A DNA stretch of 64,000 bases from Macrostomum lignano (Eukaryota), in assembly GCA_002269645.1 (NCBI GenBank), contig NIVC01002161.1, positions 124,001 through 188,000 on the forward strand. The letters run 5' to 3'. This document shows, in pieces, positions 1-64,000 of this stretch (within the stretch, counting starts at the first letter, position 1; every line of letters starts with the position of its first letter). Under the pieces are notes generated by a model. The model worked only from the letters and a program-made list of their open reading frames with translations. It had not been told where the DNA came from and searched no databases. The position numbers and the translations under genes were made by a program.

Positions 1-449
1 CACTTGAGATCCGAATGCCTGACCCACCTGAGATCGTTGATCAAATATGAAAGCTCAACTCACCGCCCGACGTCCCAGTCCACCGAGCTGCTATCCAGAG
101 GTTTGCAAAAGTTTTCTGTGCTCAAATCCATGCTGTCGAATTCGTGGCTAATTCTGGCTTAGTAGTGTGGCACAGCTTTTGGGGCGGTTTCGGTAGTATT
201 TTAGGATTTGCAAGTATGCTTCTGAGTATTTTTAAGCTCTTAGTTTCCTTATGAGTAGTGGGGATTCGCTGGGGAGACCTCCGCCAATCCGCGTAGAGAC
301 ATTCCTTGGCAAGTGGAAGCAGCTGTATCGATTGAGTTTGTAGAATCGCAGCCAGCTTCAGCTTGAGTACACTTGCTATGGGCACTGAACAGTGAGATTA
401 TGCACTGTTCCGGATTGACCTAATTATCTCAAAATTAACAGCTGACAGT

Positions 450-785
450 CTTATCTAACAGGTGTCTGATTTATCTAACAGGTACCAGTCTTATCTAACA
501 ATGTCTGTCTTATCTAACAGGTGTTTTGTCTTATCTAACATTGTCTGTCTTATCTAACAGGTGTCTGATTTATCTAACAGGTACCAGTCTTATCTAACAG
601 GTGTCTGTCTTAACTAACAGGTGTCTGATTTATCTAACAGGTGTCTGTCTTATCAAACGGGTGTCTGTCTTATCTAACGGGTGTCTTGTCTTATCTAACA
701 GGTGTCTGTCTCATCTAACAGGTGTCTGTCTTATCTAATAGGTGTCCTGTCTTATCTAACAGGTGTCTGTCTTATCTAAAAAAGT
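450..785. repeat. 20-bp minisatellite (TCTTATCTAACAGGTGTCTG)
   Basis: About 16 degenerate tandem units read directly from the sequence. Confidence 0.9.
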
Positions 786-1194
786 CCTGTTATAATATCA
801 TTTTGCTTTCAACTCAATTCAGTAACGGCCGGGCATTTCGTAAATGACGGGAGGCAAAACAACATCAAGCACTTTGTTCCAGCCGTGGCTGACTAGTTGT
901 AGCTGGACTTCCTCATTTCCCCATAGTTTCCTGCTCAGACATTTTCAATAGACTTAATTGAAAGAGGTGGCGTTGTTGGGACAATCTGCTTCCTGACGTT
1001 GGAAAGTAAATTACAGTTGCAGATGGGAATTTTCAGTTTATAAAATAAAGATGAACAAGCATATTGGTCTGCAGCTCATGCGGGCTTGATGACGCATTGC
1101 AGATTCTCAGTCAGCTTCAGCCCTCAGAACTGGACCCTTCTAATATCCCCAGAATCTTCCCCCCAGAAGAAGAATCTTCCCCTTCCAATATCCC

Positions 1195-2070
1195 AGCAGA
1201 ATCTTCCTCTTCCAATATTCCCAGCAGAATCGCCCCCAAATTTCTCCAGCAGAATCGCCCCCAATATCCCTGCATAATCGCTCCCAATATCCCTAGCAAA
1301 ATCGCCCCCAATATCCCTGCATAATCGCCCCCAATATCCCCAGCAGAATCGCCCCCAATATCCCTGCATAATCGCCCCCAATATCCCTAGCAGAATCGCC
1401 CCCAATATCCCTAGCAGAATCGCCCCCAATATCCCTGCATAATCGCCCCCAATATCCCTAGCAGAATCGCCCCCAATATCCCTGCATAATCGCCCCCAAT
1501 ATCCCCAGCAGAATCGCCCCCAATATCCCCAGCAGAATCGCCCCCAATATCCCCAGCATAATCGCCCCCAATATCCCCAACAGAATCGCCCCAATATCCC
1601 CAGCAGAATCGCCCCCAATATCCCCAGCAGAATCGCCCCCAATATCCCCAGCAGAATCGCCCCCAATATCCCCAGCAGAATCGCCCCCAAATTTCTCCAG
1701 CAGAATCGCAGCCAATATCCCTAGCAGAATCGCCCCCAATATCCCTGCATAATCGCCCCCAATATCCCCAGCAGAATCGCCCCCAATATCCCCAGCAGAA
1801 TCGCCCCCAATATCCCCAGCAGAATCGCCCCCAATATCCTTGCATAATCGCCCCCAATATCCCTAGCAGAATCGCCCCCAATATCCCCAACAGAATCGCC
1901 CCCAATATCCCCAGCAGAATCGCCCCCAATATCCCCAGCAGAATCGCCCCCAATATCCCCAGCAGAATCGCCCCCAATATCCCCAGCAGAATCGCCCCCA
2001 ATATCCCTAGCAGAATCGCCCCCAATATCCCTAGCAGAATCGCCCCCAATATCCCCAGCAGAATCCCCGG
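1195..2070. repeat. 24-bp minisatellite (GCAGAATCGCCCCCAATATCCCCA)
   Basis: Direct tandem units; source of the spurious GILGAILL ORFs. Confidence 0.95.
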
Positions 2071-2524
2071 CTGAACTGCAATCATCTGCTTGTCCCTCTC
2101 GCTCTCTCCAAGTGGAACTCTAATCGGATGAGAGATGACGCAGCTCATACTAGAGAGGCTGGATGCGTTGGTGAACAGAGGCGGTCACACTTCTGGCTAC
2201 TGTATGTACTGCTCGCCAGCTTTACCCATGGCAATTTGGGACCACGGCTTGCGTGGCGCTCTCTGCCTTCCCGCGCTCAAGAAGTGATGGGGCAGCGTTT
2301 GGGCACTTACTCCCAAGGGGGGTGTACGCATGAGGAGGCTGGGGATGGGGCGCAAACACAGCTGAGCTGCAAAGAGGGGGGTTGTGGTTCGCGAGTCTGT
2401 TGACAGCGCCGTGTTTGGCCCAGTCAAGGAGGCCCAGACCGACCCAGAGACTGGACCAGCAACTCGTCCGGACAAGTGCAATTGCAGATCGGTTGTTAAG
2501 TTTACTTTGGCTCGTAGCTTTTAG

Positions 2525-3075
2525 TCATATAGTCATATCCATATCTCATTCAGATTCAGATATAGTCATATCCATATCTCATTCAGATATAGTCATATCC
2601 ATATCTCATTCAGATATAGTCATATCCATATCTCATTCAGATATAGTCATATCCATATCTCATTCAGATATCGTCATATCCAAATCTCATTCAGATATAG
2701 TCATATCCATATCTCATTCAGATATCGTCATATCCAAATCTCATTCAGATATAGCCATATCCATATCTCATTCAGATATAGTCATATCCAAATCTCATTC
2801 AGATATCGTCATATCCAAATCTCATTCAGATTCAGATATAGTCATATCCATATCTCATTCAGATATAGTCATATCCATATCTCATTCAGATATCGTCATA
2901 TCCAAATCTCATTCAGATACATTCATATCCATATCTCATTCAGATATAGTCATATCCATATCTCATTCAGATATAGTCATATCCATATCTCATTCAGATA
3001 TAGTCATATCCAAATCTCATTCAGATATAGTCATATCCATATCTCATTCAGATATCGTCATATCCATATCTCATT
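2525..3075. repeat. 27-bp minisatellite (ATATCCATATCTCATTCAGATATAGTC)
   Basis: Direct tandem units; source of the spurious SHSDIVISI ORF. Confidence 0.95.
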
Positions 3076-3544
3076 CAAAAGTTCGTTTAAATTCGGAAGC
3101 CAACTTTACAGAGTCATTTTTTCGTGTGTGAAAACTGAAGTCGATCTATAGTTGTCTGAATATTTGGTGTTTTGGTGAAGAGTTGCCGCTCCAAGTTCTG
3201 GTTCCGGGTGTCCCTGGCCCCGGCCGCACAAGTGCATCTGGACCTACTGCATGGGCTTGCCATAGCTGAATCGGGTCTCAGCTGCTGCTCTGCTTTGGAG
3301 GAAATTAGCTGATGAAATTGGGAAACAATTTTTGTGCAAAAGGAGATTAGCGCAGCTGATGCTGTGTGTACAGCAGTTTAGTTTTGTGCGCGAATAGTCA
3401 GCATCTATAGTATGCTCAATTATTGTTTAATGTGTAAAATGTGTAACACAATGATAAAATAGATTAACAAAACCCATAAGTCCAGTTGTGCCATTTTCTA
3501 TTATTATTAGGCATAGGGGACTCTTGGGGAGAATTGCTGAAATT

Positions 3545-4200
3545 TCAGGGCTTGCGGTGAAAGAATTGCTGAGATTTCAAGGTCGACGGGGGTTTTGTTG
3601 AGATTTCAAGGCTTATGAGGAGCATTGCTAAGATGTCAAGGCTCACGGGGGGATTGTTGAGATGTCAAGGCTCACGGGGGGATTGTTGAGATGTCAAGGC
3701 TCACGGGGGATTGTTGAGATGTCAAGGCTCACGGGGGATTGTTGAGATGTCAAGGCTCACGGGGATTGTTGAGATGTCAAGGCTCACGGGGGATTGTTGA
3801 GATGTCAAGGCTCACGGGGGTTGTTGAGATTTCAAAGCTCACGGGGGATTGTTGAGATGTCAAGGCTCACGGGGGGTTGTTGAGATTTCAAGGCTCACGG
3901 GGGGATTGTTGAGATGTCAAGGCTCACGGGGGGTTGTTGAGATTTCAAGGCTCACGGGGGGATTGTTGAGATTTCAAGGCTCACGGGGGGATTGTTGAGA
4001 TGTCAAAGCTCACGGGGGATTGTTGAGATGTCAAGGCTCACGGGGGATTGTTGAGATGTCAAGGCTCACGGGGGATTGTTGAGATGTCAAGGCTCACGGG
4101 GGGATTGTTGAGATGTCAAGGCTCACGGGGGGATTGTTGAGATGTCAAGGCTCACGGGGGGATTGTTGATATTTCAAGGCTCACGGGGGATTGTTGAGGT
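3545..4200. repeat. 28-30-bp minisatellite (TTGAGATGTCAAGGCTCACGGGGGATTG)
   Basis: Tandem units with variable G-run; similar to the array at 26880-27700. Confidence 0.95.
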
Positions 4201-4775
4201 TATTGCAAGGAGAAGCTAAATGTAGTTTATTCAAAAGTTTGTATTGCATTCTTTGTTGGCTCTCACACATTTTTCGGCAAAAATCCTAGCCCTCATTCTG
4301 TGCGTTGAAGTCAACTCTTTTAAGAACACTTTGGTGGAAAATAATTAAGACTGACACTAAAACCCAAGATGCTATTATGCTTGAAAAAGCACGATCAGAC
4401 CTCGAGCTGCTGGGATCGCCATTGCTGTATTTTTGTTTGAAACAAAACTAAGTAAACTGGTTTGAATTGCATTGAATTTGGCTACACGAGAAATGCGAAT
4501 TTACTAAAGTTGTGGCACAATAATGACAAAAATTAGCACAAATAAAAATACACTTAAAAAACAATTATTCAAACACGTGCAGCTGAGAATAATAAATATG
4601 AAAAAATGCCAGAAAATGGAGACACACACTACTTGAATAAATAAGAAAAGTAGCTAATTGTGCAAAACAACAATTATAAAAATACAACGAGAAAAATACA
4701 GCAATTTAGAAAACACGGTGTCAAGTCTGACAATTGCAGCGAACATCAGACCCCAGCGCACAGGTCAGCCACTTC

Positions 4776-5590
4776 CTAAGCCAGACCAGCCGTGGCAGGC
4801 AGCAGGCAGTCTCCAACAATGCTGTCAGCACTGGCTGCGGCTCCAGGCTGGGCCAGGCGCTCCCAGACAGCGGCCAACTCTGGCACGGCCGGGTCGCAGG
4901 CCACCGACAGAGGGCCGTCCGGTGGAGCCTCCTGGCCCACCGTGACGCTGATGAGGTAGCCGGAGCCGGGGCACACCAGCTGGAAGCTGACAGCCGACTC
5001 AGCCGGGTGATGCCGCGGGTTAATAAGCGAGCAACCGTCTGAGTTCCAGCGAACTGAAAACATTCAATAAATGGTAAGTAAAATCATGACTAAATGACCC
5101 AATTATCAATGTCTCATTTGACAACAATACTTACGAGGTTTTGCCATTGAAAGAAGCTTTTTATAAAGCTGCTGCAATGGTGGTGCTTCTTTAGTGTCAG
5201 TCACTAGATCAGCCTGAGGAGCAGTCTCTAGATCAGCCTGAGGAGCAGTCTCTAGATCAGCCTGAGGAGCAGTCTCTAGATCAGCCTGAGGAGCAGTCTC
5301 TAGATTAGCCTGAGGAGCAGTCTCTAGATTAGCCTGAGGAGCAGTCTCTAGATCAGCCTGAGGAGCACTCTCTAGATCAGTTTTGTTCTCAAGCGGAGAT
5401 GCGACAGAAGGCCAGGCCTCCAGACTTCTCTCGTCGGCTTCAATGCCAAACTCAACCTCAGAGGACAAAGTCAGCTCGTTGCATGCAAGAGTTTTTCGGG
5501 TTCGTTTCTGCTGCTGAACCGGCTTGTCGATGGTGGCAGAGCCGGCAGCAGCTGGTGTTGCCTTTGACTGATGCTCTGCCCCTGGCTGGT
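4776..5590 (-). CDS. Last two exons of an unknown protein with an 8-aa repeat (DLETAPQA) and a C-terminal globular-looking segment
   Basis: Exon 5135-5590 (donor C|GTAAGT, phase 1) splices in frame across an 81-nt intron to exon 4776-5053 (TTTTCAG|TT), giving MAKP-L-RWNSDGC...AGLA*. The last exon is GC-rich. The 24-bp coding repeat lies at 5205-5385. The 5' end is uncertain: acceptor CTGCAG at 5591 after a long AG-free stretch, or ATG at 5663. Confidence 0.6.
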
Positions 5591-6723
5591 CTGCAGCAGC
5601 CGCAATTCCACCATAGACATTGTGAAATGTGAGCACCCGGAGAGCATTCAGAATGAGGTCCATAATTAATAATTGCTTGATGTCTAAATAGTTAGGCTTA
5701 TTTAAAATTAAAACTGCAATAAGAAAAAAAATATTATAAAGTATTATTGGAGCACATTTGCATGTCATCTATTTTTTGTAAATAGTAGGCCTAGTAAGTT
5801 AAACAAAATTAGACAAAATTAGCATCAACCAATGCTAGCTAAGATCTTAATAAAAAGCTAAGATACTAATCATGGGCCTATTGTACTAGGCTAACAATAG
5901 GCCTATTTTTTATTCCATTTGATTGTAATTGCAATTATATGGCCATAGCTGTCTAGGATATATATATAATGTATAATAGGCCTTATTCCTTAAAAATTCA
6001 TAATTTTGAAAATATTTTATCATAAATTTTTTTGTCTTTGGAATGTGTTTTAAATGATATCAAGAGACCCTATAAATATACATGCTGCCAACAAGGATAT
6101 ATTAACTTCTTTTAACTCATTTTTACATATTCTTGCTTTAAAAAGATTGATTAATACTTCTTTTTGCCTTGGTTATTAAGGACATCTAACCTAAGCTTTA
6201 GTAGTTACTAGGAAAACTCATTACCATTCTTAAGAACAAGACTTCTAGATTTACAATCTAAGAAATTGTATAATGCAAAAACATATACCAAAGCCAAAGG
6301 ATTATAAGAAAACCTAAGTTTAGAACCTAAGAACTCTTCCTTAGATAGAAGGGCAGAAAAACTACAAGAGTATAAACTATGGCCTTTTTTATCCCAATAA
6401 TGCCTAAACTAAGTTCAAAGAAACTCTCAATAAGAGCCTTTGCAAACTAGCCTTCTTTGTTTGATAGTGACAGCTGCTAGGCAGCTTTCCCATTGTATTT
6501 ATTCATTTTAACTCAAGCCTTTACCATCATAACTGCATGGTTAAATGTGTATATTGTTATAAATGTATTGTTTAAACTGTCCTTGACCCCAAGGACTTAA
6601 GAGCTCCCTTTGCAGACTTTCAATACAAAGGTTTTGTATTCTAACCTCAATGTGTGTGTAGTGTCAAACATTTGTCTTTGTTGCTTGAGTCCCTGATTCT
6701 AGCAATTGAAAAGCTCTTCTTAT

Positions 6724-7381
6724 TAGTGGCAGCGCAGTATCTCTGGTTAGGGGGGAGGCAATAATTAGATGGTCACGACTCACCCCTTCCCCTACCAATT
6801 GTAATTAAACAAATAAAAACATTTGAATTAGAACACAAATTTTCTAAGAAAGTAAAAAATTATAAACAAATTATGACACACTTCTTATAAAACGAATGTA
6901 CAACACGAAAATTCTTATACATTAAAAAAAATAATAAAAATTTTTAATCATTGATGCAAATTGCATAGGCCTAGCAGGGGGTGACCATTTGCCCTCCTTT
7001 CCTAAGGCCTTTTCATATTGCTTCTTCTGGTTCTAGAACCAGATCCAATTTGCAAAGTAAAAATTTTTTGTCTCCTAAACCAGAGGGATATAAGTGCTTT
7101 AAAGTTGTGATTATTGAATGGCATTGGCAATAGCCAAGAAGAAAGTGAAAAATTGTGCAAAGTGAAGCTGTAAGGCAGTCAAACATTCAGCAAAGTTAAA
7201 TAGTTATACTGCTTTTTTCCTTAGAAAATCCGAATCGATTCTGGTTCTGGAATTGGTAATGTGAAAAAGCCCCATAGGGTCTTTTGGAGGGCCATGGGGA
7301 TGGTGGTGTGGTCACTCCCCTTGAGGCAATGACCTGTGGTCACCCAGGGCCCCATTGCCCCCCCCCCCTGCACCGCCACTG
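6724..7381. mobile_element. Degenerate hAT-type MITE
   Basis: Imperfect TIRs TAGTGGCAGCGCAG / CTGCACCGCCACTG; 8-bp flanks CTTCTTAT (6716-6723) and CTTCTCAT (7382-7389), one mismatch, consistent with a hAT 8-bp TSD. Confidence 0.65.
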
Positions 7382-7985
7382 CTTCTCATTAAAAGTGAAA
7401 CCATTTATCTTAAATCTAATATCGCAACCCTATCCTAGTCTTTGCAGACCCTAGGGACTTAAAAGGGTAACAGTCCACTTCGGTAACAGCCATTTCGGTA
7501 ACAGCCACTTTGGTAACAATTGAGAATAATATAATAAGCATTAATTGATATGCTGCAAAAGGATGTGCGAACAAACTTTAAAGAAAGAACGACAAAACAG
7601 TACACATGCGTACCTACATGTGTTTAACTTGTTTTAAAGTGTTTTAACCGATCTATTTTAATTCCCGGATGAGTCAGATTACGTGCACCCGAGACATCCT
7701 GTAATTTGACCAAATTTTGTGTACTGTGTACATTGAAATAACTGATCTAGACCTAGTTAGCGAATAGTGACTTAAAATTACAGAATCAACTTTTTTCTTC
7801 ATTAATTATTTTAATTTTTTTCAATTTCAATGTATATATTGGGAGATCTCGCTTTGCTTAATTTTCTTTGCCTTTGAATTTGAATTTTTTGAATTTTTTG
7901 AATTGTAGCATTGCTAGCTTAGACAATGTGGCTAGACAATGTTTTGTCAGAAAAAAAACACAAATTGAAATTGTGTTTTGTCAGA

Positions 7986-8347
7986 GGGGGGCCGTAGCCC
8001 AGCGGTAGCGCAGCTGCTCTGGTGTGCCAGCGACCCAGGCTCGATTCCAAGTGCAGTCACATTAATTTGGGGCTGAATTGGAATCTCGGCTTGGCTCTGC
8101 TTGTGAAATTAACGGCCTTGAGAGCCAACCCCCCAAGGCGCAGTGAAGTGTACATGCCTAATGATAAAAATAAAGTTAGGGCCGCTGTACACTCCTGTGT
8201 GAGTGTGTGCCTGCGTACGTATCCGCGCGCTTGTATGCCTGCTCAGGGGAGTCGGCGGAATGGGCAGTAATGCCTCTCGCCGGTTGTGTGCCTATGTCGC
8301 TTAAAGTGCGCCAGGGTGCACACAACCCCCCTGCCTCTAATAATAAA
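7986..8347 (+). mobile_element. tRNA-derived SINE, family A, full-length copy
   Basis: GGGGGCCG head with A-box-like TAGCCCAGCGGT and B-box-like GGCTCGATTCC; TAATAATAAA tail; 12-bp TSD TGTTTTGTCAGA (7974-7985, 8348-8359); four other copies in the window. Confidence 0.85.
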
Positions 8348-9334
8348 TGTTTTGTCAGAAAGAGTTCAGAGATGGGGAATGCACACTCAGCAGCTACGCT
8401 CATGAGAGGAATTGAGAGTAAGGCATAGATAGTAGCAGTTATGCAATAAAAGAGCATAGACAGAGTTTCAATTGGCTTTCTATAAATCATTTTCATATGC
8501 TTTGCCAAAAAACCTCTATATCTGTAACTTCCTATAGCCATATCTATAGCTATATAGTGAAAATCTTAATACTCTAGCTAGCATAATATAAGTATAAATA
8601 AGAACTTTAGTAATGGCCCCATGACTTGCCAAATGCATGCAAAAAGCCTATTTAAAGTTTGAAGTAGGGTTTTGCAAATAAATAACTTTGCAATGCAATT
8701 ATATAATAATAAAAAACTAACAAAAATACTTTTAAAAAAATACTTATTATAGGCCTGAATACCTATCTGATTTTATAAGATAATAATAAAGTAGGCCTAT
8801 ATTATCTCTTTTTATATCATCAAAGGCTTATTAAAAAGTATGGTATTTAGAAACATTATTAGAAGCTTTTGTAGCTTTAAAGTTAAAAAATGTGTTTTAT
8901 AAAAAAGGTTTATAATAAAACACGAGCAAAAATATTCTTTTCAAGTCTTAGGCCTAACCAAATCTTTATATATTGGATATACTTGAAATTTAGACAAAAT
9001 TCTCATTGTTTTCATTTTTTATTTAGGTTAGCTTTTTGACTTTAGTTAGACAAGAACTTTTGATATTCTAAATTATCTTAAATCACAAGGCTTTATGAAG
9101 AAATAAAGAATTAAGGACATTAATTACAATAAAAATGTTTTTCTTTAATTCCCATATGTATTTTAGGCTTAAGTAATACTAGCTTTTAGGTATTGACTTA
9201 AAGGTTTGGATATTTTTCCAATATTATATAAGGTTTTTTATTGATTAATAAAGGATAAACAAGCTAAAAATGATACAATAAGTATGGAAATCGGGTTAAA
9301 AATGAAAGATATGTAAAAACTAGGTTAAAATAAT

Positions 9335-10690
9335 GCTTAGTCTGAGTGACAAAAGTGAATGGATGCCTAGTCTGAGTGACAAGAGTGAATGGATGCCCAG
9401 TCTGAGTGACAAGACTGAAAGTATACTTAGTCTGAGTGACAAGAGTGAATGGATGCCCAGTCTGAGTGACAAGAGTAAAAGTATACTTAGTATGAGTGAC
9501 AAGAGTGAATGGATTCCCAGTCTGAGTGACAAGAGTGAATGGATGCCCAGTCTGAGTGACAAGAGTGAATGGATGCCCAGTCTGAGTGACAAGAGTGAAA
9601 GGATGCCCAGTCTGAGTGACAAGAGTAAAAGTATACTTAGTCTGAGTGACAAGAGTGAATGGATGCCCAGTCTGAGTGACAAGAGTGAAAGGGTGTCCAG
9701 TCTGAGTGACAATAGTGAAAGGGTGTCCAGTCTGAGTGACAATAGTGAAAGGGTGCCCAGTCTGAGTGACAAGAGTAAAAGGGTGCCCAGTCTGAGTGAC
9801 AAGAGTGAATGGATGCCCAGTCTGAGTGACAAGAGTAAAAGGGTGCCCAGTCTGAGTGACAAGAGTGAATGGATGCCCAGTCTGAGTGACAAGAGTGAAA
9901 GGATGCCCAGTCTGAGTGACAAGAGTAAAAGGGTGCCCAGTCTGAGTGACAAGAGTGAATGGATGCCCAGTCTGAGTGACAAGAGTAAAAGGGTGCCCAG
10001 TCTGAGTGACAAGAGTGAATGGATGCCCAGTCTGAGTGACAAGAGTGAAAGGATGCCCAGTCTGAGTGACAAGAGTAAAAGTATACTTAGTCTGAGTGAC
10101 AAGAGTGAATGGATGCCCAGTCTGAGTGACAAGAGTGAAAGGGTGTCCAGTCTGAGTGACAATAGTGAAAGGGTGCCCAGTCTGAGTGACAAGAGTAAAA
10201 GGGTGCCCAGTCTGAGTGACAAGAGTGAATGGATGCCCAGTCTGAGTGACAAGAGTAAAAGGGTGCCCAGTCTGAGTGACAAGAGTGAATGGATGCCCAG
10301 TCTGAGTGACAAGAGTGAAAGGATGCCCAGTCTGAGTGACAAGAGTAAAAGTATACTTAGTCTGAGTGACAAGAGTGAATGGATGCCCAGTCTGAGTGAC
10401 AAGAGTGAATGAATGCCTAGTCTGAGTGACAAGAGTGAAAGGGTGTCCAGTCTGAGTGACAAGAGTGAAAGGGTGCCCAGTCTGAGTGACAAGAGTAAAA
10501 GGGTGCCCAGTCTGAGTGACAAGAGTGAATGGATGCCCAGTCTGAGTGACAAGAGTGTATTGGTACCTAGTCTGAGTGACAAGAGTGAATGGATGCCTAG
10601 TCTGAGTGACAAGAGTGAAAGGATGCCCAGTCTGAGTGACAAGAGTGAAAGTATACTTAGTCTGAGTGACAAGAGTGAATGGGTGCCCTG
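9335..10690. repeat. 30-bp minisatellite (TGCCCAGTCTGAGTGACAAGAGTGAATGGA)
   Basis: About 45 tandem units; stop-free in several frames, which explains the 507/450/359-aa ORFs. Confidence 0.95.
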
Positions 10691-11093
10691 TCTGTAGGTT
10701 AATTTTCTGACTGGTACCAGTGGTACCTATTGTCATGCTCATAAAACAATAAAACAGTTTTATAGTTTTGCTTGTGGCTGCTAGCAAGATTAAAGCTCTA
10801 GATTCTTGTTCATCTTCTTACTTTTACGTTTCTGTTCTAACAGGAAATTGCAATCTTTTTCCGCTTCAAAGGCAGCCCACCTGATATAAACTGTTGCTAA
10901 AATTAGTAACTGAATCGAAGCCTCTCTTCTACGCAACGATGTTCTATTTTTAGAACATGAAACTAAAATCTTAAGCACAGTTTTGATATAATACAGTGGG
11001 TGAACTCAATTCATGCTTCAGTTGTGAGCCTAAATAAGCCACAGTCTAATTTTCTAGCTTGAGCTCAATTTCAAATCTGAAGAAAGTTATTAA

Positions 11094-14134
<3,041 letters not shown>

Positions 14135-14582
14135 GCAGCTTCGCCCTGCTTATTGAGACCATGCTCAAGACTGACTAATTTGCGATTGAAATCATTCGAG
14201 ACTTAAATAATAAGCATTATGAAAACGGGCGTTCGAGTGTTCTGTATAATATTTCATATCGATTTTTCTGTGACGTCATTGCTTTAGTGAAAATTTTAAT
14301 GGTCAACATAATAATGCCATGAGAATGACAAGAGCTGTTAAATTGTTTTTTTTGTCTCTGGAGTTCAAGCCGATTTTAAGTTTGTTGCTTGTTTTATTAA
14401 TGCTATTTCTCTCTATTCATTTGTCATTTGCATTCTCAGCATTATGTAAACGTTTTAGTGATTGCTAAACTCTTTATTTGCTTACCTGTGTCGCCCTGTA
14501 CGTTGAAATCTTAATCAAGAAACACGAAATTTAATATTTAAATTAATCTATTTTTATCAATACATTTATTTACATTATTGAC

Positions 14583-14588
14583 AATAAA
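14583..14588 (+). promoter_or_regulatory. Candidate polyadenylation signal of cdc42
   Basis: AATAAA about 450 nt after the stop codon, just before the next satellite. Confidence 0.35.
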
Positions 14589-14629
14589 ATTGTGATAAAA
14601 GCCAAACACAGGCTTGATTTGTTTAACTA

Positions 14630-15400
14630 CCAGATAGCTACCAGTTTGTCTACCAGATGGCTACCAGTTTGTCTACCAGTTTGTCTACCAGATAGCTACC
14701 AGTTTGTCTTCCAGTTTGTCTATCAGATAGCTACCAGTTTGTCTACCAGATAGCTACCAGTTTGTCTACCAGATAGCTACCAGTTTGTCTACCAGATAGC
14801 TACCAGTTTGTCTACCAGATAGCTACCAGTTTGTCTTCCAGATAACTACCAGTTTGTCTACCAGCTAGCTACCAATTGTCTACCAGATAGCTACCAGTTT
14901 GTCTACCAGCTAGCTACCCATTGTCTACCAGATAGCTACCAGTTTGTCTACCAGCTAGCTACCCATTGTCTACCAGATAGCTACCAGTTTGTCTACCAGC
15001 TAGCTACCCATTGTCTACCAGATAGCTACCAATTGTCTACCAGGTAACTATCAGTTTGTCTACCAGCTAGCTACCAATTGTCTACCAGATGGCTACTAGT
15101 TTGTCTACCAGATAGCTACCCATTGTCTACCAGATGGCTACTAGTTTGTCACTCAGATAGCTACCAACTACCTGTTATCTACCAGATTGTTACCAGTTGT
15201 CTACCAGCTAGCTACCAATTGTCTACCAGATGGCTACCAGTTTGTCTACCAGATAGCTACCCATTGTCTACCAGATAACTACCAGTTTGTCTACCAGATA
15301 GCTACCAGCTACCTGTTATCTACCAGATTGTTACCAGTTGTCTACCAGATAGCCACTGGTTATCTACCAGATATTTACTAGTTGTCTACGAGAAAACTAC
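14630..15400. repeat. 23-bp minisatellite (CTACCAGTTTGTCTACCAGATAG)
   Basis: Tandem units, more degenerate toward the right end. Confidence 0.9.
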
Positions 15401-15900
15401 TAAGTGCCTATTTTGTCTATCTGTTTCTTCAAACAGCTTCACCAGCTAACCCGTCTTATGGATTGAATTTAAGCGAGAACTTTTACGAATTTCACCTGCA
15501 CTAGACAAAGGAGACAAATTTTCAAGTGTAAACTAAGCATTACTAGAACAGTGATTTACTACCCCACTTTCTGTCAATTGGCCGCAGTTTTTATAACTTC
15601 CAGTAACGGTGCACTAAATCTCATTATAATAATCAGCTCTGATCATCACGCATCCAGTGCCTTCCGTTTGTTATATCTGTGTCTCTGTTGAGCTACATTT
15701 TTAACCAACACTCGCTTCCTGGAGAGCCGCTTTCAATAATTTTTTAACTGTTTTGATTAAATAGTTTTTTTATCGTTCAATAATGCTTAGTGAATGCTCA
15801 CAAATGTCTATATACTTACGAGTATTTTATTTACTCAGCTGTTTCAATAGCATCAGAATTCGATCAGTTGAATTCCCCAGCGGGATAATCCAGCAATTGA

Positions 15901-15981
15901 AGGCTGGCTTTTTATTGTCTATGGCCTGAAAGGAGGTCTGTGCTGCAGTCCTTTGGGCCATAGACAATAAAAAGCCAGGCT
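15901..15981. other. Long inverted repeat / hairpin
   Basis: Perfect 23-bp arms CTGGCTTTTTATTGTCTATGGCC (15904-15926) and its reverse complement (15956-15978), extended inward by AAAGGA/TCCTTT. Confidence 0.8.
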
Positions 15982-16706
15982 CGGGGAAACGCTATATTGA
16001 TTTTGAGTTGCAAAATAAAAAAGCTGGCTTATAATTGCAGTAAACTTTTATAAATATGATGACGTCAGTTATGAGACGTTATGCAAAACTTATTTTTGAA
16101 GAGTTCTCTTCTTACCTGGTATTTGTTTTTCTGGGAGATTGGGTTGGGCGATTTGTTACCATACATAGAAAAGATGAATAAATAAGCTTAGTGTTCACAA
16201 AATGTCTATCTACGAGTATACTATAATTAAGTAAATTGGGTAAGTTCAGTCGTGTGATTCTGTGACTCTTAGCATAAAATGTAGAACTAATGTACCAGGG
16301 AGTAGTCCCCCCTGACATTTTTTCTGCGCCTGAACAGAGCAACAAAAGCACACGAAATTCAAGAACACTGGCTAAATTTTGTTGCGCACTTTCTCAAACA
16401 AGACTCAGTTCGCCAGACCCTGTGCGCCAATCAGCACTGCGCCTCAGTGCAGCCTTGCCAAGCCTCCAGATTTCATCAGCACGTCAACCGTATGTGTCTG
16501 CATCAGCTCTGACTTCGATGGTCACTGGCGTTCACCTAGGCGGAGCTTTTGAACATTAAACAGGTGGCACCAGGGGACTATGGACACCCTTATTGCAGAT
16601 TACACTAGGCCAGCATCAACTGCTAGGTATCCTTAGCTAGTCTCTCAAGCATTCCATCGTCATCCATGGACGCTGTCGGCTCCTTCAATGGGTGACGCCA
16701 GGTGAT

Positions 16707-17492
16707 TGTGACGTTGTCAATTTAAGTAGCCCCGTCAAGCGCCGTTTTAGCATACGGTAACCAATCTATAATATTGTTAATTTAATGGTCTCGTACTCTC
16801 ACGTCTGCTTAAAGTAGTGCCCAAAGAATTTTAAACAACTTGCGTTATGTTTGTAAAGCCTAAGTACAGTAGGCGATCGATAATTTCTGTTTTTCTCGCC
16901 GGCCAATAGAAAAGCCGCGCATAAATTGTTAGCCCGAAATTAAGTTCTCCGCGGGCACCCACCCCAGCCTGCTCATCAGTCCTGTCTGGCTGGGGCGCTC
17001 GGGGTTAGCCCGCCCTTAGACCCCTTAGACCCTTGCCACCCCGGCACTCCTTGTTTGCTTGCCTTCTCTCTCCGCCTCGCTCCGCCTCGGTTCTAAACCA
17101 CGCCTCTGCCAAGTCTCAGTCACGCCACCTCTACTGTCTGTACGAGCTCTCGCTACGAGCACCGCCACCACACGTTCACCGCCATCACATCGTCACCATT
17201 GCCTCAGGCTCATTGACTCACTCCATCGTCTACCATCTATCTTATTGTTGCGTAGCCGCCCAGTGCATTTCTTACGGATTCAGCAAGTACTCTGACCTAT
17301 CTCTGTTGACCACCCAGACGGAATTGATAGTAGCAAGCCTAACTATCCTCTCATACGGTCACAATAAATAAAGACTGCGGCCATCGCCCGCATCTCAGTC
17401 GTTACTATCATCAAGTGCTATTGCTACAAAATTTGCCTCTGCCGTGTTTGTCTTCTTTAGTCATTTTCGAGTCTGCCGGATAAATCGTCACA
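16707..17492 (+). mobile_element. Solo LTR (786 bp)
   Basis: TGTGACG...CGTCACA 7-bp inverted termini (TG...CA), exact 5-bp TSD GTGAT (16702-16706, 17493-17497), internal AATAAA near 17363 in the + orientation. Confidence 0.85.
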
Positions 17493-17577
17493 GTGATTTC
17501 GTGTGCTTGTGTTGCTCCGTTCCAGTCCGGCTTCACAATAGCTAGTATAGCAGAGTCCCACTTTACTCAGTCTAGAG

Positions 17578-19720
17578 TCAGCCGAAGATACAGCCGGTCT
17601 CCTGCATCTCCCTGCTACTCGAGGACGGGTTCACCGAGTAGGCCACAATGCAGGCGCAGTCGCGGGTTCGCTCCCTTTTTCTTTGATAGTGAGTGTAGAA
17701 GCAGTCGCCTTGGTAACCGTTGGACCAACCGGTCCAGAACGTCCAACCACACCAGCCCATGAAGCGGGCCTGCTTCTGCCAGGATGCTGTCGATGGTGCG
17801 GGCACCGAGGCTACGAGGCAGCCGCAGGCTCTCGATCTGCTTCGCTCCTGGTTCACGTTGCAGCCTTGTTGAAGCAGTTCAGATGATAATATAATCTTTG
17901 CGGTTTTTGGGCTATCGCTTGAATTTTTGTTGCAAGAATCTACTAAAAAGGCAGAGAAGTATCATACTGGTCCATTTTTGAAGTGCCCAGGGATAGGGAG
18001 GATATAAAGTTGGGACTTCGTATCAACTTGCATGTGGATGCAGTTGAAATTAAAACCGCCTTGGGGACTACATGTAGCTTTAAAGATCAGAAGTCGATTT
18101 TGCTGGGGTTTATTGTGTGATGCTAGTGGCGGGATGTTTGGGCCTCGTAGTTTTTTAAGCGAACCTGATGCGCGGTACAAGTACGAGTAGATGGAGAGGG
18201 ACAGGAACCATGCGACGCGATGTTGTGGACCAGAAAGAGAATGGTGAAGTCGTCTGAGGGGCGATTATGAGGCAGTTTGAACCTAGCGTATTAGACATCA
18301 TTAAACACGTGGAAACGAAACTCCGAGGTTTAGACCCCTGTAGAAATTAAATTCCGGGGATCTGTCACTCTGGGGAAATGAAATTCCGAGGATTCGTCAC
18401 TTTTCGGAAATGCAACTACGAGGATCCGTCACTCTGTAGAAATGAAACTTCGAGGATCCGTCACTCTGTGGAAATGAAACTTCGAGGATCCGTCACTCTG
18501 TGGAAATGAAACTTCGAGGATCCGTCACTCTGGGGAAATGCAACTCCGAGGATCCGTCACTCTGTGGAAATGCAACTCCGAGGATCCGTCACTCTGTGAA
18601 ATGAAACTCCGAGGATCCGTCACTCTGTGGAAATGAAACTCCGAGGATCCGTCACTCTGTGGAAATGAAACTTCGAGGATCGGTCACTCTGTGGAAATGA
18701 AACTCCGAGGATGCGTCACTCTGGGGAAATGCAACTCCGAGGATCCGTCACTCTGTGGAAATGCAACTCCAAGGATCCGTCACCCCGTGGACATGAAACC
18801 GGAGGATCAGTGTTCAGGCGCAGTGAAATTCTAGGAGCGCAGGTGCTCATTACTGACTCGGTTAGCGTCTGCTCACCCGAGCTCCAGCCGCTCCAGCCGG
18901 ACCATTCGCACCAGCCCAGAAACTGCTCATCCAGCTGGTTCTCTCCGCCAGCACCAGGCGAGCTGCCCTCGCAACTGCCGGCAGGCGACTGCGGCTGAGA
19001 GCATCGGCAGAGACGATTGCGCCGGCGGTGAGCAGCCGGGCAGGCAGCCGACCAGGCGGACCAGAGAGTCCAGGGGCACCAGCCACCGCTGGCTGTCAGG
19101 GAGAATGGTGTTCAGTTTAGGGTAGAGAAATCAGTCAGAGTTGGCCCCCAAATTGACGCCACAAGTATCAGCACGAAGGAGACTATAAACGTGGAATTTT
19201 TCGCTCTGGAAAACTGCGAATACTACGACTGCAACAAAGCACTTGCACATGCACACTGTGCCTTGGGGGTCGGCCCTCATCAATTTGAATTGTACGACAG
19301 TCCCCTGTGTCAATTCTCGTGCACAAGCCGAATGCGAGTCCAATTCTACACAGTTACACGTGCAAGACCAAACTGCTCACTTCGGCGGCGACTTGTGAGC
19401 GCCAGCATCTTGCAGCCGGCCGCAGTCAAGGCCGAGTTGGTGTGGTGATCGTCAGCATCGTCGCCATGGTGACCACGCAGCAGCCGGCACCGGTTCGGGG
19501 GACACCAGGTGACGCCGAAGCAGTCGGTGGCCGTCAACTCGCACTCGGTTGCGCACTCAATTTCGGAACGGGCGGAAATTACAGTGAAGATTGGCTCCGC
19601 TATTGTCGGCTTGCCGTCACTGCTGCCCCAGGCCGCCTGGACCGCGGTGTACAAGTACTGCTGCTCAGCCACCGCCACGGATGCCAGCAGGACCCACAAA
19701 GCAATGGTTGCCGGGTGCAT
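17578..19720 (-). CDS. Secreted PAN/apple-domain + three TSP1-like repeat protein (280 aa, 3 exons)
   Basis: Exons 19381-19720, 18877-19092 and 17578-17864, all phase 1, join in frame (843 nt). Signal peptide MHPATIALWVLLASVAVA; PAN-like SEIECATECELTATDCFGVTWCPPNRCRL; three WCxWxxWxxWS...RxRxRxCxC units. The exon-3 acceptor is a weaker AAG. Confidence 0.8.
18350..18800. repeat. 32-bp intronic minisatellite (GAGGATCCGTCACTCTGTGGAAATGAAACTCC)
   Basis: Lies in intron 2 of the PAN-TSP1 gene. Confidence 0.92.
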
Positions 19721-20139
19721 TTCGGTTGCTTAGCTGGGTACTCGATCACTCACTGGCAAATTTGCTTTGTTGACAAAATCTCAGCTTGAAGGTTTTTTAT
19801 GCATTGCTTTAAATCCCAAAAAGTCTCTGAAGTTTATAATGACTGGCAGTTTCAACTTCCTGTAGAGAGAATCAGGATTACTTAGTTGGTCGTCAATTTA
19901 ACGCATTTAGGAGAAAGCTTTTACGCTTTCAGGAAAAGCAACATGCCAATAACAGGAAAGGGTGGCCAGCCACATTAGTTGAACTTCATTTTGTCAATCC
20001 TGTCAATATCTTTTTACTGCATTAGCTGAGGCGGCCTATATTGTGTGCGATAAACTGTGAATGAACTCACAATTGACAGGCAGCCTGGAAATCGAATGAA
20101 TGCATCTTTTTGAGAAGCGATTGGCACTCATATTAGAGT

Positions 20140-20425
20140 GCCACCTGTTAGACAGGATAGTGTTACCTGTCAGACAGGATAGTGTCACCTGTCAGACAGG
20201 ATAGTGTCACGTGTCAGACAGGATAGCGTCACCTGTTATACAGAAGTGTCACCTGTTAGATAGGAGTGTCACCTGTTAGACAGGCGTGTCATCTGTTATA
20301 CAGGAGTGTCAGCTGTTAGACAGGAGTGTCACCTGTTAGATAGGAGTGTCACCTGTTAGACAACCGTGTCATCTGTTATACAAGAGTGTCACCTGTTAGA
20401 TAGGAGTGTCACCTGTTAGACAGGT
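20140..20425. repeat. 20-22-bp minisatellite (GTCACCTGTTAGACAGGA..)
   Basis: Same family as the array at 22695-23845. Confidence 0.9.
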
Positions 20426-20533
20426 GCGTCAGCTTCTGGAGTCCAGCTTCAATGGCCAGTAACCAGTCCTTTTATAACTTTCCAGCTAGTCATTGTTATT
20501 ATGAGTTACATGAGCTGCTATGCCCAATGGATA

Positions 20534-20752
20534 GGGGGCCGTAGCCCAGCGGTCTAGCGCAGGCTCTGGTGTGCCAGCGACCCAGGCTCGATTCCAAGTG
20601 CAGTCAGTGTGTGCCTGCGTACGTATCCGCGCGCTTGTCTGCCTGCTCAGGGTAGTCGGCGGAATGGGCAGTAATGCCTCTCGCCGGTTGTGTGTCTATG
20701 TCGCTTAAAGTGCGCCAGGGTGCACACAACCCCCTGCCTCTAATAAAAAAAA
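20534..20752 (+). mobile_element. SINE family A, internally deleted copy
   Basis: Same head and tail as 7986-8347 but lacks about 145 bp of the middle; TAATAAAAAAAAA tail; 13-bp TSD ATGCCCAATGGAT (20520-20532, 20753-20765). Confidence 0.85.
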
Positions 20753-21848
20753 ATGCCCAATGGATCTTCTATTTTAAAGCTGCAACGCAATTACACGCAG
20801 AAGAGCTCGCTAGAGATGCATCTGCGACCTTCACCCGGCGGGTGCCCAAATTGGCGTTTCTGCGCTTCGTTCCGGCGCCGCTGCTTCCTCCTCTAAGCCA
20901 CAAAAGGTGCAAATCGGGGAGCAATCTTCGTAGTGACATTTGTCTCTGGAAAAAACCAAGTCTCTTGCCATGCAGACGGCACATACCTCACCCATGCGGC
21001 CCCCTCGGTCCTTTGAAATTTCACAATAGCATTCCGGCCCGATCAACAAGCCCGACCAGTTGACAAGAAACCTCAAACTACCCCGGTCCTGGAATTCGCA
21101 GCAAAACACGTCATAAAGTGGCTGCGACACCAATTAGTAACAATAGCATCCTCAGCCTGTTTGTTACTCAGCCTGGTAACAAAGTCTGAGCGATCCTTGC
21201 TGAATTCAAAACCCCATTTTATCCTATTACGTATAATCTCCTAAGAGCCAACAAAGTACCTGGAATGGCAAGTCCCAGAGTGATCAGAGTCATACAGTTT
21301 GGTCCGGAGCTTTACTTCCGGCTGTTTTATTTGGTATCCCCCAACTGGGGGAAGGAATCCAGTCTAAGGGACTGCAGCCACGGTCTGACATACGTGGAGT
21401 GATATTTGCATGAGTGACGGTGAAGAGATGCGACACTGCAAGAGCTGACACGACACTGCTAGCTGATGGTGTCTGTCATTTCATCATAACAAGCTGTCCT
21501 GGAGAAACAGATTTCCTCTGCAGGTAAAAGCAAATTTTAACGCAGCTTAGTGTCCGGCGCTTGAAAATGGATGAAACATTTGCAGAATGGGGTAAGAGTA
21601 TAGCATATGCCATTTGGCCTTGTTGAGAACTGCCTGTCAGCAACACTTTTCAGTCCCGGAGTTAACAAATATTTAAAGGGCCAGTCAACTTAAGCTCATA
21701 AAGTGGTAATCCTGGTGTCACTGTGAGCAGAATGACGCATCATTTGTGTGCATAGGTTACTCGGGCTCCACTTTATGAGCTTAACTTGACAGGCCCTTTC
21801 AATAAAGCAGCAACCACACTCTCAACTCTTTCAAAGCAGACATTGAAA

Positions 21849-22137
21849 ATGAGCGAGCTGGTAACCGCTTTGACTGTAGTGCTCATGTTTGTCATGAGTC
21901 ACAAACTCGAACTCTGTCAAGTGTTTGTCACGAGTGTTTGTCAAGCAGCGGCCGGGACTCGATCCGGGCGCGCTGTGTCCATCTGGCTACGGCATGCACC
22001 TGTGCGGAGTGAAGTACAAGCTGTACTCTGCACCGAGGGCGTTATCGCAAGGCATAGCAATGCCGGACTCTCCGAACTTTCTGAGTCATTATGCCACGGA
22101 TCGAGTCCTGTGCCAGTGCTTGTTTTCCTTTGGCTGA
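21849..22137 (+). pseudogene. Small secreted protein with a C-type-lectin-like N-terminal motif, frameshifted by a 13-nt duplication
   Basis: Hydrophobic leader MSELVTALTVVLMFVM; GTGTTTGTCA is repeated at 21921 and 21934. Removing one 13-nt copy fuses the leader to a codon-biased frame KQRPGLDPGALCPSGYGMHLCGVKYKLYS...CQCLFSFG* (91 aa). Confidence 0.45.
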
Positions 22138-22470
22138 ACTCAAGTCCTTTTTGATGCATTAGATTAACTCATTGGTTGAGTTTCAGTTTTCAGCTGTACT
22201 GAGCACGGTACGTGTATCTAAAAATAGCACAAAAATTACTCACTCGAGTCTCAACAAGTAACCGTAGGCTCTTACTCGTGCAACGTACAGCAGAAATGGA
22301 GAATCTCAGTACGCTTGTGATAATTTTAGCATCAAATAATTATACAGCCAGCTTAAATTATATTTAGAAATTGAAACTTCTGTTGTCTCTCTATAAATAT
22401 TCTTAGTCCCCAACCTGAAGTGTATTTCTTGTCTCCTAATCTCACTTGTATGCCACGCAATACAAAAAGC

Positions 22471-24945
22471 ATGTCACAGAAGGAGGTCATCAAGTGCGTG
22501 GCTGTTGGCGACGGCGCGGTAGGAAAAACCTGCCTGTTAATCTCCTACGCGCAGGGTCGGTTCCCTCCTGGCTACGTGCCAACCGTGTTTGACACCTATG
22601 CGGTCAGCGTGCGGATCGGGGACATGCAGCACACGCTGGGCCTGTTCGACACTGCTGGACAGGTGAGCGCTTTTGAGAATGCAACTCTATAACGTATTGT
22701 TAGACAGGGCAGTGTTACCTGTTAGACAAGAGTGTCACCTGTTAGACAGGGCAGTGTCACCTGTTAGACAGGGCAGTGTCACCTGTTAGACAGGATAGTG
22801 TCACCTGTTAGACAGGGCAGTGTCACCTGTTAGACAGGGCAGTGTCACCTGTTAGACAGGATAGTGTCACCTGTTAGACAGGATAGTGTCACCTGTTAGA
22901 CAGGGCAGTGTCACCTGTTAGACAGGGCAGTGTCACCTGTTAGACAGGATAGTGTCACCTGTTAGACAGGGCAGTGTCACCTGTTAGACAGGATATAGTG
23001 TCACCTGTTTGTTAGACAGGATAGTGTCACCTGTTAGACAGGATAGTGTCACCTGTTAGACAGGGCAGTGTCACCTGTTAGACAGGGCAGTGTCACCTGT
23101 TAGACAGGATATAGTGTCACCTGTTAGACAGGATAGTGTCACCTGTTAGACAGGGCAGTGTCACCTTTTAGACAGGGCAGTGTCACCTGTTAGACAGGAT
23201 AGTGTCACCTGTTTAGACAGGGCAGTGTCACCTGTTAGACAGGGCAGTGTCACCTGTTAGACAGGATATAGTGTCACCTGTTTGTTAGACAGGATAGTGT
23301 CACCTGTTAGACAGGATAGTGTCACCTGTTAGACAGGGCAGTGTCACCTGTTAGACAGGATATAGTGTCACCTGTTTGTTAGACAGGATAGTGTCACCTG
23401 TTAGACAGGATAGTGTCACCTGTTAGACAGGGCAGTGTCACCTGTTAGACAGGGCAGTGTCACCTGTTAGACAGGATATAGTGTCACCTGTTAGACAGGA
23501 TAGTGTCACCTGTTAGACAGGGCAGTGTCACCTTTTAGACAGGGCAGTGTCACCTGTTAGACAGGATAGTGTCACCTGTTTAGACAGGGCAGTGTCACCT
23601 GTTAGACAGGGCAGTGTCACTTGTTAGACAGGATATAGTGTCACCTGTTAGACAGGATATAGTGTCACCTGTTAGACAGGGCAGTGTCACCTGTTAGACA
23701 GGATAGTGTCACCTGTTAGACAGGATAGTGTCACCTGTTAGACATGTGTGTCACCTGTTAGACAGGATAGTGTCACCTGTTAGACAAGATAGTGTCACCT
23801 GTTAGACAGGATAGCGTCACCTGTGAGACATGAGTGTCAGCTGTTAATAAGTAGTCCTTGGGTTGAGTAAGCTACGATGCTTCCCATCATATACCCTAAC
23901 TCATCAACCCCTTGCCACTCCAACCACAGGAGGAATACGAGATGCTCCGGGATCTGTCCTACCCCGGCACAGATGTGTTCCTAGTCTGCTTCTCCATAGT
24001 GAACCCGACATCGCTGGAGAACGCTCGCCAGCTGTGGATCCCGGAGGTGACTCGGGCCTGTCCCAACGCGCCATTCCTACTGGTCGGCACGCAGAGCGAC
24101 CTCCGAGCGGACAGGCGAACTTTGGACTGGCTGGCTCGGTCGCGACAGAAGCCGGTGCCGACGGAGGTCGGGCAGCGGCTGGCCCGCAGCATGGGAGCCG
24201 CAGCCTACGTGGAGTGCAGCGCTCTGACCATGGTGAGGTCCGGGTGAGGGCTCCACAATGGACTGCCAATGAACACCCCATCATAGAGCTTGGTGTTTAC
24301 ACAGACACAACACAGCTTTGTGTTTACACAGACATCACACAGCTTTGTGTTTACACAGACATCACACAGCTTTGTGTTTACACAGACATCACACAGCTTT
24401 GTGTTTACACAGACATCACACAGCTTTGTGTTTACATAGACACATCACACAGCTTTGTGTTTACACAGACATCACACAGCTTTGTGTTTACACAGACATC
24501 ACACAGCTTTGTGTTTACACAGACATCACACAGCTTTGTGTTTACATAGACACATCACACAGCTTTGTGTTTACATAGACACAACACCGCTTTGTGTTTA
24601 CACAGACACAACACCGCTTTGTGTTTACACAGACACAACACCGCTTTGTGTTTACACAGACACAACACCGCTTTGTGTTTACACAGACACAACACCGCTT
24701 TGTGTTTACACAGACACAACACCGCTTTGTGTTTACACAGACATCACACAGCTTTGTGTTTACACAGACATCACACAGCTTTGTGTTTACACAGACATCA
24801 CACAGCTTTGTGTTTACACAGACACTAAAACCGTTTTCAGGACAACCTCAAGCAGGTGTTTGACGAGGCCTTACTGGCAGTGTTGGAGCCGCCAAAGAAG
24901 CCAGTCGCAAGCAAGAAACGCGGTAGACGATGTGCGCTGATGTAA
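22471..24945 (+). CDS. Divergent Cdc42-like Rho GTPase (199 aa, 3 exons)
   Basis: Exons 22471-22662, 23930-24232 and 24841-24945 join in frame (600 nt). Motifs [20 protein letters not shown]|[29 protein letters not shown]|[18 protein letters not shown], polybasic [11 protein letters not shown] = CALM. An in-frame upstream ATG at 22450 is an alternative start. Confidence 0.92.
22695..23845. repeat. 22-bp intronic minisatellite (GTCACCTGTTAGACAGGATAGT)
   Basis: Fills intron 1 of the Cdc42-like gene. Confidence 0.95.
24290..24825. repeat. 27-bp intronic minisatellite (TGTGTTTACACAGACATCACACAGCTT)
   Basis: Fills intron 2 of the Cdc42-like gene and runs almost to the acceptor. Confidence 0.95.
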
Positions 24946-25364
24946 AAAATGGGACACTTGGAAGTCACTTGAAGGTCAAAGTTCAGTAAAAATGCAGTAA
25001 ACTTACCGCTCTCGCTATCTCTGTAACATATTTTTTCTAGTCGCAAAACCTTCAAATTAACTGTGAACCCGAGTGATACGTCCTGATACAACAGCAACTT
25101 TCAGTGGCCCTTGAGGATATAAGTATAAGCATCCTTTTCAACATTTCGCACCATATTTGACGTTTTAACTGATTTTTTTCCATAGTGTAATTACATTGGT
25201 CACATTTGTTTATGAGTAAAAAAGTATTCAAAAATACACTAGCACCAGTTAACTTTTTTCATACTACTGATCTGTCGAATTAATACCTTCTGTCAGTTTA
25301 ATTAAACTTGTCAAATAAGTAAATATTTGGGTCTAAAATAGGTGACTGTTTAAAGCGCCTTTAA

Positions 25365-26295
25365 CAGGTTGACTCTGTAGTGTCTCTAACAGATGACTCT
25401 CTAGTGTCTCTAACAGGTCTCTAAAGTGTATAACAGGTGACTCTGTAGAGTCTAACCGGTCTCTATAGTGTCTAACAGGTGACTCTGTGAGTCTCTAACA
25501 GGTGACTCTCTAGTGTCTCTTACAGGTGACTCTCTAGTGTCTCTAACAGGTGACTCTCTAGTGTCTCTAACAGGTGACTCTCTAGTGTCTCTAACAGGTG
25601 ACTCTCTAGTGTCTCTAACAGGTGACTCTCTAGTGTCTCTTACAGGTGACTCTCTAGTGTCTCTAACAGGTGACTCTCAAGTGTCTCTTACAGGTGACTC
25701 TCTAGTGTCTCTAACAGGTGACTCTCTAGTGTCTCTAACAGGTGACTCTCTAGTGTCTCTAACAGGTGACTCTAGTGTCTCTAACAGGTGACTCTCTAGT
25801 GTCTCTAACAGGTGACTCTCTAGTGTCTCTTACAGGTGACTCTCTAGTGTCTCTAACAGGTGACTCTCTAGTGTCTCTAACAGGCGACTCTCTAGTGTCT
25901 CTAACAGGCGACTCTCTAGTGTCTCTAACAGGTGACTCTGTAGTGTCTCTAACAGGTGACTCTCTAGTGTCTCTTACAGGTGACTCTCTAGTGTCTCTTA
26001 CAGGTGACTCTCTAGTGTCTCTAACAGGTGACTCTCTAGTGTCTCTAACAGGTGACTCTCTAGTGTCTCTAACAGGTGACTCTCTAGTGTCTCTAACAGG
26101 TGACTCTCTAGTGTCTCTTACAGGTGACTCTCTAGTGTCTCTAACAGGTGACTCTCTAGTGTCTCTAACAGGTGACTCTCTAGTGTCTCTTACAGGTGAC
26201 TCTCTAGTGTCTCTAACAGGTGACTCTCTAGTGTCTCTTACAGGTGACTCTCTAGTGTCTCTTACAGGTGACTCTCTAGTGTCTCTAATAGGTGT
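25365..26295. repeat. 24-bp minisatellite (CTCTAACAGGTGACTCTCTAGTGT)
   Basis: Direct tandem units; source of the spurious SLTGDSLV ORFs. Confidence 0.95.
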
Positions 26296-26879
26296 GACTA
26301 TTTTTGGGTTTTGTGAGATATTTTCGTGAAACTTGTGAAGGTCTCATAAGTGCAGACAGTTTATGAAGATGAGAGACGGAAGTGGGCCGTGGAATAACAG
26401 CGATTAAGTAGTTTCTTACGATGTCTGATTAAGAATTAAACTGGATTTGTGGGATTTTCGCAACAACCTAAGAAAAAAAACAGTTTCAGGTTCAAAGCTA
26501 CTGAAAGTAGTCAATATTGAAAAGGATTTCTGAGGTTATGAAATGAAAAGTATCTAGTACTGAAGTATTTTTACGAGCGTATTAAGATGCTTGGAAGACT
26601 GTTTACCTTGAGCGATCTCAATTTTGTAAAGTAACAAACTTTGAAATCAAATTGCGGCTTCAAAGTCAAGCGCAGATTTTTGTTAATTGTAGGTGTCAAA
26701 AATTTCCTGTATAATTAGTATTCAACAATTAACTCTCTTTCGTACAGAAAAAAGCTTTATCGACGATAAAAAAAAGTCAAATATTTGGGCAACGAAAAGC
26801 ATGACGGTTTCAAGCAAGCAAGTACTGGACTTCCAAAATTTACAAACAGAGAAAAATGTGTTCAATCCTAAAATGCTAC

Positions 26880-27700
26880 GGGAGTTTCCATGGCTCATGG
26901 GGGAGTTGCTGAATGCCATGGCTCATGGGGAAGCTGATGAGATGCTATGGCTCATGGGGGAGCTGCTGAGATGCCATGGCTCATGGGGGAGCTGCTGAGA
27001 TGCTATGGCTCATGGGGGAGCTGCTGAGATGCTATGGCTCATGGGGGAGCTGCTGAGATACCATGGCTCATGGGGGAGTTGCTGAGATGCCATGGCTCAT
27101 GGGGGAGTTGCTGAGATGCCATGGCTCACGGGGGAGTTGCTGAGATGCCATGGCTAATGAGGGAGTTGCTGAGATGCCATGGCTCATGAGGGAGTTGCTG
27201 AGATGCTATGGCTCATGGGGGAGCTGCTGAGATGCCATGGCTCATGGGGGAGTTGCTGAGATGCCATGGCTCATGGGGGAGTTGCTGAGATGCCATGGCT
27301 CACGGGGGAGTTGCTGAGATGCCATGGCTAATGAGGGAGTTGCTGAGATGCCATGGCTCATGAGGGAGTTGCTGAGATACCATGGCTCATGGGGGAGTTG
27401 CTGAGATGCCATGGCTCATGGGGGAGTTGCTGAGATGCCATGGCTCACGGGGGAGTTGCTGAGATGCCATGGCTCATGGGAGAGTTGCTAAGATGCCATG
27501 GCTCATGGGGGAGTTGCTGAGATGCCATGGCTAATGGGGGAGTTGCTGAGATGCCATGGCCCACAGGGGGAGCTGCTGAGATGCCATGGCTCAGGGGCGG
27601 TTGCTGAGATGCCATGGTTCATAGGGGAGTTGCTGAGCTGCCATGGCTCACAGGGGGAGCTGCTGAGATGCCATGGCTCAGGGGCGGTTGCTGAGATACC
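26880..27700. repeat. 29-bp minisatellite (GCTGAGATGCCATGGCTCATGGGGGAGTT)
   Basis: Tandem units, related to the array at 3545-4200. Confidence 0.95.
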
Positions 27701-29361
27701 AAGTCTTACAGAGGCATCAGACAGTCTTGCAAAATATCGGGAAGAAATACAACAAAAGTTGACACAGACGATCGTACAAGGTACACACGATTGCAAAACT
27801 GATGGTATCAAGAGAAAGTTTCTGTTAAACTTTCTAGTATGCAAAACGAATGCAATAGAGCATCAATTCAATCAATTTAATAATTTGCACACGATGTGAG
27901 GAGTCTCAGGATAAGAGCGGAGAGTGTACGGGGCTTTTACGTCACTCCAGATTAGCACGATCAGATGGAGCAAACGCTTGCAAAAATCGACCGCGATGTT
28001 GACCCGGCAGCTGCACGGCGTGGATTTGGGGAGAAAACACTGGGCAAACATCCCCTCAAGGCAGCGCACTCCCAACAGTCCTGTCAGTGTCTTTTGGCGG
28101 AAGAAGGACAAGAAAGCCTCCATCATGTGTGCTCTGATCTTTGCCGCGGTCTTTAGCGTCCCCCTGGGTTGAAGCAGAATATCACCTGTAAAGCTGAGTT
28201 GCAGGTAAACCAAAGCTTCATAGTGGGCCGTATCTTGATTACTAATGCATGGTAAAGTGACCCATTATGCTGAATCATTTGATTGTAATTCTACCAGCGG
28301 TCCCGCGAGTTGATTAAAGAGTTTTCATTGATAAGCAGCGGGGGGGGGGACGGATTGCCCGCGGATTGAACCAATATTGGCGGGTGCTTGTGTGCCTTGT
28401 GCCACGAAGTCTGGCCTTCCCACTGACCATTTGCAGGACTTTATATTGGAAGATTAAAGGGCTTACAAAAAGCTTTTATCCTCCCGAAGTTTGGCTAACG
28501 TTGTGTAAAGTCAGTACTAGCGTTTGATGCGTTTTGCTTGCATAAATTTTAATAGTCCAGGAAATCTCGTGGAAAAATCTGCAAAATGCTTCTTATTGTA
28601 AAGTTAATGATTTCTACCAAGAGTGCCCGCTATCAGAAGTCACCCTGGCAACACGTGAACAACGTGAGAGAACTTGTATTGTGAAAACAATCGGAATGAC
28701 AATGTGTGGAGATTAGGCAGGGATCGAGTACGCTATAGATTCCCGACGACTAAGTCTGAATGGCACCAGCTTAACCCTTTCATAACTGGTCATATGGCAA
28801 TCATTCGCCACGAAATGACTATCCACAACAATGTGAACGCAATTACTAGAAAATAATGTTTGGAAGCGGAAGCTACTCACGGTTGAGCATTCAGACAATT
28901 CAGACTGCAAGGACTGTCAAATGAAAACTACAAAATCATGAATTGTAGGTCGAGACTGAAGTTGCACCCCTATGACTTTTTGTCGTCATAAGAGACGCAA
29001 CTCAGTCGACCCGCAGCGAGGAGTCAAGTCATGCTGTCCATTTCGCTGTCTTCTCAGCACCCCACAAGCACAGTGCTACGCACAGCATCCCTGACTTTCC
29101 CATTGTCTGGCATGTCAAAAGCCAGTAAACAACGCGCAGGCGCGAACTTCTCAAAGAGCTCCCCCTGTAGTTACTCGTAAATCATTTTAATGTTTAATGC
29201 CAACAAACAACACGTACACAATCGTGACGGTCTAACCCAAACATTGAGACAATTATTACACCAAGAGATTAAGCGATTGCTAAAGCTGACGATTGTTGTC
29301 TTACACAACACAATTAATTAGTGTCAGTGCGTTTCTCCTTCATTCAAACCTACCATCCTGC

Positions 29362-32031
29362 CTATCCGGGACGAGGCAGCGACTTCATTTCGATCGGCTG
29401 GGTGCCTTCGGCTGGCGGCTCGGCGCCGAGAATCTCGTCGGCATGGCTGACCACAGCGATGGAGGTGGCGACGCCGCGGCTGCTCTGGTAGTTGACGCCG
29501 CCGCCCTTCATGCAGCTGCGGCGGGGGCCGCGGTTGCCCCGGCCAGCCAGGCGGCTGCTGCGCCCGAACTGGCCAGCCTCGGCGGCCAGAACTGCCGCCG
29601 CGATGTCGCCGCTGCCGTTGCCGCCTTCGATGCCTCTGCATCGTTGTCTACGTCGACGCCGTCGGCTGCGCTGCATTCCACAGGCCTGCCCGGCTGTGCG
29701 ACGGAAATTCCGGCTCAGACAGAAGAAGATGAGGAAGTGCACAGCGCTGTCCAGCGACACCAAAATGTCGTTCACGGCGTAGAACCAGTCCACGGAGCTG
29801 GTCAGGGACAGGTTCAGCATGATCAGAACGGCTCCCGGGGTCTCCAACACGTGGAACGAGATGGACAGGCACAGCACGATGGCTGTGGCCACTCGAGAGT
29901 TGCGACGAAGGTTGGTGACGCCGCTGCTGTTGCCCCGGCTGCTGCCGATCAGGCTGCCGCCTCCGCCGTCAGCAGCCGCGCTGCTGCCTCCGACGCCGGT
30001 CGTGCTGCTGCCCCGACTCGCAACAACTGACTCGCTGTTGGCCAGCTGCTCCTTGGCCCCGCAGAATTTGTAGGCCATGATGAAGGAGCAGATGAGAATG
30101 ACTGGCACGGGAATGTAGGACTGGAACACGCGGCTCGTCATGAGCAGGGCCTGCCTGTCCAGCAGCTCCATCAGGCCGGGCGTGTAGAGACCGCCGATGA
30201 GCAGCGAAATGACGAACACGACGCCAAACACCATCAGCTGCATTCGCTTGGTGAAGCAGTGCCGGAAAGCGATGGGGTTCGTGGTCGCGGCGGTCCTGAA
30301 CAGGGTCATGCACATCGTCCACTGGTTGCGGTTGAGCAGGGCGACCAGAACTAGGGCAAACATTACCTGGTTGGGGTTGTGACAGGGTTACAGTTCGGTT
30401 CATTGCCCGGGCACGGATCGAGGCTTGTTAAGGTTAGCCTGCAGGAGTGGAGGAACGCCCATTCAGTTGAGAACGTGTTTTCTAAATTGACTGGTGTGAC
30501 TAAATCTGAGCTGATGAGAGCAGTGTTAGCATCTGTCTGCAGTCTTGTGTTCTTAAAAATTATTAGAGTCGATAACTGGGTTGAAACCGTAGGCCAGCCG
30601 TCCACAACTTGCCAGCATTATACTTTGAAGTATTGTAAATCTACCCGATATTGAGCAGATGTGCAACCGACAGCTTAGCCGCAGCTATTGCGCAGCGCAT
30701 CTGAAGGCTGCGTACGGCTGTTCAGTCCATGGATTAAGGGGGGGAGGTCGTCACACACACCCTCAATTACTCCAGCTAATGCAGACACCCATTTTACAGC
30801 TGGGTGAGCTGAAGCAATGCAGAGTTGAGTGTCTTTCTCCAGGACACAATTGTCTAATGCGATCGAAAGTCGAACCCCCGACCTTTCAGTTTTGAGTCCG
30901 ATGCTCACGACTGAATGTCTACTGCGATGTCTACCGGAATGAAATGTCCTAGTTGCGCCTCGCCCATCTCCGTGACTCATGGAAGCTCGTTTCTCAGAAA
31001 ACAGAACGCCTCCAGATTTCCAAACATTTGTAACATTTCCGTGCGTCAGGGGCCAAGGGGGCGTCGGGCGCGGGAAGAGCCGGGACCCACAGAATCCAAG
31101 GTTCAGGAAACACGTATTTTGCGGAACCCGACTCTCGAAAAGTGGAGTAGCTCGTACAAGAAATGGGAGGTGCCTGGAGCTTCATGTGAGCTGCGGAGTT
31201 GTTGTGCAAAAAAGCCCGGGCAGCACAAACTGGAGGGAATGCAAAAATATGTTTTTTTAATAAATCAGGTGATTTTTCTTCCGCATTGTAACAAAGTATC
31301 TTTAGAACTTTCTAGTTTGCTTAAATTTTCAAATTCGTCGCAACTGTTAGAGCAGGGATGCCAAGCAAAGAAAAGGAACATTGAAATCGATAGCTATAAG
31401 CCTTTCTTCATGCTGTCATGACAATCTGCTTCAAGTGAAAGCTGTTAACTTATTGGAGATCTAAAGTAAACCTCAGACTTTAAGCGCTTGTCGCAATCAA
31501 GGCAAGGTAAGCAGTCACCACTGACCCCTTTTGAGCATTGTACGATCAGATACTCCCGCAGGGTGGCATGGCGGCCATGACTTTCTAATCGTCAGTCATG
31601 TACACACTGAGCCTTAGGGTTTGCCCCTTCTCTGTAAATCGCTACTGATTCGCCCTACATTGCTTAGCTACCTCAGCATAAGAGCTACGATTCAATTGTT
31701 GAACTACCAGCAAGCTGCCCCTCACCTCGTAGATGGTCTTGAACGGCTCCTTGTTGTAGGTGCCCTGCAGCTGGACAGTCAGGTCCAGGCAGAACGTGGC
31801 CGAGCACAATAGGCAGTAGGCCACCTGGCAGGCCTCCAGAATGATGAGGCCGACATCGAAGACGTCCCGCCTGGCCAGGTACTTCCTGAGCAGCACGGAC
31901 AGGGAGAAGCTGCTCATGCCCAGGCCCAGCAAGGACACGAAGATCGAAGCGCTCCGGGCGTAGAAGAAGCCGGCGCTCAGATTATCAACAGCGGCGGCCT
32001 GGGTGGTGGCGGCTAGCGTCTCAGTTTCCAT
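29362..32031 (-). CDS. Orphan rhodopsin-class GPCR, peptide-receptor-like (454 aa, 2 exons)
   Basis: Exon 31672-32031 (GAG|GTAGCT) joins exon 29362-30366 (CAG|GTA ATG) in phase 0. Seven hydrophobic segments; TM6 IVLCLSISFHVLETP; TM7/H8 DSAVHFLIFFCLSRNFR. Confidence 0.85.
30650..30925 (-). mobile_element. tRNA-derived CORE-like SINE (family B) in the GPCR intron
   Basis: The minus strand reads TCAGTCGTGAGCATCGGACTCAAAACTGAAAGGTCGGGGGTTCGA (tRNA-Lys-like, with B box), then TTGTGTCCTGGAGAAAGACACTCAACTC...CAGCTGTAAAATGGG, resembling the MIR/CORE domain as recalled. The 3' boundary is uncertain. Confidence 0.6.
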
Positions 32032-32697
32032 GGCGATGCAGGGCTCAGGCGAGAAACGGGAGCGAAGCGAATGGCGGAACTCCCGGCCCTCCTATATATT
32101 CGGAAATTTTTTAACGGGCTGGGACAGCCCCTTCTCTGTTCTTCGCTCCGGTGCCTGTTAAGCTCGAGACAACACCTTGCGTTGAACTGCTGTCTGCCTG
32201 CCTCTCACTCTGTCTCTCTCTCTCGTCCGCTCTTTCTCTGCGTTGTCGCCCCAAGCCTCCCGCGGAGAGTCGAGCCTTCTTGGAAAGCTGGGAGCGCGAC
32301 AGGAAAAAGGTAGGTAGCCACGGGCGCTGCTGTGCCTCCTAATTGGTCTCTCGGAGCGGCTTGTATGAGCATTGTTGCTAAGGGTAAAGCCAAGAAAACA
32401 GGAGAGCAATGACTTGCGATCGGTAGCAGGCTATGGGAGATTCTCGGGCGCTGATTGGCTGGGATGGCGTATTAGGTAACTGGGCAGAGAGTATTAATGT
32501 GCTTGTTATGCACCCGTTGAACGCAGCTCAAAACTTAAGCAGGATGAGTTAACAGTGTATGATATCAGTCGCGAGAATTGGGTCTCAAAAGCTACCTGGA
32601 TCTCAAAAAGCCACCATGAATGAACTCAAACTCATGTAGTCACCTTAAGTCTCAAGGCTAATGAAACTCAAAAAGACTTGGAGCTAAAAAAGAGAAT

Positions 32698-32955
32698 TGG
32701 AACTCACAGAGCTACATGGAACTCACAGAGCTACATGGGGAACTCACAGAGCTACATGGAACTCACAGAGCTACATGGAACTCACAGAGCTACATGGAAC
32801 TCACAGAGCTACATGGAACTCACAGAGCTACATGGGGAACTCACAGAGCTACATGGAACTCACAGAGCTACATGGAACTCACAGAGCTACATGGAACTCA
32901 CAGAGCTACATGGAACTCACAGAGCTACATAGGGAACTCACAGAGCTACCTGGAA
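32698..32955. repeat. 19-bp minisatellite (GAACTCACAGAGCTACATG)
   Basis: Direct tandem units with occasional 21-bp variants. Confidence 0.92.
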
Positions 32956-33639
32956 CCCAAAAGAAACTGCATGAAGCTTAAAGCTTTCATTAAACTAGGT
33001 AATTAAAAATTGAAATTCTGAAGCTCTTAAGGTTTTATCTGAAAAAACCAAGAATAATCTCGAGCTGAAATAATCCGAACCCATTAATAAAAAGTTGGTT
33101 GTTTCCACACTTTTTAAAAAGTAGAACACAGAGTCCCCTGACATCACGGATGCGCGGCGTCCCATTTCCTAGAGAATTACTAGTTAATTTTTTTTCAAAG
33201 TAGACCAGTTACTCTCTTAGCTGGCTACACTGCTCACCAAGTAAGGAAAAGTCAATATCCTCCTTAATCCGCATATTGGGTCTGACAGGGAATCCCATTT
33301 TTATGGTGACCAAGCATTGCTCAGATTTCTTAAAGTGCAAACTGCTCTATCAATTATTATAACTTACAATTGGTAAGAAAGATTAAAACAAAAATTCCCT
33401 GAATAATTCAAACATTTATGAAGTTAAATAGATCGAAATTCGATTAGCTGATGATGATTTTATTTTAGACTGAAAAAAGCCTGTACCGGGCCATTAGACA
33501 GACAGCAAGAACGAAAGCTTAGTTTGAAATGTATAAATATAAGAAAAAAATTTTCGGATAAACATTTGGATTAAAAATTGTGACACATTGCGCAAAATTA
33601 ATTTTTATGACAGATTTTGAGACAGCAGTGACTTGAACT

Positions 33640-34560
33640 CATTACAGACACTGGTTGTGGGGGACCTGACTGTCATTACAGACACTGGTTGTGGGGGACC
33701 TGACTGTCATTACAGACACTGGTTGTGGGGGACCTGACTGTCATTACAGACACTGGTTGTGGGGGACCTGACTGTCATTACAGACACTGGTTGTGGGGGA
33801 CCTGACTGTCATTACAGACACTGGTTGTGGGGGACCTGACTGTCATTACAGACACTGGTTGTGGGGGACCTGACTGTCATTACAGACACTGGTTGTGTGG
33901 GACCTGACTGTCATTACAGACACTGGTTGTGGGGGACCTGACTGTCATTACAGACACTGGTTGTGGGGGACCTGACTGTCATTACAGACACTGGTTGTGT
34001 GGGACCTGACTGTCATTACAGACACTGAGACACTGGTTGTGGGGACCTGACTGTCATTACAGACACTGGTTGTGTGGGACCTGACTGTCATTACAGACAC
34101 TGGTTGTGGCGGACCTGACTGTCATTACAGACACTGGTTGTGGGGGACCTGACTGTCATTACAGACACTGGTTGTGGGGGACCTGACTGTCATTACAGAC
34201 ACTGGTTGTGGGGGACCTGACTGTCATTACAGACACTGGTTGTGGGGGACCTGACTGTCATTACAGACACTGGTTGTGTGGGACCTGACTGTCATTACAG
34301 ACACTGAGACACTGGTTGTGGGGGACCTGACTGTCATTACAGACACTGGTTGTGTGGGACCTGACTGTCATTACAGACACTGGTTGTGGGGGACCTGACT
34401 GTCATTACAGACACTGGTTGTGGGGGACCTGACTGTCATTACAGACACTGGTTGTGGGGGACCTGACTGTCATTACAGACACTGAGACACTGGTTGTGGG
34501 GGACCTGACTGTCATTACAGACACTTGGTTGCAAGATCTGACTCTGCTGTCATTACAGAC
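33640..34560. repeat. 34-bp minisatellite (GACACTGGTTGTGGGGGACCTGACTGTCATTACA)
   Basis: Homogeneous tandem array downstream of the RNF213-like stop codon. Confidence 0.95.
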
Positions 34561-34796
34561 ACTTGGTTGCAGTATAAAATTTATAATAGAATTTGTTATA
34601 ATTTGTTGATCGTTAGCAATGTAGATTTTCTATTGTTAAAAATGTTTTTAATTTTTATGGCGAATATAATTTTCATTGTTAATTTTTTTTTGCAAATCGA
34701 CGCACGAATGACAAAGAAAAAAGTTAATAGCTCCGGCAGGTGGAGGAAACGGCCAACGAGTTTAAGCAAACTTAGTAGTGAAATTTGACAAAGCCG

Positions 34797-37700
34797 TCAC
34801 TCTGACAACCTGCTGCTGTCGGCCTTCAACATTCGCTGCAGCTTCTCTGCTGAATCAATCTTTTCTTCATCCTGAAAGTTTAGATGAAGATAAAAGATGG
34901 GATGAGTGATGAGATGAGTGGGTCAAGCGCAGGCTCTGATGTGCCAGCGGCCCAGGCTCGATTCCAAGTGCAGTCACATTGATCTGAGGCTAAATCTCGG
35001 CTTGGCTCTGCTCGTGCAATGCAACATGAAGTGTACATAAAGTTAGGGCCGCTGTAAACTCCTGTGTGAGTGTGAGCCTGCGCGCATGACTGTGTTTCTC
35101 CGACCCTCGGGGCCTCCGAAACTTCACAACAGCAACTCGGCCAGCGCAAGGTTTGTGTCTCTTCTTAGCTCTCTTCTCTCTCCTTTCATATCTAATCTGA
35201 TCTATCCTCTTATCTTCTCTCTCGCCTCTCACCTCTTCTCTCATCGTCATAAACACAAACAGCCTGGATTAAACATTCGCACTAAGATCAACTCACCAGC
35301 TGAAGGAGCCGCTCGCACAGGGGAAACAGGTACATAACGGTGGCTTCATCGGGCACAGACTCAAGCAGCTGGGCCCGGACAGTCAGGCCAGTCTCTGGCC
35401 AGACTCCCGAAGGCTGCATCAGTTCGCGCAGCCTCAGACCGGTATCGTGCTGCTCCTCCAGCAGGTGCAACACGCAGGCGCTCTGGCAGGCAGCCAGCGC
35501 AGGTCTCAGAGCCTGCGGAGCTCCGAATTGGTGCACCAGGCCGTCCAGCACGTCAGCATTGATGGCGGTTCTGTAGGGCCTCCTGGCGAGCTCGTGCCTG
35601 ACCTGCTGGAACTGCAGACATAGGGCCTGCTGAGTCAGGCTGAGCAGCTTGGCAACAGTGAGACTGCCCGCGTCCGGCTCCGGCAGAGCCTCAGGCAGTT
35701 GCCATGACAACGACGCAGAGGAGCTCATCAACGGGCTGCCACTCTGACAGTCGTTGGAGAACTCACGAATGGATCGTTGAAGGACAGCTTCTGGCCAATT
35801 CTGATCGCTCAGGTAGCGAAGGATGCTGATTAAGCAGTCTGTCAGCTTCCTGCATTGATGGCGGTTGGTTGGGGAAGCTGGCTTGAAGCTTCATCATTTA
35901 AGAGGATTCAAATTTTTGGTCTGTCTGAGACAGTTATATAGGTCACTTGGAGTGGTTGTGGGGGTTCGAGGTTAGGTCTCTGGTTATTTAAGTGGGTCAA
36001 AGTAGGTCTTTTAGGAGCTTATATGCCTTCTAGGGCCCGTAATTGGGTTTCAAAAGGGCCATTTTTAGGTTTCTTAGCATTGGTCCACGACACTTTAAAA
36101 TCCTATTTTAAGAGGCAGGGGTTTTGTGCACCCTGGCGCACTTTAAGTGACATTGTCACACAACCGGCGAGAGGCATTACTGCCCATTCCACCGACTCCC
36201 CTGAGCAGGCACACAAGCGCGCGGATACGTACGCAGTCATACGCACAGGCAGCGGCCCTAACTTTATTTATCCCTAGGCATGTACACTTCACTGTGCCTT
36301 GTGGGTTGCAGAGCCAAGCCGAGATTCCAGTTTAGCCTCAAATGAATGCGACTGCACTTGGAATCGAGCCTGGGCCGCTGGAACAGGTGACTACGGCAGG
36401 ATCACTACGGCATCAGGGATGTGAATTGTCAGATTCAAAAAACTCAGGATTCGCACCTGGCATAGGTGTGATCCTGCTCGTGCAGCTCTTTCAGCCTGGC
36501 CACTTCAGCTGTGCTCAGCACTTCGATGCCCTCGCCAGCCCGATGTCTGAATCGGGTCATGAGCTCCACCGGCTGTCGCTGCTGGTGGTCGCTGAACCGC
36601 GGCCTCCAGCTGGCTGGCGGCAGGGCCCAGCTGCGACCGACTGTGAGCAGGTGACCCAGGGCCGCGTCCAGCAGAGCCCAGTCCAGGTGTTCGCTGGCCT
36701 CAGACAGCCGCGGATCGCTCGGACCGGAGAACTGAGCAGCCAGCCGGTCCAGCTCGGCCTGCTCGAGGCTGACCAAGCCGCATCTGGCAGCGGTGACCGA
36801 CCGGGCAGGCAGGGTGACTGAGCACTGGCCGGTGAGCAGGTGGCCGAGTCCGCCGCCCTGCAGAGCCACAGCAGAGGCAGCCAGTAGGAAGCTGTTCGCC
36901 AGTGGGCAGAGTTGAGTAGCCAAGTCAGCTAGTTTTGAGCCCTCGGTGAGCACAGTCTCACGCAGGTGGCTGTCAGCTGATGCGCAGTCAGGCATTCCGA
37001 GTTGGCGCAGACCAGCTTGAGCAGCTGGCCACAGCGCAGCCGCTGCTTCATCTTGCTCAATCACCTCGGCAACGGTGAGCCGCTCCCAGCCGGCTCTGCT
37101 CACCTGGCCGTCAAGCACTGACACGCACCTCCTGTGCCAATCCAGCACTTTGCTGAGGTGCGCCATTTTAATCAGCGCGTCTTGATGCGCCAGCACCGCT
37201 AGTGTGAGATCCAGCCTGCCGGCCGCTGAGGAACTGGTTGCCGGGCTCAGCTGGCGGCCCAGCCACAGGGTGCGGACGTGACAGGCGGTCGACCAGTCCA
37301 CTTCAACAGCAGGCCGCAGCAGTTTCTCCGGCACCGACGGCTGCTCAGGCGGCAGGGCGGCGTCGAGTTGAGCGGCCAGAACGCGAGGATCGCCGGCCTG
37401 AGCAGCCGTCAAGCCTCGCTCAGCCAGCCGATCGGCTTTGAACTTGGCGACGCGCGCTCGACGACAGAGCAGCAGCAGAGCGGCCGAGTGGAGCAGCGAG
37501 CCAACAAACTGGGGGCACGGCTGCGAGGCGAACTGGTGCGCCAAGTCGCCAACCAGCTGCTGGCAGATCCAAGCCGGATCGTCCCAGTCCATGGCCAGCG
37601 CTGCGCGCATCTCCGAGAAGGCCTTGCCAATGAACTCGGAGACTCGGCCGGGGTGTCCGAGCTCGGCGCACAGGTCGACGGCGGCCGAGACGCTTCCGGA

Positions 37701-40700
37701 GCTCAGGCAGAGCAGCACGGATGAGGCGCTCGCGGCCCAGCGGAGTAGCGAAGTCGGCAGTCGCGGGCAGTCGGTCGCCAAATCCGACGGCATCATGACG
37801 GCTTCAAGCGGACCGGAAGAGCCGCAGAGCGGGCAGCGGCTGCTGGAGGAAAAGAACGAGGAGGCATTCTTGACGGCGACAACCGTGACGGCCAGACAGC
37901 GGGCGCAGCGGAGCGGATGAACTCCCGAAGTCAGCGGCAGCCTGGCGTCCAGCAGCAGCTTTAACTGTTTAGCAAATTCTCCGACTTTGCCGCCAGCGGC
38001 CAAGGTGGCGGCGCTGCCGAAGCGTCTTTGGCAGCCCAGCAGTTGAGCTGCTCCAGCCGACACCGCGGCAACCATGGAGCGGCCGAGCCAGTCGGCTCCG
38101 TTGTCCGGTGTCGCCTCTAGCCTGGGCTCATCTTCAACCAGGCGACTTCCCAGCAGCAGCCAGTCCAGCATGATGCGATCGGACTCCACGGAGGCTGCTG
38201 GGTTCGATTCTTCATCAATCAACAAGTCAACAAGCCGACTGTGCAGCAGACTGCCAACTCGCTGCTCTTCTGACGCAACCGGCTGTCGGTCCAGTTTTCT
38301 CAAGAACACCAGCTCAATCCAGGCGGCAATTATGGCATTGACGGACGAGCTCGAACAGTTGAGCAGTCGTTTCAAAGCTTCGGGACTGTCAGGAGCTTGA
38401 AGGAGGTCGTTCAAAGCCGAGCACACGGCGGCGTGGACTGTCTCTGAGGAGTCGGCTGAGTCAGGCAGCGGCAGGAAAGGCAGCGGCTGCCAGGAGCTGT
38501 CGGTGGCCTTCAGCGGCAGGCCGGCAGAGGTCAGGCACCTCAGGACGTCCATCAGCGGTGCCAGCCGTAGGCCGGCCTGAGCGAAGGCGACAACCAAAGG
38601 ATGGCCCGGTCGGAAACCGCTGCCTAGGTCGCTTCGTAGCTGATCAGCCAGCCTCTGTCCTTCATCGTTGAGTTCGAGTCGATTCTCGGTGAGAACGTAT
38701 GACCGAGAGGCGGTCAGTTTGAAGCGGTGCAGACGGAGCAGGTCTGTCAGGCTCGGAGTCTGCGCGCAGGCGATGCTGTTCAGCGCTGCTAGCGGTGGCA
38801 GGCCAGCCAGCAGGGTCTCGGGAATGTGCGCGGCCACCAGCTGGGCCAGGTCCCGACCAGCCGGCATTCGCAGATGCTCGTCAACCCAGGCGGTGACGGC
38901 CGAGCAGGACGCGTCTTCGTCGGCTGCATTGTCGCCGCGACCGTTGTTGCTCTGGACGGCTCGCCATAGCAACGAGAAGCAGCCGATTGGCAGCTGCTTT
39001 TCGGTCAGTTTCAACAGGAAAGCTTTCGCCAGCCCGGTTGTCAGTGCGCCACGTTCGATAGCCTGCTGCAGGTAGAGGCTCCACAGAGACTGCAGCTGCT
39101 GTTCCAGCTGGTCTTCGGGCACCGGGAGACCCTGCAGATCAGGCAGAGACTCCAGTAGAAGCTGCTCAATTCTGGCTACTCCGGACTCGCTGAACAAAGA
39201 GTCGGTGTTGCCCGTGTGCTCTGATAGAAAGCTCTGGACCCGGTGCAGACAGACAGCCGGCAAGCTGCAGGGGAGAGCCACCGTGGCAGCGAACAGGCGG
39301 CACATGCTGAGCTGCTCTGTGATTGGCTGAGGGCGGCAGGGGGTGGGAGAAGACAAGCTATATAAGCCCTAGTTTTGTTTTGCGAGCCATCAATCGCAGG
39401 CCACAACTGGTCAGATGGGTAAGATCGGGTCAGAATACTGGGTCTCAGATCTTTAGAATTGAATTTTTACATTCAGATTCACACAGATCTCCGGTGTCTA
39501 GGGTTAAGACAATATCCAGGGTCGAGATCGATATGCAGGGTCGAGATCGATATCCAGGGTCGAGATCGATATCCAGGGTCGGGATCGATATCCAGGGTCG
39601 GGATCGATATCTAGGGTCAGGATCTATATCTAGGGTCGGGATCGATATCCACGGTCGGAATCGATATCTAGGGTCGGGATCTATATCTAGGGTCGGGATC
39701 GATATCTAGGGTCGGGATCGATATCTAGGGTCGGGATCGATATCTAGGGTCAGGATCTATATCTAGGGTCGGGATCGATATCTAGGGTCAGGATCTATAT
39801 CTAGGGTCGGGATCGATATCTAGGGTCGGGATCGATATCTAGGGTCGAGACTGACAGCACCAAAGCTTAAAACACTTTTACCCCATGGCACATACATGTA
39901 GTGTGGGCTCCCCACCATCTAACACCCGGAGCACAAGATCCAGTCCACTCACCAGCTGGGCGCACTCCGAGTCCGCAAGCACAAGCAGAGCCCTGGCGGC
40001 CAGACGGTCCCAGTCGGACAGCGAGTCGGCCAGGCCGAGTTTCTGCAGGTTCTCGCTGCTCGGCAGCAGGCAGCCGGTCAGCCGTTCCGCCAGCTCGCCA
40101 CGCTCGGTCGGCTCGTCCTCATCGTCGCGGTCGAGCAGGTCTGCTGGGCAAAGTTTCGGCGAGACCGACGTCAGAATCGCCCAGAGACGCAGGGCGGTTG
40201 CCATGGGAGCAGCCAGGGCGATTGCCGACACCACGGGAGCCCAGCGGGTGCCGGCATCGGCGACTGCGGCAAGCGGCGTCATTGCCGTCAAGATGCTGTT
40301 GAACTGCTGCGACAGGTCGGTGCCGCAGGCGGACTCCGTTGCCATGGCGATGAGATCTCTAGCCAGCAAGTCGGCAGCTTTAGACTCCGGCGGCTGGTCT
40401 TCGTCGGCCAGTCCGAGCACCAACAGCCACGGCTTCAGCGCCGCCAAGGCCGCCTCAGCCGCGGCCTCCTGCGGCTCTTCGGCATCTTGGTCATCGTCGC
40501 CAGCGACAGCCGCAGCTCCGGCAGGGCTGGCAGCTGCTGAAGCCGCGGCCTTCAGATCAGCGAACACGAAGCCGGACAGCGGGAACCGAAGCGGACCGCC
40601 GCTGCCGCCGCCGCCGATGTCGCCGAGGTCGACGCGGAGCCGCCGCGACTGCACCAGGTGGCCGAGGCCGCGCACCAGGCAGTCCAGCGTGCGCGGTTCC

Positions 40701-43700
40701 AAAGCGTCGCAGTCGAAGGCGCGGGCATCGCGAAGGAGCCGCAGCAGGTCCAGCAGGCTGGCCTTGACGCGCCTGGCCAGGTGGTCGATGGCGAAATCGG
40801 CGAGGGTGGCGAATCTGGCCAGCTGGGCGGCCTCCCTGGCCAGGCCGACCATCCAGTGTCCCGGTGAGAACTCCGCAGCTTCGCCGTCGAGATCGTCGCC
40901 GCCGCAAAAGTCCTCTCTGGCAGCCCGCTTGATGGCAGCATCAATCAGAGCTTCGACAAGTCCACGCCGAGATCTGAGCAGTCGGGTGGCGGCTTCGAAC
41001 CTGGGCCCCGGCTCCAGGGCCTCGAGCAGAGCGTCCTGCAGTTTTGGGAGCGGGAGACTCGCGGCGTGATGTTGTGCTTATGAATCCCTAGCGTTAGTCT
41101 GTTAACTTCCCGGGTGTGGGAAAGTGACACACACTGCTAGGAAAGTGACACACACTGCTAGGAAAGTGACACACACTGCTAGGAAAGTGACACACACTGC
41201 TAGGAAAGTGACACACACTGCTAGGAAAGTGACACACACTGCTAGGAAAGTGACACACACTGCTAGGAAACAGATTGCTAGGAAAGTGACAGATTGCTAG
41301 GAAAGTGACACACACTGCTAGGAAAGTGACACACATTGCAAAGAAAGTGACACACATTGCTAGGAAAGTGACACACACTGCTAGGAAAGTGACACACATT
41401 GCAAAGAAAGTGACACACACTGCTAGGAAAGTGACACACATTGCAAAGAAAGTGACACACATTGCTAGGAAAGTGACACACATTGCAAGGAAAGTGACAC
41501 AGATTGCAAGGAAAGTGACGAGCGCGCTTAAAACTCTGCTCAACTAACCTGCAGCCCGGCAGTGGCCCGGGTTCGAACCGCGGCCGGGCAGCGGTCGGTG
41601 AGCAGCTGCCTCGCGGAGCTGCTGCCCACCAGATCCCGCAGAGTGTCGGCCGAGCAGCCGTCGTCAGCCGCGCCCAGCGACTCCAGACAGAGCAGGCGCC
41701 AGTCCCGCAGCAGCGGCGACCACTGCCAGGTCTGGCGGCCCCTCGAAGCGCCGCCGCCGCCGCCCAGGTGGAAAATCCACAGCAGAGCCGTCGGGCCCGC
41801 GCTGGCGGTCTCCATCAGCGACTCCAGCAGCCAGCGGAGCTGAGGCGCCGAGTCCGCGTCCACAGACGGCCGACAGCTCAGGGCGACGACGCCGCCAACT
41901 GAGTTGCGAATTGCCGCTGACAGCTCGTCTCTGCGCGATTGGTTGGGTGAGGAAAATGGTGCAGTCAGAGGGCGATTTTCCAGATGGTCAGAGGGCGATT
42001 CTTTGGATCGTCAGAGGGCGATTTTCTAGATGGTCAGAAGGCGATTTTCTAGATGGTCAGAGGGCGATTTTCTAGATGGTCAGAGGGTGATTTTCTAGAT
42101 GGTCAGTGAGCGATTTTCTAGATGGTCAGAAAGCGATTTTCTAGATGGTCAGAGGGTGATTTTCCAGAAGGTCATAGCGCTTAAAGTGCGTTTTTCCGGA
42201 TGGTCATAAGACTCTAACTCTCTCTCTCTGCCCCTCCCTCTTTCTCACCTCAGCTCGTCCTCTCCCATAAAGTCAATCAGCCGGATGATGGAGCACTCGA
42301 CGCCCAGCTGAAGCTTCCAGGCCGTGTCTTCCATCCGGGTCCTGGTGTACACCACCGTCCCCCGGACGCCGCCTCTGCCAAGCTGTTCAGCCACGTGCCG
42401 AGCCAGGGAAGTGTCCGACAGCTCCTGGAAGTATTGCCTCTGCAGGGCCTCGCGGCTCTCCGAAGGCAGTTCACTGTGCGACAGGCGCAGCACAGCGTCC
42501 GGGAAGGCCTGAGTCAGCAGGTGCTGCGGCAGCCGCTTTGCCGTCTCCTCCACAGAGTCGTCGGCGCCAACCAGCAGGTGCGAGGCGGCCAGCTCAGGAT
42601 GATAGCCGCAGAAAGTCTCTTGGGCGGCAAATTCAAGCTTTTCGTGCTCCTCCTGCCATGCCAGGCCGCTTATGCTGCGGATTGGCAGTTTTAGGTGGTT
42701 TTGGAAATGAAAAGGCTTAGCTTTCTACTGAAAGTAGAATGTAAGAGTGTTTTAACTCGATGCATGATGGGAAAAATCAGTTGCTATGGTATTTTCGTTG
42801 CTATCCGATCTCTGGGCCAAAACCAACTAACAAAAACTGTGGAATCCTTGTTGCTAAGCTGTCTCTATGCCAAAACCAGTAAACATAAACTGTGGAATCT
42901 TTGTTGCTACGCTGTCTCTAGGCCAAAACCAGTTAACATAAACTGTGGAATCATTGTTGCTATGCTGTCTCTGGGCCAAAGCCAGTTACCATAAACTGTG
43001 GTATCCTTGTTGCTATGCTGTCTCTAGGCCAAAACCACTAAACATAAACTGTGGAATCATTGTTGCTATGCTGTCTCTGGACCAAAACCAGTTAACATAA
43101 ACTGTGGTATCCTTGTTGCTATGCTGTCTCTAGGCCAAAACCAGTTACCATAAACTGTGGAATCCTTGTTGCTATGCTGTCTCTAGGCCAAAACCAGTTA
43201 AAATAAACTGTGGTATCCTTGTTGCTATGCTGTCTCTGGACCAAAACCAGTTACCATAAAATGTGGTATCCTTGTTGCTATGCTGTCTCTAGGCCAAAAC
43301 CAGTTACCATAAACTGTGGAATCCTTGTTGCTATTGATGTGGCCGCAGCCTTCTGCTGCAAGCATAGGGCCGCAGTCACATCTTAGGCACTGCTGTCCAC
43401 TGCTAGTATCTGGAATAGGAATTTTCTGCTGCCTCCATGCACTCTAAGCAGCCTTCCTTGGCGCTCAGAAGTTGCACAATATGGCGCAATCTTTAACATA
43501 GGAAATTAGGAAGTTTTGCCTAGCCTAGGGTTAGTTAGTGGAAGCCGCCAAATTTGGCGCTTGCCTTTGCTATTGTTGCCTGGCCTGCCGCGTACGATCG
43601 CTCAGTGTACGCAAGTCTAGTTAGCAGCACTCCTCCCCCGTGCGCTCTCTGGACCCTTCCCCCTTCTGCTCTCTCGTTCCTCCTGCGTCCGAGCCTCTCC

Positions 43701-46700
43701 CCATGCGTCATTCTATTTTTAGACGGAGGGTTTCGCGGACCGCGTGTCCCGAGCTGAACCCTCCCTCACGTGCAGCCTTGTGCGCACAAGCCCAAATTTG
43801 GCATGCTATTGTCACTAGTGGCTTGAGGCGACTGTCGGCGCTTCGTACAAGCTACTCTTTCCCCCATGTTTAATCAATATCTGTTGTGCATCATTATCCG
43901 CACTTTTCGGGCTGCAGTTCCATGGTCAAGCCACGGAATGCCCAAACGCTCCACCCTCCGCGTTCTATATTAACGAATGCAGGCCCGGTTGTCTGAATTT
44001 TTCCTCAGAACCGGTTTGACCGCTGGTCAGACTCGTTGAGAGCTATACTCAGCAACAGCTAAACCCCCCCCCCCCAACTCACGCTGTCACAGGGGCACAA
44101 AAGTTAAGCAATGTCTTTAAGTGGGTTGAGTTGCGCCACCCCCTCCCCAAATCCCCCATGCCGCACTTTGCGCTCGCGTCTGGCGGCGGCAGCCTTCACA
44201 CATTTCTGAGTCACCGATGGCATACAAAACTTTTGGGCCGTGTGACAGCGTGAGTTGGGGGGGGGGGGTAGCTGTTGCTGAGTATATCTCCGAGAAAGCG
44301 CTCTAGCGCCGGTTAACAGCGAAGCAAAGCTCCTGAGCAGGTCTTGGTAGAGCATTGCAGCGCTCAAGCAGAAAGCACGCTCCTGAGCAGGTCTTGGCCT
44401 GAGCAGGCCGCCCATCTGCGCGAGACGTAGCTATTAGGTTAACAGGAGTTAGGGGTCCTCTGAGAGCTAAACTCAGACACGCTCAAGCGCGGACATTTGT
44501 CAGTGCCAGGACTGCGCCGCTCAGGCCATTGCTACCATTGAGTCCTGTCACTTGGACATTGAAATATCTGAGACTAGTTGTTCTAGCGTTATTTATTTGC
44601 GTGGAGCCCAAACAGACCCCTTCATTGCGGATCCTACGGTTCCCACGCTGGTGGCAGCACTACCCTTAATTTTAGATTTCTCCCCAGTCTCAGCCCCCAT
44701 AAGTATACTCAGCAAGGTTGCTTCAGCTGCTTCAAGGTTGCTTCAAGGTTGCTTCAAGGTTACTCAGCAAGCTAGGCCAAAACCAGTTAACTTAAACTGT
44801 GGTATCTTTGTTGCTATGCTGTCTCTAGGTCAAAAAAGACTCTCTAACCCTATTACGAGTTGCTAAGACTAAGAGCAGTTTTAAGATAAAACGTCTAAAA
44901 TGGTAACAACTTTATTTGACTTAATTATTTGCTAATCACCTGGTCGCCTTAGCAACAAAACTGTCCCGAAGCTGTTCAACCGCGCCACGCTGCTCTGCGG
45001 ACAGAACGTCGCCAAATCCGAACGTTTGCTTCTCGAAACGGTTGAGAAAGGCTCTGTCCACGCGCTCCAGAGTGTCCGCCCTCACGAGCACTACGCAGCG
45101 GAACTTGTCATCAACGGAGCAATTCTTGTTAGCTTGCGTTCCCATAGCAACGCGGCAGTAGCGACACTGGTTATACTCGGAGTAGTTTTGGTTGAGCATG
45201 TCGTACAAACTGCCGTAGACGAGTTCAAAGTCCTTGAACAGCACAACAATGCCGTTCTCCATGCACATCATCACTTCATGCAGTTTTCTCAGCGCGAACT
45301 GCTCGCTGAGCTGGTCCCTATCGTATGCGCTGCCGTGAAGCACTCGGAACGGGCGCTCCTTCCGCTGAAGCACATGGGCCAGCAGGTCAAGATCCCGGTC
45401 AGTGTCCGTGATCAGCATCAAGTGCCGCGCGCTCTTGTCCTCTAGGCTCTCCATGAGCACCGATACCTAGGGGACGGTTAGTTAGCGAGTTACGAGCGTA
45501 GATCATGGATCACGTTAAGCTTCCGCACAGCAGCCTTGACCTTCTACTAACCGTCAGGCATGTCAGGCTAACCTCAAGCACGTGGAGGTTCGGTCCCGAT
45601 TTCTCTACGCCAACCCCTTTTATTTGAAGCAAAATTGCGCCTGATATGCCGAAAACCCGGGGGGGGGGGAGGGAATGGTTGTGAGGGAGTCTCACAGTCT
45701 CATTATGTCCTCCATCAAGGCAGGGTAACATAATGAGAGCTGGTGTGGGGGGTAACATAATCATCATTAATAGATAACATAATGGGGGCATAAAGTAACA
45801 TTACTATCGCTCCTATTCTTCAACCAAACATATAAAAGAGCGTTTTTCGTGGTCATCACGTCCCGTTAGCATTTGACGCTTCAAATGAAGGGATTGGCGT
45901 AGAGAAACCGGGACCGAATGTTTCGGGCTCCATTTTGACTCTTAAGTTCACATCCCCTTTAAGTGCACAAGCCCTAAATGAATGAGCTTGGCGCAAGAAT
46001 AAGATGTGCAAGACCCATACAAAAATCCGTGATAATTGATTTGGGAAAACAAGAGAATTCAAATGCAAACCTTGTCTTGTTGACGAAGTGTTTCCTTGTA
46101 AGCATTTTCCAGTCCCTCGTAAGCGAAGTCAAAATGTTCGAGAAAGTACGGCTGCTCCAGACCGGAGAAGTTCCTCACCAAGCCGCGACTGAGTATAGCC
46201 AACTTGTTCAACTGCATTCGAACATTTTCTTTAGCGAGAAACTTCACCAGGTAATAGTAGTCTCTGAGCCCGTGGAAATCCTCTTCTACTTGGCTGTCGA
46301 AGTATTCGTGACACGCCTGAGCAATTTTTTGCATATCTTCTTTGTCGATTCGACCGCCAACCTCGCCCTGACCGTCTTGCTTGTCCTGCTGCAGAACAAT
46401 GGCACTGCCTGTGATGAGCAGCTCCTCGGTTGTCATATCCGGCCTGGAGATGTGCACAGCTCGGTTCATCTTGGCCGGGTCCAGGGCCCAGTTGGACAAG
46501 CCCAGTACGGCAACACGAGCTTTGCAGGTGAATTCCGACTCTTCAGGCTCTAGGAGGCTGTGCAGAACTTTGAGCGGGTTGTGACGCGACTTCTCCGCTA
46601 GACCGATCTCGTCTAGCAGGACTACATAGCTGCGAGGAGAGGGAGGTGAACCAGTGTAAGAATGCATCTCGGATGTATTGTTAGGTCACAACTCATCATA

Positions 46701-49700
46701 AACCTCGTATGTAATGCCACTAGACCATCACTGATGATTGATTAAGCATCCCGGATTCAATACTAATTCGTCACTGATCATTGATAAAACACTGATGCCA
46801 TTCATCATGATTCAGTACTGAAGCATCCCGGATGTAATACTAGGCCATGGCCATCACTGATCATTGATCAATCACTGATGCCATTCACCAATAATCATAA
46901 ATTAAGCATCCCGGATGCAATACTAAGCCGTCACTGATTAAGAATCCTGGATATAACACTATGCCATCATTAACATCCATTCCGGACGTGATGCTCAATC
47001 ATCTATCATTCCGGACGTGATACTAGACCATCGTGCCTACCAGATGTAATGGCATCTTCATCCTTCAAATTGTGTTTTTAATGAAGTTAGTTTTTAAAGG
47101 AAAGGAAGTTTTCAAACGGGTTTTTTAGTTAGAGGTAGGGGCTGTGTGCACCCTGGCGCACTTCAAGCGACATTGTCACACAGCCGGCGAGAGGCATCAC
47201 TGCCCGTTCCGCCGACTCCCCTGAGCAGCGCACACAAGCGCAAGGATACGTACGCAGACATACGCACAGGCACACAGTCACAAAGGAGTGTACAGCGGCG
47301 GTGTTTATTGCACGAGCAGACCCAAGCCGAGATTCCAATTTAGCCCCAAATTAATGTGTCTGCATTTTGAATGCATAATCGAGACTGGACGAATGGCGCA
47401 TACATCGGTGGCTAGACCGCTAAGCTACGCCCCATCAAAGAACAGAGAGAGCTAAGCAGTACACGTATGTCAAGGGAATTTACCGATACTCATCCTTTTC
47501 CGCATCCTCATCAGCTTTCTTCGTGGCTCTGCGGAACACTTTGAAGATGCCCTCCGAAGTGGACGCCTCGGAGCCCTGGTAGCAGAAAAACCTCAGGGCT
47601 GGCAGAGCTTTGAAGAACGGATCGCGTGAGTCCCGACCTCGCAAATTGCTTCTGAGCAGAGAGACGGCCAGACTCTTGGAGCAGCCAGGCTTGCCAACTA
47701 GGAACACCGGAACTTTGTTGTAAACGCAGCACAGCAGGATAAACACGTTCTCTAGCAGGGCCGCGTTTTGAGCCACATTTTCCGGCAGCTCCATTCGATT
47801 GAGAATGTCTTCCTGCTCCTCGCGTATTGTTTTCTGTATTGACACAGCAGATTATGTACATGTACGCGTGTAATTAGCCATAAATCTACATGCACCAGTG
47901 CTCACTGACAACTCGGGTACCAAAAAGGGCATTTACATGGTTATGTAAATTTAGGAGAAGCTAACTGTACCAGATGGGGTCAGAAACGTATAAAAGCTGA
48001 TAATCAAGCTTACCTCAGCATTGTCAGACAGGAGAGACAAAATTTCGCAAGCGTATTCGGTTCGCTTGTCTGCAGACCGGATGCGCACATAGTAGCACAC
48101 GTACAAAGACATGACCAGAGGCAGAGTCGATAAACTTCGATATACATCGCTTTTCTCATGCCTCAGTTCGTAGAACCAATCGAAGAAGGCGATGAACTCG
48201 CAGCATCGGCGAACATCTCGCAAGCTGATTGCGTACTCAGTTTTCTCCAGCTTTCGAATGAATTTCTGGGACTTCCACACCGCATCGGCTAGCGCGTTCA
48301 GCAGAACCGACTCCATCTCCGGCAGCTGGTCTCGCAGCATCCGCTTGATGTACTGCTCCTCATCGGTGTCCCGCAGCCGGCCAAAGTCCCACACCAGGTC
48401 CAGAATGGACTCGGGCAGCGGGTTGACCCGGTACACCAGGTGGCGCATGCGGTCATGCTCGCGTTCGGCTAAGCGGAAGCCGGCAGTCAGAGCGGCATCC
48501 GGGTCTCTCAGCCTGTAGGGATTCGAAGCGGCCAAGAATCGCAGGTTGGGCGGCAGCGGAGCACCTAGTAGTCGCCTGTGACATATGAGCTCCTTCAGCA
48601 TGCCCAGGTGATCGCAGGTGTTAATCTCGTCGAGAAACAGCCAAACAGTTTTTGTGTCGCGGATCTTATCGCTTGTTTTGCGTTTAATAATCAGTTCCCT
48701 GGCCTCCTCGGCGGCAGACTGGGCAGTATGGATAATTTGCTCCTGCGTGGTGCCCGCGTGGAAGTTCAGCACGCGGAGGCTGGCCTCGTGTACCTGAGTT
48801 AAGTAGAAAGATATTTGCGTAAAGCAGGGGTCGGCGAACCCCGGCCCGTGGGCCACATGCGACCCGCGAAGCCTCTCTATCCGGCCCTCGGGTCCTTTGA
48901 AACTTATAATAGCGATCAGGCCCGCTCAAAGTGTGTGTCACGTCAGTTCTCTCGGATCACCTATCCTCTCTCCTTTCTTTCCTCCCTACTCTCATCGCTC
49001 CCCTCTCCCTCCTCTCCTCTCTCCTTTCTTCTCCTTTCTTCTCCCTTCTCTCCTCTCTTCCCTCTCTCTCCTCCTCTCTCCTTTCTTTCTCTCCCTTCTC
49101 TCCTCTTTTCCCTTTCTCCCTCTCTCCTTTCTTTCTCTCCCTTCTCTCCTCTCTTCCATCTCCTCTCTCCTTTCTCTCATCTCTTCTCTCCTCTCTTCTC
49201 TCCTCTTCCCTCTCCCCTCTCCTCTCCCTCTCTCCTCTCTCCCTTCTTCTCTCTCTTCTCTCAAATTTATTCCTTCTCCTTTCCACTCTCATTTTTCCCG
49301 CAACAACGAGCTGAATTTTTTTCTGGCCCTTGAGGAAGAAATGAAAAAACAGACAACTATGACTAAATATAGATTCTGTAACCGCCATAAAATCCCACAG
49401 CTGATTAGCAAGCGTTACAGCATTGCATATAAATCATACTGGCTTACTTTGCTCAAGAATCTGATCAGGCTAGTCTTTCCGCATCCGGTCTCTCCGATGA
49501 TGAGCACCGGCACGTCGCAGTCGATTCGCAGGCTGATCAGCACCATCTTGAGAAAGTTGTCAGCCGTGATGGCGTATCTTCCGCTGCCGCCGCTTGGCTC
49601 GTCGTCCTCATCAAATTGCACTCCAGGCGGCCGGTAGCCAGGGTTTCCGCGGCCAGCGATGCGTACCAGCTTCTCCAGCAGCTTGGCCTGCTTCATCTCA

Positions 49701-52700
49701 GTGTAGTCAACCAGCCGGCCGCTGTGCATGTTTCGCTCGAATAGTCGCCGGATTTCGTCAGGTACATCGCGGAGACTGCGGTAGACCAATTCGACAGCGG
49801 CAATGTCCTGCTTCTGAAACACGGGCGCCAGGTGGTTAAACGATTCCCAGCTGAGGAAGCCCTCGAATCGTTCAACGGAATCATCCGTGACCTTGGCGTG
49901 CACGCCGCGCTTCGACTCTGATTGCTTGCCTTTGGAAAGAGCAACAGATCGGCTCATGAGCTGACAAATGGACTTAAACAGAAACCGAACTAAGTCGGAT
50001 CGAATTGTTGGCGAAGCATCGCGACCGAACGCTTCTCTGACGCCGGAGATTTTGAAAAACGCGCTCGAAGACAGCTTCTTCAATTGGTCAGCTAGAACAC
50101 GAATCGTGGACGTAACAGTCAGGTAGGAATGACCTTCGAGCGGAGCCAGAGCTTTCTGCAGCCTAGAGCGACACTCGTCAGCTTCCAGTACGCTTTCTAA
50201 CGAAACTTCAACCGAATCTAAATTTCGCAAATCCAAAGCTCGCTGATACTTAGCAACTATCTGCACCGGACTTTTTGGCTCGCGTGATACCATCAGGTCG
50301 TTAAGACATCGCCACTGAAGTATCGTCACATTCTGTTCAGAGAGGCGGTTAAACAAAACGAACTGTTCCGCAAGCTCGTCATTGGCACTGTTTGCCAGCT
50401 CAATGACAACTCGGCCAGGTTTGAACGCCAGCAGATAGCTGGAGTGGCACAGCATCCCGGTGAGCAGCGCCTCAAACAGCATGGTTTCTAGAGCGCCTGC
50501 GTCATCGATCCAACCAACATCCAGATGTAGGAGGTCACGCTGCTCTAGGCCGCTTAATTTCTCCGCTAAATCGAGCTTGCCGATCTTGCCGCTGACGTGA
50601 ACGCAGCGCAGGCGGCTCTCAGTGTCAGCGGCCAGCCTGCGCACCAGCTCGGTCTTGCCGCATCCAGCCCGCTCAGACCGGACAAGTGTCACAGAGTCGC
50701 CGCAGATCGCGCCCAGGGCTGCGGAAAGTTGCAAGTCCGAGTCAAAAACGGGCTGCTGTTGCTGGCATTGGTCTCTGAAGATTCCAAGTAGACGATGTGT
50801 GCTAGCAGCTCTGCAGAATACTGCTAGACGGCCTAGGTTGCCTGCATCGCAGAGGCCTAGAATGCTGGCAGCCAGGTGGTTGAGCAGCCGCTGACTGAGC
50901 AGTTCGGTGCAAAGAATGTAGTGCACTCGGCTGGGGCTGCTAGCGCTTCGCTGAAGCAGCAGTGAAATCTCCTCCTCGGCGGTGTCAGCAGAGCAAAACA
51001 GAATCTCCGACGGTAACGGTGAATGAGTCTGTAGAGCATAGGCGAAAAAGTAATAATTTGGTTTTCAGAATTCAGTGAGCCCCGGTAAGAAAGGTACCTA
51101 AGTCAGGAAGCGTCCTAGAGTCCCTTACGTCGCCCCAGTCGTTGCAGGTAACATGGGTAAAGTGGAAAATGTGACTTTATACAACTCTAAAATGACGAGA
51201 CGTCACAGTAAAAGTCGCCAAAAAAGGTTGTCAAAGAGTCACTTAAGAGTCAATTTGAGGCGTTATATTGTTGGGACTCTGAAACGACTCTGGGACCACG
51301 CCACGCAAGTAACTCTGGGGCGCTTCTAGGCGCTTCTGAGGCATTCTAGAGTCGTTGTAGAATCAATGAATTGCGTCTAAAGCGCATGTGCGTCATTAAC
51401 GTTGCATTTCGTATTTATAACTATTCAGGCTACTTAAATCAGTAGAAATTTGAGAGCTATAACACGAAATTTGGAGACACTTTCGACTCTTACGACTCTA
51501 CAACTTATGTGATGGACTCGTAACTCAACAGTCAACTTTCCTTCGCATTACGGTCGTTTGAGTCTTTAAAAAGCCACAAAACTCGCCCAGAGTCACTAGT
51601 GAGCTGTTTGCAATGACTAGCGATTCCTGTCACGATAAGTTTTTAAACGGGAGCTTGAGCTAACGTCTTAATGCAAAGTTGCCAACTCACCTGAGACTGC
51701 CGCCACACGGTAAGGAACGCTCTAACAGAGTGCGGCTCTTTACTGGGATCAACGCGTAAAACCATCAAGCGGCCTCGTTGAACACACAGTGGAGATTCGG
51801 GGAGCTGGTGAGCGCAATCGAGTTGGCGGTCGGGAAGTGCAGGCAATTGAGACAGCCAATCAGCGAGCGCTATGATATGTTCTCGTAGGATGTCTTTCTG
51901 CCCTGTTGGGCCTAATTTTCTGACTTTGTCGACGTTGAATTCGAGGTGCGGCATATTGCCATACTGCGGCAGCCTTTGTGCATCTCTGTTAACAAATAAA
52001 AGTATTGGCCGTATATGTTGATCTGACACATTGGTTTCGGTTAGAAAGTGGTGCATTCTGAGCAGGTTTGCGCCGAATAAGTGGTTTAATAGAGGCCTTT
52101 TCTGTCTTGCCTCGCTTAGGACAGATTCCCATATTTCTAAATTACGGCGAAACTTTGCCTCTCGATCTGCCAGTTTTTTAGCCGAGCGTTTTTTGTCGGC
52201 TTCGAAGTGAAGTGGATGACCGACTGATTGCAGTTTCCTATGCAATTGGAACACCTGGGAAGAAAAGTGCAGGTTTTTCCTCTTAAATTTTACATAAATA
52301 GGTAATCCTGGTAAACAAAAATTATAGAAACTTACCCTTTCAAGAGAGTCGATCAGGTCGACAAATATTTTTAACTTCCTCCGATCATCGTCTGTGACGA
52401 GAGAGTACGAAGAGCCTACGATCATTAACACGCGGCATCGATGGTCAATCAGCTTTGACAGTGGCCAATGTTCGTCACATGTAGCATCGAATAACTCGCA
52501 AGTAGATTTAGACTCACAAATTTCAATTGAAAACATCAGATCATCTTCATCCATGCACTCAACCAAAGCTAGAGCTTGTTTTCTAGAAGAGTCGCCTCGA
52601 GAGGACAAACTGTCGTGCAGATTCTGAATAGCTACAAGATGACTAAAGCAAGTCTCAATACATTCCACGGCATCCTTGGCTCGGGCATCTGAGACAACGA

Positions 52701-53499
52701 AAATCTGATCCGAGCCCTCGAGGCCAAAGTTAAGAGCCATTGCCAGTTCTTCCATGCTTGTCTTCATTCCCAAGATGCCTTCTCCTGATTTGATCTTGTC
52801 AATTAGCATTCGGAGCATTTCCTGCAGCTTGATGAGAGCATTGATGTGAGCAAAGCTCACCTCTTCTGAATCTTCGTCATTGGCGGCGTCGAACAACTGC
52901 TGAAAGTCTGAGTTAACCTGAGCTATCAAGAATTTGAATACATTACTTCGCTCACAAAGTTTTGTTAGGATGTTCCAGTGATTTTGTGACAGTGGCTTGC
53001 ACAGCTTTACTAAAAAATTTGCGGCCTCATTGAAATCTTTTACTAAGCTTCCGCCTCGACATTTCCTAAAATATTTCTCACAAACAGCTAGCACGGAGGG
53101 CTCAAACAAATGTTGCAGTGGTGACTGCAAGAGCAGCTGGCAGTAGTGCTTCCATGTCTTTCGGTACTTCAAATTTTCAACCAGCTCCTTGTCTGATAAA
53201 GCTGGTGACTCATAACCGAGAAACTGCTGAGCCAAATATTGCTCCAATTCAATGTCTGTCTTTGGAGAAAACTTTTTCTTGACATCCGCAACGTTTTCAT
53301 GCTTTAAACTTCGTTGTAGAAACTGTTTGTAGCGATCAATAACATCCCTGAGAACATCAAATACTTCGGCAACAGTATAGGCCCCCTGGTCCAGTGAGTA
53401 AATCTCAGTGAATATGGTGGATTCAAGAAGGCCGCTCAGATCACGAGCAGTTTTGGCGTACCCTTGAAATACTTTCTCTAGAAAGTTCGTTGCCTTCAT
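34797..53499 (-). CDS. rnf213: RNF213/mysterin-like giant AAA+ ATPase, 5'-partial, about 3650 codons visible
   Basis: Exons in transcript order: 52336-53499+, 51691-52254, 49448-51028, 48014-48793, 47484-47833, 46071-46629, 44940-45466, 42249-42674, 41549-41930, 39896-41035, 36457-39311, 35297-35849, 34797-34871. All junctions are GT-AG with compatible phases (10956 nt). RNF213-type motifs: PLPSEILFCSADTAEEEISLLL, SERAGCGKT, IIGETGCGKT, FLDEINTC, VGKPGCSKS, LLDEIGLAE, LSNWALDPAKMNRA, TFCGYHP, PDAVLRL. A paralogue rather than a strict orthologue cannot be excluded. Confidence 0.9.
34916..35090 (+). mobile_element. SINE family A, 3'-truncated copy in the last RNF213-like intron
   Basis: Contains CCCAGGCTCGATTCCAAGTGCAGTCACATT...TCTCGGCTTGGCTCTGC...AAAGTTAGGGCCGCTGT matching 7986-8347. 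Confidence 0.8.
36112..36410 (-). mobile_element. SINE family A copy (intronic)
   Basis: Reverse complement of the family A tail, body and B box; 5' head diverged. Confidence 0.85.
39515..39850. repeat. 19-bp intronic minisatellite (GGGTCGGGATCGATATCTA)
   Basis: In RNF213-like intron 39312-39895. Confidence 0.92.
41115..41520. repeat. 21-bp intronic minisatellite (AGGAAAGTGACACACACTGCT)
   Basis: In RNF213-like intron 41036-41548. Confidence 0.92.
41970..42200. repeat. 23-bp intronic minisatellite (TTTTCTAGATGGTCAGAGGGCGA)
   Basis: In RNF213-like intron 41931-42248. Confidence 0.88.
42780..44830. repeat. 53-bp intronic minisatellite interrupted by a ~1.4-kb insert (43335-44770)
   Basis: Unit AAAACCAGTTAACATAAACTGTGGAATCCTTGTTGCTATGCTGTCTCTAGGCC; breaks after GTTGCTAT at 43334 and resumes near 44771. 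Confidence 0.85.
44046..44284. mobile_element. MITE with ~58-bp TIRs, TA-flanked (Tc1/mariner-like)
   Basis: TACTCAGCAACAGCTA-(C)n-AACTCACGCTGTCACA..CAAAAGTT and its near-perfect inverse; TA on both sides. The exact end is ambiguous by 2 bp because of TATA. Confidence 0.7.
46700..47045. repeat. Degenerate tandem repeat (AAGCATCCCGGATG.AATACTA..CC..TCACTGATCATTGAT)
   Basis: Several diverged copies in RNF213-like intron 46630-47483. Confidence 0.6.
47129..47370 (-). mobile_element. SINE family A, 5'-truncated copy (intronic)
   Basis: Reverse complement of the family A tail and body; tRNA head missing. Confidence 0.8.
48825..48900 (+). mobile_element. hAT/Charlie-type transposon end
   Basis: CAGGGGTCGGCGAACC..CGGCCCGTGGGCCACATGCGACCCG resembles Charlie/MER58-type termini; no matching right end was found. 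Confidence 0.6.
48960..49262. repeat. CT-rich low-complexity tract
   Basis: Almost pure pyrimidine; intronic. Confidence 0.9.
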
Positions 53500-53568
53500 C
53501 AGCGAAATTTTTCTTCAACTTCCGCTGACGTTTTCTTAAACCTTGCCTGGTAATCTGAAATGTCATCC

Positions 53569-54272
53569 NNNNNNNNNNNNNNNNNNNNNNNNNNNNNNNN
53601 NNNNNNNNNNNNNNNNNNNNNNNNNNNNNNNNNNNNNNNNNNNNNNNNNNNNNNNNNNNNNNNNNNNNNNNNNNNNNNNNNNNNNNNNNNNNNNNNNNNN
53701 NNNNNNNNNNNNNNNNNNNNNNNNNNNNNNNNNNNNNNNNNNNNNNNNNNNNNNNNNNNNNNNNNNNNNNNNNNNNNNNNNNNNNNNNNNNNNNNNNNNN
53801 NNNNNNNNNNNNNNNNNNNNNNNNNNNNNNNNNNNNNNNNNNNNNNNNNNNNNNNNNNNNNNNNNNNNNNNNNNNNNNNNNNNNNNNNNNNNNNNNNNNN
53901 NNNNNNNNNNNNNNNNNNNNNNNNNNNNNNNNNNNNNNNNNNNNNNNNNNNNNNNNNNNNNNNNNNNNNNNNNNNNNNNNNNNNNNNNNNNNNNNNNNNN
54001 NNNNNNNNNNNNNNNNNNNNNNNNNNNNNNNNNNNNNNNNNNNNNNNNNNNNNNNNNNNNNNNNNNNNNNNNNNNNNNNNNNNNNNNNNNNNNNNNNNNN
54101 NNNNNNNNNNNNNNNNNNNNNNNNNNNNNNNNNNNNNNNNNNNNNNNNNNNNNNNNNNNNNNNNNNNNNNNNNNNNNNNNNNNNNNNNNNNNNNNNNNNN
54201 NNNNNNNNNNNNNNNNNNNNNNNNNNNNNNNNNNNNNNNNNNNNNNNNNNNNNNNNNNNNNNNNNNNNNNNN
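53569..54272. other. Assembly gap (704 N)
   Basis: Run of N. Confidence 1.
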
Positions 54273-54672
54273 CTCTCTCCTCTCTCCCCTTCTCTCTCTC
54301 CCTCTCCTCTCTTCCCCTCTCCTCTCTCCCCTCTCCTCTTCTCCCTCTCTCTCTCCCTCTCCTCTCCCCCTCTCCTCTCTCCCTCTTCCTCTCTCCACTC
54401 TCCTCTCTCCCCTCTCCTCTCTCTCCCCTCTCCTCTCCCCTCTCCTCTCTCCCTCTCTCCTCCTCTCCTTTCTCCTCTCTCCTCTCGCCTCTCCCCTCTC
54501 CTTCTCCTCTCCTCTCTTCCCCTCTCTCTCTCCCTCTCTTCTCTCTCTCCTTTCTCCTCTCCTCTCTCCCCTCTCTCTCTCCCCTCTCCTCTTCCCCTCT
54601 CCTCTCTCCCTCTCTCTCCTCCTCTCTCCTCTCTCCTTCCTCTCTCCCTCTCCTCTCTCCTCTCTCCCCTCT
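54273..54672. repeat. CT-rich low-complexity tract
   Basis: Pyrimidine-only tract abutting the gap. Confidence 0.9.
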
Positions 54673-55128
54673 TGTTGTGACAGTGCAACGTGATTTAGTT
54701 GCATGATGATTCATTGAATAGTTTGCTTTGAAATCTATTGATAAGTTATTGCACAATCAGTGTTCAGTTTAACGTGCCAATGCTAGCTAACGATTGAGTA
54801 ATGTTCATCGTGCATGCTTTGACTATAAATATATTGAGCGAGACCCAAGTGTCTCCAACTGACTGAATTCAATTTCAATTAACTAAAACACAACACCTCT
54901 CTTCTCCTCTCTCGTCTGTCTCCTCTCCTCTCTCCATTCTCTTCTCCCCTCTCCCCTCTCATCTCCCTCTCCTCTACCCTCTCTCCTCTCCTTTCACCTC
55001 TCTCTCCTTTTCTCTGTTCTCGTCCCCCATTTGATGCCACTCAAAAACATTCTCCCGCAAAGCTTTCAAAGGTGCCACCTATTACTCTGATGATTAATTG
55101 CAGACCAGACCAGACACACCAGGCTCAA

Positions 55129-55661
55129 ATGAGTCACCATTCGAGAACAGTTTGCCTGCTGCTTGTTCTCCTAGTAGCAGAGACTCTCGCCGATTCGCCA
55201 TCCTCGCGGTTGGACTGCGAGGTGCTGCGACGACGCTCTGGCGGCACCGCTCTGCGCCGACGAGACGGCCGCGGTGAATGCCGACTCTCTGATATGTCGG
55301 CCTCGCTGCCACCTTCAAAGTGCTCGGCGGCGGAGCAGCGGCGGCGGTCTTTCGGCGAATACTTCGACATCCGCCGGCGCGACACCGTGTTGACTCTGCG
55401 TCGCGAAATCGACGCGAGCAGCTGTGCTCAGTCGGAGACTCCGACGTCAACTGCGCCGTTATTGAATTGCGCGTCGCAATTGTCGACGACAAAGGTGGCA
55501 GCGACATCGCCCGGGTAAGAGTGGAAGTGATCGACAGAACGACCACCCGCCCAAGTTCTCCATCCCAATGTTCACGCTGAAGGTGGCGAGAATAGCAAGA
55601 TTGGAGCCACCTTCCCGCTGCAGCTGCAGCGGACCCGGACTCGACTGCGAATGCCTGCTCA
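55129..55661 (+). pseudogene. Protocadherin-like first exon with multiple frameshifts (pseudogene or consensus errors)
   Basis: Signal peptide MSHHSRTVCLLLVLLVAETLA. With four 1-nt corrections it reads YFDI...LTLRREID(R)EQLC...VRVEVIDR(N)DHPPKF...VA(E)NSKIGATFPLQ(A)AADPDS, i.e. cadherin DRE, DxNDxxPxF, ExxxxG and AxDxD motifs. Probable donor CAG|GTCAGT near 55662. Confidence 0.8.
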
Positions 55662-55689
55662 GGTCAGTGGCTGCTGCTCCACTCTGCTT

Positions 55690-58600
55690 GCTCTCAGTTG
55701 TCTCTCCCCTGTCTTCCTTGCCTCTCTCTTGCCTCTTCTTGTCTCTCTTTGTCTCTCCTTTGCCTCTCTCTTGTCTCTTCCTTGCCTCTCTCTTGCCTCT
55801 CTCTTGTCTCTCTCTTGTCTCTCCCTTGCCTCTCTCTTGCCTCTCTCTTGTCTCTTTCTTGTCTCTCTTGTCTCTTTCTTGTCTCCTTTGTCTCTCTTGT
55901 CTCTCATTTGTTCTCCCCTATCTGTATTGTCTCTCTCTTGTCTCTCTTTTGTCTCTCTCTTGTCTCTCCCTTGCCTCTCTCTTGTCTCTCCCTTGCCTCT
56001 CTCTTGTCTCTTCCTTGCCCCTCTCTTGTCTCTCTCTTGTCTCTCTCTTGTCTCTCCCTTGCCTCTCTCTTGTCTCTCCCTTGCCTCTCTCTTGTCTCTC
56101 CCTTGCCTCTCTCTTGTCTCTCCCTTGCCTCTCTCTTGTCTCTCCCTTGCCTCTCTCTTGTCTCTCCCTTGCCTCTCTTGTCTCTCCCTTGCCTCTCTCT
56201 TGTCTTTCCCTTGTTCTCTCTTGTCTCTCTCTTGTCTCTCTCTTGTCTCTCTCTTGTCTCTCTGCCTCTCCCTTGCCTCTCTTGTCTCTCCCTTGCCTCT
56301 CTCTTGTCTCTCTCTTGTCTCTCTCTTGTCTCTCTCTTGCCTCTCTCTCTTGCCTCTCTCTTGTCTCTCCCTTGTCTCTCTCTTGTCTCTCTCTTGTCTC
56401 TCCCTTGTCTCTCTCTCTCTCTTGTCTCTCTCTTGTCTCTCTCTTCTCTCCCTTGTCTCTCTCTTGTCTCTCTCTTGTCTCTTTCTCTCCCTTGTCTCTC
56501 TCTTGTCTCTCCTTGTCTCTCTATTGTCTCTCTCTCTCCCTTGTCTCTCTCTTGTCTCTCCCTTGCCTCTCCCTTGCCTCTCTCTTGTCTCTCCTTTGTC
56601 TTGTCTCTCCCTTGTCTCTCTCTTGTCTCTCCCTTGCCTCTCTCATTGTCTCTCTCTCCTTGCATCTCTCTCTTGTCTCTCCCTTGTCTCTCTCTTGTCT
56701 CTTCCCTTGCCTCTCTCTTGTCTCTCCCTTGCCTCTCTCTTGTCTCTCCCTTGCCTCTCTCTTGTCTCTCCCTTGCCTCTCTCTTGTCTCTCCCTTGCCT
56801 CTCTCTTGTCTCTCCCTTGCCTCTCTTGTCTCTCCCTTGCCTCTCTCTTGTCTTTCCTTGCCTCTCTCTTGTCTCTCTTGTCTCTCTCTTGTCTCTCTCT
56901 TGTCTCTCTTGTTCCCTTGCCTCTCTCTTGTCTCTCCTTGTCTCTCTCTTGTCTCTCTTGTCTCTCTTGTCTCTCCTTGCCTCTCTCTTGTCTCTCTATT
57001 GTCTCTCTTTCTCTCCCTTGTCTCTCTCTGTCTCTCTCTTGTCTCTCTCTTGTCTCTTCCTTGCCTCTCTCTTGTCTCTCTATTGTCTCTTTCTCTCCCT
57101 TGCCTCTCTCTTGTCTCTCCCTTGCCTCTCTCTTGTCTCTCCCTTGCCTCTCTCTTGTCTCTCCCTTGCCTCTCTCTTGTCTCTTCCTTGCCTCTCTCAT
57201 GTCTCTCTCTCCCTTGCATCTCTCTCTTGTCTCTCCCTTGCCTCTCTCATGTCTCTCTCTCCCTTGCATCTCTCTCTTGTCTCTCCCTGCCTCTCTTGTC
57301 TCTCTCTCTTGCATCTCTCTCTTGTCTCTCTCTTGTCTCTCTCTCTCTCCTTGCCTCTCTCTTGTCTCTCCCTTGCCTCTCTCTTGTCTCTTCCTTGCCT
57401 CTCTCTTGTCTCTCTCTTGTCTCTCTCTTGTCTCTCCCTTGCCTCTCTCTTGTCTCTTCCTTGCCTCTCTCTTGCCTCTCTCTTGTCTCTCTCTTGTCTC
57501 TCCTTTGCCTCTCTCTTGTCTCTTCCTTGCCTCTCTCTTGCCTCTCTCTTGTCTCTCTCTTGTCTCTCCCTTGCCTCTCTCTTGCCTCTCTCTTGTCTCT
57601 TTCTTGTCTCTCTTGTCTCTTTCTTGTCTCCTTTGTCTCTCTTGTCTCTCATTTGTCTCTCCCCTATCTGTATTGCTCTCTCTTGTCTCTCTCTTGTCTC
57701 TCTCTTGTCTCTTCCTTGCCTCTCTCTTGTCTCTCTCTTGTCTCTCTCTTGTCTCTCCCTTGCCTCTCTCTTGTCTCTTCCTTGCCTCTCTCTTGCCTCT
57801 CTCTTGTCTCTCTCTTGTCTCTCCTTTGCCTCTCTCTTGTCTCTTCCTTGCCTCTCTCTTGCCTCTCTCTTGTCTCTCTCTTGTCTCTCCCTTGCCTCTC
57901 TCTTGCCTCTCTCTTGTCTCTTTCTTGTCTCTCTTGTCTCTTTCTTGTCTCCTTTGTCTCTCTTGTCTCTCATTTGTCTCTCCCCTATCTGTATTGTCTC
58001 TCTCTTGTCTCTCTTTTGTCTCTCTCTTGTCTCTCCCTTGCCTCTCTCTTGTCTCTCCCTTGCCTCTCTCTTGTCTCTTCCTTGCCCCTCTCTTGTCTCT
58101 CTCTTGTCTCTCTCTTGTCTCTCCCTTGCCTCTCTCTTGTCTCTCCCTTGCCTCTCTCTTGTCTCTCTCTTGTCTCTCTCTTGTCTCTCCCTTGCCTCTC
58201 TCTTGTCTCTTCCTTGCCTCTCTCTTGTCTCTCTCTTGTCTCTCTCTTGTCTCTCCCTTGCCTCTCTCATGTCTCTCTCTCCCTTGCCTCTCTCTTGTCT
58301 CTCCCTTGCCTCTCTCTTGTCTCTTCCTTGCCTCTCTCTTGTCTCTCTCTTGTCTCTCTCTTGTCTCTCTCTTGTCTCTCTCTTGTCTCTCCCTTGCCTC
58401 TCTCTTGTCTCTCCCTTGCCTCTCTCATGTCTCTCTCTCCCTTGCATCTCTCTCTTGTCTCTCCCTTGCCTCTCTCTTGTCTCTTCCTTGCCTCTCTCTT
58501 GTCTCTCTCTTGTCTCTCTCTTGTCTCTCCCTTGCCTCTCTCTTGTCTCTCCCTTGCCTCTCTCTTGTCTCTTCCTTGCCTCTCTCTTGTCTCTCTCTTG

Positions 58601-58985
58601 TCTCTCTCTTGTCTCTCCCTTGCATCTCTCTCTTGTCTCTCCCTTGCCTCTCTCTTGTCTCTTCCTTGCCTCTCTCTTGCCTCTCTCTTGTCTCTCTCTT
58701 GTCTCTCCCTTGCCTCTCTCTTGTCTCTTCCTTGCCTCTCTCTTGCCTCTCTCTTGTCTCTCTCTTGTCTCTCCCTTGCCTCTCTCTTGCCTCTCTCTTG
58801 TCTCTTTCTTGTCTCTCTTGTCTCTCTCTTGTCTCCTTTGTCTCTCTTGTCTCTCATTTGTCTCTCCCCTATCTGTATTGTCTCTCTGTTGTCTCTCTCT
58901 CTCTGTCTCTGTCTCTCCCGTGTCTCTCCTCTGTGTCCCTTGTCTCTTTCATGTCTCTCGCTCTTGTCTCTCTCAACGCATCTTT
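55690..58985. repeat. CT-rich ~22-bp minisatellite (TCTCTCTTGTCTCTCCCTTGCC) with internal block duplications
   Basis: Marker CTCATTTG..CTCCCCTATCTGTATTG recurs near 55903, 57648, 57968 and 58852; source of the >1100-aa ORF artefacts. Confidence 0.95.
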
Positions 58986-59369
58986 TCTCAAAATGTCTTT
59001 TCTATCCCTGTCAACAAGTTTCTCTTATCCTGTCAGCGAGACGCGGGCTAATGCAGTGAATTATTAAATGAAGAGGCACAACAGGGCAGGCAGAGGTCTC
59101 GCATCCTTTTTTCAACAGATTCAGCTACACATCAAAGCGTCGGGGAACAATTATTTTACTTTAAAGCGTGCTCACTCATGCTCCAGAGGCGGAAGCCTTT
59201 CATACTCGAGCGCATTCTCACAGTTCGCTTCAAATCAAGCTTTTAATTAATTTTACTCTCCGGTTAAATGCCTTCCTGCGAGCTCTCTGGGGGTCGGCGC
59301 AGTGCTGACACTCACTGTTCGGACTTTTTGGCCACCTTTACTGTCCTTGCTATCCTTCTGTCTTGGGAC

Positions 59370-61521
<2,152 letters not shown>

Positions 61522-62559
61522 CCCAAAGTCCCGGTTGAGTCAGTCTATCCCCTTCTTCAATCAGCTCTTTATCCGCCCCAGTGAGCAGGTCAGAGAAGCC
61601 CCAGAAAGTGGGTCGGGGCCACTGCAGCAGCTCCGCACTTCACTGGATCTGAAAGTGTCAACTCAGGCTGGGCAGCAGATTATAAGTGAGCCAGCGAGAG
61701 AGAGAGGGTAGAGGCCCCCGTATAAAAAACTTGGCATAGAAGGGGAAATGTGTGAGAGTGTGATTTTTCCCCAGGAAAAAATTGAGAGAATGGAAGGGCC
61801 TCGTCGAAGAGAGTTAGTTAGGGGGGGGGGGTAGAGAGAGAGGAGCGATATAAATGAGTGCTGGAAGTGGGATTAATTAATACACACAAACTCAGCCTCG
61901 GAGACCCCGTAGCGGTCCTCAGAGATTGGAGTGGAAGCGGGGGGGGCTGTGAAGCTTGGGGGAAAAGGAAACACAGGGCAGAGTTGGGGGTTTAGGGAGG
62001 ACAAATGCTGGTGCTCAGAGATCCCCATCCACCTTGCCCTCTTTCGGAAGCGCGCAAACACGCAGACAGACAGACAAATTGCTGCTGAAAGTCGGACCCA
62101 AGCCCCCCTATTGAATCTGTCAGTCAAACATTGTCAGCAATGCTGAAGCGCAAATCAATATATTATTGGCTCTATATTATTTTATAACTATACTTGATGT
62201 CCCAAAATTGACCCGAATCTGGGCGTGTATCCCAGCGGAGAACAAAGCGGTGCTGAGGGATGACCGCTCCGCCATCGATCTGCATTCCCAGCACTGACAG
62301 CGGCTTGGCTCATTGGGATAAAAATATGATTAATAAACTCCCTCACAGAGACTTTGCTATCTTTTAGCAACAGTCGCTTTTCGGTAAAAAGCCCTTGCCC
62401 GGCAACTGTTGAGGACCCGCCGCTGTTCAATAAATCAAGCTCCGGCAGCGGGGTGGGTGGGGCGTCTTAGGGTGGTATTAAGTGCGGCCGCGGCCTCCTA
62501 TCTTCCTTTGTTCCCTGATTTGATGCGGACTGGATGCTGAGACTTTCAAAGGAATGGAG

Positions 62560-62885
62560 GCGGCGGATTTTGGGGGGCGGATTTTTGGAGGGCGGATTTT
62601 GAGGGTCGGATTTTGGGGGGCGGATTTTGGATTTCGGGGCGGATTTTGGAGGGCGGATTTCGGGGCGGATTTTGGGGGGCGGATTTTGGGGGGCGGATTT
62701 TGAGCGGATTTTGGGGGGCGGATTTTGGGGGGCGGATTTTGGGGGGGCGGAACTGGGCTGATCGTGAGACGGATTTGGGAACGGAGTGGGCTGACTGGTC
62801 GACAGCGGAATTGGGGGCGGAGTGGGGCTGGTCGACAGCGGATTTGGGGGGCGGAATTGGGCTGGTCGACAGCGGATTTGGGGGC
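62560..62885. repeat. G-rich degenerate repeat (GGCGGATTTTGGGGG)
   Basis: Tandem units of about 15 bp with G-runs. Confidence 0.85.
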
Positions 62886-63429
62886 TAATGCGTCGGGTGG
62901 AATGAGTTAATTAAATTTGAGGTGATGATGGTGCGGGGGCGGGACGAGATAGATTCGAGATAGATAAGGGGCGGAAAAGAACAATTTAAACCTGCAATCT
63001 TCTTCTATTTTAGAAATTTACACTAGCAAGCTCCAGTCTGCATGGATGACGACAGTGCTGACTATGAAGGATTTCCTTCTGCCTCAGATTCTTAAATCTT
63101 CAGACGGCGGCGGGCAATGGGCTTCTGCTGCTAATTAATAATTAATCCCCCTCGAAAATTTTGCCTGAGCAGAAAATCGTCCTTTTTATGGCTGCCATTC
63201 AATCTGAAAGGCAACACCAGCCCCAAACCCTCAGGACAAAATGGGGATTTAAAGGGATTAGAATCCCGTCTATTCAATCCTCTTCTTCTCCGTCGCCTTC
63301 TCTCGCAATCAATGGGTCATTCGTCATTTTTTCGAGAGCTCCGATTCAATTAAAGGCCAGTTCATAATTCAAAGAGCTTTTGCTTAAGAGCCTTTTATAT
63401 GCATCCACCGGGAAATTTTATTGGGGTAT

Positions 63430-63880
63430 CTTTGATCGTGGTGTCTTTTGAAGGGGTATCTTTGATCAGGGTATCTTTTGAGCGGGGTAGCTTTGATCAG
63501 GGTATCTTTTGAACGGGGTATCTTTGATCAGGGTATCTTTTGATCAGGGTATCATTTGATCGGGGTATCTTTTGATCAGGGTATCTTTTGATCAGGGTAT
63601 CTTTTGAACAGGTTAGCTTTGATCAGGGTATCTTTTGAACAGGTTATCTTTGATCAGGGTATCTTTTGAACGGGGTAGCTTTGATCAGGGTATCTTTTGA
63701 ACGGGGTATCTTTGATCAGGGTATCTTTTGATCAGGGTATCATTTGATCGGGGTATCTTTTGATCAGGGTATCTTTTGATCAGGGTATCTTTGATTGGGG
63801 TGTCTTTTTTATGGGTGTATTCTTGTTCAAGTAGGTACCTCTTGATCGGGAATCTTTGATCGGGTATTTTTATAGACATC
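63430..63880. repeat. 16-17-bp minisatellite (TTTGATCAGGGTATCTT)
   Basis: Direct tandem units. Confidence 0.9.
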
Positions 63881-64000
63881 TTTTATCGAATATTCTGAAT
63901 CAGATAAATTATCTTCGACCGGGGTACCTTTATTGGGATATTTGTGCTGGCCAGGTATTTGGGGAGGCGGCATTCTTCCATCGGCTCGCATCTCCACCCC

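What the first reader, a model, noticed from the sequence alone, without database searches (positions are those of the whole stretch)
36457..39311. RNF213-like ATPase with a half RING and no RZ finger: a possible non-ligase mysterin
Seen: the AAA core keeps intact Walker motifs (GETGCGKT/FLDEINT, GKPGCSKS/LLDEIGL). In the E3 module only the second half of a RING remains (HPLRCARC...RCPLC, about 37820-37930; no upstream CxxC). About 185 aa later the sequence already resembles the late RNF213 region (LWLGRQL...LTLAVLAHQDALIKMAHLSKVLDWHRR), and no CxxGH...GECG...CxxC RZ motif occurs anywhere. All of this sits in one stop-free 2855-nt exon, so a missed exon cannot explain the absence. Known: vertebrate RNF213 uses the RZ finger to ubiquitylate bacterial LPS, and the RING-to-CTD distance there is several hundred residues. 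Inference: a lineage-specific paralogue that may still sense or coat targets but has lost or outsourced ubiquitin transfer (decoy, scaffold or partner-dependent).
Basis: partly seen in the sequence, partly recalled or inferred. Interest (0 to 1): 0.75.

Follow-up and report, generated by a model that had tools for sequence, protein, structure and literature searches.

The report
Flatworm RNF213-like ATPase, decayed RZ finger
This is a flatworm (Macrostomum lignano) gene for a giant RNF213/mysterin-type ATPase that has no RING domain, and its only zinc-type motif is most likely a worn-down RZ finger lacking the catalytic cysteine and histidine, a state that several other non-vertebrate relatives share.

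Summary
A stop-free exon lies on the minus strand at 36457-39326. The quoted Walker motifs, the HPLRCARC...RCPLC motif and the absence of a canonical RZ or RING are all real.

The gene is 97% identical to Macrostomum lignano A0A1I8JA77. Its AAA core is clearly RNF213 (E 1.7e-106 to mouse RNF213, with the AAA3 and AAA4 Walker A/B motifs aligned).

The "half RING" reading is probably wrong. The motif is a complete four-Cys knuckle pair, CARC-x20-CPLC, 642 residues from the C-terminus. The RZ finger sits 674-679 residues from the end in mouse and human.

The closest relatives are RING-less genes from metagenome and genome assemblies. Each carries one zinc motif at the same place (CxCG...CPxC). 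Their profile aligns that motif onto a Pfam-verified RZ finger of the fungus Piromyces (E 4e-11). The window's region downstream of the motif matches the family profile collinearly (E 2e-4, above all 500 shuffles).

The flatworm motif lacks the loop nucleophile Cys and the distal His, as do three of the seven relatives that carry the motif. Loss of RZ-type ubiquitin transfer is therefore plausible but untested. It is not specific to this lineage. Structure prediction failed (pLDDT 41 and 52).

The parts
51646..53514 (-). Open 623-codon segment holding the most 5' coding part present in the window (region before the AAA core). The 5' end of the gene is missing: an N gap lies at 53569-54272 and satellites lie beyond it.
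   Evidence: P0121 residues 239-562 map here. P0121 residues 1-238 have no match in the window.
49448..51028 (-). Exon ending with the AAA3 Walker A motif GETGCGKT (49472-49495).
   Evidence: Donor AAA|gtaagc.
48005..48793 (-). AAA3 exon with Walker B FLDEINT (48617-48637). The acceptor at 48793 (ctcag|GTACAC) keeps about 22 residues that align with mouse RNF213 but are skipped in the P0121 gene model.
47471..47836 (-). AAA4 exon with Walker A GKPGCSKS (47672-47695).
46062..46628 (-). AAA4 exon with Walker B LLDEIGL (46599-46619).
44942..45466 (-). AAA-core exon. The significant alignment to mouse RNF213 ends here.
42248..42676 (-). Exon for the late AAA core. GC content rises to 0.63 here.
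41549..41932 (-). Exon for the late AAA core (GC 0.72).
39953..41041 (-). Exon at the hinge / start-of-E3 position. Ala/Leu-rich (GC 0.69), with no detectable homologue outside Macrostomum.
36457..39326 (-). The finding's large exon (956 codons), at the position of the E3 module.
37824..37907 (-). CARC-x20-CPLC four-Cys zinc-knuckle pair, 642 residues from the C-terminus. Interpreted as a decayed RZ finger with no loop Cys, no GECG, no IGG and no distal His.
37050..37208 (-). LTLAVLAHQDALIKMAHLSKVLDWHRRCVSVLDGQVSRAGWERLTVAEVIEQD: the helix region conserved in the RNF213-like family about 230-260 residues after the RZ-position finger.
35291..35849 (-). Probable terminal exon, ending ...CERLLQLVS followed by a stop. 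A consensus donor at 35297 is used by the P0121 model to fuse onto the neighbouring GPCR exons, which is probably an artefact.

Best explanation
The minus strand from about 35.3 to 53.5 kb carries at least 11 exons, about 3650 codons, with the 5' end missing. They encode a Macrostomum lignano member of the RNF213/mysterin family of giant dynein-like AAA+ proteins.

Shown: the AAA3 and AAA4 Walker A/B motifs are intact and align with mouse RNF213, so ATP binding and hydrolysis are expected (the activity itself is inferred). There is no RING domain. The only Cys cluster is CARC-x20-CPLC.

Inferred, about 0.65-0.7: this cluster is the homologue of the RZ finger, not of the RING. It keeps four possible zinc ligands. 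It has lost the loop nucleophile (human C4516), the general-base His (H4537) and the GECG and IGG signatures.

Inferred, weaker: the protein can no longer accept ubiquitin from an E2 by the RZ transthiolation route and has no RING route either. It would then act as an ATP-driven sensor or scaffold that works without ligase activity or needs a partner ligase.

The same RING-less architecture with a variable or decayed RZ occurs in its closest non-vertebrate relatives. This is recurrent decay of an ancestral RZ finger, not a flatworm-specific novelty.
For: - Identity and family. The exon has a single hit among 1.84 billion representatives: P0121 = UniRef A0A1I8JA77, M. lignano, 97% identity. The AAA core matches mouse RNF213 at E 1.7e-106 over 784 collinear residues with all four Walker motifs aligned, while midasin reaches only 2e-11. 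The best relative in the large protein collection is 43% identical at E 8e-168.
- No RING and no canonical RZ.
- Position. The motif lies 642 residues from the C-terminus. Mouse ZF2/RZ spans Cys4451-Cys4474 of 5148 residues and mouse RING spans 3940-3999 (10.1101/2021.05.10.443411; PMC7311170). The human RZ ligands are C4505, H4509, C4525 and C4528 of 5207 (PMC11549300).
- Relatives. The C-terminal reading frames of L001, P0122/L008, L007, L009 and L013 carry one zinc motif each, 690-770 residues from the C-terminus where that end is held (L001, L007, L013), and show no RING pattern.
- Link to RZ. The profile of L001, P0122 and L007 hits the Pfam-verified RZ reading frame of Piromyces (PF20173, 6e-11) at E 4.3e-11 with the zinc motifs aligned. 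A coral RNF213 product also carries PF20173.
- Link to the window. A 9-sequence family profile matches the window's C-terminal part at E 2e-4 (5.2 bits, against a best of -1.6 in 500 shuffles). Further weak collinear hits go to L013 and L012. Smith-Waterman against P0122 gives z = 4.7. An unsupervised MAFFT --add run puts CARC one column from the family's CxCG start, and puts CPLC and the Trp of DWHRR in exactly the family's columns.
Against: - Neither the exon nor the profiles of its relatives show any significant similarity to the vertebrate RNF213 E3 module or CTD. The link runs window -> metagenomic/assembly relatives -> fungal RZ.
- The window-to-family link rests on one 50-residue region plus collinearity. 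hhalign alone gave only E 0.1-0.26.
- The zinc motif itself is not recognised by PF20173. Its best PDB hit is the second half of the TRIM34 RING, at E 0.44.
- AlphaFold2 without an alignment was uninformative (pLDDT 41 and 52, with the motif region below 45).
- Zinc binding and lack of ligase activity are not tested. Another Cys could serve as nucleophile, for example the one 18 residues after CPLC in DCPRLP.
- No transcript evidence was available.
Confidence: 0.6

Rival explanations
1. One reading: the motif is the surviving distal half of the RNF213 RING (H-x3-C-x2-C ... C-x2-C), and the RZ finger was deleted outright.
For: The pattern H-x3-C-x2-C-x20-C-x2-C fits RING ligands 4-8. The only PDB hit of the motif region is the second half of the TRIM34 RING (E 0.44). 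The relatives' motif also weakly hits the second half of the MYLIP RING (E 2.8).
Against: - These hits are not significant, and a canonical RZ query gives equally weak hits to IAP RINGs, so they do not discriminate.
- The position fits RZ (642 versus 674-679 residues from the C-terminus) and not RING (1149).
- It would need roughly a 500-residue deletion after the motif and a 290-residue insertion before it.
- Downstream anchors are collinear with relatives whose motif aligns to a verified RZ.
Confidence: 0.1
2. The C-terminal 1500 residues or so are not homologous to the RNF213 E3 module at all (domain replacement or extreme drift), and the four-Cys motif is an unrelated zinc ribbon.
For: - There are no hits to any RNF213 E3/CTD.
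- GC content jumps from 0.51-0.55 in the AAA exons to 0.61-0.72 in the C-terminal exons.
- The best Pfam hints for the motif are generic zinc knuckles: DnaJ CXXCXGXG at 0.13 and Sec23/24 at 0.19.
Against: - The family profile matches at E 2e-4 and at the collinear place, with additional collinear weak hits.
- The length after the AAA core (about 1510 residues versus 1743 in mouse) and the distance from motif to C-terminus are conserved.
- The C-termini of the relatives are just as invisible to the vertebrate RNF213 chains in the PDB searches, yet they contain a demonstrable RZ homologue.
Confidence: 0.12
3. The protein is still an active transthiolating E3. It uses another cysteine (one of the four motif Cys, or the Cys 18 residues downstream in DCPRLP), or another part of the E3 module.
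For: - The CTD is the E2 docking site in mouse RNF213 (10.1101/2021.05.10.443411), and the region at that position is retained in length here.
- The family shows flexible first-knuckle chemistry: C-x3-H, CxCG, CxxCxCG.
- Loop Cys positions vary among the relatives.
Against: The 20-residue loop has no Cys. No His lies within 40 residues after CPLC. In mouse RNF213, mutating the zinc ligands or C4462 abolishes activity (same preprint). None of this was tested here.
Confidence: 0.15
4. Assembly or gene-model artefact, or a decaying pseudogene copy in the duplicated M. lignano genome.
For: - There is an N gap at 53569-54272, and the first 238 residues of P0121 are absent from the window.
- A stretch of about 25 residues is read in a different frame in P0121.
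- The P0121 model fuses to a GPCR.
Against: - About 3650 codons are open across 11 exons with canonical splice signals.
- The chance of the 974-codon run is 1.4e-11.
- The two copies differ by only 0.2-3.9% at the protein level in every exon.
Confidence: 0.03

Closest known systems
Vertebrate RNF213 / mysterin (mouse 6TAX, 7OIK; human 8S24)
   Same: The dynein-like AAA core is shared, with AAA3 and AAA4 Walker A/B conserved and collinear over 784 residues (E 1.7e-106). Total length after the AAA core is similar. One zinc motif lies about 650 residues from the C-terminus, where the RZ finger sits.
   Different: There is no RING. The zinc motif is CxxC-x20-CxxC instead of C-x3-H-x6-C-x8-C-x2-C-x8-H, with no nucleophile Cys, no general-base His, and no GECG or IGG. 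The E3 module and CTD are not detectable by sequence. The 5' end of the gene (where a stalk/CBM20 region would lie) is not present in the window.
RING-less RNF213-like genes from metagenome and genome assemblies (L001, L008/P0122, L007, L009, L013, L012)
   Same: These are the closest AAA cores (up to 43-45% identity). They share the architecture: no RING, and a single zinc motif in the C-terminal part, 690-770 residues from the C-terminus where that end is held (L001, L007, L013). They also share the conserved helix region about 250 residues after the motif. L007 (CLRC-x19-CSRCG) and L013 (CMTC...CCPLC) resemble the window's CARC-x20-CPLCG, and L001, L007 and L009 likewise lack a loop Cys.
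   Different: All of them keep the CxCG first knuckle, which the window lacks. P0122 and L013 keep a loop Cys. Their C-termini are mutually recognisable (E 1e-13 to 1e-137), whereas the window's is only marginally so.
RZ-type zinc finger (Pfam PF20173; RNF213 and ZNFX1)
   Same: Two zinc knuckles separated by a loop, with the second being CPxCG-like. The location within an RNF213-family protein is the same.
   Different: It fails the Pfam model (no hit at E<=10, while the human RZ scores 5.8e-19 and the Piromyces RZ 6e-11). The catalytic Cys and His are absent.
Midasin (Rea1/MDN1)
   Same: The P-loop region of a dynein-like AAA protein.
   Different: Only a 45-residue P-loop stretch matches (E 2e-11), against 784 residues for RNF213.

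Membership tests
RNF213 / mysterin family | Dynein-like AAA core in which AAA3 and AAA4 carry Walker A and B motifs | tested here: met
   GETGCGKT/FLDEINT and GKPGCSKS/LLDEIGL align with the mouse RNF213 motifs over 784 collinear residues (E 1.7e-106).
RNF213 / mysterin family | RNF213, not another AAA family, is the closest relative | tested here: met
   All top PDB hits are RNF213; midasin reaches only 2e-11. Named hits in the protein collection are RNF213 or R213A-like.
RNF213 / mysterin family | RING domain inserted in E3-back | tested here: not met
   No Pfam RING in the exon or in P0121. No RING pattern in six frames. Only two CxxC knuckles occur in 3653 residues.
RNF213 / mysterin family | Canonical RZ finger (CHCC zinc ligands, loop nucleophile Cys, distal His) | tested here: not met
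   No PF20173 hit at E<=10, with the positive control at 5.8e-19. No Cys in the 20-residue loop and no His after CPLC.
RNF213 / mysterin family | A zinc finger at the RZ position, about 650-700 residues from the C-terminus, followed by a conserved C-terminal region | tested here: met
   The motif lies 642 residues from the C-terminus. The family profile matches at the collinear site (E 2e-4). MAFFT --add aligns the knuckles and the Trp helix.
RNF213 / mysterin family | Fold of the E3-back / E3-shell / E3-core / CTD domains | tested here: inconclusive
   AlphaFold2 without an alignment gave mean pLDDT 41 for 1193 residues and 52 for 156 residues. There is no sequence hit to the RNF213 chains.
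RNF213 / mysterin family | N-terminal stalk with a CBM20 domain | not testable with these tools
   The 5' end of the gene is not in the window (N gap 53569-54272; P0121 residues 1-238 are unmatched). Pfam finds nothing in the 623-codon 5' segment.
RING finger | Eight cross-braced zinc ligands (C3HC4 or C3H2C3) | tested here: not met
   Only H plus four Cys are present, with no upstream CxxC within the exon. There is no Pfam RING, and the TRIM34 hit is at E 0.44.
E3 ubiquitin ligase activity (transthiolation) | A catalytic Cys that accepts ubiquitin from an E2 | not testable with these tools
   This needs biochemistry. The sequence shows only that the canonical residue is absent.

The most novel reading that the evidence does not exclude
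RNF213-like AAA+ machines outside vertebrates form a RING-less lineage in which the ancestral RZ finger has repeatedly lost its nucleophile. On this reading the flatworm protein, L001, L007 and L009 have lost the Cys, and L010 has lost the whole finger. That would give natural 'pseudo-ligase' mysterins whose conserved function is ATP-dependent sensing or coat/scaffold formation, not ubiquitin transfer. It would imply that the ATPase core, not the ligase, is the family's ancestral and indispensable activity.
Probability: 0.3. Interest if true: 0.6.

Novelty: new variant of a known kind. Interest (0 to 1): 0.42.

Why it matters
In mammals, RNF213's antibacterial ubiquitylation of LPS and its coat formation on bacteria depend on the RZ finger Cys and on ATP, while the RING is dispensable (PMC11549300). 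Natural family members that keep the ATPase but have lost the RING and the RZ catalytic residues would show which activities are ancestral. They would also be ready-made separation-of-function variants. M. lignano is amenable to RNAi and transgenesis (from my own knowledge), so such a gene could be tested in vivo. The survey also indicates that RZ is ancient (present in a fungus and a coral) and that none of the non-vertebrate relatives sampled carries a RING. I found no paper in the searched library describing either point.

Tried and rejected
- The plus-strand frame of the given coordinates is full of stops.
- Pfam and PDB sequence searches of the exon found nothing.
- The word-seeded homologue search of the exon found nothing. 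The exhaustive phmmer search of 1.84 billion representatives found only the M. lignano orthologue.
- BLASTP of the exon against the C-terminus of L001 was not significant.
- hhalign of window+P0121 against the relatives' alignments gave E 0.1 and 0.26. It picked the right region but is not significant alone.
- Profiles of the relatives' C-termini against the PDB gave no RNF213 hit, and neither did L001 alone.
- AlphaFold2 on the 1193-residue C-terminal part and on 156 residues around the motif gave low confidence. I therefore ran no fold search, because the matches would be meaningless.
- The search for RNF213 sequences in the eLife supplement found none held as text.
- The fish locus L011 was cut off by the contig end. 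The Mytilus, Rotaria and Amoebophrya loci showed no finger in the 10 kb held downstream of the AAA piece.
- The UniProt name 'CARD domain-containing' for P0121 was not reproduced by Pfam.
- The idea that the C-terminal half evolves much faster between the two Macrostomum copies was rejected. Once the frameshifted stretch and the alignment edges are removed, the big exon differs by about 1.4%, within the 0.2-3.9% range of the other exons.

Full report
**What is there**

The finding's coordinates are open only on the minus strand. The plus-strand frame is full of stops. The reverse frame gives the quoted peptides. The stop-free run is 36447-39368, 974 codons. Splice signals define an exon at 36457-39326 (tcag|CCAATC ... 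GCCAG|gtgcga). From the exon's base composition, the chance of 974 open codons is 1.4e-11. The longest open run in 2000 shuffles was 448 codons.

All quoted motifs are present:
- GETGCGKT at 49472-49495
- FLDEINT at 48617-48637
- GKPGCSKS at 47672-47695
- LLDEIGL at 46599-46619
- HPLRCARC...RCPLC, with the first to last Cys at 37824-37907

**Whose gene it is**

An exhaustive phmmer search of 1.84 billion representative proteins with the exon found exactly one protein. It is P0121, 4020 residues, 97% identical. P0121 is UniRef A0A1I8JA77 of the flatworm Macrostomum lignano.

P0121 maps to minus-strand exons from 53382 down to 35297. It then continues into 32091-31678 and 30387-29365. Those last two exons are a Srw-type 7TM receptor by Pfam.

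The RNF213-like reading frame reaches a stop two codons past a consensus donor at 35297 (...LLQLVS-stop). The weak match to L012 (E 0.008) also ends about 35 residues before both C-termini. The receptor fusion is therefore probably a gene-model artefact.

The first 238 residues of P0121 have no match in the window. An N gap (53569-54272) and kilobases of simple satellites lie where the 5' end should be.

**Family membership of the ATPase**

The concatenated AAA3-AAA5 region matches mouse RNF213 chains at E 1.7e-106 over 784 collinear residues. All four motifs line up:
- GETGCGKT with GETGCGKT
- WLFLDEINT with ILFFDEANT
- GKPGCSKS with GKPGSSKS
- VVLLDEIGLAE with VVLDEVGLAE

Midasin reaches only 2e-11, on the P-loop stretch. 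In the 5.8-billion-protein collection, 548 proteins match at E<=1e-10. They include Mytilus and Mya 'RNF213', a coral 'Ring finger protein 213', another Macrostomum protein, and glomeromycete and chytrid fungal proteins. The best is 43% identical at E 8e-168. The AAA core is therefore an unambiguous RNF213-family core.

**No RING and no canonical RZ**

Pfam finds only AAA domains (and the fused 7TM) in P0121, and nothing in the exon. The RZ model PF20173 scores the real human RZ at 5.8e-19. That sequence is HWYTCPNGHPCSVGECGRPMEQSICIDCHAPIGGIDHK, taken from the PDB chain. The same model gives nothing for the window motif even at E<=10. Regular expressions for RZ and RING match nowhere in the six frames of the window. 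In the stitched protein the only paired CxxC knuckles are CARC and CPLC. Such a pair arises in 2.3% of shuffles of the whole protein.

**Is the motif half a RING or a decayed RZ?**

The motif is a complete four-Cys unit, CARC-x20-CPLC. Four lines of evidence favour the RZ position.

1. Position. The motif lies 642 residues from the C-terminus.
   - The mouse RZ/ZF2 ligands are Cys4451, His4455, Cys4471 and Cys4474 of 5148 residues, so the finger ends 674 residues from the end. The nucleophile is Cys4462 and the proposed base is His4483 (10.1101/2021.05.10.443411).
   - The human ligands are C4505, H4509, C4525 and C4528, with C4516 and H4537 as nucleophile and base (PMC11549300).
   - The mouse RING is at 3940-3999, 1149 residues from the end (PMC7311170).
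   - Reading the motif as a RING would need about a 500-residue deletion after it and about a 290-residue insertion before it. The RZ reading needs only about 230 fewer residues before it.

2. Relatives. The closest AAA cores come from genes in metagenome and genome assemblies, most of them without introns in the part read. Their C-terminal reading frames can be read through the finger position: L001, its paralogue L008/P0122, L007, L009 and L013. The C-terminal end itself is held for L001, L007 and L013. None has a RING pattern. Each has one zinc motif, 690-770 residues from the C-terminus in L001, L007 and L013:
   - L001: YLCSCGTVFVTTRGNICPSC
   - P0122: HLCSCGTAFVCDDEASGNTSCPNC
   - L009: FCACGTAFVSTATTGSPRCPNC
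   - L007: CLRCGCGFVFIIDNNRQSTMRRSCSRCG
   - L013: CMTCKCGYRLITCNKYRDDMCCPLC

   The L007 and L013 forms (CxxC-x-CG ... CxxC) are close to the window's CARC ... CPLCG.

3. These motifs are RZ homologues. The chytrid Piromyces finnis has, downstream of its RNF213-like AAA gene, a reading frame with YICSCGKSYYIDNCTQPNSTSNCSFCKKIIGGTNH. It passes PF20173 at 6e-11. A profile of L001, P0122 and L007 hits that reading frame at E 4.3e-11 (best of 500 shuffles 6.1 bits, real score 27.2). The zinc motifs and the following helices align. A coral RNF213 product also carries PF20173. RZ is therefore ancestral in the family, and CxCG is an accepted variant of the first knuckle.

4. The window is collinear with the family downstream of the motif.
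   - The stretch LTLAVLAHQDALIKMAHLSKVLDWHRR... (nt 37050-37208) is the best match of every comparison I ran: hhalign E 0.1 and 0.26, hmmsearch with 2, 3, 6 and 9 sequences at E 0.014, 0.021, 0.0097 and 0.0002, and Smith-Waterman against P0122 at z = 4.7.
   - With the 9-sequence profile the real score is 5.2 bits, against a best of -1.6 in 500 shuffles.
   - The distance from the second knuckle to the conserved Trp is 231 residues in the window, 251 in L001 and 260 in P0122.
   - Further weak hits to L013 (window 814-899 with L013 1373-1461) and to the last piece of L012 (window 1006-1158 with 112-260 of 297) are also collinear.
   - An unsupervised MAFFT --add run places CARC one column from the family's CxCG start. 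It places CPLC and the Trp in exactly the family's columns.

The evidence for the RING reading is limited to non-significant hits: the second half of the TRIM34 RING at E 0.44, and MYLIP for the relatives' motif at E 2.8. A canonical RZ query gives similar weak hits to IAP RINGs, so these hits do not discriminate.

**What the motif lacks**

The 20-residue loop (LAVTVVAVKNASSFFSSSSR) has no Cys. No His follows CPLC within 40 residues. The GECG and IGG signatures are absent.

Among the sampled relatives, the loop Cys is present in human, mouse, Piromyces, P0122 and L013. It is absent in L001, L007, L009 and the window. One AT-rich relative of unknown origin, L010, has no finger at all in the corresponding region.

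**Limits**

- Neither the window's C-terminal half nor the relatives' profiles reach the vertebrate RNF213 E3 module or CTD by sequence.
- AlphaFold2 without an alignment failed. Mean pLDDT was 41 for 1193 residues and 52 for 156 residues, and the motif region stayed below 45. I therefore ran no fold search.
- Zinc binding, ATPase activity, ligase activity and expression are all untested.
- A stretch of about 25 residues (about 37431-37505) is read in different frames in the window and in P0121. Either it is unconstrained or one of the assemblies has indel errors.

**Mechanism proposed**

- Shown: an RNF213-family AAA core with catalytic motifs intact, no RING, no canonical RZ, and a four-Cys motif at the RZ position.
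- Inferred: the motif is a decayed RZ finger that may still bind zinc but cannot form the RZ thioester. The protein would then act as an ATP-dependent sensor or scaffold, or depend on a partner ligase.
- Alternative: another Cys may have taken over. One candidate lies 18 residues after CPLC.

**Comparison and novelty**

The gene belongs to the RNF213 family by its ATPase core. It fails two features of vertebrate RNF213: the RING and the canonical RZ. It shares its RING-less, variable-RZ architecture with its nearest non-vertebrate relatives.

I found no paper in the searched library on RNF213 in Macrostomum, or on the domain evolution of invertebrate RNF213. I rate this as a new variant of a known kind, of moderate interest.

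Noticed in passing
window 35291-42676 versus 44942-51984 (minus-strand exons): GC content changes sharply within one gene. The AAA exons are at 0.51-0.55 and the C-terminal exons at 0.61-0.72, which makes them Ala/Leu/Arg-rich. This may help explain why the C-terminal half is invisible to sequence searches.
   Followed up: partly
window about 37431-37505 (-): About 25 residues are read in different frames in the two copies. The window has QFVGSLLHSAALLLLCRRARVAKFKAD and the 97%-identical P0121 has QFRRLAAPLGRSAAALSVERASPTG, and both are open. Either compensating indels are tolerated here or an assembly has errors.
   Followed up: partly
window 35297 donor; 31678-32091 and 29365-30387 (-): The public gene model P0121 splices the RNF213-like gene onto a Srw-type 7TM receptor (Pfam 9.5e-08). 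The RNF213-like frame stops two codons after that donor, and its weak match to relative L012 ends at the equivalent point, so the fusion looks like a model artefact.
   Followed up: partly
window 48725-48793 (-): The P0121 model skips about 22 residues (VHEASLRVLNFHAGTTQEQIIHTAQ) that align with mouse RNF213 between Walker A and Walker B of AAA3. An acceptor ctcag|GTACAC at 48793 would include them.
   Followed up: partly
window 22375-22689 and 23900-24244 (+): Two exons of a Ras-superfamily small GTPase, Rho-like by eye (Pfam Ras 2e-15 and 7e-20).
   Followed up: partly
window 53569-54272; 54273-61518: An N gap is followed by very large, strand-asymmetric simple repeats: (CTCTCTC)n, an 11-mer CTCTCTTGTCT repeated about 300 times, and (GTCT)n over about 2.1 kb. 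They create long spurious ORFs of up to 1197 codons in several frames. They sit where the 5' end of the gene should be.
   Followed up: partly
window 41119-41519, 39512-39847, 42797-43334: Minisatellites of 21, 19 and 53 bp lie inside or beside introns of the gene. The 21-mer array reads as a Cys/His-rich repeat (CHFPSNV) and gives false zinc-motif hits.
   Followed up: yes
L010 1549-4173; L001, L007, L009 zinc motifs: Among RNF213-like relatives the RZ finger varies. It is canonical in Piromyces and a coral. It is the CxCG type with a loop Cys in P0122 and L013, and without one in L001, L007 and L009. It is absent from the corresponding region of the AT-rich relative L010.
   Followed up: partly
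P0121 residues 1-238 (not in the window): UniProt names the orthologue 'CARD domain-containing protein'. Pfam finds no CARD in the whole protein or in the first 238 residues, even at E<=10.
   Followed up: partly
window 20834-21133 (-): A 100-codon open segment is rich in Cys pairs (CAVCMARDLVFSRDKCHYEDCSPICTFCG) and has no Pfam hit. It lies beyond the GPCR gene and is not part of the RNF213-like gene.
   Followed up: partly
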